Assembly: GCA_963718565.1 (NCBI GenBank)
Contig: OY970364.1
Coordinates: 1,696,001-1,760,000, forward strand
Origin: an uncultured Verrucomicrobiae bacterium
GTDB lineage: Bacteria > Chlamydiota > Chlamydiia > Chlamydiales > Rhabdochlamydiaceae
Length of the DNA: 64,000 nt
Direction: 5' to 3'
Shown: positions 1-64,000 of the stretch, one piece after another
Layout: each line of letters starts with the position of its first letter
Numbering within the stretch: position 1 is the stretch's first letter
Program-made: the position numbers and the translations under genes
Notes under the pieces: generated by a model
Databases searched by the model: none
Seen by the model: only the letters and a program-made list of their open reading frames with translations
Told to the model about the DNA's origin: nothing

Positions 1-112
1 TCTGTGGCTTGATCTGCAATACGGACAATTGCTTAAATTTTCCTATCGCAAGCCCATTCTCGCTAAACAAAAACCCCCAGCCCCACCATGAGCATGCATG
101 CCCGTGAAAACG

Positions 113-163
113 TATACGGCGCGCGGTTAGGTTTGGTGAATTTTGACAGGCTGCGACTTTGCC
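113..163. repeat. End of TA-flanked palindromic MITE family D
   Basis: tatacggcgcgcggttaggtttggtgaattttgacaggctgcgactttgcc resembles the reverse complement of the right end of the element at 59150-59381. Confidence 0.55.
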
Positions 164-237
164 AAATAGTCAAAAATCTACTATCAAATAAACCTAAAGT
201 TTAGGTTAATATGCGATTAGAGAATGGAGGTAGCAAA

Positions 238-705
238 ATGATGACGCTAACCAGCCCGGCCTTCACTGAAGGAGGCAAGATCCCATCCAAGCACACTTGT
301 GAAGGAGACAATGTCAACCCTGAACTCTTAATCAGCGACGTTCCCAACAATGCCAGATCGCTTGTTTTGATCATAGATGATCCCGATGTCCCTGAATTTA
401 TACGTAAAGAAAAAATGTATGACCATTGGGTGGTTTTTAATATTCCCCCTTCAACAACCAAGATCCCCGAAAATTCTCAGCCTCAGGGCACCCCTGGCAA
501 AAATACTGGAGGCGGTCTCAATTATTTCGGTCCTTGCCCTCCCGATCGCGAGCATCGCTATTTCTTCAAATTATACGCTTTGGACTCGGACTTGCTCTCT
601 CTTCCCAAAGGGGCCTCTAAAAAAGATGTCGAACAGGCGATGCAAGGACATATTATTGCCAAGGCTCAATTAATGGGCCGCTATGAAAAACAGAAAAAAA
701 GCTAA
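238..705 (+). CDS. YbhB/YbcL (PEBP/Raf kinase inhibitor-like) family protein
   Basis: Motifs LTSPAF, DDPD, HWVVFNIP, GPCPP, HRYFFKLYALD; GGAGG upstream of ATG 238. Confidence 0.9.
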   Translation: MMTLTSPAFTEGGKIPSKHTCEGDNVNPELLISDVPNNARSLVLIIDDPDVPEFIRKEKMYDHWVVFNIPPSTTKIPENSQPQGTPGKNTGGGLNYFGPCPPDREHRYFFKLYALDSDLLSLPKGASKKDVEQAMQGHIIAKAQLMGRYEKQKKS

Positions 706-729
706 CTATAGAGGGAATTCAGATACTGA

Positions 730-1160
730 GTACGTCCTTAAAAACTCATGGCAAAAGTTGAAGACCATTTTGATCCATGCCTAATCAAGATCGATAAGTG
801 GTAAGTTTGGCATGGATCAAAATGGTCTTCAACTTTTGCCAGAGTCTTCAAGGAAGTTAATGTACGTGCTACCAGTCAAGGTGTGGCCGGAGAGGCTGTT
901 TGATAACGCTCATGAACAAATTGTGCTAAATCGATCGGATCCCCTCGAAACCACCGACTCAAATACTCCCAAAAGCTCACGCCAAGTCTGGCGCATGTCT
1001 GCTTGAGCGTCAATAGGCCGTCTCGAAATTGTCTGCCCTCTACGCTTTTGGTAGTGCCAGAGATATTTCTTCGTTTAGCCACACCTCGGATATCTTGCTC
1101 ACTGTCATTATTGTGCAGGGGAAGGCCGGGATGATCAAGCGCTTTTAGCATTTCTTCGCG
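730..1160 (-). mobile_element. IS66-like remnant: terminal inverted repeat, subterminal hairpin and transposase C-terminal fragment (876-1151)
   Basis: PLHNNDSEQDIR...KRRNISG...LKQTCARLGVSFWEYL is an IS66-type transposase C-terminus; starts GTACGTCCTTAAAAAC; 730-1061 is repeated at 46745-47076. Confidence 0.75.
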
Positions 1161-1182
1161 GTATTTGGAAAATGAAACAATG

Positions 1183-1460
1183 TTACACTACCCTTTTTTC
1201 GGTACTTTTTCCCCATATGTTCTTCAAGCCGGTTGAGCCAATCATCTCTCTGAAGCCAAGGAACAGCGTGCAGTTCTGAATGGATCTTAGAAAGGCAAAT
1301 GCGGTATCTACATCTAAAACAATCTCATCTTCAACACCAGTATATTTTCTTGGGAGGGTATCTAGAGTCAATTTGGAATATTTAGGTGCTTTAAGAAGTG
1401 CGATCATAGCTGCTCGACCGACTTCATAACTTGGAAAAATGGCAAAGGTGTATTTTTGTT
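1183..1460 (-). pseudogene. Degraded gene fragment (FAIFPSYEVGRAAMIALLK...)
   Basis: Protein-like segment whose upstream part is broken by stops; truncated by the IS66 remnant. Confidence 0.3.
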
Positions 1461-1762
1461 CCTTCCCCTGTTCATTATGATTGACTTGCGATTATTCTAG
1501 TTCCAGCTATTTCGTGTAAATCATTTTTGAGAGCTGAACAGGTGACTGATATCGAGAAGATCACCTCAGCGATGTAAGCTTTCCCTCAATAGAAATTGCA
1601 TTTTGTTGGCAAAGAATTCAGAAAAATCTCTGAAGGTTCAGATCATTTGCGTAAAAAAAATGCGGAATTTTCCTTTTGTGCGCCGTGACTTTCTTAAAAC
1701 ATTCTTGCATTAAATTTTAAATTTGTGTGTAGTGATTTTTTTCTTAACATAAGGAGTATGCT

Positions 1763-2974
1763 ATGATTGGGAACGTTGCGAAATTTTGTGCGGTCTTTTT
1801 TTGCATTTTCGGGTTGGAAATCGCATCGGCTACTGAGATCTATTCTTTCTTTTTACAACGTCAAGATGGAACGATTTTGGAGGGCTATTTTTCTCCTCCT
1901 AGCACAAGTAGTTCTCCCATCATTTTCGCAAATCAAGGATCATCTTGCCAAAGTATATTGCAGTGGCACAAAGATCTATGCGATCAAGCCAATTCCCTGG
2001 GTTTAGGGATAATCAGTATAGAAAAACAAGGGATTTCCAAAGAGAGTATTGACTTTTTAGAATATTATCAGACCAATTGTCTTCAAAAACGCATGGAAGA
2101 TTCGATGTTTTGCATTGAAAACATGCATCTTATCTGTCCTGAATGGGAAGGAAAAATGATTTTTTGGGGCGAATCTGAAGGTGGCATGATAGCAGCCAAT
2201 TTAGCTGCTCACACACCTCAAACAGCAGCCGTTCTATTATTTGCTACAGGTGGTGGTCTAAAACCGCGAGAAGAAGTAAAATGTTCGCTTCGTCTCCGTT
2301 TAGAAAAACATGGCGCGGTGCAAGATGAGATTGATCAATATATGATTTCCTTGGAAGAACAAATGGATGCAATGATACTCGACCCAACGCCAAATAAGCA
2401 ATTTTTGGGTAATACCTATAAATGGTGGACCTCTCTTCTCGCCGCAGATGAAGCATCACTGCCTCTCCATCAACATTCTCTTCCGATTTACCTTGCCCAT
2501 GGCGTTGAAGATAGTCAAATCCCTATTCTCAGTGCAGATCTTGCTGCTAAAAACTTAAAGGAAACAAATAGTCTCACTTATCATCGTTTGGAAGGCTATG
2601 GTCATAATTTGGATACTGTGGACATCCATACTGTGGCTTACCAGTGGTTACATTCGATTCTTTGCGGAAATGAACAATTGAATAATGACCAAATTGGTCT
2701 GACAGTTTCATCTGCAGCGCCTTCTTCAGAGGATTGGGAAACAGATATCGCGCATTACACTTTCAGTCTCGGTAGAGGAGAGACTCATGGAGGAGCAAAA
2801 GGAAGTAGAGACTCAGAAGGCAATGAGAACGCTTCAGTCGATGTTGGGGCTTCATATCAATTTGATAACGGCGTTAGATTGGACATAGATGCCGGGGCTT
2901 CTGCGAACAAAGACAGTCAAGGGAATACCAAAGGAGAAGTGTATGTTGAAGGAAGGGTTTCGAAAGATTTCTAA
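1763..2974 (+). CDS. Secreted alpha/beta-hydrolase with Gly-rich C-terminal beta-strand tail
   Basis: Signal-peptide-like N-terminus; GESEG nucleophile elbow, HGVEDSQIP (Asp), EGYGH (His); AGGAG RBS; paralog at 45558-46608. Confidence 0.85.
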   Translation: MIGNVAKFCAVFFCIFGLEIASATEIYSFFLQRQDGTILEGYFSPPSTSSSPIIFANQGSSCQSILQWHKDLCDQANSLGLGIISIEKQGISKESIDFLEYYQTNCLQKRMEDSMFCIENMHLICPEWEGKMIFWGESEGGMIAANLAAHTPQTAAVLLFATGGGLKPREEVKCSLRLRLEKHGAVQDEIDQYMISLEEQMDAMILDPTPNKQFLGNTYKWWTSLLAADEASLPLHQHSLPIYLAHGVEDSQIPILSADLAAKNLKETNSLTYHRLEGYGHNLDTVDIHTVAYQWLHSILCGNEQLNNDQIGLTVSSAAPSSEDWETDIAHYTFSLGRGETHGGAKGSRDSEGNENASVDVGASYQFDNGVRLDIDAGASANKDSQGNTKGEVYVEGRVSKDF

Positions 2975-4628
2975 TCTTTTAAAATATTTGGTGTTTCTTG
3001 TAATCGGTGTAACATGCACTGCTGTCTTAATCCATTTCTGTTTTAGCGGCTATTTTAGTTCCCATGAGATTAGCTATGACGAATATAATTTCCCTCTCAT
3101 TGATGCCGAATTGCAAGGGAAAAACTATTCATTAATTGTGGATCTAGGTTTCCGCTTTCCTTTATTTCTATGTAAAGACACATTGGACGGGATCGATAAA
3201 CAACCGCGAGGGGTAGGCCAATGGCATACCCTCGCAGGTCAAACACGCGAGGCACCTTCTTATCTTATTCCTGAAATGAGGTTAGGGAACCTAACCATGA
3301 AAAACATCATAGCTAATCAAATGATGGAAAATACGCGGCCTGGTCACTTGGGGGGGTTTTTCGGAGGAGAATTCAATCTTCTTTTAGATTTTCCTCATGA
3401 CAGAATCATCGCTTCGGATACTTTTTCCAAACTTCGGGGGAAAAAAATTGCTAACGATGATTGGATAAGCATTCCATTTGAGATGCATCGAGGTGGAATC
3501 GTATTTTCTGTCGATACTGACTTTGGGCCTTTAAGACTTGTTCTTAAAACCGCATGCACATTGAACCATCTCCGTTCGTCATTTTTTCTTTCTAATGCCC
3601 CTTTTCCTTCTGTCTCATCTTCCTTCTCCTTAGAAGGTAGGCATTTTGGCAATGTCAAATTTCATCCTATCGAATTACCAGAGATTCTGAATGAAATTGA
3701 TGGATTTATTGGTATGGATTTTCTCAAAAAACACGCTATTTATCTCGATTATGGGCGTAAAATCGCTTATGTTGAGCCACCTGAAAGTTATTTTGAGCAT
3801 ATTCCCGTCACTTTTGCTAGTCGTGGTAGCCCAACCATCAGTGTATCTATTGAAGATAATGCTTATCCTTTAGAACTAGATCTTGGCAGCTCTTTTCCAT
3901 TTTCTCTATGCGAAAAGACTTTACAAAATCTTCGCAAGATTTCTTATGGCACCGCAGAATGGAGTGATTTTAGAGGACAAAGATATAAATCACCTGCCTA
4001 TACAATTCCAAAGATCAGGATTGGCAATCTAACATTCGACAATATGATCATTCGACAAAATAGGGAGGATTTTCATGTCAATGCGACATTGATGAATACC
4101 CCACTACAGCCTATTGGTACTATTGGATTGCCCATTCTGGAAAAATACAATCTGTTCCTAGACTTTCAGCATTTTGCCATCTATGCCAGCAGTGACTACT
4201 TGGCCCTGCGGCAAGCCGGCCTTGTTTCTCATAATTTTCTAACTATCCCTTTCACCCTTCATCAAGATGGTATCTTGATCTCTGTTGAAACAGATATGGG
4301 CATTTATCGCCTCATCCTTGACACAGGCGCTACTCACACGGTGATACGGCATCCTCATCCAAACTTTACAAAGCAGTTCTGCCTAATGGGATGTGATTTT
4401 GGGTCACGCTCTATCATCCCTGTTGATTTGAGTTCTCAATTTGATTTTGATGGCTGCCTTGGTCTAGATTTTCTTCGCGAGTATCCTATTTTTATCGACT
4501 ATGCCAATCGAAGCATCCTTCTCGATTTACAATATGAAAAAGACAAGGAGTCTTCTAAATCGATTTCTAAAGTAGATGAGATTACACAAGTTAAGGACAG
4601 GGGAAATCTATTTGTTGTTTCGGCCTAG
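2943..4628 (+). CDS. Membrane-anchored multi-module retropepsin-like aspartic protease
   Basis: N-terminal TM helix; four modules with IVDLG, VLKTA, ELDLG, ILDTG and closing motifs such as DGFIGMDFL, GTIGLPIL, DGCLGLDFL; start overlaps upstream gene with GGAG RBS. Confidence 0.8.
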   Translation: MLKEGFRKISNLLKYLVFLVIGVTCTAVLIHFCFSGYFSSHEISYDEYNFPLIDAELQGKNYSLIVDLGFRFPLFLCKDTLDGIDKQPRGVGQWHTLAGQTREAPSYLIPEMRLGNLTMKNIIANQMMENTRPGHLGGFFGGEFNLLLDFPHDRIIASDTFSKLRGKKIANDDWISIPFEMHRGGIVFSVDTDFGPLRLVLKTACTLNHLRSSFFLSNAPFPSVSSSFSLEGRHFGNVKFHPIELPEILNEIDGFIGMDFLKKHAIYLDYGRKIAYVEPPESYFEHIPVTFASRGSPTISVSIEDNAYPLELDLGSSFPFSLCEKTLQNLRKISYGTAEWSDFRGQRYKSPAYTIPKIRIGNLTFDNMIIRQNREDFHVNATLMNTPLQPIGTIGLPILEKYNLFLDFQHFAIYASSDYLALRQAGLVSHNFLTIPFTLHQDGILISVETDMGIYRLILDTGATHTVIRHPHPNFTKQFCLMGCDFGSRSIIPVDLSSQFDFDGCLGLDFLREYPIFIDYANRSILLDLQYEKDKESSKSISKVDEITQVKDRGNLFVVSA

Positions 4629-4844
4629 CTATAAAAAATCCTATAATAGGAGTATTTGGAAACTTGTGCCTCAGGAATTCTTTAGCTGCCTTGAAATGAG
4701 TTCCTTTAATAAGCGTATCATCGAAAAGCCAAATTTCTTTAGGCGTTGGGTTAGTTGCTTGTTCATTTAGGGTAAATTTCTACTAAGCTACAAACATCTT
4801 TGACTGAATCCGAGTTGCTTCAGATTGCACGTACAGTCATTGTG

Positions 4845-4995
4845 TTGATCTGCCGCTTTTGTTATAGTTATATTTAGCAGATGAAACATAAGGTTTGTCT
4901 TAACCTGCCAGTTATAGATGAACTGTAACCGGCAGATGAGGCGAAAACGTTGTCCTGATCTGCCAGTTATAGACAGCGCAAGAGTGGCAGGTTAA
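4845..4995. repeat. Three 55-bp-period units each containing CTGCC-N21-(G/A)GCAG
   Basis: CTGCC at 4850, 4905, 4960; GCAG ending at 4880, 4935, 4990. Confidence 0.75.
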
Positions 4996-5039
4996 CGCAG
5001 TCATTTATAATACATTTATCCTGAACATGTTATGCCTTA

Positions 5040-6548
5040 TTGGACTTCATGAAAAAAGATTCCTCTACTGAAACCAATCCCCTAGGCAAGGTGATTGGCC
5101 GTGAAAATGAGAAGGAAATACTAAAAGAAATCATCGCATCCAATAGAGCGGAATTTGTCGCCGTCTATGGACGCCGGAGAGTAGGAAAAACCTATCTCAT
5201 CAGAAATTTTATAGCATCAACTCCATGTGCGTTTTTCCACGTTACAGGCATTCAGAAGGCCGCATTGGAAGAGCAGCTGGAAGAGTTTGCAAAACAAATA
5301 GGGGCTACCTTTTATCAAGATGCGTCGATTACCCCTAGGAAACGCTGGAGGGACGCTTTCGAAGATCTCACTCAAGCAATTTCCAAAATTCCACGGAATA
5401 AAAAAATTGTGCTCTTTTTTGATGAGCTGCCTTGGATGGCAACTCCCCGCTCAAAACTGCTTGCAGCCTTAGAGTTATATTGGAATCGCTATTGGGTGTT
5501 CGATCCCAGGATCAAGCTCGTTGTCTGCGGCTCAGCCACCTCATGGATTATTGAAAAAATCATCAATGACAAAGGCGGCCTTCACAATAGAGTAACTCGA
5601 ACGATTAATCTGAGGCCTTTTTCTCTTAATGAGACAAGACAATTTTTGAAAGCGCACCATATTGATCTTGAACATCGGCAAATTCTGGATCTCTATACTG
5701 TGTTCGGAGGCGTACCTCTTTATTGGTCTTATGTCCGTAAAGGTCGCTCTGCTCATCAGTGTATAGATGAGATGTGCTTCCAGAAGGATGGAGCTCTGGT
5801 TAAAGAATTTGGGCGGCTTTTTGCTTCCCTTTTTGAGGATCCCAAACCTTATATGGACCTCATTAGAATCGTCGCACAGCATCGATATGGGATTGGTCAA
5901 GCCGATCTAATCGCCAAGTCTAAACTCCCTCCCGGAGGAACCACAGCCCATCGATTGGAGCAATTAGAGGAAGCAGGATTCATCACTGCTCTCGTTCCCT
6001 TTGGCCATAAAGATAAAGGGGTCTACTACGTCATCGACGATGAGTATAGCCTTTTCTATTTGAATTGGATAGAGTCTAATTTGAATTCAATAGCTAAAAA
6101 GGCAAAAAACAAAGGATTTTGGCTGTCCCTATCTCAGAGGCCATCTTGGAAGAGCTGGTCAGGTCTCTCATTTGAATCAATATGCTATAAACATATCGAC
6201 CAGATTCGTCATGCCCTAAAACTAGAACCGGGGTCAATTGCATCGACTTGGCGTTATAAACCCCGATCTAAGACGGATCAAGAAGGAGCTCAGATTGATT
6301 TGCTTTTTGATCGTCCCGATGGCTCGATTACCATTTGCGAGATCAAGTGCTCCGATGGCCCTTTTGCTATCGACAAATCCTATTCACATGCCTTGTTAAA
6401 GAAGATGAATGTTTTTCGAAAGCAGACTAGAACAAGAAAACAGCTATTTCTAGCAATGGTGACCACCTTTGGCCTCCAGCCAACGATGTACTCGGAGGAA
6501 CTTGTAACAAATACTGTTGTACTCGAAGATCTATTCAAAGAGATGTGA
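5040..6548 (+). CDS. AAA/archaeal-type ATPase with wHTH and C-terminal PD-(D/E)xK nuclease-like domain
   Basis: Walker A GRRRVGKT, Walker B LFFDE, CGSA, C-terminal QIDLLFD...ICEIK. Confidence 0.85.
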   Translation: MDFMKKDSSTETNPLGKVIGRENEKEILKEIIASNRAEFVAVYGRRRVGKTYLIRNFIASTPCAFFHVTGIQKAALEEQLEEFAKQIGATFYQDASITPRKRWRDAFEDLTQAISKIPRNKKIVLFFDELPWMATPRSKLLAALELYWNRYWVFDPRIKLVVCGSATSWIIEKIINDKGGLHNRVTRTINLRPFSLNETRQFLKAHHIDLEHRQILDLYTVFGGVPLYWSYVRKGRSAHQCIDEMCFQKDGALVKEFGRLFASLFEDPKPYMDLIRIVAQHRYGIGQADLIAKSKLPPGGTTAHRLEQLEEAGFITALVPFGHKDKGVYYVIDDEYSLFYLNWIESNLNSIAKKAKNKGFWLSLSQRPSWKSWSGLSFESICYKHIDQIRHALKLEPGSIASTWRYKPRSKTDQEGAQIDLLFDRPDGSITICEIKCSDGPFAIDKSYSHALLKKMNVFRKQTRTRKQLFLAMVTTFGLQPTMYSEELVTNTVVLEDLFKEM

Positions 6549-6623
6549 AGCCAGTAATTGACAAATAATTTGTTTAATCATTAAGGTGAGAATCAGTGTT
6601 TTATCTAACTTTTTGGAGGCAAA

Positions 6624-7013
6624 ATGCAAATGCAAAACGCAATGTGGTTGGCCAGCATTTTCGGCCCCTTATTGATGATCGTAGGGATCTGGATGCTATT
6701 TTACCATGAGAACATGTTAAAAGTGTGTACATCCTGCAAGAACACCCCTTCTGTCCAATACATGTGGGGCTTGATTAACATGTTGATTGGTCTTGCCATA
6801 TTGAGCCAATATAACATGTGGACTTGGAGCCTTCCTTTGCTAGTTACGCTATTAGGGTGGCTGACACTAATACGCGGTGTCATGGCGCTCTTTGTACCGC
6901 AATTATTGCTGAAGCTGATGATGAATGATCCAGGTTGGCTCAAGATCAAAGGAATTATTCCTTTGATTTGGGGCTTTGGCCTTTGCTGGTTGGCTTTCTG
7001 GATGCAACAGTAA
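6624..7013 (+). CDS. Small 4-TM membrane protein
   Basis: Four hydrophobic segments; GGAGG RBS. Confidence 0.8.
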   Translation: MQMQNAMWLASIFGPLLMIVGIWMLFYHENMLKVCTSCKNTPSVQYMWGLINMLIGLAILSQYNMWTWSLPLLVTLLGWLTLIRGVMALFVPQLLLKLMMNDPGWLKIKGIIPLIWGFGLCWLAFWMQQ

Positions 7014-7080
7014 GTAATATGTGAAGGGGCCTAAGGTTAGAGCTTTAGGCCTAATCTGAGTTTTTACCCAAAAGTGAGCA

Positions 7081-7125
7081 TTTCTCGATGAAGAATTTTC
7101 CTAGAGGAAAATTTTCATCGAGAAA
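7081..7125. repeat. Intergenic near-perfect hairpin
   Basis: tttctcgatgaa-g-aattttcct-ag-aggaaaatt-ttcatcgagaaa. Confidence 0.6.
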
Positions 7126-7356
7126 GTAAATTACCCCATTTGCTCTCTTGAAATACGCGCGTCTCAAATAAGTTTTCTCCAAAATTCACCCCGTAAAAAC
7201 AAAAAAGTTCAAAAGAATCTCCAATCTGTAAAGGGGGGGGGTCTTTCAGTCCCCTGACTGGTGCTACAGCGGGAAATCCTCGCTTTTTGCTTCTCTTGTC
7301 GGATATGAGGGCTTTGAAGTATGCTGGTTAAAAACTATTCTCTTCAAAGGACAGTT

Positions 7357-9993
7357 ATGCGCTCTAAATTCTGGATCTCGATGTTACTCTGTCTTAGCTT
7401 TTCATTGGGATGGACTTCTCCAGAGCCCATTAAGCCGGTAGCTCCTGGGCTCAAACAACGGCAGCCCCATTGGCGTCCCAAAGTCTTGGAAAATTATCAG
7501 GAGGGACAACCCCAACGCGTTCTTTTTTACGAACAGATCGGGGCGACCAATGAAGCTCCTGTAAAGCAGGTGCTCTTTTATCGCAATGGTCAGATTAAGA
7601 CAGAGATGGATTTGATCGAGGTCGCAGAAGATTCCCCTGGAGCTAAAGAATGGAAATCGACAATTGTTCCGCATGGAATGAGTCTCTCTTTTTTCTCAAA
7701 TGGCCAGCCGGAAAGAGTTGCTTTTTATGATCGAGGAATTCTCCATGGAGAGGCGAAAATCTTTTATGCGAATGGAAAATTGCGTAGCCAATGCACCTTC
7801 AAACAAGGCGAGCGTCATGGGGAGATGATTTCTTATTTCGAGGAGGGAACAAAAGCGGAAGAGGCCACATTTGAAAATGGAAAGGTCATCGGCGAATTGA
7901 TCAGATATCATCCTAAAGGCAATCGCGCCGCATTAATTCCCTATGAGAATGCTGTTCCACATGGAAATGCAATGGAGTGGTATCCCAGTGGTGCTTTAAG
8001 AGCAAATTTACGCTATCAAAATGGGGTTTTTCATTCCGATGGGAAAAATCCCGCTGTAGTCATTTATGCGGAAGACCGTTCGATTCAAGAAGTCCAAGAT
8101 TTCAATCAAGGGGAACCGATAGGGACCCATCTTCGCTATTATCCCAACGGAAAAGAAGCTTACAAAGTCCAATATAAAAATGGGCAAAAGCAAGGGAAAG
8201 AGCAGTTTTTTGCACAAGATGGAAAAGTGATGGGTGAAGGGGAATATAAAAATGGGATTCCTTATGGCAAACATTGGCGCAATGCGGAAAATGGGACGCT
8301 AGTTTACCTCGCTGATTATGATAAAGAGGGCAAGCTTTTGGCTCCTGTAGAAGAATTTACCCCTGAGGGCAAAAAGATCGCAGAGTATTTCTTTCTTGAG
8401 GGTAAACGCCATGGTGTCTTCCGACAATGGTTTGCAGAGGGTACTCCTCATGTGGATTTCAATTATAATCATGGCGTCTTTGACGGAGAACAGAAAGAAT
8501 ATTACGAAAATGGCCAGATGAAGGTTAAGGCGTTTTATCACAACAATGCCAAGGATAAGATTTTTGAAGAATGGTATGAGAGTGGGCAAGCCTCAGCATG
8601 CTATGAATTGAAAAATGGCGTTAAGCACGGCCTTTGTCGTGATTGGTATCAGGATGGGACTCCTAAACTCGAAGAATTCTATGTGGATGGAAAGCTCGAC
8701 AAAACGCGAAAGGAGTGGCACGCTAATGGTGTGCTGCACTTGGTAGGCGATTTTGCTCTTGGCAAGAAACGGGGTATGCACAAGCAATGGAATGAAGCCA
8801 ATGAGCTGATCATGGAAGTGCGCTATGAAAATGATCTTCCCGTGGGGACTGCTAAAACCTGGTATGCGAAAGACAAGCTCAAGCAAGTCGTCCCATTTGA
8901 AAATGGCAAACGACAAGGAAAAGAAGAAGAGTATTATCCCAATGGGCAATTAAGAGCTGCCGTCGATTATAAGGAAGGCACGCCCGATGGAGAAATGAAA
9001 GCATGGTATGAAGATGGCACACTTTGTTCTGTGAAATCATTCCGTGCTGGTATTCCTATAGGAGAACACAAAGAGTATTTCTCCAAAGCAGATCTTCAAA
9101 ACGACCTCCTTCCAGAAAATGCTTCTAAAAAATCAGTGTTGCAACTCGCAAGCCATTTCATTTACAACGCAGAGGGGCAATTTCAGGGAGAACAAAAGAC
9201 CTATTATCCGGATGGGACGCTCCATACATTGATTATCTATGACAAAGGAGATCTCCACGGTGTCAAGGCGATGTGGGACAATCAAGGCAATCTTTTGGAA
9301 GAAGCCGTTTATGAAAATGGTAAACTCAATGGCCGTTTCTTTGAAAGAGTTCAAGATGGTCGTGAAATTATTTTCCACTACAAGGATAACCTGCGCGAAG
9401 GAATCCATGAGGTGTTTTATCCTTCCCATGAATATTTCGGCAAAGTCCGTGCACTCGAGGTGAATTTCGTCAACGATCTTACCGAGGGGGAAGCGATTGA
9501 ATACAATGAATCCGGAGTCAAAATTTCAGCAACTCCTTATGTCCATGGAATGAGAGAAGGAATTGCAAAGGTTTTTTCCGCTAAAGGCCAAATGTTAATG
9601 GCGATCGAATTCCACAATGATAAGCGCAATGGACCGCTGCTTCAATATTTCCCCGATGGCAAACTTTTTGTCGAAAGTTCCTATGTCAATGACCAGAGGG
9701 AAGGAGAAGAAAAGACTTATTATGAAAGTGGCAAACTCGCTAAGAACATCCCTTACAAAAATGATCAGATCCATGGTTTATATTGTGAATGGAATGACCA
9801 AGGAATTGTGACTTTTGAAGGAGAATTCAAAGAAGGCAAACGTCATGGCAAATTCAATAAGTATTACGATGATGGGAAGCCTCGCTTGCTGCAAACCTTT
9901 GTTGAAGATGAATTACATGGAATTAAAAAGAGCTTTGATCAAGATGGCATAGTCTCGGAAACGCGCTATGACAAAGGCGTCAAAGTTGGTTAA
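7357..9993 (+). CDS. Exported MORN-variant repeat (YwqK-like) protein
   Basis: Signal peptide followed by many repeats of the form YxxGxxHGxxxxYYxNG. Confidence 0.85.
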   Translation: MRSKFWISMLLCLSFSLGWTSPEPIKPVAPGLKQRQPHWRPKVLENYQEGQPQRVLFYEQIGATNEAPVKQVLFYRNGQIKTEMDLIEVAEDSPGAKEWKSTIVPHGMSLSFFSNGQPERVAFYDRGILHGEAKIFYANGKLRSQCTFKQGERHGEMISYFEEGTKAEEATFENGKVIGELIRYHPKGNRAALIPYENAVPHGNAMEWYPSGALRANLRYQNGVFHSDGKNPAVVIYAEDRSIQEVQDFNQGEPIGTHLRYYPNGKEAYKVQYKNGQKQGKEQFFAQDGKVMGEGEYKNGIPYGKHWRNAENGTLVYLADYDKEGKLLAPVEEFTPEGKKIAEYFFLEGKRHGVFRQWFAEGTPHVDFNYNHGVFDGEQKEYYENGQMKVKAFYHNNAKDKIFEEWYESGQASACYELKNGVKHGLCRDWYQDGTPKLEEFYVDGKLDKTRKEWHANGVLHLVGDFALGKKRGMHKQWNEANELIMEVRYENDLPVGTAKTWYAKDKLKQVVPFENGKRQGKEEEYYPNGQLRAAVDYKEGTPDGEMKAWYEDGTLCSVKSFRAGIPIGEHKEYFSKADLQNDLLPENASKKSVLQLASHFIYNAEGQFQGEQKTYYPDGTLHTLIIYDKGDLHGVKAMWDNQGNLLEEAVYENGKLNGRFFERVQDGREIIFHYKDNLREGIHEVFYPSHEYFGKVRALEVNFVNDLTEGEAIEYNESGVKISATPYVHGMREGIAKVFSAKGQMLMAIEFHNDKRNGPLLQYFPDGKLFVESSYVNDQREGEEKTYYESGKLAKNIPYKNDQIHGLYCEWNDQGIVTFEGEFKEGKRHGKFNKYYDDGKPRLLQTFVEDELHGIKKSFDQDGIVSETRYDKGVKVG

Positions 9994-10170
9994 CTAAAAG
10001 CCAATTCCATAGCTGATTTGAAGAACAATATAGCTTTGCAAAAGATAGCAAAATGGCAATGAATTACGGGATGTTAAATCATGATACCCAACAACTCCTT
10101 TCAGAATGGGAATACACAATCCATACCCTTAAAATGCTCCTGGAAAAGATGAGTAATAAGTAAGTCCGCT

Positions 10171-10245
10171 CAGGCGATTTTAGCTCTCCGTTATTTTTAT
10201 GAAGAGATGCCTCAGTTGCACGTCATTGCGGCAGGGTCTCTTATT
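10171..10245 (+). pseudogene. Remnant of AAA_14/DUF4143-type ATPase
   Basis: Translates QAILALRYFYEEMPQLHVIAAGSL, the conserved segment after Walker B in that family; no surrounding ORF. Confidence 0.55.
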
Positions 10246-10822
10246 GCACCGCTCGGAATTGGTGCAGGGCGGAACGAGAAAAGGTTCGTGTGTTGACGTG
10301 GCGCAAATGGGTTAGCGAAATGCCTTCGGGTTGCAAAGAAGGAGGCGTCGCTTCTTCCAGGAAGAGTGTTCCCTCGCTCTTTAGGAGAGGATGCGTATCG
10401 AAAAAGGTCAGAATGTCGTGAAGCAGATGTAAGCGCGTTGCTGCGGAATAAGGGGGGTCGGCATAAACAATGTCGAATTGCTGTGCTGATTTGGCTAGTT
10501 TTTTTAAGGCAAGAAAACAGTCATATCCCATCAAAGTACATTGAGGTACGACTTGCAATGTTCGAAGATTCTCTTCGATACAATGCAAAGCTTGGGTGCT
10601 GGTTTCGACAAATGTCGCATAAGAGGCTCCTCGGCTCAGAGCTTCGAGTCCCATAGCTCCCGTTCCTGCATAGAGATCGAGAAAGGAAGCTCCTTCAATC
10701 TGATTCTGAACAATGTCGAAAACAGCCTTGCGCATCACCGCTAATGTGGGGCGCGTCTGGTTGCCTTTGGGGGATTTCAAAGGACGGTTCCGAAAAGCTC
10801 CTCCAATAATCCGAAGGGTCAT
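10241..10822 (-). CDS. rsmD: 16S rRNA m2G966 methyltransferase
   Basis: LRIIGG, TRPT, FLDLYAGTGAMGLEALSRGA, DPPY. Confidence 0.93.
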   Translation of the reverse strand: MTLRIIGGAFRNRPLKSPKGNQTRPTLAVMRKAVFDIVQNQIEGASFLDLYAGTGAMGLEALSRGASYATFVETSTQALHCIEENLRTLQVVPQCTLMGYDCFLALKKLAKSAQQFDIVYADPPYSAATRLHLLHDILTFFDTHPLLKSEGTLFLEEATPPSLQPEGISLTHLRHVNTRTFSRSALHQFRAVQ

Positions 10823-12720
10823 TCAAATGCGATCTCGTGACGCGATTTTTTGAGGATTTCTTTCGCTTCTTTCAAATGCGCAGCTTTTCCCTCCTGGAGA
10901 AATTTAGCATAGCAGCGGTGAGCATGCTGTGCTGACCAATCCGATTCAAGGGCTTGGCTGCCTTTTTGCCCTTCGATAAAGGAGACACTCTTCTTAATAG
11001 CGATCCATTGATCGCAATGGCGACCTTGGATGATGAGATCAAAAGCGCAAGGGTCGTCAATTTGGCCGATGAGAAGATAAGGTTGATGGGAATAGAGTGC
11101 AGGTAGATGAGATCCCGCTGCGTAAAATTCAATATGAGAATGGGGATGATGCGGAATTGCTGTGATCATCAGATCTTTGGCAATGGGATCTTTTAAGTCG
11201 AGGACGAGTTTAGCTAGCTTTCTGGGAAAAGAGGCGTGCGTATCCGAATAGAGCAATTTACCCCCGCTCACGGAACTCAGCATGTCGAGCCCGACAAGGT
11301 CATTATCGCGGCCGATAGCAGCAGTATAAAGGGCTAATTTTCCATTGTTTTTCTCCACCCACTGTTTCAAAGCTTTCTGTTTACGCTCAGGACTCAAACT
11401 CGACTTGCCATCCGTCAGTAAGATTGCAGTATGGATCTCTTCATCATCTGGAATCACAGGGAGAATTTTTTCTAAAGAAGTGTAAATTTCTCCCGCAGCA
11501 AATCGTCCGCCTGCTTCTTCTTTATCTAGAAACTCTTCTGCAGCCTGGATATTTTTCATTGTGATGGGGCGGCTTTGCGGACTGAAGGTGACGAGTTTTT
11601 TATCCATGATGAGGATATTAAAAGTGTCCCCATGCTGCATGCTGGCAAGCGCTTTAAGCACGGCGCGTTTGAAGACGGCAAAACGATGTTTTTGCACGGA
11701 GTTAGAGCGGTCAATGATAAAGTAAAGATTTTGTCTCAGGCTATGGCTGCTAAAATCGTAATTGGGTTGGATAGAAAGCGAGAAGATATATCCCTGTCCT
11801 TCAGGATTAGGCAGGAAGAGAACATCGACGTCAAAATCATTGTTCCATTCGGCGGCCATGGCCATGGCTGGAAAATCGTACTGTTCCAAATCCGATAAGG
11901 AACTTGCCACTTTAATATCCTTTGTGTCTGGGGAAGTTTGAGCTGCTTTGAGAACAAAAAGGGTGGAGCGCACCTTTTCCTTCTCAAGCATTAAATCTTT
12001 CGCGGTGATTTGTGCAGCCTGGGGGGCTTTATCTGCTTTAAGTTCAAGATCCTCGCCGATCTTCAAACTGCTAGGCGAGGCGAGTTGGGGAGAGAGATTT
12101 AGGGAGTAGTCAGTTTCAAAAGTAGGATGAAGGGAATAATCACTGACGGCGATCAAATCGTCATATTTTCCTTGCCCTAGGGGAATGGCAACGGCAGGGA
12201 TTTGAGAGACTGCCGGCTCAGGATTAATCTGCAGCTGAGAGGCGATGGGAGTCTCCATTTCTTCGGGTGAAAAAAGGGAGCGAAAGTCATTTCCCTCTTG
12301 ATCTTGGAATTCATTGACAGCAGTGAATGCAAAATCTCTTCCTGAGGAGGTCAGATCGGGCAAAAAGGTGTCTTGAGGGTAAGTGGGTATGGTTTCCTCT
12401 TCATTAGGAGCAAGAGCGATGCCTTTAGGAAGGTCGATGAAATCGTAAGGTTTTTGAAAATGGGGAGAAAGGAGAACGATGTGCTCAAAAACCTCTTCGA
12501 GCATCTGATTTTTCTTCTTTAGAAATTCCCCATTCTCTTCATCGATATTAAGCAAGATGGGAGTCGCTGCTGTCATTCCAAAGAGAGACTTAAAGGGGCC
12601 TTGCACAATCAAGGGATGGAAATAAAAAAAAGTGACCGCAGCGATATGGGCTACAAGAGAAAAAAGGATGCATTTCACAGCTAGGCGTCGCAATCGATGA
12701 GGTAGGGTCATTATATTCAT
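10819..12720 (-). CDS. von Willebrand factor A domain membrane-anchored protein
   Basis: MIDAS-like IIDRSNS and ILLTDG; N-terminal TM; coupled overlaps with both neighbours. Confidence 0.8.
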   Translation of the reverse strand: MNIMTLPHRLRRLAVKCILFSLVAHIAAVTFFYFHPLIVQGPFKSLFGMTAATPILLNIDEENGEFLKKKNQMLEEVFEHIVLLSPHFQKPYDFIDLPKGIALAPNEEETIPTYPQDTFLPDLTSSGRDFAFTAVNEFQDQEGNDFRSLFSPEEMETPIASQLQINPEPAVSQIPAVAIPLGQGKYDDLIAVSDYSLHPTFETDYSLNLSPQLASPSSLKIGEDLELKADKAPQAAQITAKDLMLEKEKVRSTLFVLKAAQTSPDTKDIKVASSLSDLEQYDFPAMAMAAEWNNDFDVDVLFLPNPEGQGYIFSLSIQPNYDFSSHSLRQNLYFIIDRSNSVQKHRFAVFKRAVLKALASMQHGDTFNILIMDKKLVTFSPQSRPITMKNIQAAEEFLDKEEAGGRFAAGEIYTSLEKILPVIPDDEEIHTAILLTDGKSSLSPERKQKALKQWVEKNNGKLALYTAAIGRDNDLVGLDMLSSVSGGKLLYSDTHASFPRKLAKLVLDLKDPIAKDLMITAIPHHPHSHIEFYAAGSHLPALYSHQPYLLIGQIDDPCAFDLIIQGRHCDQWIAIKKSVSFIEGQKGSQALESDWSAQHAHRCYAKFLQEGKAAHLKEAKEILKKSRHEIAFE

Positions 12721-15464
12721 AAACTTTTTGTCAAAGCCTCTCTACTTTTAAGGATGCGTTGCATCAGTGATTCTTCGGTTGTTTCCGCTAAAAGTTGATC
12801 TAATTTTTCTTTCGATTCGCGAAGAAGCGGGAGATGATGTGCTTCTTCTGCTTTTAGGCGCTCGATTTCGATATCGACGAAGGCTAAATATTGACGGCAC
12901 AGTTTCTCTTTGTCGGGAAATTGAAGCGAGGCAGAAAAATATTGTTGAACCAACGGATCCTGTTCAGATGAGAAGTTCTCTTTCAATTGTCCGAGTAAAA
13001 AAATCGCACGTTTCCTTCGCTGAGCTGAGGGAGCTAATTCTGATTTGCATTCCACATAACAAAGGCCTGCTTCCAAATGGAGCGGTTCGGAATGAAGTTT
13101 GCGTTTTGTTTGAATATCTTTTAAAGCATCTAAGATCGTTTGTGAGGCTGGAGAATCTTCAGATTTACCCATTCCCTTCAATGTGGAAAAATCAAGCTTG
13201 GCTTTCTCAACGGTTGCGGCAATGGCAAAATAAGAGGAGACATGAGAGGAGGATGCAATCAAATCTTCAAAACTGTTGCGCGCTTTTTCTTTTTCTCCTG
13301 CTTCAAGATAAGCTTTCCCTAGTTCAAATTGGGCCATGCGCTGGTATTTCCATTGGAAATCAGGGTGGATTTGATATTCTTTGACCAAGGCTTCGAGCAG
13401 CTGTACGCGTTCTTTAAAGCGGCTTGTTTTCTTATAGAGCTCACTGAGTCTTAAAGCTTCTGCTTCCTTTTCCAGAGTTTGCTGAGTCATTGCCAAGGCA
13501 AAGGCGTTTTCATTAACCCCGAGTAATTTTTCCAAAGTAATCGCAGCGCGTTCCATCGCTGTGTCTTTGCCATTTTTGTATTGCTGAAAGTAATAGCTCG
13601 CTAGCCAGCGTCGGTTTTGTCTGTTTGCGGGTTTGTCCAAAGCTAAGAACAGATGATCAGCAGCTTTGTCCATCAGTTCCATTTTTTCATCGTCATAGGC
13701 TTTTCCGGCCAGGCTTAAATATGTATTGAATAAGGTCAGGTGAAGATCGATCGCCCCTTCCAATCTGGGGTTGATGCTTAAGGCTTTTTCCGCATTCAGC
13801 GCAAAATGAATCTCATCGCGCTCCTCTTTATGATGGGCGTAGGCCAAAAGAAGATAAGCGTCTGCACAGCTGGAGTCCTTAGAAAAATCTCTGACGTATT
13901 CGCTTAAACTTCCAATACATTCCTCGTAATTGCCCAGTTCAAATTGAATTTTGCCGAGCAGATAACGCATTTTTTGTTTTTCGACAGGGGAGAAAGTTTT
14001 CTTCTCTTGCAATGAGGCATTAAGAATTGTGAGGAGTTGTTCTTTCTTTATTTTTTCGGTGCCTCCCGAAGCGCGTCTAATATCTTCTAACCGGCAATTG
14101 ACGATCTGACGCAAGGCGTTTGCGCGCCATGTGCTTTGAGGAAACGCCAGCAGAAAGGCTTCAAAGGCACAAGCGCTTTCTTGCCATTTTTCTTCTTGTA
14201 GTAGCAAGAGCGCGTTGTCATAGTGAAGCGCCTCGCGTTGCGGATGTTGCGGATTCATTTCTAAGATTGCGCGTACCTCGGCCCTTGCTTTGGACCACTC
14301 CTTTTTGTCTCGACAGAGCTGAGCGTGCATGAGCAAGATGTTTTCAGTTTCTTCATCCTGTGTGAATTGCACTTTGAGCGTGGCGAGCGTTTTTTCAAAT
14401 AAAGGGAGATCCTGAGTTTCCTGCGCTATAGCGATCAGCGAGATCAGTGCGCTTTTCTCTTGCTGCCGATCCAGTGTTTTAGAAGCAAGGCTCTGTGTCA
14501 AAGGTTCGATTGCACGCACATAATCCTGTGTGAGAAATAAAGATTTGCCCAAATAGTAATGGATGAGTGGGACTTTATCTTGTGTGACGTGCGCGATCGC
14601 TTTCTCATAAACAAGCACAAAATCGCGGTAATGCTTTTCTTGAAACAGAAGATTAAGCTGGTTAAAGGCAGCCTTTGACGCGCTCTTTCCTCCGAGCTCA
14701 TAGATAGTGCCAAAGGTTTCGATCGCCTTGTTCTTATCGAAATGAATTTGTAAAGATGCCGCTTGAAAAAGATATTCCTCTTTTTTGCTTTGGTCTTTGT
14801 GAGAGAGCAAAAGGAAGAGGGCAGCTGCTTTCTGACGCTCTTCTAAAAAAGCAAAAATGTGCGCTTGCGGGAGCAAAGTCATATCGCCATATTTTGTCTG
14901 CATCAGTTGTTGGTATTCTGTGAGCGCCACTTTCATTAATTTTTTCTTTTTATCGGCATTTTCAGGTGCAAAGGCTTTACAGAAATAGATTTCTCCTAGT
15001 TCAAAGCGGATCGTATGGATATCTGCGGCTTTAGCGTTGGGATCTTTTAAAAAAAGTTCAGAGGCAAGGATGAATTCATCGTATTTCTTAGCTACGTACA
15101 GACAGTGCAAACGATGGAACTGAGATTTGTGGCGGAACTGTTTGTCTTGGACTTTCTCGTAACTTGCAAGAGCCTCTGAGAAATTTTCTTCTTGAAAGTA
15201 GAGATCGCCGAGCATCGCATAGAGCTGGTCGACGTAGGAGCTCTTGGGGTTTTTGCTTAAAAAATTGCGGATCTGAGCTTTAACAGTCTTATAGTCCTTT
15301 TCCTTCCAATACTCTGCAATCCGCCTCAATTCAAGACTTTCCTCCAAAGAGGCATCGAGATTTTTGGCCGATAGCATAGAAAAACAACTGAAGACGGCTA
15401 AGAAAAAAACAGGAAATAATTTAGTAATACTCACTCTCATCTCAACTTTCCTTGATGAGCGCAC
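12717..15464 (-). CDS. Large exported TPR-repeat protein
   Basis: Signal peptide (probable start at MRVSITK), many TPR-like helices (YYLGKSLF, YLLGKIQFELG, FELGKAYL). Confidence 0.8.
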   Translation of the reverse strand: MRSSRKVEMRVSITKLFPVFFLAVFSCFSMLSAKNLDASLEESLELRRIAEYWKEKDYKTVKAQIRNFLSKNPKSSYVDQLYAMLGDLYFQEENFSEALASYEKVQDKQFRHKSQFHRLHCLYVAKKYDEFILASELFLKDPNAKAADIHTIRFELGEIYFCKAFAPENADKKKKLMKVALTEYQQLMQTKYGDMTLLPQAHIFAFLEERQKAAALFLLLSHKDQSKKEEYLFQAASLQIHFDKNKAIETFGTIYELGGKSASKAAFNQLNLLFQEKHYRDFVLVYEKAIAHVTQDKVPLIHYYLGKSLFLTQDYVRAIEPLTQSLASKTLDRQQEKSALISLIAIAQETQDLPLFEKTLATLKVQFTQDEETENILLMHAQLCRDKKEWSKARAEVRAILEMNPQHPQREALHYDNALLLLQEEKWQESACAFEAFLLAFPQSTWRANALRQIVNCRLEDIRRASGGTEKIKKEQLLTILNASLQEKKTFSPVEKQKMRYLLGKIQFELGNYEECIGSLSEYVRDFSKDSSCADAYLLLAYAHHKEERDEIHFALNAEKALSINPRLEGAIDLHLTLFNTYLSLAGKAYDDEKMELMDKAADHLFLALDKPANRQNRRWLASYYFQQYKNGKDTAMERAAITLEKLLGVNENAFALAMTQQTLEKEAEALRLSELYKKTSRFKERVQLLEALVKEYQIHPDFQWKYQRMAQFELGKAYLEAGEKEKARNSFEDLIASSSHVSSYFAIAATVEKAKLDFSTLKGMGKSEDSPASQTILDALKDIQTKRKLHSEPLHLEAGLCYVECKSELAPSAQRRKRAIFLLGQLKENFSSEQDPLVQQYFSASLQFPDKEKLCRQYLAFVDIEIERLKAEEAHHLPLLRESKEKLDQLLAETTEESLMQRILKSREALTKSL

Positions 15465-15837
15465 CTCGCCACTCCAAAGTCAAATTTTTCGAATTTCGAG
15501 ATGCGCTCATCTAAAACTTACAACGTGGAATTTTTTTAATTATATACTTCTTTTTCAAAGGCACAACAAGTTTCTCTGGTGGGCAGGCGATGGTTCTGCC
15601 TAATCCATTCATTATTAGGGCCTTATATTTTTATGCGCCTCTAAGATAAAAAAAATTCAGTTTGCGCATTTAAAATTTTATTCAGGCAAAGCTCGTCATT
15701 TAAAAGCTAATAATATATTTAATGCACGTCAAATACAATGAAACAAAATTTTACCTCCATGTTTTTGTTCAACTAAACTATTTCGCTTGTTATAATTAAA
15801 ACAAAAATAATCAGATATAAAGTATAGAGGTGTAATT

Positions 15838-17868
15838 ATGGCTACAAATCTAAATCATGTTATTGAAAACAGTTTATTTGCTCAATCTGTTCTTTCTCCC
15901 GTATTAGGAGATGCTGGAGATAGTAAAAAGAATTTATTGAACAGAATTAAAAAATTAAATCAAGGTGAAAGATCAGAATTAGTGAAGGAATTAAATGAAA
16001 TCTGCTTACGTATTGACCTTCCCAAAGAGGGCTCGCTTCCCGATCACTTTTCTCGGGCTGCTATTCCTCTTCAAGAAAAAGGATTGAGCACTTTCCTTCT
16101 CTCTGATGATGGAAAGCAAGCAGAAGAGCATTGGTTCATTGTTTCCTTTTTTTTAGGATTGATGAATCGAATGGGTAAGAGAATCGGCAGTGATTTTATT
16201 ATGGAGCAGCTTTATGATACAAGAGCCTTATTACGCAGTCGCGGGTATGAGATTCGCGCTAACGAGGTTAATGCAGAACCAGGACTGAATGCATACATTT
16301 CCTTCCTTGAGGACAAATTAAAGGAAAAGAGCCCTGCTGAAAAAATCAACCCTTTGATCGATGAACTAGAAAAAATTAAACTAACATTCAACGATGCGTC
16401 ATCAAAAGATTGGGCCAGTCCGGGTGTCTTGCTGCAATTCCAATATCAACTTGCTTTTTTCAAAAAGCAACTTCAAACAGGTCCCCTCTCTGACTCCATC
16501 AGAACTACGGTTGAAGAAGCAATACAAAAAATCACGAACATTATTCAAGAGAGCAGAACACAAAGTCGCGACGTATTATCTGCAAACCTGCGTGACAATG
16601 CTCTTCCTGTTTTAAAGAACTTCGGATTTTCTGAAAATTTACTCGAATCTTTTGGGAGAAACTTAAGCGCACTTGCTCGCGGAGAACAGCTTCCTGAAAA
16701 GGTAGCTAATATTGGTTATTGGAGACGAAAGGTGATTATTCCTTATATAGGATGTCAACTAAGCACCATTAAAAAGGAGTTGCAAGGGATCATTTCCTCA
16801 TTTGAACTTGAGCAAAGAAAAACCCAAACTGAACTTGAAATCATCCATGGGCGTCTGGAAAAATATCAATACAACTCTCAAAATGCCATTAAGCGTGGAA
16901 GCCTTGCTACTGCAACTTTAAGCATTAAGGCCTTTGAGAAAGAATGGAAAGATTCTGCTTTAATTTGTGGTGTCATAAGTTCTGCGATAGTCGTGATATC
17001 TCAAGCAAAAGTTAAGAGTTTGGAATGGGTTAAAAATGCCGTCGAATTGATATACGCAGATGTGGCAGGTTCTCCAAATATTGATGAATCAAAAGCGAAG
17101 GGAGACTTTAAGCGCGATCTCCAACTCTTAAAAGATTTTTCTTATTCTGATTTTTCAATGAATAGGCAGCCCTTGGCTAATGCGCTTGACAAGCTTGAAT
17201 CATTACGTAGTAATCCACAAGGTTCTCTCGATGTCTACACAAGATTGAATCAGTTCAAGTCCAATCCGAGTGCCTATGATTTGACTTCTGATTTAAAGAA
17301 AATCAACTTCATCGACGATTATTTTGCTTATTGGAAATTCATTTTTGATCAGTCGAAACTTAGTAAAGCTGAAGAATTAAATAATGCCTTGGGAGCTAAA
17401 AAGAAAATTGAAGAGGAATTGACTCTTTCTTCATCTTCTGTGCCAAAACCTGTCGTGGGGGTACGTTCTCCTACAGTGACTCAGAATCCTATAGTGATTT
17501 CTGAAACTAAAGGGGATGCTAACCTCAGAGCCATAGCTAAAGGTCTACAAAATCATCGATCTAATTCTTCTATGGATTCAACTTGGTATGGACAAGTAGT
17601 GGCTGGCCCAAAATTGCATTCTGACCTAGTCAAGCAAGTGTACGGAAACTTTTATTGGATCATGAAGGATGCTGGAAAACTATGTGGAAAGTTACAAAGC
17701 GACGGACATGCAGAAGATAGTAATTGGGGGGGGGAAGTATTTACCTCAGGAAGCCTCGATGGAGTTCAACCTGCAGTTATTCGTCCTTTATTGAACCATT
17801 ATCGCGTGCAGGCAATGGCCGAAGTGTTGGAAGATAAAATTCGAACCCGAGCCAATCAAGCCTTCTAA
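15838..17868 (+). CDS. Hypothetical coiled-coil protein, candidate secreted effector
   Basis: 676-aa ORF with GAGG RBS, AT-rich upstream region, no Sec signal, no family recognised. Confidence 0.7.
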   Translation: MATNLNHVIENSLFAQSVLSPVLGDAGDSKKNLLNRIKKLNQGERSELVKELNEICLRIDLPKEGSLPDHFSRAAIPLQEKGLSTFLLSDDGKQAEEHWFIVSFFLGLMNRMGKRIGSDFIMEQLYDTRALLRSRGYEIRANEVNAEPGLNAYISFLEDKLKEKSPAEKINPLIDELEKIKLTFNDASSKDWASPGVLLQFQYQLAFFKKQLQTGPLSDSIRTTVEEAIQKITNIIQESRTQSRDVLSANLRDNALPVLKNFGFSENLLESFGRNLSALARGEQLPEKVANIGYWRRKVIIPYIGCQLSTIKKELQGIISSFELEQRKTQTELEIIHGRLEKYQYNSQNAIKRGSLATATLSIKAFEKEWKDSALICGVISSAIVVISQAKVKSLEWVKNAVELIYADVAGSPNIDESKAKGDFKRDLQLLKDFSYSDFSMNRQPLANALDKLESLRSNPQGSLDVYTRLNQFKSNPSAYDLTSDLKKINFIDDYFAYWKFIFDQSKLSKAEELNNALGAKKKIEEELTLSSSSVPKPVVGVRSPTVTQNPIVISETKGDANLRAIAKGLQNHRSNSSMDSTWYGQVVAGPKLHSDLVKQVYGNFYWIMKDAGKLCGKLQSDGHAEDSNWGGEVFTSGSLDGVQPAVIRPLLNHYRVQAMAEVLEDKIRTRANQAF

Positions 17869-17878
17869 ATCACACTTC

Positions 17879-17921
17879 GAGCGAATTGCGAGATTGACAA
17901 AACGGGGTGATTTCCTGGGGG
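17879..17921. repeat. Left arm of palindromic element interrupted by IS607
   Basis: gagcgaattgcgagattgacaaaacggggtgatttcctgggg is inverse-complementary to 19891-19933. Confidence 0.75.
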
Positions 17922-17972
17922 CTTGTAACAGAATCCATTGAACTTATTCAAACCTGATTATATATTATCAGA

Positions 17973-18395
17973 ATGAACAAGTTTTTAAGCATTCAGGAAG
18001 CAGCAAAATGTTTGGGAGTTTCTCCACAAACACTCCGCCGATGGGAAAGACAAAAGAAAATCGTTCCCTGTCATCGCATACAGGGCGGCCAACGCCGCTA
18101 TAGTCTCACTCAGTTACAGCCATTTAATTGCGGAGATAAAACCTCTGATCGTCTAACTGTTGCCTACGCAAGAGTTTCGAGTCATGATCAAAAAGAAGAT
18201 TTACAACGACAAGTCCATATGTTAGAAATTTACTGCTTTGCAAAAGGATGGGTGTTTTCGGTAACCAAAGACCTCGGTTCCGGGATGAACTATAATAAAC
18301 GTGGGCTAAAACAACTGCTTGAGCAAAATGGTTCAAGAAGCCATAAGAACAAACAGCTTTTGGCCAACCTTCAAAATGCGGTCGCCAATGTCTAA
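17973..18395 (+). CDS. tnpA: IS607 TnpA serine recombinase, internally deleted
   Basis: MerR-like HTH (LSIQEAAKCLGVSPQTLRRWE), catalytic YARVSSHDQK, DLGSG; jumps from LKQLLEQ directly to GSRSHKN, lacking the DRL-containing segment. Confidence 0.8.
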   Translation: MNKFLSIQEAAKCLGVSPQTLRRWERQKKIVPCHRIQGGQRRYSLTQLQPFNCGDKTSDRLTVAYARVSSHDQKEDLQRQVHMLEIYCFAKGWVFSVTKDLGSGMNYNKRGLKQLLEQNGSRSHKNKQLLANLQNAVANV

Positions 18396-19854
18396 AGAGA
18401 ATCTGGTTCTTAAGCTGAGAATTGAAGCAGACCCTCAAACAATTTCTGAGCTCGATGGGCAATCGCGGATCTGTAATTGGCTTTATAATCATCTGCTAGA
18501 AAAAAGCCTGGAACTCAAGCGGGAATTTATTCATTCCGGCAACCCGGAGGCATCAAAGACCCTCTATACAGAAAGAGGACTCAGAAATGAACTTCCAAAA
18601 CTCAAGGAAGAGCACCCCTTTCTAAAAGTCGTCCACTCTTCTCCATTAAAAAATACCGCTTTGAGACTTAGTGAAGCAATCCGGGTTCATCAAAAATCAA
18701 AAAAAGGAAAACGGAAAGGCAAACAGATGGGTTGGCCCAAATTTCGGGCCTGGAAACGGGACTGGTTTTCTCTTTTTTACGATGAACCAGAAAAAGGTTT
18801 CAAGATTCAAGGCAAAGCCTTGTTCCTCTCCCTTGGAATGGGCCAGGACCGCAAGCGCCGCTTCCTCACTCTCGAATTACCCGAAGCACATCTCCTCAAA
18901 GACAAAACCCCACGCAATTTGCGCATTATCTCCGAACTGGGAACCTACTATGCCATTTTTACCATTCAGAAAGAACTCCCCATCCGAAAACCCATTTCTA
19001 AAATCCTCGCACTCGATCCCAATCACAAAAATCTCGCCTATGGTGTTGACACAAGTGGAACAGCCATTGAGATTGCATCTCCTCACTGGCTCAAAACTTA
19101 CGATAAACGCCTGGACGAACTAAAAAGTAAAAGAGACCGCTGTGATAAAAAATCTAAAAAATTCCATGTTCTGGATGAAAAAGGCAATCCCACAGGAAAA
19201 GAATTCCATCTTCCTTCCAGGCAATGGAGAAAATACGATCATGCCCTAAAAAGCGCACTGCGTAAACGCCGAGAACAGACCAAGACGTTTATGTTTACAA
19301 GCGCTCATCGCCTTTTCCGAAATTACGACTGCATTGGAATCGGAGACTATACACCAAATGGCGAAGGCATTACTAAACCAATGCGGCGAGCGATGAATAA
19401 TCGATCCTTGATTGGACGTTGGAAAAACACCCTCTCCTGGGTAGCTCGAAAATCGGGAAAAACCTTTATTGAATTCGACGAGAAAGGGACAACCCGGACC
19501 TGTAGCCACTGCCTGCGGATTGAAGAGCGGGGAATCCCTGTCTCATTGAGACAATGGCAATGTCCACAGTGCAAGACCGTTCACATTCGCGACGAGAATG
19601 CCGCAATTAACGGCTTGAGAAAGATCTTGCGAGATCTTTCAGCAAAAAATGAAGGAGGATATCCTTCAATAGTGTCTGGCTCAGACCTCGCTTTTATCCA
19701 AAAGCGATGGGCCTGGTGTGTTTTGCCTAATGGTGTACATGTGACACCGTGGGGGCAAGACAGCAAAGCAATTTGCAGCACCAGGAAATTAAACCGAGGG
19801 CATGATAGCCCTCGATCAAAAGTTGATAATTTGGTTATATATGATCAGGTTTGA
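18388..19854 (+). CDS. tnpB: TnpB RNA-guided nuclease (RuvC + Zn finger)
   Basis: WLYNHLL helix, GWPKFR, RuvC-I LALDPN, Zn finger CSHC...CPQC, RuvC-III RDENAAIN. Confidence 0.9.
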   Translation: MSKENLVLKLRIEADPQTISELDGQSRICNWLYNHLLEKSLELKREFIHSGNPEASKTLYTERGLRNELPKLKEEHPFLKVVHSSPLKNTALRLSEAIRVHQKSKKGKRKGKQMGWPKFRAWKRDWFSLFYDEPEKGFKIQGKALFLSLGMGQDRKRRFLTLELPEAHLLKDKTPRNLRIISELGTYYAIFTIQKELPIRKPISKILALDPNHKNLAYGVDTSGTAIEIASPHWLKTYDKRLDELKSKRDRCDKKSKKFHVLDEKGNPTGKEFHLPSRQWRKYDHALKSALRKRREQTKTFMFTSAHRLFRNYDCIGIGDYTPNGEGITKPMRRAMNNRSLIGRWKNTLSWVARKSGKTFIEFDEKGTTRTCSHCLRIEERGIPVSLRQWQCPQCKTVHIRDENAAINGLRKILRDLSAKNEGGYPSIVSGSDLAFIQKRWAWCVLPNGVHVTPWGQDSKAICSTRKLNRGHDSPRSKVDNLVIYDQV

Positions 19855-19890
19855 TCAAGTTTTGAAGAGCGGCTTTAAGCTGAATAATTT

Positions 19891-19933
19891 CCCTCAGAAA
19901 ATCACCCCGTTTTGTTAATTTTGCAATTCCCTC
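19891..19933. repeat. Right arm of palindromic element, ending with the family A terminus TTGCAATTCCCTC
   Basis: Inverted repeat of 17879-17921; supplies the last codons and stop of the 19915-20991 gene. Confidence 0.75.
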
Positions 19934-20991
19934 TCTGGATATTCATCATTCAAGACAGCATCGTAATGTGCAATCAGCTCTGTTGCTTTTGCATCGCTGC
20001 TTTTTTTGAGTTGTTCGTAAATCCGCAAGCCTTGCGCGCTTAAGCCATATTTAAAATAAAGGACGCCGAGGCGGAAAAGAACTTCGCGATCATTAGACGA
20101 TATTTTAAGGATTGTTTCGTATTCATGCATCTCTTCCTGAAATAGGTCAAGATTGTGGTAGATCTGTGCAAGTTGCGCATGGACCCAAGGGTCATTGGGG
20201 GCGTAAGAATCGAGGATTTTGTACTCTTCAATCGCTTTAAAAGAGGTTTGCTTAAATTTTTCCAACATCCTTGAGCCGGCGTAATCTGGAGAGATCCAGA
20301 AGTGCTCCTCATCAGGATAAAGTTTTCGCGGGTCCACATAGAGTTGAGAAAGTGTGAGATAGGAATTGGCAAGATGGGCGTGAGCTTCAAGATCGGTGGG
20401 CTTTAGCTTGATAAGTTCGATCTGCTGTTTGATCATTTTTAGGAGTAGCAGCTCCTTCATCTGATGGAGGTCTTTCCAGTGGGTCCAAGCACTGAATTTT
20501 TGCATCAACGGGGAAAGAGTTTTGAATGAAGCAGGCGCTGTATAATAGGAATATTCCAGGCGATGAAGGTTTGAAAGCAGGCGTCCTAAGGTTGTCGCAA
20601 GAGCAAGATGATGTTCGACACTATTTTTTTCAAAAGGAAGTATCGAGTGCGAGGCTTCAAGAAAATTAGCCCTGACCTCCAGAAGCTGGTTGGGTTTTTT
20701 GGCTTGAAAGTAAAACAAGAGGACAAAATAGGTAAAACCAGTAAAAAATAATCCTGCCAGCGAAAAGGCAAAGATTGTTGCCTTAGTGAAAAAGGAAAAG
20801 AAAAGGATAAAGGCGGCAAGTTCTAAGACTGCAATGGAGAAAAAAGTGATATGGAATAGAGCATATTGTCGCGTGACTTGTTTGAAATCTTCTAACGCTT
20901 CATTGCAAAATTGATCGATCCGTTCATCGAATGTGGAACGATGAAAATGAGCCTGTGGATTTATTCTTAAGGGCTCTTCAGTTGTTGTCAT
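19915..20991 (-). CDS. Membrane-anchored TPR protein
   Basis: Two TM helices then TPR motifs (PWVHAQLAQIY, EVLFRLGVLY). Confidence 0.8.
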   Translation of the reverse strand: MTTTEEPLRINPQAHFHRSTFDERIDQFCNEALEDFKQVTRQYALFHITFFSIAVLELAAFILFFSFFTKATIFAFSLAGLFFTGFTYFVLLFYFQAKKPNQLLEVRANFLEASHSILPFEKNSVEHHLALATTLGRLLSNLHRLEYSYYTAPASFKTLSPLMQKFSAWTHWKDLHQMKELLLLKMIKQQIELIKLKPTDLEAHAHLANSYLTLSQLYVDPRKLYPDEEHFWISPDYAGSRMLEKFKQTSFKAIEEYKILDSYAPNDPWVHAQLAQIYHNLDLFQEEMHEYETILKISSNDREVLFRLGVLYFKYGLSAQGLRIYEQLKKSSDAKATELIAHYDAVLNDEYPERELQN

Positions 20992-21070
20992 AGAAACTCA
21001 GCTTAGTCGTGGCTCGATTGTAGCGAGCAGCTTGTTTTTCTCAATAGAAAATAGGCCGCAATCTTAAGAA

Positions 21071-21517
21071 TTATTGGTAAGGAGTTTGAAGCATGTGATC
21101 GACCACGCGTTGGGATACGCCATTGTTTCTGAGCTCTTGAACATCGCTTGTAGAGAGATGGTAAACACTGCCCGTCGAATGGATTGCGCCAATGATTTTG
21201 TCATCGGTAATTCCTGCTTGAGACATTTTTTTAATGTCCTGCATCGAGAGCTGTTCTCCTCGATCGATCTTATCCATCGTTCGAGGAGATTCATGCCGCA
21301 GAGTATCGCGGTCGGAGGAATCTAGAGCTGCTCCGATGAGGGCTCCTCCCACAGCGCCCACAGCGCCTCCAATCAGAATACCGGCTGGGGTTGGACTGAT
21401 CAGAGCGCCAGCAGCGACGCCCGCACCCGCACCGACTAATGCTCCTGTCTCCGCTTTATTTTCACAGCTGGCCATCATCATCGTTCCAATTGCACAAGTG
21501 AGAAATATAGACCGCAT
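21071..21517 (-). CDS. Glycine-zipper lipoprotein
   Basis: Lipobox-like MASC; GALVGAGAGVAAGALI...GGAVGAVGGALIG. Confidence 0.85.
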   Translation of the reverse strand: MRSIFLTCAIGTMMMASCENKAETGALVGAGAGVAAGALISPTPAGILIGGAVGAVGGALIGAALDSSDRDTLRHESPRTMDKIDRGEQLSMQDIKKMSQAGITDDKIIGAIHSTGSVYHLSTSDVQELRNNGVSQRVVDHMLQTPYQ

Positions 21518-21546
21518 GGAAGGCTCCTAAATTAGGAATATCTGAA

Positions 21547-21567
21547 GAGGGAATTGCAAAACTCCTC
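21547..21567. repeat. Solo terminus of family A element
   Basis: gagggaattgcaaaactcctc identical to the family A end. Confidence 0.7.
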
Positions 21568-21713
21568 ATATAATAGTCCTTTTACTCCTCATGTGTTGTG
21601 TTGGCAAGATTTTTTTAGAGTATATAAGAGTGATCTTTTTCACAAAATGCGTGAAAAAAAATTAATTTCTATGTTGAATTAGGAAAGCACAATCACGAGT
21701 CGAGGAGATATCC

Positions 21714-22430
21714 ATGAGCCATAAAAAGAGAATTCTGCTGATTGAAGATGAGGAAGATATTGCCGCTTTGATTAAGCTTCAAGCGGAAGCCTCCGGTTAT
21801 AAAATGCATGTGGAGGTCGATGGCATCAATGGGTATCGAGCCATTGAGCGCGAAAAGCCCGATCTTGTGATTCTCGATATTATGCTGCCAGGTCAAAACG
21901 GCTTTGACGTCTGTCGCAAAATCAAGAGCAGTCCTGAATTGAGAACAATCCCTGTGATCATTTTAACGGCAAAAGGTGAAGAACTCGATATGGTGCTGGG
22001 TTTGGAACTTGGGGCTGACGATTATGTCGCCAAGCCTTTTTCTCCCAAGGTACTATTCTCACGGATCAAAGCTGTCCTTCGACGTAGCAAAGAGCCTGAA
22101 AAAGCTCCCAAAGTGATCCTGTTTGGAGAATTTACTCTGGAAGTTGACCGTTATTTACTTCGAAAAGGCGATAAAATCATCACGATCACGCTTTCGGAAT
22201 TTGGTATCTTGCGGCGGTTGCTCACCAATCGCGGCAAAGTGCTCACTCGCAATCAATTGTTGGACGATATCCATAATGATGATGCGTTTATTGTCGATAG
22301 AAATATCGATGTTCACATTGCTTCGCTTCGAAAAAAGCTTGGTCCCAATTTTGATTGGGTTGAAACAGTCCGCGGAGTTGGCTATCGATTTCGAGAAGAA
22401 CCAGCTGCAATGCCAGCGGGCAAAAAATAA
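21714..22430 (+). CDS. OmpR/PhoB-family response regulator
   Basis: IEDE, LDIMLP phosphoacceptor, ADDYVAKPF, wHTH ending ETVRGVGY. Confidence 0.92.
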   Translation: MSHKKRILLIEDEEDIAALIKLQAEASGYKMHVEVDGINGYRAIEREKPDLVILDIMLPGQNGFDVCRKIKSSPELRTIPVIILTAKGEELDMVLGLELGADDYVAKPFSPKVLFSRIKAVLRRSKEPEKAPKVILFGEFTLEVDRYLLRKGDKIITITLSEFGILRRLLTNRGKVLTRNQLLDDIHNDDAFIVDRNIDVHIASLRKKLGPNFDWVETVRGVGYRFREEPAAMPAGKK

Positions 22431-22437
22431 TCAGGTT

Positions 22438-23673
22438 ATGTTTGAGAAACAAAGACAAAAGCGTTCTCTTTTTCCTGTCTTGCTTACTTATTTTCTCGAC
22501 AATTTTGGACTTGCGATCGTTTTTCCCATTTTTACGCCCTTCATCCTTAAATCTACCCACCTCATTTTATCTTATTCAGAAAGGACAATTCTTCTCGGCA
22601 TATTGATCGGCGCTTTTCCACTTGCGCAATTTTTTGGCGCTCCCTTGATTGGTCAGTTTTCAGACAGGTTTGGCAGAAAGAGGGCATTTTATATCACTAT
22701 TTTAGGAACAGCGATCGGCTATACTTTCACCGCTGTCAGTATCATGGAGAACTCTTTTACTGCCCTTTTCATTAGCCGCTTCTGCACAGGCCTTTTCGCA
22801 GGGAACTTGACGCTTTGCTTAGCGGCCATTGCTGATATGAGCTTAGATGATGCGAGCCGCACAAAAAATTTTGGCCAGATTGGCGCAATTGGCGGATTGA
22901 GTTTTATTGTTGCGATTGCTTTAGGGGGGATCTTTTCTGACCCAAGTATCGGTCGCCATTTCAATCCCAGCTTTCCCTTCTGGATCACTGCGTTACTTGC
23001 TTACGCCAATTTCATATGCATGATATTGCTCTTTCATGAAACGCATGTCCCCAATCGGCATCCAGGCGTTAATCCTTTTAAAGGAATTTACAATCTTGTT
23101 CTCGGACTTAAAAGCAAAGAATTGAAAATCATCTATGCTGTTAACTTTTTGTTCATGCTCACCTGGGTTGCTTCGATGCAATTTCTTCCAACGTTTCTTC
23201 TGTTTGATTTTCAATTTCACATTCTCGGAGTCACGCTTTGCCTCATGACAATTGGTGCGATCTGGTCTTTGACCAATATGTTCATCAACCGCATGCTCGC
23301 CAAATGGTTTTTTCCTGGCCGGACTTTGCTTTGCTGTCTCCTACTAATTTCTCTGTCATTATTGTTTCTTTTCTTTTCAAAGACACCCATGATGTTTCTC
23401 TATTTATTCTTCTTCGCGACATCTTGTGCTTCTCTTTGCTGGACAAATGGTATCGCGACAGTTTCTTTGAAAGCACCCGCTTCCATTCAGGGAAGTATTC
23501 TTGGCATCAATCAATCGATGAATGCGATTGCCGCGATGTTAAGTCCATTGATTGGCGGTGTACTTATGGCTCTTAACAAACATGTTCTTTATCTTTTCGG
23601 AGGGGTGGTCACTTTGCTGGCCTTCGGCCTTTTAATCTCTTCCAGGGCTTATGATGAACACCACCATGATTAG
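22438..23673 (+). CDS. MFS drug/H+ antiporter (TetA-like)
   Basis: Motif A GQFSDRFGRK, about 12 TM helices. Confidence 0.88.
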   Translation: MFEKQRQKRSLFPVLLTYFLDNFGLAIVFPIFTPFILKSTHLILSYSERTILLGILIGAFPLAQFFGAPLIGQFSDRFGRKRAFYITILGTAIGYTFTAVSIMENSFTALFISRFCTGLFAGNLTLCLAAIADMSLDDASRTKNFGQIGAIGGLSFIVAIALGGIFSDPSIGRHFNPSFPFWITALLAYANFICMILLFHETHVPNRHPGVNPFKGIYNLVLGLKSKELKIIYAVNFLFMLTWVASMQFLPTFLLFDFQFHILGVTLCLMTIGAIWSLTNMFINRMLAKWFFPGRTLLCCLLLISLSLLFLFFSKTPMMFLYLFFFATSCASLCWTNGIATVSLKAPASIQGSILGINQSMNAIAAMLSPLIGGVLMALNKHVLYLFGGVVTLLAFGLLISSRAYDEHHHD

Positions 23674-23908
23674 AGCACAAGAAGTTAAGAGATTTTTTTA
23701 ATTCTAGTAAAAGTTTTTAAATTGCCTCTTTCTCTCATGTCGGGGACAAAGCACTACGTGTCCTTCGTCCCCTGCTGGCCCCTCTTGAGCTTCATCTCGC
23801 GTTGCCAAATCGCCCTTCGGGCCGGTTCACTGCGTTCACCTGCTTTGCATTGCGAAACTATAAAGTTTCTCCGCGTCTTTGCGGCTCTGCGTTGATCTCA
23901 TCCGTCAG

Positions 23909-25006
23909 CTAATTTGTCTTTGAGACAACTCGGGTATAGACTTTTTCCATTTCATCCAATGTTCTTTGCAAAGTAAAACGCTCTTCGACAAGTTGTTTTC
24001 CTTGCGAACCGTATTGAGTCCTCAGGCCTGGATTATCGACGAGCTTGATGACTGCCTTGGCCACTGATTCAGGCGACGAGGGAGGGATGATCAAGCCGGT
24101 CTTTCCATCCAAGCACACCTCAGGGAGTCCTCCAACACTTGTTGTCACAAGCGGCCTCTCGAGATAGGCAGCTTGAAGGCTTGCTTGCGAAACGCCCTCA
24201 TGGGCTGTGCTGAGCAAAACGAAGATATCCATAGCCCTGATTGCAGAAAATGGAGCTTCGAGATGGCCTGTAAACGTCACAATTTTTTCTAATCCGAACT
24301 CCGGAATTTTTGAGCGGTAATCATCCACATGCCCACCTCCGACAACTACCCATTTGATCTCCCTGCGCTCTTTGAGTAATGCTGCAGCCTGAAGCAAGTC
24401 AAGAATTCCTTTCCATGAACGAACAAAACACGCTGTTCCCACGAGAATATCGCTGGGTCCAACCCCAAGCGATGCCCGGAATTCTACAGCTTTTAGAGGA
24501 TCTGCTTTCAAAGCATGAGGATCGATTCCCGTGGGAATGCATTTCAAGCGGAAGGAGGGTAGACCAGCTTGCTTGCCGATCGTCGCTAAAATGGGAGTCG
24601 ATGTTGTGACCACAAAATCCGCTAAGGTGCGATAAAGGATTCTACTGTTAAGTCCTTTACGGATCGGCGTAGAGAGATGACGAGTGCGGATCACTTTTTT
24701 TTTGACAATCCTCGCGGCAATGCCGCCCAGCCAAGCATCTAAAGAAGAATGCGTATTGACCAAATCAATCCCATGCGATTTACAAATGTGAATGAGCGCA
24801 TAAATCGTCTTCCAGGCCAATGCTCTTTTAAACGGAAGTTCATAAACCAGAAACCCCGCTTCTTTGGCTCGGGGAATCAATGCGCCGCCTATATTAACAG
24901 CCAGGATAATCTCATGACCACGCTTGCGCATCCCTTCAGCTTCACGAAGGATACGGATCTCTTGCCCTCCCCAACCGCGCGAACTCTCAGTATGTAATAC
25001 CCGCAT
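23909..25006 (-). CDS. GT4 family glycosyltransferase
   Basis: GWGGQE, HSSLD, KGILDLL, EGVSQASLQAA, VGGLPE. Confidence 0.88.
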   Translation of the reverse strand: MRVLHTESSRGWGGQEIRILREAEGMRKRGHEIILAVNIGGALIPRAKEAGFLVYELPFKRALAWKTIYALIHICKSHGIDLVNTHSSLDAWLGGIAARIVKKKVIRTRHLSTPIRKGLNSRILYRTLADFVVTTSTPILATIGKQAGLPSFRLKCIPTGIDPHALKADPLKAVEFRASLGVGPSDILVGTACFVRSWKGILDLLQAAALLKERREIKWVVVGGGHVDDYRSKIPEFGLEKIVTFTGHLEAPFSAIRAMDIFVLLSTAHEGVSQASLQAAYLERPLVTTSVGGLPEVCLDGKTGLIIPPSSPESVAKAVIKLVDNPGLRTQYGSQGKQLVEERFTLQRTLDEMEKVYTRVVSKTN

Positions 25007-25018
25007 GCTTCCTCCACA

Positions 25019-26239
25019 TTAATTTATGATGGATTCTAAAAGCTTCAAGATCTTCCTATGGCCTGAAGAAAAGGGAAGCCTTTTGATCTCATGCCAAGGA
25101 ACCCACTCGTACTCTGGAACTTCGATTTTTTCGATTGCCTGCCATAAAGTGGGATAGAGCGTCACTCTAAAACGAGTAAAGGATTGTTTAACTTCAGGCA
25201 AGCTCCTTAATTTTTTTGCAGTAAACGGAAAGGGAAAGAGGGAATTGCAAAACTCCTCGCCAGCAGAAAATCGATGATTTTGGCACCTGTTGCCAGAACC
25301 CGCACAGCGGGTTCGGTTGGCGGCGGCGAAAGCATACTTGGATAAGTAGGAGAGCCGCCGCCAAGGCGGCAGGTGCCAAAAGCGCGATTTTATGCGGCGA
25401 GGAGTTTTGCAATTCCCTCGAAAGGTTGGACTATCCGCATAAGGAAATTCATAGAGATCCGCCATCAGTTTCCCCTCTTCCCCTTTTTTCACTAGTAATT
25501 CTCCTTCAAAAATAAGGATGAAGACCTGCCGTACAAGCGACGTAATTTCCACTTTCTTTTCTTTTTTAGGCAATAGTCTTTGCAATCCTTGATTGAAGGC
25601 GACACATTTTTCTTGCAAAGGACACGCTGTGCAACTCGGATCACGTTTACAAATGGTCGCACCAAGCTCGATCAAGCCTTCTACAATAAGCCAAGGTTGA
25701 TCCTCGGGCAAGATCTCTTCAGCGATTTCCCAGATTTTTTTAAGAGTTCTACTTTTCTGCACATCATCGAGGATGCCATAGTAACGTGAGAGAACGCGGA
25801 TGGTGTTGCCATCCACTGCGGCCGCCCTCTGACGAAAGGCAAAACTTAAGATAGCCCCAATCGTATAAGGCCCAAGTCCTTTGACTTGAGCGAGCTCTTT
25901 CCTGGAAGAAGGTAATTCTCCGCCATAATGATTCATCAAAAAAAGTGCAGCCTCATGCAGGTTCCGCGCTCTGCTATAATAACCGAGTCCTTCCCACATT
26001 TTTATCACCTCTTCCAAAGGAGCTGCCGCAAGAGCGGCAATCGTTGGGAAACAGGCCATCCAACGCAAATAATATTCCTTAACCACAGAGACTTGCGTCT
26101 GTTGAAGCATGATCTCCGAGACCCAAATTGCATAAGGATCCGTTGTTTTCCGCCAAGGAAGATCTCGCTGGGCAGCTTGAAACCAATTTTTTATAAGTTC
26201 GACTTCAAAAGGAAATTTTTTCACTATTTGAGCTGTCAA
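25019..26239 (-). CDS. mutY: A/G-specific adenine glycosylase carrying an in-frame 62-codon repeat insertion
   Basis: WVSEIMLQQTQV, GLGYYSRARNLH, HhH GLGPYT, VDGN, 4Fe-4S C-x6-C-x2-C-x5-C. Confidence 0.93.
   Translation of the reverse strand: MTAQIVKKFPFEVELIKNWFQAAQRDLPWRKTTDPYAIWVSEIMLQQTQVSVVKEYYLRWMACFPTIAALAAAPLEEVIKMWEGLGYYSRARNLHEAALFLMNHYGGELPSSRKELAQVKGLGPYTIGAILSFAFRQRAAAVDGNTIRVLSRYYGILDDVQKSRTLKKIWEIAEEILPEDQPWLIVEGLIELGATICKRDPSCTACPLQEKCVAFNQGLQRLLPKKEKKVEITSLVRQVFILIFEGELLVKKGEEGKLMADLYEFPYADSPTFRGNCKTPRRIKSRFWHLPPWRRLSYLSKYAFAAANRTRCAGSGNRCQNHRFSAGEEFCNSLFPFPFTAKKLRSLPEVKQSFTRFRVTLYPTLWQAIEKIEVPEYEWVPWHEIKRLPFSSGHRKILKLLESIIN
25238..25419. mobile_element. 182-bp palindromic MITE family A, inside mutY
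   Basis: Termini GAGGGAATTGCAAAACTCCTCGCC / GGCGAGGAGTTTTGCAATTCCCTC; 4-bp TSD GAAA; near-identical copy at 40469-40650. Confidence 0.92.
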
Positions 26240-26384
26240 TTAGGTAATAATTGCCGAATCTTGAAAAATCTAAGCGGGCGCAGTGTACCATACCAAGAGC
26301 ATTTCTCGATAATAGTCTTAAAGACGTGGGTTGGCACAATTTTTGCATCTTACCAATAGTCACCCGTTCATTGGGAAGGTTGGT

Positions 26385-26882
26385 ATGACACAGCAAAGCA
26401 ATCCTGGCAATCCTGAAGGTTGGCAAAGCCTGCACATTTCTTTGAGAGATGACCTACAAAAAGAAGTCTATTTAACGCGGGAGTTGCTCTCGAATATGCA
26501 CCAAGAAGAGGTCTCTCTCATGCTTCATGATACAGGCGGTCTCGATCAGATCTTACAGCAACGTTTCCAGATGCTGGAAAAATTGAGTTTGCTGCGCCTC
26601 CACCGTCAAGAGACGACAACAAAAATTGAAAAAATTGCCTCCGCAGATCACAAAACCCTTTCCTTGGATGAAATCTTGCCTCCTAATGAAGAGATTAGCA
26701 CTGAAATATTATCTTTAAGCGACCAATTGGTGGCCTTGAACGAGAGAATGAGCCGTCAGCAATCCCAAAATCAACGCCTGTCAGAACATCCTGATCACAG
26801 CCGCTATCCGCCTTTGCAGCCTTCTCCTCAAATGCGTCCCAAAAGAAAAGCTTCTGTTGCCACTTACCAAATAAAAAAGTGA
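26385..26882 (+). CDS. Helical protein resembling FlgN-type export chaperones
   Basis: Pattern ELL...EE..L..HD...L......R...L..L..L...R typical of FlgN-like helices, judged by eye. Confidence 0.5.
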   Translation: MTQQSNPGNPEGWQSLHISLRDDLQKEVYLTRELLSNMHQEEVSLMLHDTGGLDQILQQRFQMLEKLSLLRLHRQETTTKIEKIASADHKTLSLDEILPPNEEISTEILSLSDQLVALNERMSRQQSQNQRLSEHPDHSRYPPLQPSPQMRPKRKASVATYQIKK

Positions 26883-26890
26883 TAATGAGA

Positions 26891-26946
26891 GAGGAAATTG
26901 CCAAAACCATCGATTTTCTGCTGGCGAGGAGTTTTGCAATTCCCTC
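26891..26946. repeat. Internally deleted 56-bp family A copy
   Basis: Both termini retained, flanked by 4-bp TSD GAGA. Confidence 0.8.
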
Positions 26947-26972
26947 GAGATGTAAAACAGGTTTACAATTTC

Positions 26973-28088
26973 ATGCGTGAAGCGTTTCTTTGTTCTGGGC
27001 TGATCTATGGCCCCGATTTGCATCATCTGGACCATCTAGCCCCTCTTTGTTCTTTGATGGACATTCCGCTCATTGTCACGGAAGAAAAAATTGCCGCACT
27101 CGCCAGGCTTTATTATCCTAATATTGAGGTCTTGCTTTTCGATTATATGAGCGTTCCCCAGTATCTGGTTGCACATTTCGATATTGTCTTTTATTCCATG
27201 CCTCGCGATCTGTTCGACGAAATCTTCTTTTTTATGCAAAAACTCAGTCAGAAACGCCTCCATACGATTTGGTGTCCGCATGGCAATTCCGACAAGGGGA
27301 ACAGTATTATTTACATGGAGGCTCTCAAAAAAGAAGAAGCCGCATTAGTCTATGGCAAGCAAATGATCGATTTTCTCAAACGCAAGTTTGTATTCGACCA
27401 ATTGAAGGGACATGTGATCACTGGCAATTTCCGTTATCAATTTTATCTCGATCATCGTCCCTTCTATGACTCTATTGCTGAAAAAGCAATCTCTCGGCGA
27501 CTGCTAAAAGCTAAAAAAACCCTTCTTTATGCCCCTACTTGGCAAGATTATGAGCACTCCTCTTCATTTTTTGATGCTGCTACACCGCTCATCGAGAAAC
27601 TTCCAGAAAATGATAATCTCATTATCAAGCTTCACCCCAATTTGCACCTTCAAGAAGAATTCCGCATTGATGAGCTTGTGGAAAAATACCAGGATTGGAA
27701 AAACGTCCTTTTTCTGATCGATTTCCCACCCATCTATCCTCTCCTCAACCTCATTGATGTTTACATTGGCGATATGTCCTCGATCGGCTATGACTTCTTA
27801 ACCTTTGACCGGCCCATGTTCTTCTTGAATCAAAAGGGAAAGGATCCCCAAAATGACTTAGGACTTTATCTATTCCGTTGCGGCATAGAAATTAAATACG
27901 ACCAATATTCAGATATTCATAAGATCATCGATCAGTATTTTCACTATGAATTGCGTGATTTTTCAGAGATCAGGAGAGAAGTCTACGCTTATGTCTTTGG
28001 CCACCCTAAATCTCTTGAAGAAATCAAAAAAGAGACCCTCGCTCTTTATGAGGACGTATTCAAAGATCATGACCTCAATTTCTTTTAA
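26973..28088 (+). CDS. CDP-glycerol glycerophosphotransferase family protein
   Basis: PHGNSDKG, LYAPTW, IKLHP, GDMSSIGYDFL. Confidence 0.85.
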   Translation: MREAFLCSGLIYGPDLHHLDHLAPLCSLMDIPLIVTEEKIAALARLYYPNIEVLLFDYMSVPQYLVAHFDIVFYSMPRDLFDEIFFFMQKLSQKRLHTIWCPHGNSDKGNSIIYMEALKKEEAALVYGKQMIDFLKRKFVFDQLKGHVITGNFRYQFYLDHRPFYDSIAEKAISRRLLKAKKTLLYAPTWQDYEHSSSFFDAATPLIEKLPENDNLIIKLHPNLHLQEEFRIDELVEKYQDWKNVLFLIDFPPIYPLLNLIDVYIGDMSSIGYDFLTFDRPMFFLNQKGKDPQNDLGLYLFRCGIEIKYDQYSDIHKIIDQYFHYELRDFSEIRREVYAYVFGHPKSLEEIKKETLALYEDVFKDHDLNFF

Positions 28089-29148
28089 TCAAATGCGCAC
28101 TGTTGCCATCATTACAGGCCCCGAAACTCATCTCGATCACCTAGGCGTATTAAGCTCAATCCTCAGCATTCCTTTAATTGTGACAGAAGAGAAAACATTT
28201 CGTCTCGCCACACAGTTCTATCCCGCTCTCGATGTCGCCCTGCACGATCTAGGCGATCTGACAATGGAATTTTTAGCTAAAAATTACGACGTGATTTTTC
28301 AAACAGGAAAATTCTGGGCAATCGAACTTAGACCTTTTATGGAACTGCTCTTCCGAAAAAAAATGCGATTCGTCTTTTGTCCTCATGGGAATTCGGATAA
28401 AGGCCATTCTCTGCAAAATCATGTCGAGCAAGATATCTCTCTTGTTTATGGAGAACATCTGCTCAACCTATTACAACAAACGGGTGCAGCGCAAAAGATC
28501 CGCCACATTGTGAGAACAGGAAACTATCGATACCCCTATTACCTGCGACACCGTGCATTTTATGACAATCTTGCTGAAAAAATCGTCTTTAGTCGTTTTA
28601 AGACAGAAAAACCCACACTTTTATATGCTCCGACTTGGAATAATCAGGAAAATCCCACTTCTTTCTTTTCAACCACAGATGTTTTGATCGAAGAACTTTC
28701 TGCTTCTTTTAATATGATCATCAAGCTCCATCCCTTTTTGATCGAAGATCGTCCTGCGGAAGTTTTTCAGATCATGTCCCATTACGAAAATCATCCTTCC
28801 GCAATCCTCTTGGACAATTTCCCCCCCATTTATCCACTGCTTGAGCGATGCAGCCTTTATTTAGGTGACTACTCCTCAATCGGCTATGATTTCCTTATCT
28901 ACGATAAACCTCTTTACTTCTTCAATCCCAAAAAGGGATCCTCTTCTCCATTGCACTCCTGTGGATTAGAGCTTCCAGAAAACTTGAAAGGGAAGTGGAA
29001 CCAATTTTTTACAGAAACGCTTGGGCCAAATAAGGAATTTTATTCATCGCAAAGGAAAGAAACTTATTTTTATGCTTTTGGAGAGGAACTCGATCCCAAG
29101 AGCATAAAATCCGCTATATTGCGCCCGCTTAGGTTTTGCGAATTTTGA
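28069..29148 (+). CDS. CDP-glycerol glycerophosphotransferase family protein (tandem paralog)
   Basis: Same motifs: PHGNSDKG, LYAPTW, KLHP, GDYSSIGYDFL; start could be 28093. Confidence 0.85.
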   Translation: MTSISFNQMRTVAIITGPETHLDHLGVLSSILSIPLIVTEEKTFRLATQFYPALDVALHDLGDLTMEFLAKNYDVIFQTGKFWAIELRPFMELLFRKKMRFVFCPHGNSDKGHSLQNHVEQDISLVYGEHLLNLLQQTGAAQKIRHIVRTGNYRYPYYLRHRAFYDNLAEKIVFSRFKTEKPTLLYAPTWNNQENPTSFFSTTDVLIEELSASFNMIIKLHPFLIEDRPAEVFQIMSHYENHPSAILLDNFPPIYPLLERCSLYLGDYSSIGYDFLIYDKPLYFFNPKKGSSSPLHSCGLELPENLKGKWNQFFTETLGPNKEFYSSQRKETYFYAFGEELDPKSIKSAILRPLRFCEF

Positions 29149-29168
29149 CTCTGCGAGACGAAATATTT

Positions 29169-29759
29169 TTAACCTGTGTCGTTCATCTTGATGCAAAGGG
29201 AAAGAGGCTCCCTATGATTTTTCCCCGGGCCAGGAATCGTCACTTTGAGCAAGTTTTTATCGTCGAGCATACCATGTTCAACGAAATAGTTCATCGAGCT
29301 TAAGGATATTTGCTTCTCTTCATCGCCTATGATTAAATATTCAGTGCCTGTGGAATCTCGAATGAGAATGATCAGCGGAAATAGAGATTTCTCTCCACCT
29401 TTCATAGATAGCTCTGCCATTAAATCACCCACACTCAAAATATGAAGAGCAGCAATTTTCCATGTTGTATCTTTAACGGGGAGATCTGTAAAAGCTAAAT
29501 CATCCCATGTCTGCATGAATGTGATGGGAAGATTCAAGCATAGGGTCAAAGCTTTTGATGGATGAAAAAAAAGGGCGACCTCTTTGTTTTGGAAACAGGT
29601 GAAAGCCTTTTCCTTTAAAGGCGGTTTTTTAAGAAAGATTACACCAATAATGAGCGCAAGACTGCCTGCGATGAATAACCATTGAAACAAGCGTGAACTG
29701 CGGCAAAAATGCCACAGCTTTTGCAAACACTTGAAAATGCCCATTTTTCCGCCAAACAA
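29169..29759 (-). CDS. Hypothetical single-TM protein
   Basis: 196-aa ORF with one N-terminal TM. Confidence 0.6.
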   Translation of the reverse strand: MFGGKMGIFKCLQKLWHFCRSSRLFQWLFIAGSLALIIGVIFLKKPPLKEKAFTCFQNKEVALFFHPSKALTLCLNLPITFMQTWDDLAFTDLPVKDTTWKIAALHILSVGDLMAELSMKGGEKSLFPLIILIRDSTGTEYLIIGDEEKQISLSSMNYFVEHGMLDDKNLLKVTIPGPGKNHREPLSLCIKMNDTG

Positions 29760-29856
29760 ATTTTCAATTTACACCTCTTGAGATTTTTTGACACTTAGAG
29801 TCTGTCTGCGACAAGAAATTGAAGAACTCCTCCTTGGAAAGGAGAAGTCCTTCAAT

Positions 29857-29965
29857 CTTATCCAAGTATGCTTTCGCCGTCGCCAACCGAACCCGTTGCG
29901 CGGGTTCTGGCAACAGGCGCCAAAATCATCGATTTTCTGCTGGCGACAAGTTTTGCAATTCCCTC
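29857..29965. repeat. Partial family A copy (one arm plus interior)
   Basis: Matches the reverse complement of part of 25238-25419 with a few substitutions. Confidence 0.85.
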
Positions 29966-29970
29966 TATCA

Positions 29971-30156
29971 TCACTTTTCGCTAAAATGCAAGTACTCTCT
30001 AACTGCCAATAGCATTAAAACACCGGCTCCAACTGCAGAAAGACCTAAACAAAAGCTGACAGCTCCTGTTACATTAAAAGCGAACATTTTAAATGCTGCG
30101 CTAAAGAATAGATAGATTCCCAATAGAATCACGGAAATGATTTTTACAATGCTCAT
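29971..30156 (-). CDS. Small 2-TM membrane protein
   Basis: Paralog of the adjacent 61-aa ORF. Confidence 0.65.
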   Translation of the reverse strand: MSIVKIISVILLGIYLFFSAAFKMFAFNVTGAVSFCLGLSAVGAGVLMLLAVREYLHFSEK

Positions 30157-30185
30157 ATTTACCCTTTATTTATAATTCTCAATTT

Positions 30186-30371
30186 CTATCTTCTAGATTC
30201 TTTTGTAAATCTACCAATGGATATTAAGATAAGCACTCCAGAAGCAACACCCAACAGCTGAACAGTATTGTTTGCTAAAGGTGCAAGAATAACCTCTGAC
30301 ATCGTGGCCAATCCCATTAAAATCAGATAGATGGCCAAAAAAATCATCCCAATCATTTTTATAACGTTCAT
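30186..30371 (-). CDS. Small 2-TM membrane protein
   Basis: GAGGAG RBS; paralog of 29971-30156. Confidence 0.7.
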   Translation of the reverse strand: MNVIKMIGMIFLAIYLILMGLATMSEVILAPLANNTVQLLGVASGVLILISIGRFTKESRR

Positions 30372-30465
30372 ATGCTCCTCAAAAGATTATAGTTATACGG
30401 CGCGCCGTATAAGGTTCACAATTTTCTAATTATCAGAAGCAAACAATTAATGAAAATAAATTTTA

Positions 30466-31635
30466 TTACGAGGGCGGAAGGACGAAGACATGATTCAAAA
30501 GATCGAGATTGCCTGCTGTAGAGACAGCTTCAATTTCATAGGAGGAAGCCCCTTCTTTGGGCGTCTGAATAGCCGAAACAATACCGACGCGAAAGCCGGA
30601 CGGAAAAACTCCATCCAAGCCAGTCGTAACAAGAAGATCCCCTGGCCTCAAGAGAGGCATTAATTCTTTCTTCCGGGGTATCGCATATGGTTCTCCGGAG
30701 CGCAAATTTCGCGCAGGCCCTTCCTCATCCGGAAAATCGCAATTGAACCCTCTTCCTTTCAACACTTGGCTTCGCGAACGCCACAAAGGATGGCTTGTTC
30801 CGTGAATTTCCCCTTTTGCAAGGTAGAAATCTCCAGATTGTTGAAGGAGGACTTTTTTGAGGCGGTCGAGATGCTGATTGAGAGCAGTACTCTCTTCCAT
30901 TGAAGAGAAAAGGTCTTCGCGCAACTCCAATGAAAAAATGAGCGCTTCTAAATGCTCCAAGAGATACCCGTTTTGCTGATTACCTCGACAAGCGCGCACG
31001 GAGGGTGTTAAACGTGAATCGGTGATCAATCGAACTCGAGATTGATGATCTCCGACATACTCGATGACACCGACAATCGACGTGCCTAAGAGAACGGGGC
31101 TATTTTTATCGACGATTTTTTTCCCCAGCCTTTGATTGTCCTTTTCCCCCAAATTGATCCACAAAGTACTGCTCCAAGACGCTGGTTCGCGAAAAATGAC
31201 TGTGGCGGGAAGGGCGCAAATGTGCAGGTCTAGCAAATGACAAAGTTCTCGACTTCGCCTTTTGAAAAACTCTTTCCAAAATATATCATCTAAATTTGTT
31301 TGCAAAAGATGTTTATAGCGGTCGACCTGTTCCTGGATGCGATCCTCATATAACAACCACTGTCTGACATTTTCAATCTGTGAACGCAAAAGTTGATTTT
31401 CTTGAGACAGCCGCTCGATTTCAAAAGTATCGCCTGGAGAATGCCCTGTCCTAAGTAAAGGAAGGGTCAATATAAAAAGCGTCTTTTCTTTTAAGAAGTT
31501 GAGTCCTCTCCAACAAGGAGAGAAAGAGCAGACAACACAAGAGCGAATGCGTTCAGAAGATTCATAAGACAAACTCATCACACAGAAAAAAAAGAGAGTG
31601 AGAAAGAGGTAAGGACGATAGGAGATTCGACGCAT
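30466..31635 (-). CDS. mreC: Rod shape-determining protein MreC
   Basis: Coiled coil LSQENQLLR, ATVIFR, SRVRLITD, GDLLVTTGLDGVFPSG. Confidence 0.85.
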   Translation of the reverse strand: MRRISYRPYLFLTLFFFCVMSLSYESSERIRSCVVCSFSPCWRGLNFLKEKTLFILTLPLLRTGHSPGDTFEIERLSQENQLLRSQIENVRQWLLYEDRIQEQVDRYKHLLQTNLDDIFWKEFFKRRSRELCHLLDLHICALPATVIFREPASWSSTLWINLGEKDNQRLGKKIVDKNSPVLLGTSIVGVIEYVGDHQSRVRLITDSRLTPSVRACRGNQQNGYLLEHLEALIFSLELREDLFSSMEESTALNQHLDRLKKVLLQQSGDFYLAKGEIHGTSHPLWRSRSQVLKGRGFNCDFPDEEGPARNLRSGEPYAIPRKKELMPLLRPGDLLVTTGLDGVFPSGFRVGIVSAIQTPKEGASSYEIEAVSTAGNLDLLNHVFVLPPS

Positions 31636-31640
31636 ATTGT

Positions 31641-32837
31641 TTAACCTGACACAGTTGCGATGGCATTGACAACATCGTCAAGATTTTTTTGATTTAACCC
31701 GCACACATTGATCCTCCCATCGCTTGGCATATAAATGGCATATTCTTTCATCATGCGGTCCACTTGCGCTTTCGTGAGTCCCGTGTAGCAAAACATTCCT
31801 CTTCCTCTTCTAAGATAACTGTAATCAACGTCTCTGCTTTTTCCTGCTAAACGCTCAGCGAGTGCAAGGCGCAGCGTACTGATCCTTTCTCTCATTTCTT
31901 TGACTTCACTTTCCCATTGTTGGCGCAAAGAGGAAGTACTTAATACACAGGCGACCATCTTCGCTCCGTGGAGGGGAGGATTAGAATAATTCACCCGGAT
32001 CATCTGTTTTACACGAGAAGAGACATGTTCTGCAATTCTTGCCGTCTCTGTGACAATAAATAAGCATCCCACTCGCTCCCCGTAAATTGCAAAATTTTTC
32101 GCATTAGAGACCGCAATCAACATTTCTAATCCATTTTTCATGAAATGACGGATAGCTTCAGCATCTTCTTCAATCCCACAAGCAAATCCTTGATAGGCAA
32201 AATCGAAAAAAGCGATCAGCTGTTTTGCCTTAAAAAGAGCACAGAGGGCTTCCCATTGCTCCGAGGTAGGATCGCATCCTGTCGGGTTGTGGCAAGAAGC
32301 ATGCAAAACAACGATTGTTCCAGGAGTTAATTTCTCCAAACAAGTCATTAAATTCTCAAAATCAATCCTGCACCCCTTCGCATCATAGTAAGGGTAGTTC
32401 TCGACTTTCAAACCACAATTGGAAAGTACACCTCGATGATTAGGCCACGTTGGAGTGGAAATATAAATGCCATTTTCCTTTTCTTCTTTGAGAAATGTTC
32501 CACCAATTTTTAATGCTCCCGTTCCTCCGACTGTTTGAAAGGCAGCAATCCGCTCCTTCTCTTTTGACCACACCTCTTTGCCAAAAACAATCGCGCCGAT
32601 AGTCTCGAGATAATGATGGTCACCATCAATCAGTAGATACTCCTTGCTTTTCTCTGAATCTAATAGCAATAACTCCGCAGATTTTACTGAAGCGAGCACA
32701 GGCGTTCTCAAGTCTTCGGTTTTGTAAAGGCCGACACCCAGGTTAATTTTATGTTGGCGAGGGTCCCGATGAAAGGCAATTGTCAGCCCCAAAATAGGAT
32801 CTGGGGAAACTAAGGGAACTTTCTCGAAAAAACTCAT
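31641..32837 (-). CDS. aspC: Aspartate/aromatic amino acid aminotransferase
   Basis: DPILGL, NLGVG, HNPTG, DFAYQGF, PLP lysine in SNAKNFAIYGERVG, GRINVCGL. Confidence 0.92.
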   Translation of the reverse strand: MSFFEKVPLVSPDPILGLTIAFHRDPRQHKINLGVGLYKTEDLRTPVLASVKSAELLLLDSEKSKEYLLIDGDHHYLETIGAIVFGKEVWSKEKERIAAFQTVGGTGALKIGGTFLKEEKENGIYISTPTWPNHRGVLSNCGLKVENYPYYDAKGCRIDFENLMTCLEKLTPGTIVVLHASCHNPTGCDPTSEQWEALCALFKAKQLIAFFDFAYQGFACGIEEDAEAIRHFMKNGLEMLIAVSNAKNFAIYGERVGCLFIVTETARIAEHVSSRVKQMIRVNYSNPPLHGAKMVACVLSTSSLRQQWESEVKEMRERISTLRLALAERLAGKSRDVDYSYLRRGRGMFCYTGLTKAQVDRMMKEYAIYMPSDGRINVCGLNQKNLDDVVNAIATVSG

Positions 32838-32912
32838 GAAATAACCTCTAGCCGTATCTTTTTTAAAGTGGAGCAAAAAGCGCTCCGGTATATATACTGC
32901 CTCAGGGTTTTA

Positions 32913-32985
32913 GGGGCGTTAGCTCAGTTGGTAGAGCGCAACAATGGCATTGTTGAGGTCAGCGGTTCGATCCCGCTACGCTCCA
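32913..32985 (+). tRNA. tRNA-Ala(GGC)
   Basis: GGGGCGT acceptor stem, D-arm AGCTCAGTTGGTAGAGC, anticodon GGC, GTTCGAT T-loop; CCA not encoded. Confidence 0.95.
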
Positions 32986-35158
32986 CACTTCTTTTTTGTT
33001 CTCGCGGATGGGTTCTTTTATAAAATAAGCGCATCTCAGCAAAAGCATCTGCTTTTGGGGCAAAACAGGTACGGCAATTAGGAAGACTTTGCAAAAACTG
33101 TTTTCCATAGTTTTTTGTGATGATCCGATGATCGAGGCAAATGACAGATCCGCGATCATCGCTTTTTCGCATCAGACGGCCAAACCCCTGCTTAAATTTA
33201 ATCACAGCCTGAGGAACTGCATAATCAAAAAAGGGATTCAGACCCTCTTTTTCCAAGGATTGAGCGTAAGCTTCATAAAGCGGGTCGCTGGGCACGAAAA
33301 AGGGGAGTTTGGCAATGATCACACAGCGCAGTGCTTCTCCAGGAACGTCGACTCCTTCCCAAAAGGAATCTGTCGCAAATAGAACGCTGCCTTCCCTTTT
33401 TTTAAACTGGTCGAGTAGAAGATGGCGAGGCAAATCTCCTTGTTTTAAAAATGGGAACATTTGCATCCGATCTGTATTTGCCAGTGCGCGAAAGCAGCTC
33501 TGAAGCATCTCATAAGATGTGAAGAGGACAAAAGCGCTTCCTTTGCTGATCTCAATGGCCTCCGAAATCGCCTTAATGCATTCGGGCAGAAACGCGGAGC
33601 TAGAAGGGAGTGGGAGGTCTGTGGGAACGACGAAAAGAGCTCTCTCTGCATAATTAAAAGGAGAATCGTAGATCTCTTCCTTTAACTTTTTTTCCTGAGC
33701 GGAAAGACCGAGGCGCGATTTTAAATGATGGAATGACCGTGCGGTTGCCATTGTCGCACTGCAGAGGATAGAGGTGTGCAGCTTTGCAAACAATTGCTCA
33801 TTGAGAAAGCCAGAAATATCGAGGGCAGCATCGATGAGGCCAATGTTGCCGCCATTGAACTCCAGCCAGCGCACTCTTTTTTCTTTAGGTTCATCTTGGG
33901 TAAATTGAATTAAAAAGCTTGCCGCTTGTTCAAGTCGCATAGCGATCATCTGAATCTCCAAGAGGTGAACACTGAGTTTTTCGTAACCATTTTTAAGCTC
34001 CTCTAAGTCGGCGAGAATAGCTTTAAGGGCAAGAGAAAGGCGTTTGATCTGTTCAGAGAGCGATAATAATTCCGGGGTCAGTTTATCCTTCCAAAAAGGA
34101 TGTTGCACAATCCCATCCGTCATTCTTCTTTTCACCTCCTTTTCCTTGGGAACCGAATTTTCGTCGAGGATGGTCCCAAAAAAATGAGTGAGCTGGGCAA
34201 ACATTTCTTCGAGTTCGACCTGGCCTATTCTTCTGAGTGCGGGAATTTCGATTTCAAGCTTTTGTAAAAGAATGGGTGGGATCATCGGCATCGTCGCTAG
34301 CGCTTGTTTCAAAAGAGTGAGCCGTGAGCGTTCTGGATGTGTATCCGAATGGAGCCGGGCCAACAGCCGCAAAAAAGCAATCCGATCGAACCTTTGGGCA
34401 AAGCTGTCTAAAGCAATGTCTTCCAAATTGTGCGCTTCGTCAATGACCAAGCGGTGATAAGGGGGAAGAATGGATTCCTGAGCAGGATTTCGACGTCTCT
34501 TTTCAATATCGGCAAGGAGAAGATGATGGTTGACAATCAGGATCTGTGCTTCAGCAGCTTCTTTGCGCGCTTTGAAAAAGAAACAGCGTTTGTAATGGGG
34601 ACAATGCACATGATTGCAAGATTCACCTTCTGCCCCCATTTTCTCCCATGTCGCTGGAGAAACAGGAAAGGGGATGTCGGAGCGGGACCCTTCATCAGTT
34701 TTTTCCGCCCATCGATCAAGCGCCTGCACCTCTTTTGTTTCTTCTGAAGAAAAAAGCAGCGGCTGATCTTGCAATTCTTGAAGCTTTCGCAAACAGAGAT
34801 AATTGCTCATTCCCTTGACAAGGCATGTTTTCACTTCGACATCTAGTGTTCTCAGCAAAAAGGGGATGTCCTTGTGCAAAAGTTGTTCTTGCAGAGCAAT
34901 GGTGTTAGTAGTAATGACGGTCTTTTCTTGATGCTTCAATGCCCAAAAAACTGCGGGAACGAGATAGGCCAGGCTTTTTCCTGTTCCCGTTCCTGCCTCG
35001 ATCAATGCGATATGATTTCCTTCATAGGCTTCAAGGATGCGCTGCGACATCTCTTTTTGGACAGGCCTCTCTTCAAAATCGTTTAATGACCGACTTAAAA
35101 GGCCATCTTGAGAAAAGATCAACCGGAGAAATTGATGTTGCGAATCCTTCTGTTCCAC
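32924..35158 (-). CDS. dinG: DinG/YoaA family ATP-dependent DNA helicase
   Basis: EAGTGTGKS, LQEQL, Fe-S cysteines, DEAH, SATM, FWEGVDVPG, QGFGRL. Confidence 0.9.
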   Translation of the reverse strand: MEQKDSQHQFLRLIFSQDGLLSRSLNDFEERPVQKEMSQRILEAYEGNHIALIEAGTGTGKSLAYLVPAVFWALKHQEKTVITTNTIALQEQLLHKDIPFLLRTLDVEVKTCLVKGMSNYLCLRKLQELQDQPLLFSSEETKEVQALDRWAEKTDEGSRSDIPFPVSPATWEKMGAEGESCNHVHCPHYKRCFFFKARKEAAEAQILIVNHHLLLADIEKRRRNPAQESILPPYHRLVIDEAHNLEDIALDSFAQRFDRIAFLRLLARLHSDTHPERSRLTLLKQALATMPMIPPILLQKLEIEIPALRRIGQVELEEMFAQLTHFFGTILDENSVPKEKEVKRRMTDGIVQHPFWKDKLTPELLSLSEQIKRLSLALKAILADLEELKNGYEKLSVHLLEIQMIAMRLEQAASFLIQFTQDEPKEKRVRWLEFNGGNIGLIDAALDISGFLNEQLFAKLHTSILCSATMATARSFHHLKSRLGLSAQEKKLKEEIYDSPFNYAERALFVVPTDLPLPSSSAFLPECIKAISEAIEISKGSAFVLFTSYEMLQSCFRALANTDRMQMFPFLKQGDLPRHLLLDQFKKREGSVLFATDSFWEGVDVPGEALRCVIIAKLPFFVPSDPLYEAYAQSLEKEGLNPFFDYAVPQAVIKFKQGFGRLMRKSDDRGSVICLDHRIITKNYGKQFLQSLPNCRTCFAPKADAFAEMRLFYKRTHPREQKRSVERSGIEPLTSTMPLLRSTN

Positions 35159-35184
35159 TTCCGGTTTCCTTCAAACCTAAGTTT

Positions 35185-36853
35185 TTATTCCTCTTCGAGC
35201 AAGTCAAGGAATGCTTGCAGTTGCTTTGCACGAGTCGGATGGCGCATCTTGCGCAAAGCTTTTGCTTCGATTTGACGGACACGCTCACGAGTGACTTTGA
35301 AACGCACGCCAACTTCTTCCAAAGTCTTTGGCTTGCCATCGAGCAGTCCAAAACGCTCGATGAGAACTGTGCGCTCACGATCTGTCAAAGTGGACAAGAC
35401 TTCGTTCATTTTATCTTTAAGGATCGCATAGCCTGTCGCTTCTGCTGGAGATTCGATAGCTGTATCTTCAAGAAAGTCCCCGAATTGGCTTTCGCCGCCA
35501 TCGCCGACTTCTGCTTGCAGCGAGATCGGATGCTGCGCAATTTTATAGATTTCGCGGACACGCTCAGGAGTGAGCCCAAGTTCATTTGCGAGCTCTTCAG
35601 GAGTCGGCTCACGGCCTGTTTCCATCATCAGTTTTTTAGCGCCGCGGAGAACTTTGTTGATCGTTTCGATCATGTGCACAGGAATACGGATCGTTCGAGC
35701 TTGGTCAGCGATCGCGCGAGTGACAGCTTGACGGATCCACCATGTGGCATAGGTAGAGAATTTATAGCCGCGGCGGTATTCAAATTTTTCAACCGCTTTC
35801 ATCAGGCCCATATTCCCTTCTTGGATCAAGTCGAGGAAGGAGAGGCCGCGGTTGGTGTATTTCTTTGCAATGGAGATGACAAGGCGTAGGTTGGACTCCA
35901 CCATTTCGCGTTTGGCTTCTTGGCTCTTGTCCATCCAGCGCTGGAGCATGCGGACATCTTTCTTAAACTCGTCGAGAGATCGTCCAGCGGCAAGTTCTCG
36001 TTTGGCAAGCTTTCTCTTGACAGCGAACAAGTTTGGCGGCAGCGAATTTATTTTTTTCGGCACGAGGAGTCAGCTCTTGCATCTCTTTTTCAAGAGTGAG
36101 AAAGCGATCGTAAGCAGTGAGGATCACTTCGCCAAAATCTTCGATGATATTATGGCGGCAATGCATGCGCCGCAGATAGGCTTGCGTGCGGATGCGGCAC
36201 TTTTCGATCTCTTCTGAAATCTTGACTTTGTCGATCTTTTTAGTCTCAGGATCTGTACAGATTGAGGAGCAATTTTTCTAAGATGCGATCTTCTTGCCGG
36301 AGAAGTTGGCAAAGTTTTGGCAGCAAGCTAGAAATACAGATTCTTGTCCGTTACTTCTTTTTCTGCGATGATCTTATCGAAACGTTCTTTACTCGTAATG
36401 AGATAGTTGGCAATCGAGATCGCTTCGCGTGTGGAATAGCGAAAGCGCATGATGATCTTTTCAATTTGAATCTGCGCTTTTTCAATCCTCTTGGAGATCT
36501 CCACTTCTTCTTCGCGCGTCAGAAGAGGGACAGATCCCATTTCTTTGAGATACATCCGGACAGGATCGTCAGAAGTCCCTTCAGGACGTTTAGCAAGCCC
36601 TTCGAGTTCTTTGGCTTCTTTCTTGCGCTCTTTTTGCCGTTCGACTTCTGCTTGGTTGAGAACTTGGATATCCATTCCACTCAAAAAGATCAACACTTGA
36701 TCGATCTGCTCTGCGGAATCGAAAGTCATCGGCAGAATTTCATTGATCTCTTCGTAGGTGATGATACCCTTGCTCTTTCGCAATGGCGACGAGCTCTTCA
36801 ATTTTTTGCTGATGCTGCTGACTAAATAGATTGCTAAAGGACCCTTTTGCCAT
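35185..36853 (-). CDS. rpoD: Primary sigma factor (sigma66/RpoD), split here by several frameshifts
   Basis: Fragments [61 protein letters not shown] lie in different frames; start [21 protein letters not shown] at 36853. Confidence 0.92.
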
Positions 36854-37001
36854 GTTGCTTCCGAAAATTACGAGTGGGTTATACTGGGCGCAGTAACACA
36901 CTCTTGGTCAAACCCGCAAATTCTGGGGAGAAAGTTTCTTATTGTCAAGCGGATCTCTATTTTACTAACATGGCGAAAAATATTTTAAAATTAAAAAAGC
37001 G

Positions 37002-37856
37002 ATGCAACTGTACGCTCTGAAAAATTCCGCGCCAATTTTAGCTTCCAAAGCGGAAAAAAGTAAAGATTATATTTGTCCTGAATGTTTATCCACCGTGCGC
37101 GTCAGAGGCGGGCCCCTCCGCCAACCCCATTTTTATCATCTCTCCCTTCCCAAACAATGCCGCCAACACGAAAAAAGCCAAGAACATATTCAACTACAGC
37201 TAAAACTGCTCGATCTCATTGCATCAGGGGATGCACAGATGGAATGTCAATTCCCCGCTATTGGGCGAATAGCGGACGTCGCTTGGAACGCAAAAAAACT
37301 CGTCTTTGAAATTCAATGTTCTCCAATTCCTCTTGAAGAAGTGCAATGCCGCACGCTCGATTACGCATCGATAGGATACGAAGTCATCTGGATTTTGCAT
37401 GATAAGCAATTTAATCAAAAAAACCTCTCAGCGGCAGAAAGCTTTTTGCGCAATGGCCCTTGCTATTTCACAAATCTCGATAAGATGGGATACGGGATTG
37501 TTTATGACCAATTCGAGGTTCTTAAAAGTAGTAAGCGCCTCTTTAAAGGGCCTCCACTCATCGTATCGCCCGATCTTTTCTTCCGACTGCCCGCAATGGC
37601 CCCTCCTGACATCGCTTTGCCGCAAACGCTGCTCTGCCGTTTTACAAATTGGAAATGCTATATGCAGGGAGATCTGCTGCATTGCCTGTTAAAAGAAGGA
37701 AATTTACCAAGCGCTGTAAAAAAAATGTTGGCAATAGAAAGTCAAATTTTAGAGGAAAACACAAATGGCATGAACCGACTGCCACTCAAAAAACTCGTGG
37801 CGAGCAGCTATCGATTTGCCATCGATTATTTCACAAAAAAGCTCTCAAGTTCTTAG
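37002..37856 (+). CDS. CoiA-like competence nuclease
   Basis: YICPEC, PHFYH, RIADV...FEIQCSPI, VIWIL. Confidence 0.82.
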   Translation: MQLYALKNSAPILASKAEKSKDYICPECLSTVRVRGGPLRQPHFYHLSLPKQCRQHEKSQEHIQLQLKLLDLIASGDAQMECQFPAIGRIADVAWNAKKLVFEIQCSPIPLEEVQCRTLDYASIGYEVIWILHDKQFNQKNLSAAESFLRNGPCYFTNLDKMGYGIVYDQFEVLKSSKRLFKGPPLIVSPDLFFRLPAMAPPDIALPQTLLCRFTNWKCYMQGDLLHCLLKEGNLPSAVKKMLAIESQILEENTNGMNRLPLKKLVASSYRFAIDYFTKKLSSS

Positions 37857-38015
37857 AGTCAGTCCACAAACCTGTTACTTTGATTTTTGATAAATTTTGC
37901 CTTTGGTTTTAATTCGGTTCCGCAGGACATAGTTGATTAACTAGACCAAGGAACCGAATTAAAACCAAAAGCAAAAGGCGCAAAAAGCAACGTAACTAGA
38001 TTTGTGGACTGACTC
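37856..38015. mobile_element. 160-bp palindromic MITE family B
   Basis: GAG...CTC termini flanked by TTA/TTA; core shared with 47491-47650. Confidence 0.8.
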
Positions 38016-38023
38016 TTAGAGGC

Positions 38024-38494
38024 TTATTTGACAGTACCTAACATCATGCTCCTGGCAAAGAAAAAATAGATAAAAACGCCCACTGTCAACAGAGCATGTA
38101 AGCACCGTTTCTGGGGAAACTCTTTTTCTAAGCTGTTATGCGCCGGATTACTTGTCCGATACCAGGTTGTCCTGCTTTTAGACCCGTTGATCCTCATATA
38201 ATTTTCGGCTGCAAATCTATTGAGGAACTGCGGTTTTTCAAAAATTGTCTTACCATGATAGATGACACCTTCAAGCTCGAACTGATAGCAAGCTTCTAAA
38301 GCAAACCGCGAGGAGTTGAGCTCGCAAACCTGCCAATTTAAGATTTTTACTGAACTTTGCGCATTCAAGCGAAAAAATTTCCACATATCGTTTGCAGCAA
38401 TCCCAAAGAACCACAAGGCAATCGCCCCAGAGATCACCGATAAAATAAGCCAAAGACGGTAAAAATGCCGAGCCATGGAAATAAAAATTTTCAC
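38024..38494 (-). CDS. 2-TM membrane protein (DUF3592-like)
   Basis: TM - beta-rich region - TM architecture. Confidence 0.6.
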   Translation of the reverse strand: MKIFISMARHFYRLWLILSVISGAIALWFFGIAANDMWKFFRLNAQSSVKILNWQVCELNSSRFALEACYQFELEGVIYHGKTIFEKPQFLNRFAAENYMRINGSKSRTTWYRTSNPAHNSLEKEFPQKRCLHALLTVGVFIYFFFARSMMLGTVK

Positions 38495-38503
38495 AATTTG
38501 AGT

Positions 38504-38532
38504 TTGACGAATTATGTCAAGCTAGCTATATT
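38504..38532 (+). promoter_or_regulatory. Sigma70/66-type promoter for rpsT
   Basis: TTGACG-17 bp-TATATT about 40 bp upstream of the ATG. Confidence 0.6.
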
Positions 38533-38571
38533 ACTTTCCATTAGAAAAATCCTTAAGGAATAGTTTTTACT

Positions 38572-38871
38572 ATGGCAGAAGAAAAAAAAGAAAACGGGGA
38601 AAAGAAAGCAAAGCAAAAAAGACCGACCGCTTTAAAAAGAGATTTGCAAAGCCAAAAAAGAAATCTGAAGAATCGCTCGTTCAAAGCAAAAGTGAGCTCA
38701 GCAGTGCGTTCTTTTCAAGAATCAATTTCACAGAAAGACTCCGGTGCGGCAAAAACTAAACTTAACGGCGTCTATAGTTTGATGGACAAAGGCGTTAAAA
38801 AAGGGATTTTCAAAACGAATAAAGCAAACCGCGTCAAGTCCCGCCTTCACGCACTGACTCAACGCTCATAG
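38572..38871 (+). CDS. rpsT: 30S ribosomal protein S20
   Basis: ALKRDLQSQKRNLKNRSFK, DKGVKKGIFKTNKANRVKSRL. Confidence 0.93.
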   Translation: MAEEKKENGEKKAKQKRPTALKRDLQSQKRNLKNRSFKAKVSSAVRSFQESISQKDSGAAKTKLNGVYSLMDKGVKKGIFKTNKANRVKSRLHALTQRS

Positions 38872-38963
38872 TCTGAGTTTTTTGAAGAAGATATTTTACC
38901 ACCCGCTTCGCAAGCTCGCTCGAGAGCACAGAGGGGAAATTAAGACCTCATGCGGCGAATTCT

Positions 38964-40430
38964 TTAGTCCTCTCTAGAAAAATTGACTAAAAGAGTGCAA
39001 ATTTCGTCTTCGATCTGTGCTTTGTGTTCGGCAGCTTTTTCCGTAAAGCCATTTTGTAGAATCGAAAAAGCAAGTAATTCGCCATCTTTTGTCGTTAGAT
39101 ACCCTGAAAGAGACGAAATTCCCATCATCGAACCCGTCTTAGCACGAATTTTTCCTTTCATGTTTGAACGAACCATTCTGCGCATCAAAGCCCCATCTGT
39201 CCCTGAAATAGGCAGTGAGGCCATAAATTCGCTGCAGCATGAGAATTGCTGATTCATCCAGCCCAAAAATTCCACAAAATGATGAGCTGAAATTAAATTA
39301 TAGCGAGAAAGACCACACCCATCCATCATCACAATTTGATCCATGTTCACACCCACTGTTTGGGCGAGGAATTCACGGACAGCTTGCGACCCCTTTTTCC
39401 AAGTCCCAGGAGCACCAAATCGTTGCTGGCCCATCTTTTTAAATAAGCAATTTGCAGTGAGGTTATTGGATGATTTCATCATCTCTTCTACGATCAAATA
39501 AAGTGGCCGAGATGTATGCTGAGCAAGAACAACGGCGCCTTTTGGAGTGGCCTTAGTCTCAATCTTACCCTTAAATGCGCATCCAGCCTTTGTGAGAATA
39601 TTTCGAAAAACGTGGGCCGTGTAAAGATGAGGGTCTTCGATAGAAACAGTGTAGTGCTCTGCCTTCCTGTTCGAGGAAATTTTCCCTACAATATCGATGA
39701 TGTTTTCTTTGGCCATCCGGCGCCGCTGAACAGACAAATCACTTTCTCCCTTTGTCGTTTCAGCGCGATTTTCAATGAGAATAAAATCACTTTTAGGATA
39801 CTGATAAACAAGGGGGGGCTCTCCCACTTGTTCAGCTGGCTTTATCCATAGGTCAATACAGCCGCGATTTAAAATTAGCGCATCGTTTGGAGTGCTCCAA
39901 TCATAACCTTTCTCGTCCCAGATCGACCCCGGTCCCTGGCAAATTTCATGGAAAAGAGTATTGTCGACATAGAGGTTCCCTTCAATATGAGTGATGTTCT
40001 GAAGTTTTAATTGAAAAACAAGCTCTTCTAAATCACGGACAGCAAATTCAGGGTCTCCAGAACCTTGTAAATAGAGATTTCCTTTGAGGATCTTTTGTTC
40101 TACTTTTCCATCCGTCAAAAGTTTCGTCTCGAATCGGAAATCAACGCCAAGTTGATGCAAAGCTGCAGCTCCCGTGATCATTTTGAGACAACTGGCAGGA
40201 ACAAAGAGATGGTGAGGATCTTTTCGATACAGTTTTTCTCCATTTTTAAGTGAAACGACTTCAATGCCAATATGCCCATCTGGGGCCGCGTTAAGAATAA
40301 TTCTTTCGATGCCGCTTTGAAGTGAGGTAACCACTTCTTTCGATGAACGTTTGACCTCTTTTGAAATCAAAGTGGAACAGAACATGAAGAAAATCAAGAC
40401 CAATGAAGATTTATATCGGAAGTGATTCAA
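38964..40430 (-). CDS. dacB: D-Ala-D-Ala carboxypeptidase/endopeptidase (PBP4)
   Basis: SxxK (ASCLK), GSGDP, SNN, DGCGLSR, KTG; start placed at TTG 40430 before a signal-peptide-like stretch. Confidence 0.88.
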   Translation of the reverse strand: MNHFRYKSSLVLIFFMFCSTLISKEVKRSSKEVVTSLQSGIERIILNAAPDGHIGIEVVSLKNGEKLYRKDPHHLFVPASCLKMITGAAALHQLGVDFRFETKLLTDGKVEQKILKGNLYLQGSGDPEFAVRDLEELVFQLKLQNITHIEGNLYVDNTLFHEICQGPGSIWDEKGYDWSTPNDALILNRGCIDLWIKPAEQVGEPPLVYQYPKSDFILIENRAETTKGESDLSVQRRRMAKENIIDIVGKISSNRKAEHYTVSIEDPHLYTAHVFRNILTKAGCAFKGKIETKATPKGAVVLAQHTSRPLYLIVEEMMKSSNNLTANCLFKKMGQQRFGAPGTWKKGSQAVREFLAQTVGVNMDQIVMMDGCGLSRYNLISAHHFVEFLGWMNQQFSCCSEFMASLPISGTDGALMRRMVRSNMKGKIRAKTGSMMGISSLSGYLTTKDGELLAFSILQNGFTEKAAEHKAQIEDEICTLLVNFSRED

Positions 40431-40468
40431 AAGCTGAAGTTTTGGCAAGGCGGCTGCGTAAATTTTTT

Positions 40469-40650
40469 GAGGGAATTGCAAAACTCCTCGCCAGCAGAAA
40501 ATCGATGATTTTGGCACTTGTTGCCAGAACACCCACAGCGGGTTCGGTTGGCGGCGGCGAAAGCATACTTGGATAAGTAGGAGAGCCGCCGCCAAGGCGA
40601 CAGGTGCCAAAAGCGCGATTTTATGCGGCGAGGAGTTTTGCAATTCCCTC
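40469..40650. mobile_element. 182-bp MITE family A, full copy upstream of dacB
   Basis: About four substitutions versus the mutY copy; 4-bp TSD TTTT. Confidence 0.92.
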
Positions 40651-40949
40651 TTTTGTCTGGAGCGAGCGACCATTGTGCAAGCACAAGGCGCGAGTGAAGA
40701 CAGAAAATTTATTGCATAGCCAACGCAGCCAAAAACCAATTTTTGAATCATTTCCGGTATATGCATGAACACCCTAAAGTAGAGAGCTTACCTTCTTAGG
40801 TATACTTGTCCCTACGAAAATCGCCAAGAATTTTCACGAGGGTGCAACTAAAACCTGTACTCATTATGAAAAAATAGCGAGAAGGCTAAGATGCAAGGCG
40901 CCGCCGAAGGCGGGTAACCCGATGCAGGGCAACGAAGTGGATTAGTCTT

Positions 40950-42285
40950 TATAATGGTCCCCAAAATTTAGACCACTGTCTAAGCTAATATCCTCCCAAT
41001 GCGAGGAGGCCAAAATGGCCAAAACAAAAAAACAATATTCACCGGAGTTCAAGCTCAAAGTAGTACTAGAAGTGCTCAAGGGTGAGAAGACAGCAACCCA
41101 ACTCGCTGGCGAGTTGGGGGTACATCCCGTAGTTCTGTCGGAATGGAAAAAACAATTTATTGAGGCAGGACCTCAGATTTTTGTAAAGACCAGGAGGTCT
41201 AGGGATACAGCAGAGGGCAAAGAAAAGGCCGAACTGTTCGAACAGATTGGAAGACTCAAGATGGAGAACGAGTGGCTTAAAAAAAAATTGGGGGCTTTGA
41301 CCTGAATGAAAAACGGGCACTCATTGAACCTCACGATATCAAATTTTCCCAAAGAGCACAGTGTAAGCTCCTCGGAGTATGTCGATCTGGATTGTACTAC
41401 GAGCCACAGCAGCCTGGTGAAGAAGACTTGCGACTCATGTGCGCAATCGACAAACAGTACCTCGAAACCCCCTATTATGGGAGGCGTCGAATGACAGTGG
41501 CAATGAGAAAACTAGGATTTGTCGTGGGACAGAAAAAAGTGCGAACAGCGATGCAGGTGATGGGGATAGAGGCGATCTATCCAAAGCCGAACCTGAGCGC
41601 TGGGAATAAACAGCATAAAAAGTTCCCGTATTTACTGAGGGGCCTAATTGTTGATCGTTCCGATCAAGCTTGGGCAGCTGACATCACTTACATTCCATTA
41701 ACAAAAGGATTCGGATATCTGTTTGCAATCATAGACTGGTATAGTCGGTACGTGATTGAGTGGGAGCTCTCAAATCTGCTTGATACAGAATTTTGCATGG
41801 AGGCATTGCAAAGGAGTCTTTGGCAAAAAAGACCTGAGATATTTAATACTGATCAAGGTGTGCAGTTTACGAGTAGTCAATTCACCGGGAAACTTGAAGA
41901 GAATGGGATTAAAATCAGTATGGACGGGAAGGGTCGAGCTCTTGATAACGTGTTTATTGAGAGGCTGTGGAGAAGCGTGAAGTATGAAGAAATTTACCCG
42001 AAAGGATACGAGAGCATGAAAGAGGTTCGATCGGGGCTGAAAAAGTACTTTGAGTTTTACAACAACAAGCGACCCCATCAGGGTCTCGATTATCGAACCC
42101 CAGCAGAGGTGTATTATGGGACATAAGAAAAAGAAAGGGGCTTTGCCCCTTGAACCCCAGCAAATGGCTGACTGCCCTTTGCAAACCCGTGGGCTTTTGT
42201 ATAGGGCCCTGGGAGTTAGATTAAACAACAGAGGAGATTAGCTTAGATTTCTCGATTTTTGGTCTAGACAAAAGGAACCACTTTA
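40950..42285 (+). mobile_element. IS3-family insertion sequence, apparently intact
   Basis: Imperfect 26-bp IRs (..TAGACCA / TGGTCTA..), 3-bp TSD CTT, orfA/orfB organisation. Confidence 0.9.
41015..42126 (+). CDS. IS3 transposase OrfAB (orfA 41015-41305; -1 frameshift at A9 run 41279-41287 into orfB)
   Basis: OrfA HTH YSPEFKLKVV; OrfB DDE motifs WAADITYI, NTDQGVQF, DNVFIERLWRSVKYE; the -1 frame is open from the A run. Confidence 0.9.
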
Positions 42286-42433
42286 CTTCGCAGAATTTTT
42301 TCATTGAGTACAGATTTTAGTTGCACCCTTTTCACGAATACGAATTGCAAAAATAGTGGCCACCTATGTATATTGCTTTTTCAATTTGAACCGAAGCTTG
42401 TTAATTCTTAATGCTAAACATAGAGGTGATACC

Positions 42434-42859
42434 ATGAATGCAACTTTTTTTCCTCATCCAACCATAACCACTAGTCACATAGCTACCACCGATCAAATCG
42501 CTTCGGATCTTGGCAAAACCGCTGTCGGCGTTATTGCTGGAACAGTCGCAGGTTTTGCTTTAAACTTGTTTCCTCTTGTGGGGGGAGCGCTTTTTTGCGC
42601 AGCATCCTCTTTCTCTTTTCCTTGTATAGAGCAGGTTCTTCTTAAAATGATTCCTGATAGCCACAGAACAAATGTAAAAACTGCAATCAAGGCTGCTGCA
42701 ATTTTTTCTTCCATCTGTTTAGGCTCCCTTGCTATATCGTTTGTAGGGTTTCCTGCCACCGCTTTGACCATGATAGCAATGACCGCTGCGGTTCACATTA
42801 CTGCTTATGCGTTGCAAAATCAAAGCATGGGCTATTCCAATCACAGGACGTTTGGGTAA
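42434..42859 (+). CDS. Small hydrophobic protein, Inc-like candidate
   Basis: GAGGTG RBS; Thr/Ser-rich N-terminus then two long hydrophobic hairpins. Confidence 0.55.
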   Translation: MNATFFPHPTITTSHIATTDQIASDLGKTAVGVIAGTVAGFALNLFPLVGGALFCAASSFSFPCIEQVLLKMIPDSHRTNVKTAIKAAAIFSSICLGSLAISFVGFPATALTMIAMTAAVHITAYALQNQSMGYSNHRTFG

Positions 42860-43083
42860 AAATTGTGATGCAGAGGAAATGAGACTCTTGTTTCCTCTTC
42901 TCTTTTTTTGTTCTCAAGAGGGAATTGAAAAGGCAAAGAATATTAAAAAGAATATCGACGAAATAAGAAATTCCAATCAATATCATGATCCGCGTCATAT
43001 AAATCCAATATGAGAATGGACTATACCTTTCGTGGATGAAAAATTTGAATGCAAAAAATTTTGCTTGACTGCATAATGTGCGC

Positions 43084-43245
43084 ATGCATTTTTTGACCGA
43101 TCAAGAAAGAACACAACTCAAGATCCAACACAAGCAAGAGCACGATGGGCGAATACGCGATCGGATAAAGGCCATTCTACTCTACGATGAGGGATGGACA
43201 CCGCAGAAAATTGCCAAGGTTTTACTGATCTCCGAACCACGTTGA
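43084..43245 (+). pseudogene. IS630-family transposase N-terminal remnant
   Basis: MHFLTDQERTQLKIQHKQEHDGRIRDRIKAILLYDEGWTPQKIAKVLLIS then stop. Confidence 0.7.
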
Positions 43246-43549
43246 GGATTATAAAGCCTCCAATAAGTTGAAGTCCGAAATTCGCTGTCCTGCCTACCCT
43301 TGCGCCAGATTCAATATTAGGCCAATCTTTCAGGAGCCGTGTCAGGGATAAGTTCAGACCTGTCGGGGCGCCAATGACAAATTAGCTGCTTGTGACATAT
43401 GTTTAAAGACTACATGAGCACGACGGATGGGATCAACGCCCCGAGTTTGACACCTGATTTTTATAACAGCTCTAAAATCAACATGTTACAAAAAATAAAA
43501 TCCCGTGTACCACTACATTTGTGTGCAATCGATGCGTTTTTCTTCAGGC

Positions 43550-43783
43550 ATGCCTCTCTGCACACTTCAGCAATTTTGGAGGGATTGGAGCCCCAATTGC
43601 TTTAAACAGCTGCGCAGCATTTCCCTTGATATCGTTACGTACTCAGACGCGAGTATTTTTTACTGTCACCGGAATTGCCCGAACTTCCGCCAACTCTCTC
43701 ATTGCCTCAACTACAGTCAAAGGGCGTGCTTTAATCGACAGGAACGCTGGTAATCAGCAATAGCCTTCAGGTGTCAAACTCGG
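43550..43783 (-). pseudogene. Transposase C-terminal remnant (IS1634-like)
   Basis: Minus strand LTVVEAMRELAEVRAIPVTVKNTRV*VRNDIKGNAAQLFKAIGAPIPPKLL with an internal stop. Confidence 0.5.
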
Positions 43784-43926
43784 GCCGCTCAATTCATACC
43801 TCCTCGGAGACCTGTGGCAAGCACTGAATGTCATTTGGATCCATGCCTGATTGAGATCGATAAATGCAAAGCCTGGCATGGATCCAAATGACATTCAGTG
43901 CTTGCCACAGGTTTTTGAGGACGTAC
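43784..43926. mobile_element. Solo end of the IS66-like element with subterminal hairpin
   Basis: Near-identical to 47226-47368; ends GTTTTTGAGGACGTAC. Confidence 0.85.
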
Positions 43927-43959
43927 TAGATTTTCAGCTATGTACATCTCACTGGACAC

Positions 43960-45589
43960 TTACTGAAACCGAGAAGATTCTTTGTTTTTTTCGTATTGCA
44001 AATCGAGAAGAATCTGTCGATTGGTGTAGTCGATAAAAAATGGGTGCTCGAGAAAAAAATCCATTCCAAGAATACCATCAAAATCAAACTTGGAAGTTAT
44101 ATCTAACGCTCTAATAGAATGTTTTCCGAAATCATGCCCCATGATTTGAAATTTTTCAGTGGATGCTGGATGAGGAAGGCGTATGGCTGTACAGGTAGAA
44201 CCTGTATCGAGCACCAAGCGATAAGTTCCCACATCTGTTTTCACTTCAAGAAGGATGCCATCTGGATGAGGGGAAAAAGGGATGTTAAGAAGGTTTTTGG
44301 AAAGCAAGCCAGCTTGCTGAAGAAGCAAGTAATTACTGCTAGCGTAAATTGCTGAATGAGGAAAATCCAAGAATAAATTGTATTTTTCAAGAATCGACCT
44401 TCCAATCGCTCCAGGGAGAAGCAAAGGTTTGCCCTCCACTGTCGCATTGACGTGAAAATCCTCTCTATCTTGGTTGACATGCACACGTGGAAAACTGAGA
44501 TCGCCAATTTTAATCTCTGGGATAAAAATAGGTGGGCGATTCGTACTGTTGCCCTCTAAAATCATACCATGTGGATGTTCCGTATTTTGCTTTATGTATC
44601 TCTTGCAAAATCTCCTCGCTTAAAGAAAAAGAAAAAACACTCCCAGTATCAAGCTTGAATATATGCTCACGTCCTTCAAGTGACACATGAATCAATGGAT
44701 CTTTATGTCCATTAAAAGTTACAGGCACACGCTCAAAATATTCCTTGGGAGGTTCCAAATAAGCAATTTTATGCGTGTAATCGAGATACAAGGAATGGTC
44801 TTTCAGGAAATCCATGCCAATAAACCCATCAATTCCATTCAGAAGTTCTGGTAAATCGATGGGATGAAACGTGACATGTCCAAAATGGACTCCTTTTATA
44901 GAAAAAGGAGATGAGGTAAAAAAGAAGCGCGCATCGGGAGGAAAAAATGAAGAACGAAGGTGATTACACGTACATGACGTTTTAAGAGCAAGCTTTAAAG
45001 GTCCAAGATCAGTATCAACAGAAAAGACGATTCCAACTCGATGAAGCTCAAAAGGAACGCTCACCCAATCATTGTTAACAAGTTTTTTTTCTTGAAGTTT
45101 GGGAAAAGTATCGCAAGCGATGATTCTGTCATGGGGAAAATCTAAAAACAGATTGAATTCTTCTCCGAGAAATCTGCCCAAGTGACCACAACTCTCATCT
45201 TCCGTCATTTGATTAGCTATGACGTTTTTAAGCGTTAAGTTCCCTATCCTCATTTTTGGAATAAGATAGGAAGGAGCCTCGCATGTTTGGCCTGCGAAGG
45301 TATTCCATTGGCCTATCCCTCGAGGCTGTTTATCGATTCCGTCTAATGTTTCCTTGTATAGGAATAAAGGAAAACGAAAACCTAGATCAAAAACTAATGA
45401 ATAGTTTTTACCTTGCAATTCGACATCAATAATAGGGAAATTGTACTTATCATAACTAACTGCATGAGAACTAAAATAGCCTCCCGAACAGAAATAAACT
45501 AAGATAATAGCACCTGTTGTTCCACTTAGGAACAACAAAAACAAATGTTTTAAAAACTTAGAATGGTTGCGACACGCTTCCTTCAACAT
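43960..45589 (-). CDS. Retropepsin-like multi-module aspartic protease paralog, one frameshift near 44525
   Basis: Colinear with 2943-4628; motifs VFDLG, ALKTS, KLDTG, VLDTG; one extra T in a T-run joins the two ORFs. Confidence 0.8.
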
Positions 45590-46608
45590 GCGTTTCACCT
45601 CTGGTATTTCCCTGGCTATTTCTTTCACCTGAAGCTCCAGCCTTAACATCAAATCGCGTGCCATTATCTGTCTCATATGTAACCCCAACATCAACTGAAG
45701 CGCGTTCATTTCCTTTGTCATCTTTATCTACTCGTGCTCCAGCATGTGCTTCTCCTTTACCAAGAGTGAAAGCATAATGCGCGATATCTGTTTTCCAGTC
45801 TTCTGAAGAAGAGGGTACAGATGAAACTGCTAGAACAATTTGGTCGTTATTGAATTGTTCAATTCCGTAAAGAATGGAATTTAACCACTGGCAAGCTACA
45901 GCATGGATATCCGCAGTATCCAAATCATGACCGTAACCTTCCAACCGATGATAAGTGAGAGGATTTGTCTCTTTTAAGTTTTTAGCAGCAAGATCTGCGC
46001 TGAGAACAGGGATTTGGCTATCTTCAACTCCATGAGCGAGATAAATCGGAAGAGAATTTTGATTGAGAAATAATGATGCTTCATCCGCAACAAGCAGAGA
46101 AGCCCACCACTTATAGGTATTACCCAAAAATTGTTTATCTGGCGTTGGATCAAGGATCATTGCATCCATTTGTTCTTCCAAGAAAATCATATATTGATCA
46201 ATCTCATCTTGCACTGCACCATGGTTTCCCAAACGTTGACGAAGCGAGGATTTTATCTCTTCTCGCGGTTTTAGACCACCACCCGTAGCAAACAATAGAA
46301 CGGCTGCTGTTTGAGGTGTTTGAGCAGCTAAATTGGCTGCTATCATGCCACCTTCAGATTCGCCCCAGAAAATCATTTTTCCTTCCCATTCAGGACAGAT
46401 AAGGTGCATATTTTCAAGACAAAACATAGAATCTTCCAAGCGTTTTTGAAGACAATTAGTCTGTTGATATTCTAAGAAGTTGATATCTTCTCTTGAGATT
46501 CCTTGTTTTTCTATAGCAATCATCCCTAAACCGAGAGCATTTGCTTGATCACTTAAGTCTGCATGCCATTTTAGAGTGCTTTCACAGGACGAACCCTGAA
46601 TGGCGAAT
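45558..46608 (-). pseudogene. Alpha/beta-hydrolase paralog, 5'-truncated
   Basis: Homology to 1763-2974 starts at FAIQGSSCES, with an in-frame stop just upstream; signal-peptide region missing. Confidence 0.8.
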
Positions 46609-46744
46609 CTGAGTTACCCTCTTTCCACCAGTGGCGTGAAAAAGACTTTCCTTTCTGGCGATCATTTTGGATTCACAATCCTTCCTCTGTTGAAATTTTT
46701 TATAAAGTTTCTCTCTCTTTGCGAAAAATCAAGCCATATTTTTT

Positions 46745-47368
46745 GTACGTCCTTAAAAACTCATGGCAAAAGTTGAAGACCATTTTGATCCATGCCAAAC
46801 TTACCACTTATCGATCTTGATTGGGCACGGATCGAAATGGTCTTCAACTTTTGCCAGAGTCTTCAAGGAAGTTAATGTACGTGCTACCAGTCAAGGTGTG
46901 GCCGGAGAGGCTGTTTGATAACGCTCATGAACAAATTGTGCTAAATCGATCGGATCCCCTCGAAACCACCGACTCAAATACTCCCAAAAGCTCACGCCAA
47001 GTCTGGCGCATGTCTGCTTGAGCGTCAATAGGCCGTCTCGAAATTGTCTGCCCTCTACGCTTTTGGTAGTGCCAGATAAAGCGAGATCCTTTTGGGATTC
47101 CTGTGGCTACAATGCGCACTTCCTGTTGTACTTTCTGTGGAACCAGAGCAGTCTAAATATAGGGCGCTCTGTTATCAAGCGAAAGTTTTATTAATGGGTC
47201 TGGGCGTTTTGTTCTGACTTTACAAGCCGCTCAATTCATACCTCCTCGGAGACCTGTGGCAAGCACTGAATGTCATTTGGATCCATGCCTGATTGAGATC
47301 GATAAATGCAAAGCCTGGCATGGATCCAAATGACATTCAGTGCTTGCCATAGGTTTTTGAGGACGTAC
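46745..47368. mobile_element. 624-bp non-autonomous IS66-derived element
   Basis: TIRs GTACGTCCT(T/C)AAAAAC; 8-bp TSD TATTTTTT (46737-46744, 47369-47376); contains transposase 3' fragment. Confidence 0.88.
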
Positions 47369-47490
47369 TATTTTTTTATATGACCCGACAGATGAAAAGT
47401 CAAGAGAGCAAATGCTCACAGAAAGGCAGCGGATCGAGCATTAAAATGAATTTTTATTTTTAATGCCCTTCATGTATTCTGAGCTACTTA

Positions 47491-47650
47491 GAGTGTGTCG
47501 TTGAAAATGTTTCATTTGATTTTTGATGGATTTTGCCTTTGATTTTAATTCGGTTCCGCAGGACATAGTTGATTAACTAAACCAAGGAACCGAATTAAAA
47601 CCAAAGGCAAAAGATACAAAAAGCAAAAAACAATTTTCAACGACACACTC
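47491..47650. mobile_element. 160-bp MITE family B, second copy
   Basis: Same length and core as 37856-38015, with different self-complementary outer arms. Confidence 0.8.
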
Positions 47651-47703
47651 TTGGTGAAAAATAATTTTTTCCTCAAGATTATGGTCATCCTTGGAGGTTT
47701 CTT

Positions 47704-49999
47704 ATGAAATTCTGTCTTTCCATTCTGGTGTTATTGACGATGGGTGTAGTTGCCCTTCCGATTGCAAGTCACGCAGATGCAAAAAAAGTCTCGAGTAGCG
47801 ATGAAGCGATTCAACAAGCAGTCAGCGAATTAAATCAGTACGCGAAAGTTCAAAGGGATTTAAATGTGCAAAATGCAGACCTTGCTTATGGCATGAGAAA
47901 AGCACTGGTGATTGCCGACCTTTTACTGGACCCTCAAGGCAAATTAAAAACGGATGTGCGCTCCACAATAAAATCCGCGTTTATTTCGACCACTCCTAGA
48001 GAGTACGAAGTCAATATGAGCCGGTTTCTCGACAACCTCGATCCTTCTTGGCAATCTTTCTTTGATCAGGTGGGGTTGCCAAAAGATCCGAATTGCGTGA
48101 GTCGCATTTCATTGCGGGCTCTTTTCAGCTTAGGATCCGGGCAGCCATTAACCGACAGACATGCGAAAGTGGCAGTGCTTGCCGCAATGCTTGCGCCTTA
48201 CAATCAAGGGCCAGTGGGCGACTGCTTCGCAGTCAACGACGTGATCCGCGATCATAACGAGTACTACCGCCATATTGCCGAAGATTGCTCTTCCATTGTG
48301 AGAAAAGGATATGTCGAACGCCCTGTCCATCATTCCTCGGATTATTTCTTTTTTCTTCCTAGTTTGGCGGATGACGATAGAGATCAGCCCATGGAAATTA
48401 CCGCTGAAGGGTTATTTGCAGGAACAGAGATCTCTATTTTCGACGCTCCCGGCTTTGCAGCAGCTCGTGCATTGATGGGAGGCGATTATATCGCCAACTT
48501 GGAAAGCGATGTATGGAATTCCCTACCTAAAAAATGCTGGGCAGAACTCCATCAAAGTGACCCCTTCTCAATGGATCCAAGCGACAGCAAAAATCATCGC
48601 CAAAAAGACATCTCATGCAGATGTCGATACTCTTATCCATCTTGGCGAATATGCTTTCAGCAGCCTCACCAATAACCCTATTCTTCGTGCCGTTGAATCT
48701 ACTTTTGCCGCGATGGCAGAAGATCGGGCCACAGACTCCACTCGTGGAAATATTAACAGCTGTGTTGCAGATACTTTAAAACAGACATGGAATCAATTGA
48801 AAAAAGTCAACGGCGCTGCCCAATTTAAGCAGGCGTTTGCTTACGTTCTCAATGCATGTTATCGCCTCCTCTATAATTTGAATATTCCTCTTGCGCAAGT
48901 CTCTACTGATGGCAGTTCCACTGATGGAGGATTCCAATTGTACAAGCGGATGCATGATTATCCCACTAGCCTTGGGACAAGAATTGCGACTCCCGAGCAG
49001 TTTAGACAGCTGCTCTTGTATGTAGTCAATAAAGTGGAAGCAGATTCAGGTTCGACGCCTGATTCACAATTGGTCGCAAGTCGTTTGAAAACGGCGATCA
49101 ATACTGACGATTTTTTAAAAAATCTATTCTGGAATTACGATAATGCGAACAAGCAGGAACCTGATCCCGTTAACAATTATCTCAAGCTCTCTCGTACGCC
49201 GATGCAAAGCTGCGATGGGGATAACCCTTTTGAGGTCGATGATATCGACACAGGAAAAACCTATGACAGCAATGTTCAGTCTTACACGCCTAAAAATCCA
49301 AACGATCTGATTACTTGGTGTTTACAGTTAGCAAAAATTGCGCCTGCAGAGATGATCCCCATGGATAGCCCTCAGCATGCATTCAATTTTATGCCAGCAA
49401 ATCCAGACATCGTCCAATACATTAAAACTGGCATGAAATCCCCCCAATGGCTAAAAAAAACACTCGTCATGCCAGGAATGCAGGTCGCTAAACGACAAAT
49501 CAGCACAGATGCTCAAAAAGCGCTCACACAAGGAATGTATAATTACCTTTCTGAGGTTCTCTCCGATCGTCAATCCTATCAGCAACTCGTCCAGAATCTT
49601 TCTCAGCAGACTTTAAGTGTGCAAGACTACTCTCAACAGCTGTTGAATGGGATCAATACACTTCTCAAGTCCGATGAAACCCAAGCCTATCAAATAGCCC
49701 TTGCTCTCGATGGAATCCTTTTTCAATCTCTATCGCCGCAAGATCAAGCGATTCTCGAGCAATCTGCCATTCGCTTCGCTTTTACTAACTGGAATGAGGG
49801 AGCAAAAAACATCTACTTTTGTGCGTATTTCAATCCACGCACAACACAGATTGGCTTTGGAACAATTTTCGAAGACAAAACTCAGTTGCAACCCATGGAT
49901 GAAAAAGCTTGGGTCGACAATCAACAATGGGATGTCAACTTAACTCCTTTTGCTCCAAAACTCGGGCTGGCCATGGGAGGGTTGAAACAGTTTCAATAG
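47704..49999 (+). CDS. Large secreted protein, probable papain/calpain-like cysteine protease; one frameshift near 48520
   Basis: GGAGG RBS, signal peptide, QGPVGDCF, later QHAFN and FTNW; two overlapping ORFs 47704-48675 and 48509-49999. Confidence 0.6.
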
Positions 50000-50127
50000 C
50001 ATTGAGAGCTCCTTATAATGGGACAAAGCAGCCTTTGTCACTGATCGATTGGCCCTATATTCTTCTAGGGATTGCACCAGTATTGTTTGGCCCACTTGAA
50101 GCGAGACCTAAATTGCATCTGCTTTAG

Positions 50128-50628
50128 TTACGCAAGAGGTCTTTTATTGTCCAAAAACAGTCTATGAAATATGACACCTTCAATCTCCGGTGGAACGAAA
50201 TCGATTAGTCGCTTTCCGTGGGAAGCAATTTCACGAACAACAGTAGAGCTGATTAGGCGACATTTTTCATCGACAACAAGGTAAAATGTTTCGACTTCGC
50301 CTAATTGACGATTCACCTGAGCTTGCAAAGTTTCATTTTCAAAGTCAAAAATAGTCCGAATGGCTCGGATAATAATGTCAATGCCACGAGATTTCGCAAA
50401 ATCAACAAGAAGTCCTTCGAAAGCAAAAATTTCAATGTTGGGAATATCTGCTGTGATTGTCTTAAGGAACTGTATTCTTTCCTCTAATGAAAAAGTTGGA
50501 GAAATCTTGGTTGGATTTGCTCCAATGGCAATCACCAACTCATCAAATTTACCTGCAGCCCTTTGAATAATATTTAGATGACCCAAAGTAGGGGGATCAA
50601 ATGTGCCAGGATAAATTGCGGCTTTCAT
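50128..50628 (-). CDS. coaD: Phosphopantetheine adenylyltransferase
   Basis: AIYPGTFDPPTLGH, GLLVDFA, ISSTVVREIA. Confidence 0.93.
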   Translation of the reverse strand: MKAAIYPGTFDPPTLGHLNIIQRAAGKFDELVIAIGANPTKISPTFSLEERIQFLKTITADIPNIEIFAFEGLLVDFAKSRGIDIIIRAIRTIFDFENETLQAQVNRQLGEVETFYLVVDEKCRLISSTVVREIASHGKRLIDFVPPEIEGVIFHRLFLDNKRPLA

Positions 50629-50834
50629 AGTGCCTGGTTATTAAATATCTCATTGATCAGTCTCGCCAAACGATAGCTGGATAGGGCAATTTGTCGCAAA
50701 GCAGTATGCTCCCCTATTTTGAGATAGTCATGAGAAGGTGTTTCTCCTACTTGGATTCCGTGATAAGCTACTTGTATAGCAACCCGATTCACTTTCCCTA
50801 CCATTAAACAACGCAATTTTGAGACTGCATTAGA

Positions 50835-52118
50835 TTAAAATGTGCGCTCATTTTTCTCCAATCTATTTTTAGCGACACGGCTGTTAAGGAGAAAGTACCC
50901 TGATGCAAGAAGGCAAAGGAAGGCTCCTAACAATATGACCCCTAAAGGATGAATGAATGGTAGGAGCACAGAGCCTATGACAGGAATCACACAGCCTCTT
51001 ATTCCTACGGTGAGTATATTGGTGACACTGAAAGTAGAACTGTCCTTCTCTTTAGCAAAGACAAGGCCTGACATATGCCAGCTCAACTCACTTCCAGCTT
51101 GCATAACCCCATAAAATGCATAAGCGAGGTACAACAAAATAAGGTGAAAAGATGTAGCCAGGAGAAGGAATGGGAACAGGGTGGCAAAAAATGTGACGAG
51201 AGCACACAGCTGAAAAATATTTAACTTTCGAAATAATCGCGTCCAAATAGGCGAAGCCAAAGCAACACCCACTCCTTTGCACAAAGAAATAGCAAGACCC
51301 ATTTCGGTAAAAGACAAATGAAGAATATCAATAAAAAATTTTGGAAGAGCGGGTTGCATAATCATAAGTCCCGCTCCACCGAACATGAATCCTATTTGAA
51401 AAATTGCAAAATCTTTACATTGACTAATCAGCTTCCATACCTGCTGCCAAGGCTTGAAGATTTTTTCCTTAATTTTAAAACTGTGAGTGCGAGAAGTTAC
51501 ACAAGTTAAGGATGGCGCAGGCGGTGGAGAAATGGAGGTTAAAAGGAAAGTAGATAAAATTCCTAAAACCGCGGTGATTAAAAATAACCATCTCCAAATT
51601 TCTTGAAAGTTGTCCAATAACACTCCTACACCAATCGCAAGGACCGCGGTTCCAAGAAAATCGATGATAGTTCCATATGCCACCATCTCTTCACGTTTTG
51701 TTTTGGGAAGATTGCATTTAAACAGCTCCATCCATGCAGGGATTGTGGCACGACTCAATGTCATGTAAAGTCCAAAAGAGAAAATAATAAACCAAGAGGA
51801 CTGTGTCCAAGGAATGAAAAGAAAGGGAAGATGACGGAAAAAATTAGCTCCTAACAGATTGGTGATAATTCTGTCGGGTTTTTGATAAATTGCCTGACTC
51901 CAATAAGGAGACAGAAGAGATGAAGCGGGCTTGAGTGCAACTATAACTGTGATTTGCAACGGAGTAAGATGCATATTTTTATACAAAATGAAAGCCAACA
52001 TGCTTAGCAAACACCAGCAAGGAATGCCCATGAGACGCATGCATATGAATGCAAATTGAGTGCGTTGCGCAGGAGAACCTTTATACGTCAAAAGCATTTT
52101 TTTAAACATGTCAACCAC
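50835..52118 (-). CDS. MFS transporter
   Basis: About 12 TM helices in two halves separated by a central loop. Confidence 0.8.
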   Translation of the reverse strand: MVDMFKKMLLTYKGSPAQRTQFAFICMRLMGIPCWCLLSMLAFILYKNMHLTPLQITVIVALKPASSLLSPYWSQAIYQKPDRIITNLLGANFFRHLPFLFIPWTQSSWFIIFSFGLYMTLSRATIPAWMELFKCNLPKTKREEMVAYGTIIDFLGTAVLAIGVGVLLDNFQEIWRWLFLITAVLGILSTFLLTSISPPPAPSLTCVTSRTHSFKIKEKIFKPWQQVWKLISQCKDFAIFQIGFMFGGAGLMIMQPALPKFFIDILHLSFTEMGLAISLCKGVGVALASPIWTRLFRKLNIFQLCALVTFFATLFPFLLLATSFHLILLYLAYAFYGVMQAGSELSWHMSGLVFAKEKDSSTFSVTNILTVGIRGCVIPVIGSVLLPFIHPLGVILLGAFLCLLASGYFLLNSRVAKNRLEKNERTF

Positions 52119-52268
52119 ACGCAGTATTAGACCTCTTGCTAACTTAAGGATTCGTCGCTTAATGAATGACTAATTTTGTCTATGAGATTTGGAGGGATAG
52201 CGGCAATGAAATATTTTAAAGCGAATCAGATTGTTTTCAACTAAGTCTTTCATGGGTTTTTCCTCAAG

Positions 52269-54065
52269 TCAGAAGCAGGAAATGCTAGGGGTTGTCCCTG
52301 TTTCTGTCAATGCCTTGAGTCTTAACTTTTCTTCGTTTACCAGAACTGAAGATGCATGAATTCGAGCGCAAAGACCTGAAATTTTTCTAGAGCTCATTGC
52401 ACATGCCTTTAGAAACAGGTCTTTGCTGCACATCACAGTCACTTTGTGGCGCGCCCTTGTCACAGCAGTGTAAAGGACCTCTCTCCCGAAAGATTCAGAA
52501 CCTGAAGGAATCACAATCACCGCTTCGTCGTATTCGCTTCCCTGACTTTTATGCACCGAAATGCAATAGCTGTACTCAAAAGAGGACAAATTGAGAGCGG
52601 CGATCTGTCGAAATCCGCCTTTGCGATCACGCAGCAAAATATAGTCGTCGAGTTCAAGCTGATGTGAAGAAAAATCGTCAGTGAGTCTGCGAACAAGAAA
52701 ACCTAAATCTCCATTATAAACCTCCAGTTCATAGTCGTTGCGAGTGATCATGATCGGAAAGGCTACCCATGAACCCTGTGGAGCTTTTTTTATCGATTGA
52801 TAAAAAAAATAACGATTAATGGCATCAACGCCAAGAGGACCTTTTCGCACGGAAGACAACAGGCCAAAACGCCCAAGAGCGCTGTAGATCTGTTCGGGAA
52901 GAGGTTTTTGAGGATAATAATCTGAAAAGCGTTGCTTATTTTGTTCCCAGAGATCTGCAGATGTGCTCTCACTTTCTTCAAGATCAATCCAAGAGATGGC
53001 ATTGCCATGATTGAAAAATTCAAGCGCCGTGCTCGCATTTCCTTGTTTGATATGATGGGATAATGTCACAATTTCGCTGCGATCCGAACGCAGACATTCG
53101 GAGAGGAATGCCGAAGGATAAGCATTGGTTTCAAGAAGATCGGCAAAAATGCTCCCAGCCTCGACGGGGGGAAGCTGATCTTTATCGCCGATCAGCACTA
53201 GCCGAGCGCCATTGGGGACTGCAGAGAGCAGTTGAGAGAAAATTTTAGCATCGATCATCGAACATTCGTCAACGATGATCAGATCCGCAAATAGCGCGTC
53301 TATCTCTTCTTCCTCATACATACGCGCTTTAATGCCGAGCACCGCATGCAAAGTCCCAGCTCTGATTGTCACTTTAGGATCAAGAATAGTTCTCAAATTC
53401 CCTTCGAGCTGCGAAACAGCTTTTCCTGTGGGCGCTGTCAAAACGATGCGCAATGGCTCGAGCTTGTCGCTTGGCATGGAATTAAGACAAGCTTTGACAA
53501 GTTCTGCTGCAGTAAACGTTTTTCCTGTTCCAGGCCCTCCTGTCAGCAATGACAGCGAGTTTGCCATTGCATTTTCAATGGCCATCTTTTGAGCTGTGTT
53601 TAATCGCGGATCCATTGTGGACACGGTGAGAGGAACAACAGGGGGATGCCGATTCAAACGTCCCAGATGTCTTAAAATTACAGATTCATAGACCCAATTT
53701 TTTTGCAAATAGTAACAAGTCCCCATGCGGCAGATCCAAGCATGAGGATGGTCATCACTGCCCTTCACATCGGCGATGCCGTTCACAGGAAATGTGGCCG
53801 TCCCCTTTAGAAGTAATTCTTTCAAAGGATCGCTATCCACGATAGAAAGCAATTGCAACGCAAAACATAGAGCATCCCCAGAAAGATCGAGCATTAAGTG
53901 CCCTTGGCGCGAAAAGGCAAACAGAGTGGCCAGAATGGCAGCGTGCTCCTCTTTGTCACTATTTAATCTTCTCAACACGCTATCGGCAAAAGCCAGATCG
54001 ATAAAGCTGAATACTCCTTGTTTCAAGTAGTAATTTAATTTCTGCCATTTTTGAAATCTTTTCAT
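52269..54065 (-). CDS. recD: Exodeoxyribonuclease V alpha subunit
   Basis: TGGPGTGKT, APTGKA, VDECSMID, GDKDQLPPVEAG, SVHKSQGSEY, LYTAVTRAR. Confidence 0.92.
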   Translation of the reverse strand: MKRFQKWQKLNYYLKQGVFSFIDLAFADSVLRRLNSDKEEHAAILATLFAFSRQGHLMLDLSGDALCFALQLLSIVDSDPLKELLLKGTATFPVNGIADVKGSDDHPHAWICRMGTCYYLQKNWVYESVILRHLGRLNRHPPVVPLTVSTMDPRLNTAQKMAIENAMANSLSLLTGGPGTGKTFTAAELVKACLNSMPSDKLEPLRIVLTAPTGKAVSQLEGNLRTILDPKVTIRAGTLHAVLGIKARMYEEEEIDALFADLIIVDECSMIDAKIFSQLLSAVPNGARLVLIGDKDQLPPVEAGSIFADLLETNAYPSAFLSECLRSDRSEIVTLSHHIKQGNASTALEFFNHGNAISWIDLEESESTSADLWEQNKQRFSDYYPQKPLPEQIYSALGRFGLLSSVRKGPLGVDAINRYFFYQSIKKAPQGSWVAFPIMITRNDYELEVYNGDLGFLVRRLTDDFSSHQLELDDYILLRDRKGGFRQIAALNLSSFEYSYCISVHKSQGSEYDEAVIVIPSGSESFGREVLYTAVTRARHKVTVMCSKDLFLKACAMSSRKISGLCARIHASSVLVNEEKLRLKALTETGTTPSISCF

Positions 54066-54071
54066 GGAAAA

Positions 54072-55115
54072 TCATTTCCGATATACGATAGGCCACCCTT
54101 CTGCTGCGCGTTTCTTAACGGTTTCTAGCTCCTTGGCTAAATCGGAATCAATGTAGGAGAGCCTAATCGTTTGTCCATCATAAACGATCCAAGGATCAAT
54201 GCCACGACATTTAAACTTGATGAAGATCTCTGCTTCTTTAGGGTCAACTAATTTAAAATAATGATTGGGATGTGCAATCCTATGCATTCTCTCTTGAATG
54301 AAAGGATCTTTCGCACGGGTCAATTGATTCCAAACATCACAATCACGTCCAAAATGCACTTCTTTCCAAGAAAGAATCCCTGTTTCCAGCCCTTTCAAGA
54401 TTGCATCCGCAAGCCACCGAGACAAAGCATAGTTGGAAACAGATCCCCAGCACTCTTGAGTCATGTACAAAGAAAAAAGAGCCAGTTTTTTTAGCAGATC
54501 GATTCGCGTTCCGACCCAACACCCGTCCACAAACTTAAAATCTGCATAGAGATCCAGAACCTCTTCTTTTGTTAAAAAATTCTGATAGTAGGCCCCCTGA
54601 AGGTTGTAATCAATGCGGTCCGCACAAAGATTTGGCAGGGGCTGTTCCAGCAGGATAAACTCTTTGCTCCCAGGTTGAATCTGACAGAGAGTATGTCCAT
54701 ATTTCATGAGAATCTCTTCAATGCCTGAATTGAAGAGATAGATTGTGTGAATCGTGTTTTGATAGTCTTTTTCTTCATATTCTTTCCCAAATACCCAATC
54801 TCCGACATGAGAAAACACCGTATGTGAAACATCGTGTAGCATTCCTGAAATTTGTTCTTCTAAAGAAGCGCCATTTTTTCTAAGAATGGCAAAGACCCCG
54901 ATCGAGTGGTCATAGCGATTATATTCTTCGCGATGGGTTGTGTAATAAGCGACCCCATATTGATGAATGTGTTTAAGTCTTTGAACTGCTGGACATTTAA
55001 TGAGTTCAAGGAGAACAGGCTCTTCAACCTCAATCGGACCGTAGAAAGTCTCAACGATTTCCCCATAGAGAAAAACAGAACAGGAACAACAAAGGAAAAA
55101 GATATTGCGAAGCAT
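54072..55115 (-). CDS. HD-domain phosphohydrolase with signal-peptide-like N-terminus
   Basis: QRLKHIHQ, RYDHSIG, LHDVSHTVFSH, ADRIDY. Confidence 0.85.
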   Translation of the reverse strand: MLRNIFFLCCSCSVFLYGEIVETFYGPIEVEEPVLLELIKCPAVQRLKHIHQYGVAYYTTHREEYNRYDHSIGVFAILRKNGASLEEQISGMLHDVSHTVFSHVGDWVFGKEYEEKDYQNTIHTIYLFNSGIEEILMKYGHTLCQIQPGSKEFILLEQPLPNLCADRIDYNLQGAYYQNFLTKEEVLDLYADFKFVDGCWVGTRIDLLKKLALFSLYMTQECWGSVSNYALSRWLADAILKGLETGILSWKEVHFGRDCDVWNQLTRAKDPFIQERMHRIAHPNHYFKLVDPKEAEIFIKFKCRGIDPWIVYDGQTIRLSYIDSDLAKELETVKKRAAEGWPIVYRK

Positions 55116-56867
55116 AAGTGTGTGTTTAAAAAACTTTATGGAATAAGTGCAAACGAGTTGGAAAAATAAACGATGAACTTTAAAAATTCAATCCCATTTT
55201 TGACGGCCGTAAAGTTCAGAGGGAATTATAAGAATATGATAGGCAATTCTTCAAGCTTTTGGGTTACAGCATTAGGTTCATTTTTTGGGAGCTCGTCGCA
55301 TTCCTTTTTCAGTTTGGATGCCTCAGCTCTTTTCTCAGGATTTACTTGTAACATGGAAAGGATGATTTTAACATATGGGTCAGAAGAAGACCGCGCATCT
55401 TCAAGAAAAAGGTTGTCGATGCTGGATTGCTCTAAGAACGCGATTGTCTGGAAGAATTTCACATCGGTTACAGTGGCTTCTGAAGGAGGTAGAATAGAGC
55501 ATTCACTACCAGTATAAATATGATAACATATGAGCCCTAGCCCCCATATATCTATGCAGGGCAGAGTAACCTTTTCAAAGGTGATATCTTCTTTTGTTTC
55601 GGGATTGCTTAAAGTGGGGAACTCCCTTACTAAGACCCTCTTAGCATATTCAGGGGCCATAAATCGAGGACTGCCACAACACTTACTTTTCCGCGCCCTA
55701 TCTTCTTTGGAAACAGAAAATGTAAAATCAGTTAATACCGAGTGAATGGCATCGTTATCCTTTTTTACAAGGACATTTTTAGACTTCACATCTCTATGAA
55801 CAACAAATTGTTCATGGACTGCACAAACAGCTTTAATTAGAGATACAATTAACTGTTGTTTTTGTTCGTCGCTTAACTTTTCTTTTAAAAGATCATGAAG
55901 ATCTCCAGAGTATAAATCCATGAGGGAATATGCTGCTGGCTTATTTTCTTCCAATATAAAACTCGTTTCTTTCTGGTAACTTCCTATGCTCATAAGGAAG
56001 AAGTTGTCAATTTTGATTACATAAGGAGAATCAATTTTCTTTAAAATAGCTGTCGAATTTTTACTATCTTCAATATCACTATCAGAAATCTTTATCGCAA
56101 CTTTTTTAACTTCTGTTTTGTCATTTTCTCCCGCCTCGTAAACAAACGTCTCGTAAATAGCTCCTTCGCTCCCTTTTCCAACAAGTTCCCTAAGATTAAC
56201 TTTGTATACAGAACCATAGCATACAGGGCTTCCTGGCCTTTGAATACAAAGGTAATCCGGCCCTTGCAACTGCTGAAAAGGTGGTGTCGCATAGAAATCA
56301 CCGTTGGGAGACACTTTGTGCGTTTCACGCAAAATTGCATATTTAATAGGAGTATTGCCTAAAGCGCTGCAATGGCGAGCCATAAATGTGTACGCTCGAT
56401 AGGCTGCTTCGACATTCAATACGGCAGGGGTTTCTGACTTGATTTCGGGTTCTAATAGTTTTTCATTTGAATTTTTTAGGAATTTTTCTGCTTCTTCGAG
56501 ACTTGTTTCATAGCTAGGATACATTCGTTTTAATAAATTTTGAACGAACTCTTTAATTTTTCCAGATAAGGTCGTCTGATAATACTTTTTCTCTGCTTCA
56601 ATTGCCACTTCGTAGATTAATGCCGTTTCCTTGAAGGAAATATAAGCTGATTCATGTGAAGAAATATAATAAGTTTTGCATAAAGATGTTTGATCGCCTT
56701 TGTCTTTTTTTTGCTGAATTTTGGCCAATTGGGATTGAAGTTGAGACTGAAGGTGGAAACTCAACCTCTCTAACCCTGTCTCTCCTTTTTTATAGAGGTC
56801 TAGATAATGATTGATAAAGATGTTTTTATTCTTCACGCATTGCTCATTAAACAGATCTGATTCACAC

Positions 56868-58900
56868 TGGGGTGTAAACTTTCTTTCAGAAATTCACAAC
56901 ATTACCAGTAAAAAATCCAGTATGATCCAGTCCCCCATTATCTAGAGGCAGCTGCCCTCGTTTTTTCTTCCGTTTCCTAAAAGGATTAAAGAGCTGACGC
57001 CTTTGCGAATAAATTGTCTCGCCAATATTCATTGCGGCCCACGCTTTCACTTGTTTTTTGTTACAGGTTCCTAGTGCTGCTTGAACAGTTTCTAAGTCTA
57101 ACTTTCCCAGACAGGCGGCCAATGACAGCACAAAAGGGGTAAATCCGTCCTTTGAGTCTTCATCCATCAATTGCTTTAACTTACCAAAACTAGACTCAAT
57201 AATTTCTGTGCTACCTAAAGCCACTTGATCGAGGTCTTTTGTCTGATCAATCACGAAATCAAGGATACTGCCTGCAAACTGATCAGCACGGACCCCTACT
57301 TGCAGGTTCTGTAGCTCTTTTTCCAACTCCTCTGCAGTTTTGTTGTGGAGGTGTTCTGTTCGAATTTTTTGTCTTACGATTCTCCCAATGAGCAACATCT
57401 CGGATATTTCCTTGATCATAGGCTCACTGGATCTGACCCATCCAAATTGCTCAAGCAATTCCCTCAAGTCCGCCTCGCTCTTTTCGACCTCACAATTCTT
57501 CTGTTCTATTTTTTTCTGATGTTCATTTTCCATTTTTTTGAGGTGATCTAGAATTTTATTTGCCCAGCCGGTTAGTTCGTCAAGATTCATATATCTAGCT
57601 TTACTCCTCTGACTCGGAGGGCATAGTGCTGCCCATTTCGTCCATTGGAGTTTCTGCTTCATCTGAGAGGCTTTCGACGCAAATTCTGTCCATTCAAGTT
57701 CCGCAGCTTCCACCCCCAACAAGTTGGCTATTTTGTGAGCAATATCATTCATTACGGGAATTTTTCTGCCTTCGGCTTCTTGGACGCTCTGCGTATACAA
57801 TCTGGTTGCAGATACAATATCCGATCCTTGATCATGACAAAATTGTCTGTATTGACCTACTGTCTCTTCACTTTTCTTGAGAATCTCATAGATGATTGGG
57901 CCACTTGTTTTTTCCAAAACCTCCAGGTGCAGAACGTGTACGTCTTCAAATGTCAATGCCTTAGCTTTCAAAAAAGTCGTAGCCCGTACGCCCAGAATCA
58001 AAAGACATTTTTTTGAGCCAATCTGAATAGATAAATCGATCATCCCAATCCAATCATTTGATTTCTGAATTGAGGTCAGCTTGTAATAACCCACCTGCAA
58101 GATCCAATCGCGAATCGCAGTATGAGAGGGCATTTTGCATTGTAGCCAAAAATAACAGCGAATGAACGCCTCTCTGGCTCCGCGAAGGCTTAGTCCTCCT
58201 GAAAGAATCAATAGGAGCGATATCAGGATAACAGTTGCCGAATAGCGCCGACGAGGGATTTTTTTGTCTTGTTCCCCCGGGAGGCTTGTTGCTGCATCTG
58301 CCATTTTTTTTTAAGTTCTTCGAACTCTTTAGCATGGGTAACAGCCTCTTGTTCGCGTAATTTTCTTTCTGCCTCGATCAAAGCCTCTTTTTCTGCGATT
58401 TCATTTTTTAAGGCTTTATTTTCTTGAGTTTTTTCTTCACACTTCTTTTTCCACTGGGCTCTACTGTGCTCAAGATCTAATGCTTTACCCTCTAGTGCCT
58501 TAATTTTTTCTGCTTTCTCGCGATTTCTCGCTTTGAATTCATCGCGACTCTCGCAAAGACGATGGCTTCGCTTACGCCAATCTCGTGATGGAACATTCAT
58601 AGAGCTGCTCTCCTAAAATTAAGACGAGCCATTTTGCATGATTGTTTTAACAGAGTCAAAAAAATTTCCTTAGAAGAGAATTTTCAATATCCCCCTACAA
58701 AGTATTGCATCAATAAAGCCCGATACATCGAGAGCGGCTCTTCCTGAGCCGATCTCGATGTATCGGAACAGCGCCGTAGGACGCTGGGAATATAACTGGG
58801 ATGAGTCAGAGGGTTTAATATCAGAGGGGGGATGTTACCGTTTCTTGCCGGAATTGTTGCTCAGAGAAAATTTCAAATATGGATCAAAGTTTACACCCCA
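56868..58900 (-). mobile_element. Unclassified two-ORF DDE-type insertion sequence, about 2.03 kb
   Basis: TIRs TGGGGTGTAAACTTT / AAAGTTTACACCCCA; direct repeat GATTCACAC on both sides. Confidence 0.9.
56886..58600 (-). CDS. IS transposase: coiled-coil OrfA (58223-58600) and OrfB (56886-58304), probable -1 frameshift at an A9 run
   Basis: OrfB acidic motifs MIDLS, HDQGSD, TEIIESSFG; OrfB is in the -1 frame at the ELKKK slippery run. Confidence 0.75.
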
Positions 58901-59149
58901 GATTCACACCGCCCCAAATTCAATATTGACATTTTAGTTTAACACCTTTGTTTAAGCTATTAAACTAATTATAACAATTTATAACAATTTTAACATTAAA
59001 TTTAAAATCAAAGTTTTAATGAAGGGCTTATCGCTAACTCCTTGAAAATAAGGATATTAAAGCCTTCTTGCCTCTAACTGACAATTTAATTCCTTAAATA
59101 ATTCAGAGGCAAAATGATAAAACTTCTTTGAATTCTTGGGTTATAGTTA

Positions 59150-59381
59150 CATACCACGCACTCGGTCAGGTTTTGTGAATTTGGACTAGAGCGAGGCAAG
59201 GCACAATCGAAGCCTGTGGTCCGAATGACGAAGCCATAGTGAAAACCATGGCTGCGGAGACATGAGAAGGCCTAGTAGACCTTCGCAGTGCAGAGCAGGT
59301 GAGCGAAGCGAACGGGGGGAGGATCGATTGGACAAAGCCGCAGCCAGTCCAAGTTTACAAAACCTAACGGAGCGCGGTATA
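59150..59381. mobile_element. Palindromic MITE family D between the kinase genes
   Basis: Imperfect terminal arms ataccacgcactcggtcaggttttgtgaatttggact / agtccaagtttacaaaacctaacggagcgcggtat. Confidence 0.65.
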
Positions 59382-59386
59382 GAACC

Positions 59387-61870
59387 TTAGATTTGCTTTT
59401 TTAAGGGCAGCGCTTTTCCCAATTGTTCTGCAGTAGGTCTTTGATCAGGATTCACTTGTAACATGAGATAGATCAATCCAATGAGCTGGTTATCAAACTG
59501 CTCGCCTTTTGGGGCAAGAGGCCGCCGATTGTCTTTAAAAAGGGGAAGGTCGTCGATTTTTGATTGCTCTAGGGTCATGATGGATTTTAATTGATCTTTT
59601 ATAGCCTCATTAGATGAGGGAACAATCTCACATTCTTTACCAGTATAAACATGATAACACATGAGTCCTAACCCCCATATGTCTAGGCAGGGGTTGGTGG
59701 TTTTTTCAGCGGTGATATTTGCTTTTTTTCCATATTCTCGCTCATACCAAGCCGCAGCATATTCAGGAGATACAAGCCCAGGAATGCCACAAAATCTACT
59801 TTTCCCCTCCTTATCTGTTGAATGAACATTCATTGACAAATCGGTGAATCTCACGTCTTTGATATTACCCTTATCATCTATTTCTACAAGGGTACTTTCA
59901 ACCCTTGGATCTCTATGAATAGTTCCTTTTTCGTGGATTTTGTAAAGGTTATTAATTAGAAATGCAATTAATTGTTCTTTAAAGCATTTTGTCTTTTCAG
60001 AATTTGAAAGGTTTAAAAAATTTTCGCATAAACCTTTTTCATCTAAAAGCTTATAAAGACTTCCAGAGTATAAATCTGTGGGCTCATTTTCGCTCGATTC
60101 AACACTTACTATAGACTTTTTGGGGAGGTTATGAGATATAGATGAGCTATTATTTTTAGGTGTTCGCGGCTCGTTACCAGGAATCTTCTTTATAACCTTT
60201 TTTTCTTCGCCATCAGGATCAATACGTTTCAAAGCGCTGCTTGCTTTCAATTTGGCTGCAGTAGCTCTTTTTCTAGGATCCACTTGTAACATGGACTTGA
60301 TCAACTCAGCAAACTCCTTGTCTTTCTTGCTAAAAACCTTCTCGTCTGTAAAGAGACGATCAACAGCGGACTGTTTTAGTTCCATGACGAACTTTAGTTG
60401 ATCGGCTGTTTCTCTCCGAAAAGAGGGAACAATGCCACATTTTTTACCAGTATAAATATGATAACACATGAGTCCTAGCCCCCATATATCTACGCAGGTC
60501 TGGGTGGTTTTTTCAGCGGTGATGTTTTTATCTTTATCACATCGTCGTTTATACCAGGCCTCAGCATGTTCAGGAGCTGCAGCCCAAGGAGTGCCACAAA
60601 ACTCTTTTTCCCGCACCTTATCTTCTGAGGAAACAGACATTGTAAAATCAGCTAACACCGGAGTAATACTCTTATCATCGTTTATTTTTACAAGAACATT
60701 TTCAATTTTTACATCTCCATGAATAACATTTTTTTGATGGACTTCATGAAAGGCATTAACTAATAATGCAATTAAGCGCTTTTTTAAGCATTTTCTTTCC
60801 TCATGTCTTAAAGGTTTTAAATATTTTTTGTATAAAAGGTGTTTTTTATTTAAAAGATTATGAAGATCCCCAGCGTATAATTCTGTAACAAAATATGCTG
60901 CGGGCTCATCTTTTTTCAGTTCAAAAAGGTCTTTCTTATGGTTGTAAGCTCCTATATGCATGGTGAATGATTCCTTACCTTTGATTATCTCATCAGAATG
61001 GAATTTCTCCAAAATACATGCAGACTGTTTATTATTTTCAATTGTTTGTGGGTCACTATCAGAGATCTTAATTGCAACTACTTTTTTTTTGCCACCCCAA
61101 CAAGTTTGAGTCGCCTTATGAACACCCCCCTCGCCCCCAAATGCAATCAACCCCTTCTTATCATCAAATTCGTACACAGAGCTTCCCACCAGCGCTTGGC
61201 CTGGCCTTTGAATATAAAGGCGATTGTTTTTTGATTTCGCGTTGTTTTTTGATTTTGGTCTCGCATAGAACTCACTATTGGGAAACACTTCGTGCTCTTC
61301 ATTTAAAACTGTATACTTAATATGAATATTCCTCAGAGTGCTGTTATGGCGAGCCATAAACGTATACGCTTGATATGCTGCTTCGCAATTCAATATGTCA
61401 AAATCTTTTTCCTTGATTTTGGTTTTTAATTCTTCGAGACGTTGGTCTAAATTTTCTAGGGCTTCTGTTGCTTTTTCGCGGCTTGTTTTATAGTTAAAGG
61501 GGCATATTCGTTTTAATAAATTTTGAATATTTCTTTTTCTTTCCCCAAGTGGAGTAAGATCGTAGTCGTCCTCTGCCTTAGTTGCCACTTTGTAGATTAA
61601 TGCTGTTTCCTTTAAGGAAATATAAGTTTTGCATAGCTTTTTTTCTCTCTCCAGTTTTTCCAATTGGAGGGGTGTTTTCAATTTGGATTGAAGGAGCTTT
61701 TCCAATTTGGACTGAAGGCAGGAACTCAACCTTCCCAACCCCGTCTCCCCTCTTTCATAAAGCTCCAGATAATGAGCGGTAAAAACCGTTTCATTAGTTG
61801 TACATTGATGCTCAAAGTTAGAGCTCTTTAGCCACTTTGATTCATTCGGAGACAACTTAGGTATTGACAT
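59387..61870 (-). CDS. Ser/Thr kinase with an additional degenerate kinase C-lobe
   Basis: Domain 1 FGGEGG, VAIK, HGDVKIEN, DFT, APE, DIWGLG; second copy HRDPRVES, DLS, SPE, DIWGLG without N-lobe. Confidence 0.85.
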   Translation of the reverse strand: MSIPKLSPNESKWLKSSNFEHQCTTNETVFTAHYLELYERGETGLGRLSSCLQSKLEKLLQSKLKTPLQLEKLEREKKLCKTYISLKETALIYKVATKAEDDYDLTPLGERKRNIQNLLKRICPFNYKTSREKATEALENLDQRLEELKTKIKEKDFDILNCEAAYQAYTFMARHNSTLRNIHIKYTVLNEEHEVFPNSEFYARPKSKNNAKSKNNRLYIQRPGQALVGSSVYEFDDKKGLIAFGGEGGVHKATQTCWGGKKKVVAIKISDSDPQTIENNKQSACILEKFHSDEIIKGKESFTMHIGAYNHKKDLFELKKDEPAAYFVTELYAGDLHNLLNKKHLLYKKYLKPLRHEERKCLKKRLIALLVNAFHEVHQKNVIHGDVKIENVLVKINDDKSITPVLADFTMSVSSEDKVREKEFCGTPWAAAPEHAEAWYKRRCDKDKNITAEKTTQTCVDIWGLGLMCYHIYTGKKCGIVPSFRRETADQLKFVMELKQSAVDRLFTDEKVFSKKDKEFAELIKSMLQVDPRKRATAAKLKASSALKRIDPDGEEKKVIKKIPGNEPRTPKNNSSSISHNLPKKSIVSVESSENEPTDLYSGSLYKLLDEKGLCENFLNLSNSEKTKCFKEQLIAFLINNLYKIHEKGTIHRDPRVESTLVEIDDKGNIKDVRFTDLSMNVHSTDKEGKSRFCGIPGLVSPEYAAAWYEREYGKKANITAEKTTNPCLDIWGLGLMCYHVYTGKECEIVPSSNEAIKDQLKSIMTLEQSKIDDLPLFKDNRRPLAPKGEQFDNQLIGLIYLMLQVNPDQRPTAEQLGKALPLKKQI

Positions 61871-62012
61871 TTTAGTTTTGCACCCCTAGTTAAAATTATT
61901 TAAGTTAATTATAACAATTTTAACATTAAATTTAAAATAAAGTTTTACGAAAAGCAGATCAAGAACTAAGCCATTGAAAATAAGAATGTTAAAGATTTAT
62001 TGCCTTTACAAA

Positions 62013-64000
62013 TCAATTTAATTCTTTAAATGATTCAGGCACAAAATGATAAGCTGCTCTGCCGCGGATGAAGTAGTAGATAGCGCCGCCAAAGCACTCG
62101 GAAAAGGGGCGGTTGTCAAATAGCTTTACATAGCGCTCCAGGGCGGTGGTATAGATCGAAGCTTGTAGAAAATAGTCGTGATTGTGCATCGCCTGGATGA
62201 TGTTCCCTTGGGTGTAGTCTGCATCTGAAGGACCGAGATAATTGCTTTTCCAATCGAGAAGATAATATTTCCCTCTGTATTCAAATAACAGATCGCAAAA
62301 CCCTTTCATCATTCCTTTCGAAACAGGGAAAAAAAACTCCATCTCCTCCTGCATTTGGCCGCCTGGCACATCTGAGAGCGAAAAATGATCTACCAACTTC
62401 TTTGTTAAAAGCTTGATGACCCATGGGAAAATCACAGGGCCCCATTCTTCTAAAAAAGAGAAGGCAATCTCTTCCTCGATCCTTTGCTTCAGCGCAGTTT
62501 CGTCGAGAGGATGATGAAGGTGGCGTTTGAAAATCGTTTCAAACAGAAGGTGAAGAAGATGCCCAGTTTCACTCCCCAAGGGCATCGTGTGCGGCGAGAG
62601 AGGATCTTCTAAGCTTGGCTTAGGTATACTGTGAAAATGTTCCTGTTTCGCTAAGGCAGAAAAGGAGAAAAGTTGTTCCTCATAATGGGGAATGTCGAAA
62701 GGTTGCGGTGGAATGAGCTCAAAGGCCGTGGGTGTCTTTGCATAAAAAACATCGGGCAGTTCTTCAAGAAAACGATGATGGATGTGAGGGGAAAGGGTCT
62801 CTAAAACGTGTTTAGCACGAGCTGGATTGAGAAGCTGGACAGAGGAGTAGAGCTCACGATAAGTCGCCGGATTTTGATCGAGTCTTGCAAAGAAAAGTTC
62901 GATGGCAGAAGCTTCTCCAGCAGTAAGAGGTTTTTGCTCTTGATTGATTACAAGGGGAATATAAAGTCGTTTTTTCGCGCGCGTCAGGGCAACATAAAGC
63001 TGGCGCATTTTTTCTGCATCTTGTTCTTCGAGGAACATCTGGCATGCAGAATCTTCTGCATCGAAAGGGGTGATCAGGGGATGCCCCTCTTTCCTGGTCA
63101 CTGCGTATTCAGAAAGCTTATTTCGGGAAGCGATGCCAAGAGCAAAAACAGTATCGAATTCCAACCCTTTGCTCATGTGCATGGTCATCACTGTAACGCT
63201 GCCTTTTTCTTCGTGAGAAGAAATGCGCAGGCGGTGATCTTCGCGCTCGGCTTCCACAGCGATCTGCTCCAAAAAGCTAAGATAAGCATCTCCTTTCAAG
63301 TGGCGAAGCATCGACTCTTCGATGATCAACTCAGACAATTTTCTCAAATCGAGATAAAGCGATACTTCGCCGTGGCCAAGCAGCTTTTCGAGTAGAGTGA
63401 GAGAAGAATTGCCCCAACGAGTCTTTAATAAGGCTTGAAAGAAAACTCCAAATCCCTTTTCCAAAAGAATACGATTGAGCGCGTGCATCTGGGCTTTTGC
63501 TTGAAGCAGAGAAGCGTCCTCAGGTCCCTGACAAATCTGTTCACTGCTCCAAGCAATGAGGGGCCCCGCAAGGGCCGCTTTGATCTTGCCGGTATCATAA
63601 GGGGAGCAGACAGCGCTGAGCAGTTCTTTGAGCGCAAAATAAGCAATGGAATCTGTAATCGCCGCTGCACGCTTAGAGCTGGCAGGAATGCCATGCGCTT
63701 GAAGATAGTCGACGGTTTCCTTTGCCATGTACCGGTCCTTGATCAAAATCGCAATCTCGTGATACGCGGCGCCATGACAATGCAAGTCATAGATTTCTGA
63801 GGCGATGAAGGGAAAGATCTTTTTCTTTAGCATGTCCTGCGTAGGAAATTTTTGACTCCTCCCTTTTTTGTCGACAGCGATGAAAAACTGCAAGGGGATT
63901 TCAGAGCCATTTTCTCGGCAAGAAGCGCCTGCTTTGACGGGCATGATCTTCAACGTCTCCTGATTGCGCGGCAGCGGCATCCAGTCGCCCTGTGCTTGTG
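62013..64000 (-). CDS. recB: Exodeoxyribonuclease V beta subunit, 3' part (runs off the window)
   Basis: TMHMSKGLEF, RQLYVALTRAK, nuclease motif GFCDLLF...LLDWKSN, QASIY. Confidence 0.88.
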   Translation of the reverse strand, partial: QAQGDWMPLPRNQETLKIMPVKAGASCRENGSEIPLQFFIAVDKKGRSQKFPTQDMLKKKIFPFIASEIYDLHCHGAAYHEIAILIKDRYMAKETVDYLQAHGIPASSKRAAAITDSIAYFALKELLSAVCSPYDTGKIKAALAGPLIAWSSEQICQGPEDASLLQAKAQMHALNRILLEKGFGVFFQALLKTRWGNSSLTLLEKLLGHGEVSLYLDLRKLSELIIEESMLRHLKGDAYLSFLEQIAVEAEREDHRLRISSHEEKGSVTVMTMHMSKGLEFDTVFALGIASRNKLSEYAVTRKEGHPLITPFDAEDSACQMFLEEQDAEKMRQLYVALTRAKKRLYIPLVINQEQKPLTAGEASAIELFFARLDQNPATYRELYSSVQLLNPARAKHVLETLSPHIHHRFLEELPDVFYAKTPTAFELIPPQPFDIPHYEEQLFSFSALAKQEHFHSIPKPSLEDPLSPHTMPLGSETGHLLHLLFETIFKRHLHHPLDETALKQRIEEEIAFSFLEEWGPVIFPWVIKLLTKKLVDHFSLSDVPGGQMQEEMEFFFPVSKGMMKGFCDLLFEYRGKYYLLDWKSNYLGPSDADYTQGNIIQAMHNHDYFLQASIYTTALERYVKLFDNRPFSECFGGAIYYFIRGRAAYHFVPESFKELN

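Follow-up and report, generated by a model that had tools for sequence, protein, structure and literature searches.

A glycine-rich C-terminal beta-tail encoded directly before a membrane-anchored pepsin-fold protein in environmental chlamydiae

Do two overlapping genes in an environmental chlamydia, one for a hydrolase that ends in a short glycine-rich extension and one for a membrane-anchored relative of aspartic proteases, form a functional unit, and if so, which of their parts belong together? The question arose from a reading, made without database searches, of a 64,000-nt stretch of the genome (the window, to which all coordinates refer). The ORF list of this window places an intact two-gene cassette at 1763-4628 (copy 1; Table 1), with both genes on the same strand and overlapping, as the sequence-only reading had claimed. 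The longest ORF of gene 2 opens at 2889 and spans 579 aa; a Shine-Dalgarno sequence, AAGGAG, stands 7 nt before the ATG at 2943, within the tail codons of gene 1, and because of it the 561-aa form with a 32-nt overlap between the genes is the likely one. Translation of gene 2 may be coupled to that of gene 1. The tail and protease genes overlap or abut, with the ribosome-binding site of gene 2 inside the tail codons.

Domains and copies of the two-gene cassette

The body of the gene 1 product is an alpha/beta-hydrolase, as had been proposed from its Ser-Asp-His motifs: It matched Hydrolase_4 (PF12146) in Pfam at E 4.5e-7 (29.8 bits, above the curated cut-off of 27), and Ser138, which sits in a GESEG nucleophile elbow (G-x-S-x-G), Asp250, and His281 were invariant in an alignment of 29 homologues. 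The closest Foldseek matches were monoacylglycerol lipase and feruloyl esterases (E ~1e-13), and an NCBIfam scan gave no family at cut-off. In the AF2 model (mean pLDDT 77.1), the signal peptide was modeled as a helix at low pLDDT (residues 3-19), and residues 305-336 of the linker fell below 50. The motif that closes the linker, DW.TDI..Y(V/T)FS(R/L)G, is conserved among homologues; hereafter, we refer to it as the junction motif.

Beyond the junction lies a glycine-rich C-terminal tail of about 65 to 67 aa, which the sequence-only reading had described as two hairpin repeats ending in Phe (VEGRVSKDF). The AF2 strands agree with this description, at 339-349, 355-366, 371-383, and 389-401 (11 to 13 residues each, pLDDT 65-77, preceded by the disordered linker), and the tail, ordered in the model and conserved in the alignments, is neither disordered nor unconserved. 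In a column profile of 96 tails, strand residues alternate strictly between V/I/A/G and S/E/K, the loops are highly conserved (G 100%, N 86%, D 90%), and the hydrophobic face consists mainly of Val, Ala, and Gly, with aromatic residues confined to the C-terminal end. These 96 were counted after leaving out three low-complexity or unrelated repeat proteins (P0186, P0190, and P0271) and a 6891-aa protein that lacks the matched stretch (P0201). A library of 1.84 billion proteins contained 106 representatives of the tail family, nearly all of them C-terminal; the tail ended at most 6 residues from the C-terminus in 90 of the 96, and the final residue of those 90 was Phe in 51 and Trp in 22 (together 73 of 90). 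Some tails carry three hairpins instead of two (P0188 and P0199). Searches of Pfam with 13 tails (E <= 10) and with the 96 tail proteins (E <= 1) returned no family recurring on the tail, and the sole match of the tail profile among PDB sequences, a flagellin at E 0.66, is not meaningful. The tail is an unannotated C-terminal domain family without a Pfam model.

The gene 2 product matched Asp_protease_2 (PF13650) at E 4.4e-9 (37.4 bits, above the curated cut-off of 24.3), a match that is also precomputed on most of 95 homologues; an NCBIfam scan gave no families. Because basic residues precede the anchor helix and acidic ones follow it, the N-terminus is suggested to lie inside and the domains in the periplasm, a call that rests on the positive-inside rule. 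The predicted model (pLDDT 87.8) divides into two units, each of which superposes on a complete pepsin-like protease: residues 37-281 on tick cathepsin D (5n7q_A; Z 18.6, rmsd 3.1 over 230 residues) and residues 281-531 on whole pepsins (Z 18-20 across about 233 residues, with an rmsd near 3 A). A Foldseek comparison with pepsin-like proteases gave E 1.7e-9.

The four retropepsin-like modules and the membrane anchor claimed earlier were recovered, as four motifs (VDLGF, LKTAC, LDLGS, and LDTGA, in order) and an N-terminal helix; the catalytic Asp, however, is kept family-wide in only two of the four, modules 3 and 4. Module 1 reads VDLGF here versus IGS in most relatives, and module 2 LKTAC here versus NTT. 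In an alignment of 33 four-module proteins, D313, D460, and T461 were invariant (P0077 numbering); module 4 is an invariant DTGxT, and the Asp of module 3 is likewise invariant, within DLG in most members and DTG in some relatives. Two-module relatives that adjoin tails, such as the 304-aa protein at L058, nearly always combine D(L/T)G with D(T/S)G. Only the C-terminal unit of gene 2 retains both catalytic Asp residues, and its protease activity is not certain because the first motif usually reads DLG where DTG or DSG would be canonical.

Table 1. Features of the cassette and of its inverted copy (window coordinates).
Feature	Position	Strand	Description
Gene 1	1763..2974	+	403 aa: signal peptide, alpha/beta-hydrolase domain, linker, C-terminal beta-tail; from ORF, Pfam Hydrolase_4, AF2
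Predicted Sec signal peptide	1763..1831	+	MIGNVAKFCAVFFCIFGLEIASA; read from sequence
Alpha/beta-hydrolase domain	1835..2662	+	Codons of Ser138 2174-2176, Asp250 2510-2512, His281 2603-2605
Linker, aa 301-336	2663..2770	+	Disordered in AF2 model; ends in conserved junction motif
Beta-tail, aa 337-403	2771..2971	+	Two hairpin repeats, four amphipathic strands, two D-x-(D/E)-G-N loops, terminal Phe
Gene 2	2943..4628	+	561 aa, TM-anchored, two pepsin-fold units; from ORF, Pfam Asp_protease_2, AF2
N-terminal membrane anchor of gene 2	2973..3044	+	Helix 2-34 in AF2 model
N-terminal pepsin-fold unit (modules 1+2)	3051..3785	+	Catalytic positions not conserved
C-terminal pepsin-fold unit (modules 3+4)	3786..4535	+	Asp pair D313 (3879-3881), D460 (4320-4322)
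Copy 2 of gene 1	45558..46607	-	5' truncated, tail kept, ends VEGSVSQPF
Copy 2 of gene 2	43960..45721	-	Broken: overlapping ORFs 44510-45721 (403 aa) and 43960-44565 (201 aa)

The cassette had been reported to occur twice in the window, the second time inverted. The inverted copy is there, far beyond chance: 1925-4556 aligns with 46607-43972 at 78% identity over 2597 aligned columns, with inverted arms at 1920-3014/45518-46612 (81%) and 2992-3815/44714-45537 (78%). It did not prove intact. Its hydrolase gene lacks the first ~52 codons, and with them the signal peptide and the start codon, and has stops just upstream, and the alignment contains many indels whose lengths are not multiples of three. 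Copy 2 is a decayed pseudogene and not a second intact cassette. A third, more divergent copy elsewhere in the genome combines an intact protease (58% identity) with a hydrolase gene reduced to a 133-aa remnant plus the tail. Altogether, three of the six cassettes in this genome are degraded or partial, and cassettes occur in multiple copies and in variable contexts near IS remnants. We rejected a segmental duplication that included the nearby IS remnant, as the remnant forms a direct repeat and the cassette an inverted one.

The tail as constant neighbor of the protease gene

Across 129 genomes of the family, which are related and not independent samples, all 49 tail matches were followed immediately by a protease-family gene, which lay on the same strand and -8 to +203 nt away. 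The present genome showed the same for each of its five tail matches, and a sixth cassette with this layout was missed by the tail profile. Other families of the order gave 22 tail matches, and the protease gene directly followed 19 of them; of the remaining three, two were cut by contig ends and one was a weak match. Seen from the side of the protease, a tail was detected upstream at no fewer than 49 of 115 protease-family loci, a count that is a lower bound because at least one tail escaped the profile.

The sequence-only reading had paired the protease with the hydrolase. In other genomes, 10 of 11 orthologous loci had the two genes side by side. One orthologous four-module protease (L023) has no hydrolase-tail gene upstream, and when 11 loci were compared with 5-kb flanks, these two genes were the only ones shared. 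The conserved partner, however, is the tail. An alpha/beta-hydrolase forms the N-terminal part at 13 of the 49 tail matches; elsewhere the tail follows an EEP-type phosphoesterase (PF03372 at E < 0.01 in 9 of 18 and in 5 of 26 proteins scanned) or a leaderless acidic segment of ~60 aa, and the small tail proteins of other chlamydial families have no signal peptide. The linkage holds whichever of these three N-terminal parts is present, and in no fewer than six chlamydial families. Gene linkage tracks the tail and not the N-terminal part: What is conserved is the tail together with the protease, a wider unit than first described, and the hydrolase is only one of the parts that can stand in front of the tail.

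That the pairing is not a named system, as had been suspected, agrees with all we found: The tail has no sequence match in Pfam or the PDB, all homologues, one from the amoeba-grown relative Neptunochlamydia among them, are labeled hypothetical, and the literature searched yielded no description of the tail-protease pair and nothing on an aspartyl protease of Rhabdochlamydia. Among the matches listed, none of the PF13650 literature was bacterial by title, and the literature on chlamydial or Simkania outer membranes did not mention an aspartic protease.

Candidate roles for the pair

Starting from the domain architecture, the fold models, the conservation of the Asp pair, the amphipathicity of the tail, and the strict gene linkage, all established by computation, we favor, at a probability of roughly 45%, the reading that the cassette encodes a protease together with its dedicated substrate: The protease would handle or cleave its neighbor at the tail junction, and the tail would probably insert into a membrane. 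In the sequence of events that we propose, the gene 1 product, a hydrolase of lipase/esterase type, would be exported via Sec, and the gene 2 protein would be held in the inner membrane by its single N-terminal helix, with its two pepsin-fold units in the periplasm. The protease would recognize the tail of its own neighbor, possibly with the dead N-terminal unit as the binding site, and the live C-terminal unit (DLGS...DTGxT) would cut the conserved hydrophobic junction (Y-[IV]-[FLI]-[SC]-R-G-x-G) immediately ahead of strand one of the tail. This proposed cut would separate the N-terminal part from the tail, which would then insert into or assemble on a membrane. Several observations count against the protease-substrate reading: The mostly DLG first motif leaves activity uncertain, it is hard to see how small tail proteins without a signal peptide would meet a periplasmic protease, the locus L023 retains the protease without an upstream hydrolase-tail gene, and a tail was detected at only 49 of 115 protease-family loci (a lower bound).

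Having one protease gene per substrate gene is also unusual for a catalytic enzyme, and a stoichiometric partner fits this pattern equally well. Gene 2 could accordingly be a tail-specific chaperone or assembly factor, a membrane-tethered protein of the periplasm whose pepsin-like clefts hold the cognate beta-tail until the partner is folded or delivered. Lipase-specific foldases, which are encoded downstream of their lipases, offer a comparison. The strict one-to-one pairing with gene overlap or translational coupling, the retention of the N-terminal pepsin-fold unit despite its lost catalytic residues, and the atypical DLG of the live unit's first motif all point in this direction. Yet, the Asp pair of the C-terminal unit is invariant or nearly so across families at about 25 to 30% identity, which is hard to explain without catalysis, and DLG alternates with DTG at the same module 3 position in the relatives L066, L073, and L086. 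We consider a chaperone role unlikely on balance.

A more far-reaching reading, which we hold to be speculative and similarly improbable, would see in these cassettes an unrecognized chlamydial sorting or export system. Here, tails would form small oligomeric pores or anchors in the outer, host, or inclusion membrane and bring lipid-active enzymes (esterases and EEP phosphoesterases) there, each cargo having its private aspartic protease as an obligatory maturase, and the leaderless tail-only proteins would represent an ancestral membrane-active form resembling attacin or gloverin.

The sequence-only reading had likened the tail to the anchor of type Vc autotransporters, a C-terminal module that measures about 65 to 70 aa, comprises four beta-strands, and closes with an aromatic residue. 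Three tails would then build a 12-strand outer-membrane barrel that displays the esterase, with the protease being accessory or serving only to release the enzyme. The tail does resemble such an anchor in size, in its four amphipathic strands of membrane-spanning length, and in its terminal Phe or Trp; short loops alternate with long ones, the enzyme forms carry a Sec signal, and a Phage_OMP cluster lay near the tail in language-model features (0.90, a lead only). Sequence comparison nevertheless lends the analogy no support. YadA_anchor (PF03895) had zero matches genome-wide at E <= 1 and zero on 13 tails at E <= 10. No coiled-coil stalk or helix precedes the tail, the linker being disordered in the monomer model and the N-terminal part a globular enzyme; tails differ in their number of hairpins, with three in P0188 and P0199; small members are leaderless; the hydrophobic face is mostly Val/Ala/Gly with aromatics at the C-terminal end only; and a protease gene is attached. 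A trimeric anchor is doubtful to us. The tail also differs from type Va autotransporters, whose barrel domain measures about 250 to 300 aa, compared with about 65 aa and four strands here, and Pfam scans of gene 1, of gene 2, and of the 96 tail proteins returned no autotransporter family.

A further possibility, of low probability in our estimate, is that the cassette serves to make the tail, which would be a glycine-rich, membrane-active peptide of beta-hairpins like the insect attacin, gloverin, and diptericin domains, freed by the neighboring protease from the C-terminal end of its precursor. The enzyme forms would have arisen by later fusion, with the tail as their means of reaching a target membrane. 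The form that is both smallest and most common across families, an acidic leaderless pro-segment with tail and protease, would suit this, and for two different tails, the nearest named clusters in language-model features included Attacin_C (0.93/0.87), Gloverin (0.92/0.88), and diptericin (0.84). However, these scores lie within the range of chance matches, and shared-feature counts stayed below 170 for named clusters. One of 13 tails touched Pfam Gloverin (PF10793) at E 0.011, but neither Gloverin nor Attacin_C (PF03769) was among the 25 families listed for the 96 tail proteins at E <= 1, and the leaderless forms have no evident export route. Last, it is very improbable that the two genes lack any functional link and are simply duplicated side by side, the tail being a structural add-on that has nothing to do with the protease: Although the multiple, often decayed copies and their variable contexts near IS remnants would suit such a unit, the adjacency outlives replacement of the N-terminal part and persists across families, which hitch-hiking alone does not predict.

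Known systems and significance

Set beside pepsin-like (A1) proteases and bacterial single chains with two retropepsin-like domains (for example, the putative Bacteroides fragilis endopeptidase in PDB 9iy9), either half of gene 2 can be superposed on the complete bilobal fold, and the C-terminal half likewise carries one Asp per lobe. Unlike pepsin-like proteases, gene 2 has two tandem units on a membrane anchor, one of them catalytically dead, and a first motif of DLG instead of DTG or DSG; its units are also shorter (~250 aa versus ~325 in pepsins), at a sequence identity of 9 to 16%.

For the proposed protease-substrate pair, precedents come from Rickettsia, also an obligate intracellular bacterium, with envelope proteases that act on proteins with C-terminal beta-domains, an action that is proposed here. 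According to PMC4140852, the retropepsin-like protease APRc processes autotransporters in vitro, namely Sca5/OmpB and Sca0/OmpA. A later paper (PMC10414592) questions the role of APRc in vivo and describes RapL, a periplasmic peptidase, as maturing rickettsial autotransporters. Differences are nonetheless clear: APRc is a single dimerizing retropepsin domain and gene 2 contains two pepsin-fold units, neither APRc nor RapL is encoded one-to-one beside its substrate, and the rickettsial substrates carry full autotransporter barrels compared with a 65-aa tail here.

Two other kinds of system share part of the logic. In sortase/LPXTG, exosortase/PEP-CTERM, and type IX C-terminal domain/PorU systems, a single enzyme acts on numerous substrates encoded at scattered places in the genome. 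They resemble the cassette in placing a conserved C-terminal module on unrelated exported proteins alongside a specialized processing enzyme (a role that gene 2 would fill), and they differ from it in that here each substrate gene has its own protease gene, the protease is of the aspartic class, and the tail belongs to a different family. SpoIIGA, which acts on pro-sigma-E, and PerP, which acts on PodJ, are bacterial aspartic proteases that are associated with the membrane and devoted to one substrate each, and the SpoIIGA gene adjoins that of its substrate. The proposed tie between one aspartic protease and one substrate would be common to them and to gene 2, but their substrates, topology, and domain architecture are unrelated, and they have no tail module.

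Environmental chlamydiae have few characterized routes by which enzymes reach envelope or host membranes, and most of their lineage-specific genes are hypothetical. What is defined here is an unannotated C-terminal domain family that, in the genomes searched, is encoded almost without exception directly before a membrane-anchored pepsin-fold protein. As an enzyme-substrate or enzyme-partner couple that can be tested, the pair gives access to a class of bacterial aspartic proteases about which little is understood and to the ways in which esterase and phosphoesterase domains are put to use, and the tail can guide the annotation of dozens of gene pairs now labeled hypothetical. If it does insert into membranes, the tail would be among the smallest such units known on enzymes.

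A gene unit of tail and protease

The two overlapping genes described in the sequence-only reading were recovered as such, gene 1 exceeding the Pfam Hydrolase_4 cut-off and gene 2 that of Asp_protease_2; an NCBIfam search gave no family name for either. Gene 2 probably starts at its second ATG (2943), because an AAGGAG motif lies 7 nt ahead of it, within the tail codons K-G-E-V, yielding a 561-aa protein that matches entry P0077 and a 32-nt overlap with gene 1. Given this position of the motif, the conservation of KGEV in hydrolase-type tails may in part reflect a ribosome-binding site. The claim that the cassette occurs twice in the window was half right: The inverted duplicate is real (arms 81% and 78% complementary; 1925-4556 versus 46607-43972, 78% identity across 2597 aligned columns), but it is a decayed pseudogene, whose hydrolase gene has lost about its first 52 codons, signal peptide included, with stops upstream, and whose protease gene is broken into two ORFs (403 and 201 aa). 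The genome is a single 2.28-Mb contig, and the names of database hits point to an environmental chlamydia of the Rhabdochlamydiaceae. Searching this contig, we found the cassette a third time, with its protease intact (58% identity); ahead of that protease lies only a 133-aa remnant comprising the hydrolase end and the tail. IS remnants lie close to both copies in the window, with the homology between the copies ending ~150 nt from one of the remnants, and copy 2 is bracketed by two units of a 151-nt direct repeat (98%).

The proposed pairing of hydrolase and protease was borne out at orthologous loci, where a hydrolase-tail gene lies directly 5′ of 10 of 11 four-module proteases in other genomes (the exception being locus L023), and within the 5-kb flanks of 11 hydrolase-type loci the two cassette genes alone were common to all. 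The sole other recurring gene, of ATPase_2/AAA type, is found close to the cassette at 3 of these 11. The conserved unit is wider than that pairing, however: The coupled partner of the protease is the tail, not the hydrolase, and the N-terminal part varies between an alpha/beta-hydrolase, an endonuclease/exonuclease/phosphatase-type (EEP, PF03372) domain, and just a short segment. All five tail-profile matches in this genome lie directly 5′ of a protease-family gene. One of them is a 479-aa protein with a signal peptide and no Pfam match, whose close relatives match EEP and whose gene overlaps that of a 304-aa two-module protease with DLGS and DTGS motifs. In a sixth cassette, undetected by the profile, two protease paralogues come after a tail protein of 163 aa.

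Across 129 genomes of the family, we found protease-family matches in 51 and tail matches in 33, and each of the 49 tail matches had a same-strand protease-family match directly 3′, at a spacing of -8 to +203 nt. In the reverse count, a tail was detected 5′ of at least 49 of 115 protease-family loci, which is a lower bound because the profile missed the tail of the sixth cassette. Within a phylum sample of 400 genomes, 42 had tails, in six chlamydial families (f1, 21/89; f7, 9/69; f9, 8/35; f10, 1/5; f20, 1/4; f30, 1/17) and in no other family searched. Outside the family of the window, the protease was directly 3′ of 19 of 22 tail matches; the remaining three were a tail followed right away by a contig end, a tail with a protease on its upstream side and a contig end on the other, and a weak match (E 0.008) without protease.

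Anatomy of the tail and of gene 1

A tail profile built on 13 tails and searched against 1.84 billion representative proteins matched 106 proteins at E <= 1e-3 (17 at E <= 1e-10). Three matches to repetitive or unrelated proteins were removed, and a 6891-aa match without a matched stretch and the proteins P0070, P0072, P0066, P0060, P0042, and P0073, whose ids lie beyond the range selected, also stand outside the 96 that were counted. In 90 of the 96, the match lies <=6 residues from the C-terminus, the last residue of these being Phe in 51 and Trp in 22. PF03372 was found on 11 of the 96 at E <= 1 and, in two sets of tail proteins scanned, on 5 of 26 and 9 of 18 at E < 0.01. Aligned to the profile, the 96 sequences display four strands with strict alternation of V/I/A/G and S/E/K, two strongly conserved (K/R)-D-x-(D/E)-G-N loops (Gly 100%, Asp 90%, and Asn 86% in the first), a short (D/E)-x-G turn between the two hairpins, and an aromatic C-terminus; some tails have three hairpins. 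Where sequences align there, a hydrophobic junction Y-[IV]-[FLI]-[SC]-R-G-x-G stands immediately ahead of the first strand (YTFSLGRG in the window, often (I/V)LCGG in EEP and small forms). The tail had no match among Pfam families or PDB sequences.

The N-terminus of gene 1 reads as a Sec signal peptide. Among 29 aligned homologues, which are 40-81% identical to the window protein, Ser138 (in GESEG), Asp250, and His281 are invariant and the tail is kept, ending in Phe in 23, Trp in one, and Leu in one, with extensions in four. The AlphaFold2 model (29 input sequences, mean pLDDT 77.1) has a confident hydrolase domain resembling monoacylglycerol lipases and feruloyl esterases (Foldseek, E ~1e-13), a linker (305-336) at pLDDT <50, and a tail block at pLDDT 65-77 with four long strands at 339-349, 355-366, 371-383, and 389-401, in line with the earlier expectation of an ordered, conserved tail.

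Gene 2 and the proposed action of the cassette

Of the four retropepsin-like modules initially read in gene 2, the fold was upheld in the form of two modeled pepsin-fold units, but in 33 aligned homologues the modules are seen not to be equivalent, with the catalytic Asp conserved just in modules 3 and 4. The confident AlphaFold2 model (pLDDT 87.8, pTM 0.79) has a helix at N-terminal residues 2-34. In structural superposition, residues 37-281 fit tick cathepsin D (Z 18.6) and residues 281-531 fit entire pepsin-family enzymes (Z 18-20, rmsd ~3 Å, ~233 residues), the best structural match being the putative Bacteroides fragilis endopeptidase 9iy9 (Z 19.9, rmsd 4.7, 254 residues, model positions 194-528). 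Because each half superposes on such enzymes, gene 2 is modeled as a membrane anchor plus tandem pepsin-fold units, of which the first lacks an Asp pair and the second has one. Basic residues precede the helix and acidic ones come after it, which by the positive-inside rule suggests that the domains face the periplasm.

Our preferred reading, at a probability of roughly 0.45, is a dedicated protease with its substrate: The anchored pepsin-fold protein would recognize the tail of its neighbor and cut that neighbor at the hydrophobic junction. The tail, for its part, would insert into, or assemble on, a membrane. Domain architecture, folds, conservation, and gene linkage are computational results; binding, cleavage, topology, and membrane insertion are inferred. 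It is rather unlikely that gene 2 would instead be a catalytically silent, tail-specific chaperone. More doubtful still is a trimeric-autotransporter-like anchor with a merely accessory protease. The alternating residues and terminal Phe had prompted a comparison with type Vc anchors, which the sequence does not support, YadA_anchor having no match anywhere in this genome at E <= 1. In sister families, moreover, the tail proteins are small (~110-150 aa), acidic, and without a signal peptide, with ORFs that allow no extension at the 5′ end, and the adjoining proteases have the anchored layout of gene 2; these leaderless proteins count against any reading that needs Sec export of the tail. We consider it improbable that the tail is a released, membrane-active product. 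By language-model features, unnamed giant-virus and phage clusters rank first for two different tails (0.92-0.94) and the nearest named clusters are Attacin_C, Gloverin, a diptericin cluster, and Phage_OMP (0.84-0.93), all as leads only. That the two genes simply travel together is very improbable, the tail-protease association persisting across paralogues, N-terminal part types, and families, with related genomes as non-independent samples.

Features of the cassette, of the window, and of compared loci (L-numbers; positions without one are in the window)
Feature	Position	Strand	Description
Gene 1	1763-2974	+	ORF, 403 aa
Gene 2, longest ORF	2889-4628	+	579 aa
Gene 2 Shine-Dalgarno	2925-2945		AAGGAG within codons of conserved tail residues
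Module 1			VDLGF; most relatives IGS; catalytic Asp not conserved
Module 2			LKTAC; most relatives NTT; catalytic Asp not conserved
Module 3			LDLGS; most relatives LDLGS; D313 invariant
Module 4			LDTGA; most relatives DTGxT; D460 and T461 invariant
IS-remnant repeats	749-1061/46764-47076; 43784-43934/47226-47376		97-99% identity
ATPase_2/AAA gene	5040-6548; L015 6905-8416; L018 41-1036		
MORN_2 protein	7321-9993		890 aa, signal peptide, nearly all MORN_2 repeats (E 1.6e-69)
IS3-type transposase pair	41015-42126		HTH_Tnp_1 ORF, then rve integrase-core ORF
Overlapping ORFs	47704-49999		323 and 496 aa, no Pfam match; could be one large, frameshift-split gene
Repeats D3, D5, D6	55483-61430		Direct repeat families, 73-79% identity, suggesting a series of paralogous genes
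Short signal-peptide ORFs	L013 2618-3429		5′ of third cassette copy; nearly all GGNGGNGG-type glycine/asparagine repeats
Small leaderless tail proteins	L066-L069, L071-L087; L006 806-1297		Start M-x-(I/V)-E-(G/S), acidic stretch, shared WNG(R/H) motif
Two-module protease	L070 263-1501	-	412 aa, long C-terminal extension ending tail-like (...GNVKAGVDVTWE); may carry its own hairpin

Relation to known systems

In vitro autotransporter processing by the Rickettsia retropepsin APRc has been reported (PMC4140852), and later work (PMC10414592) assigns the in vivo processing to the periplasmic peptidase RapL, whose varying annotations include alpha/beta hydrolase, and questions the role of APRc. Unlike the protease of this cassette, the genes for APRc and RapL do not adjoin those of their substrates. 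Sorting-tag systems, lipase foldases, and SpoIIGA/PerP offer further comparisons. The literature searches run found no published description of the tail-protease pair, which agrees with the view that it is not a named system, and the database names seen for homologues were "hypothetical protein," "Aspartyl protease," or "Peptidase A2 domain." Taken together, this is a real, conserved cassette that fits best as a variation on the theme of a dedicated protease plus a C-terminal module, built from unannotated components.
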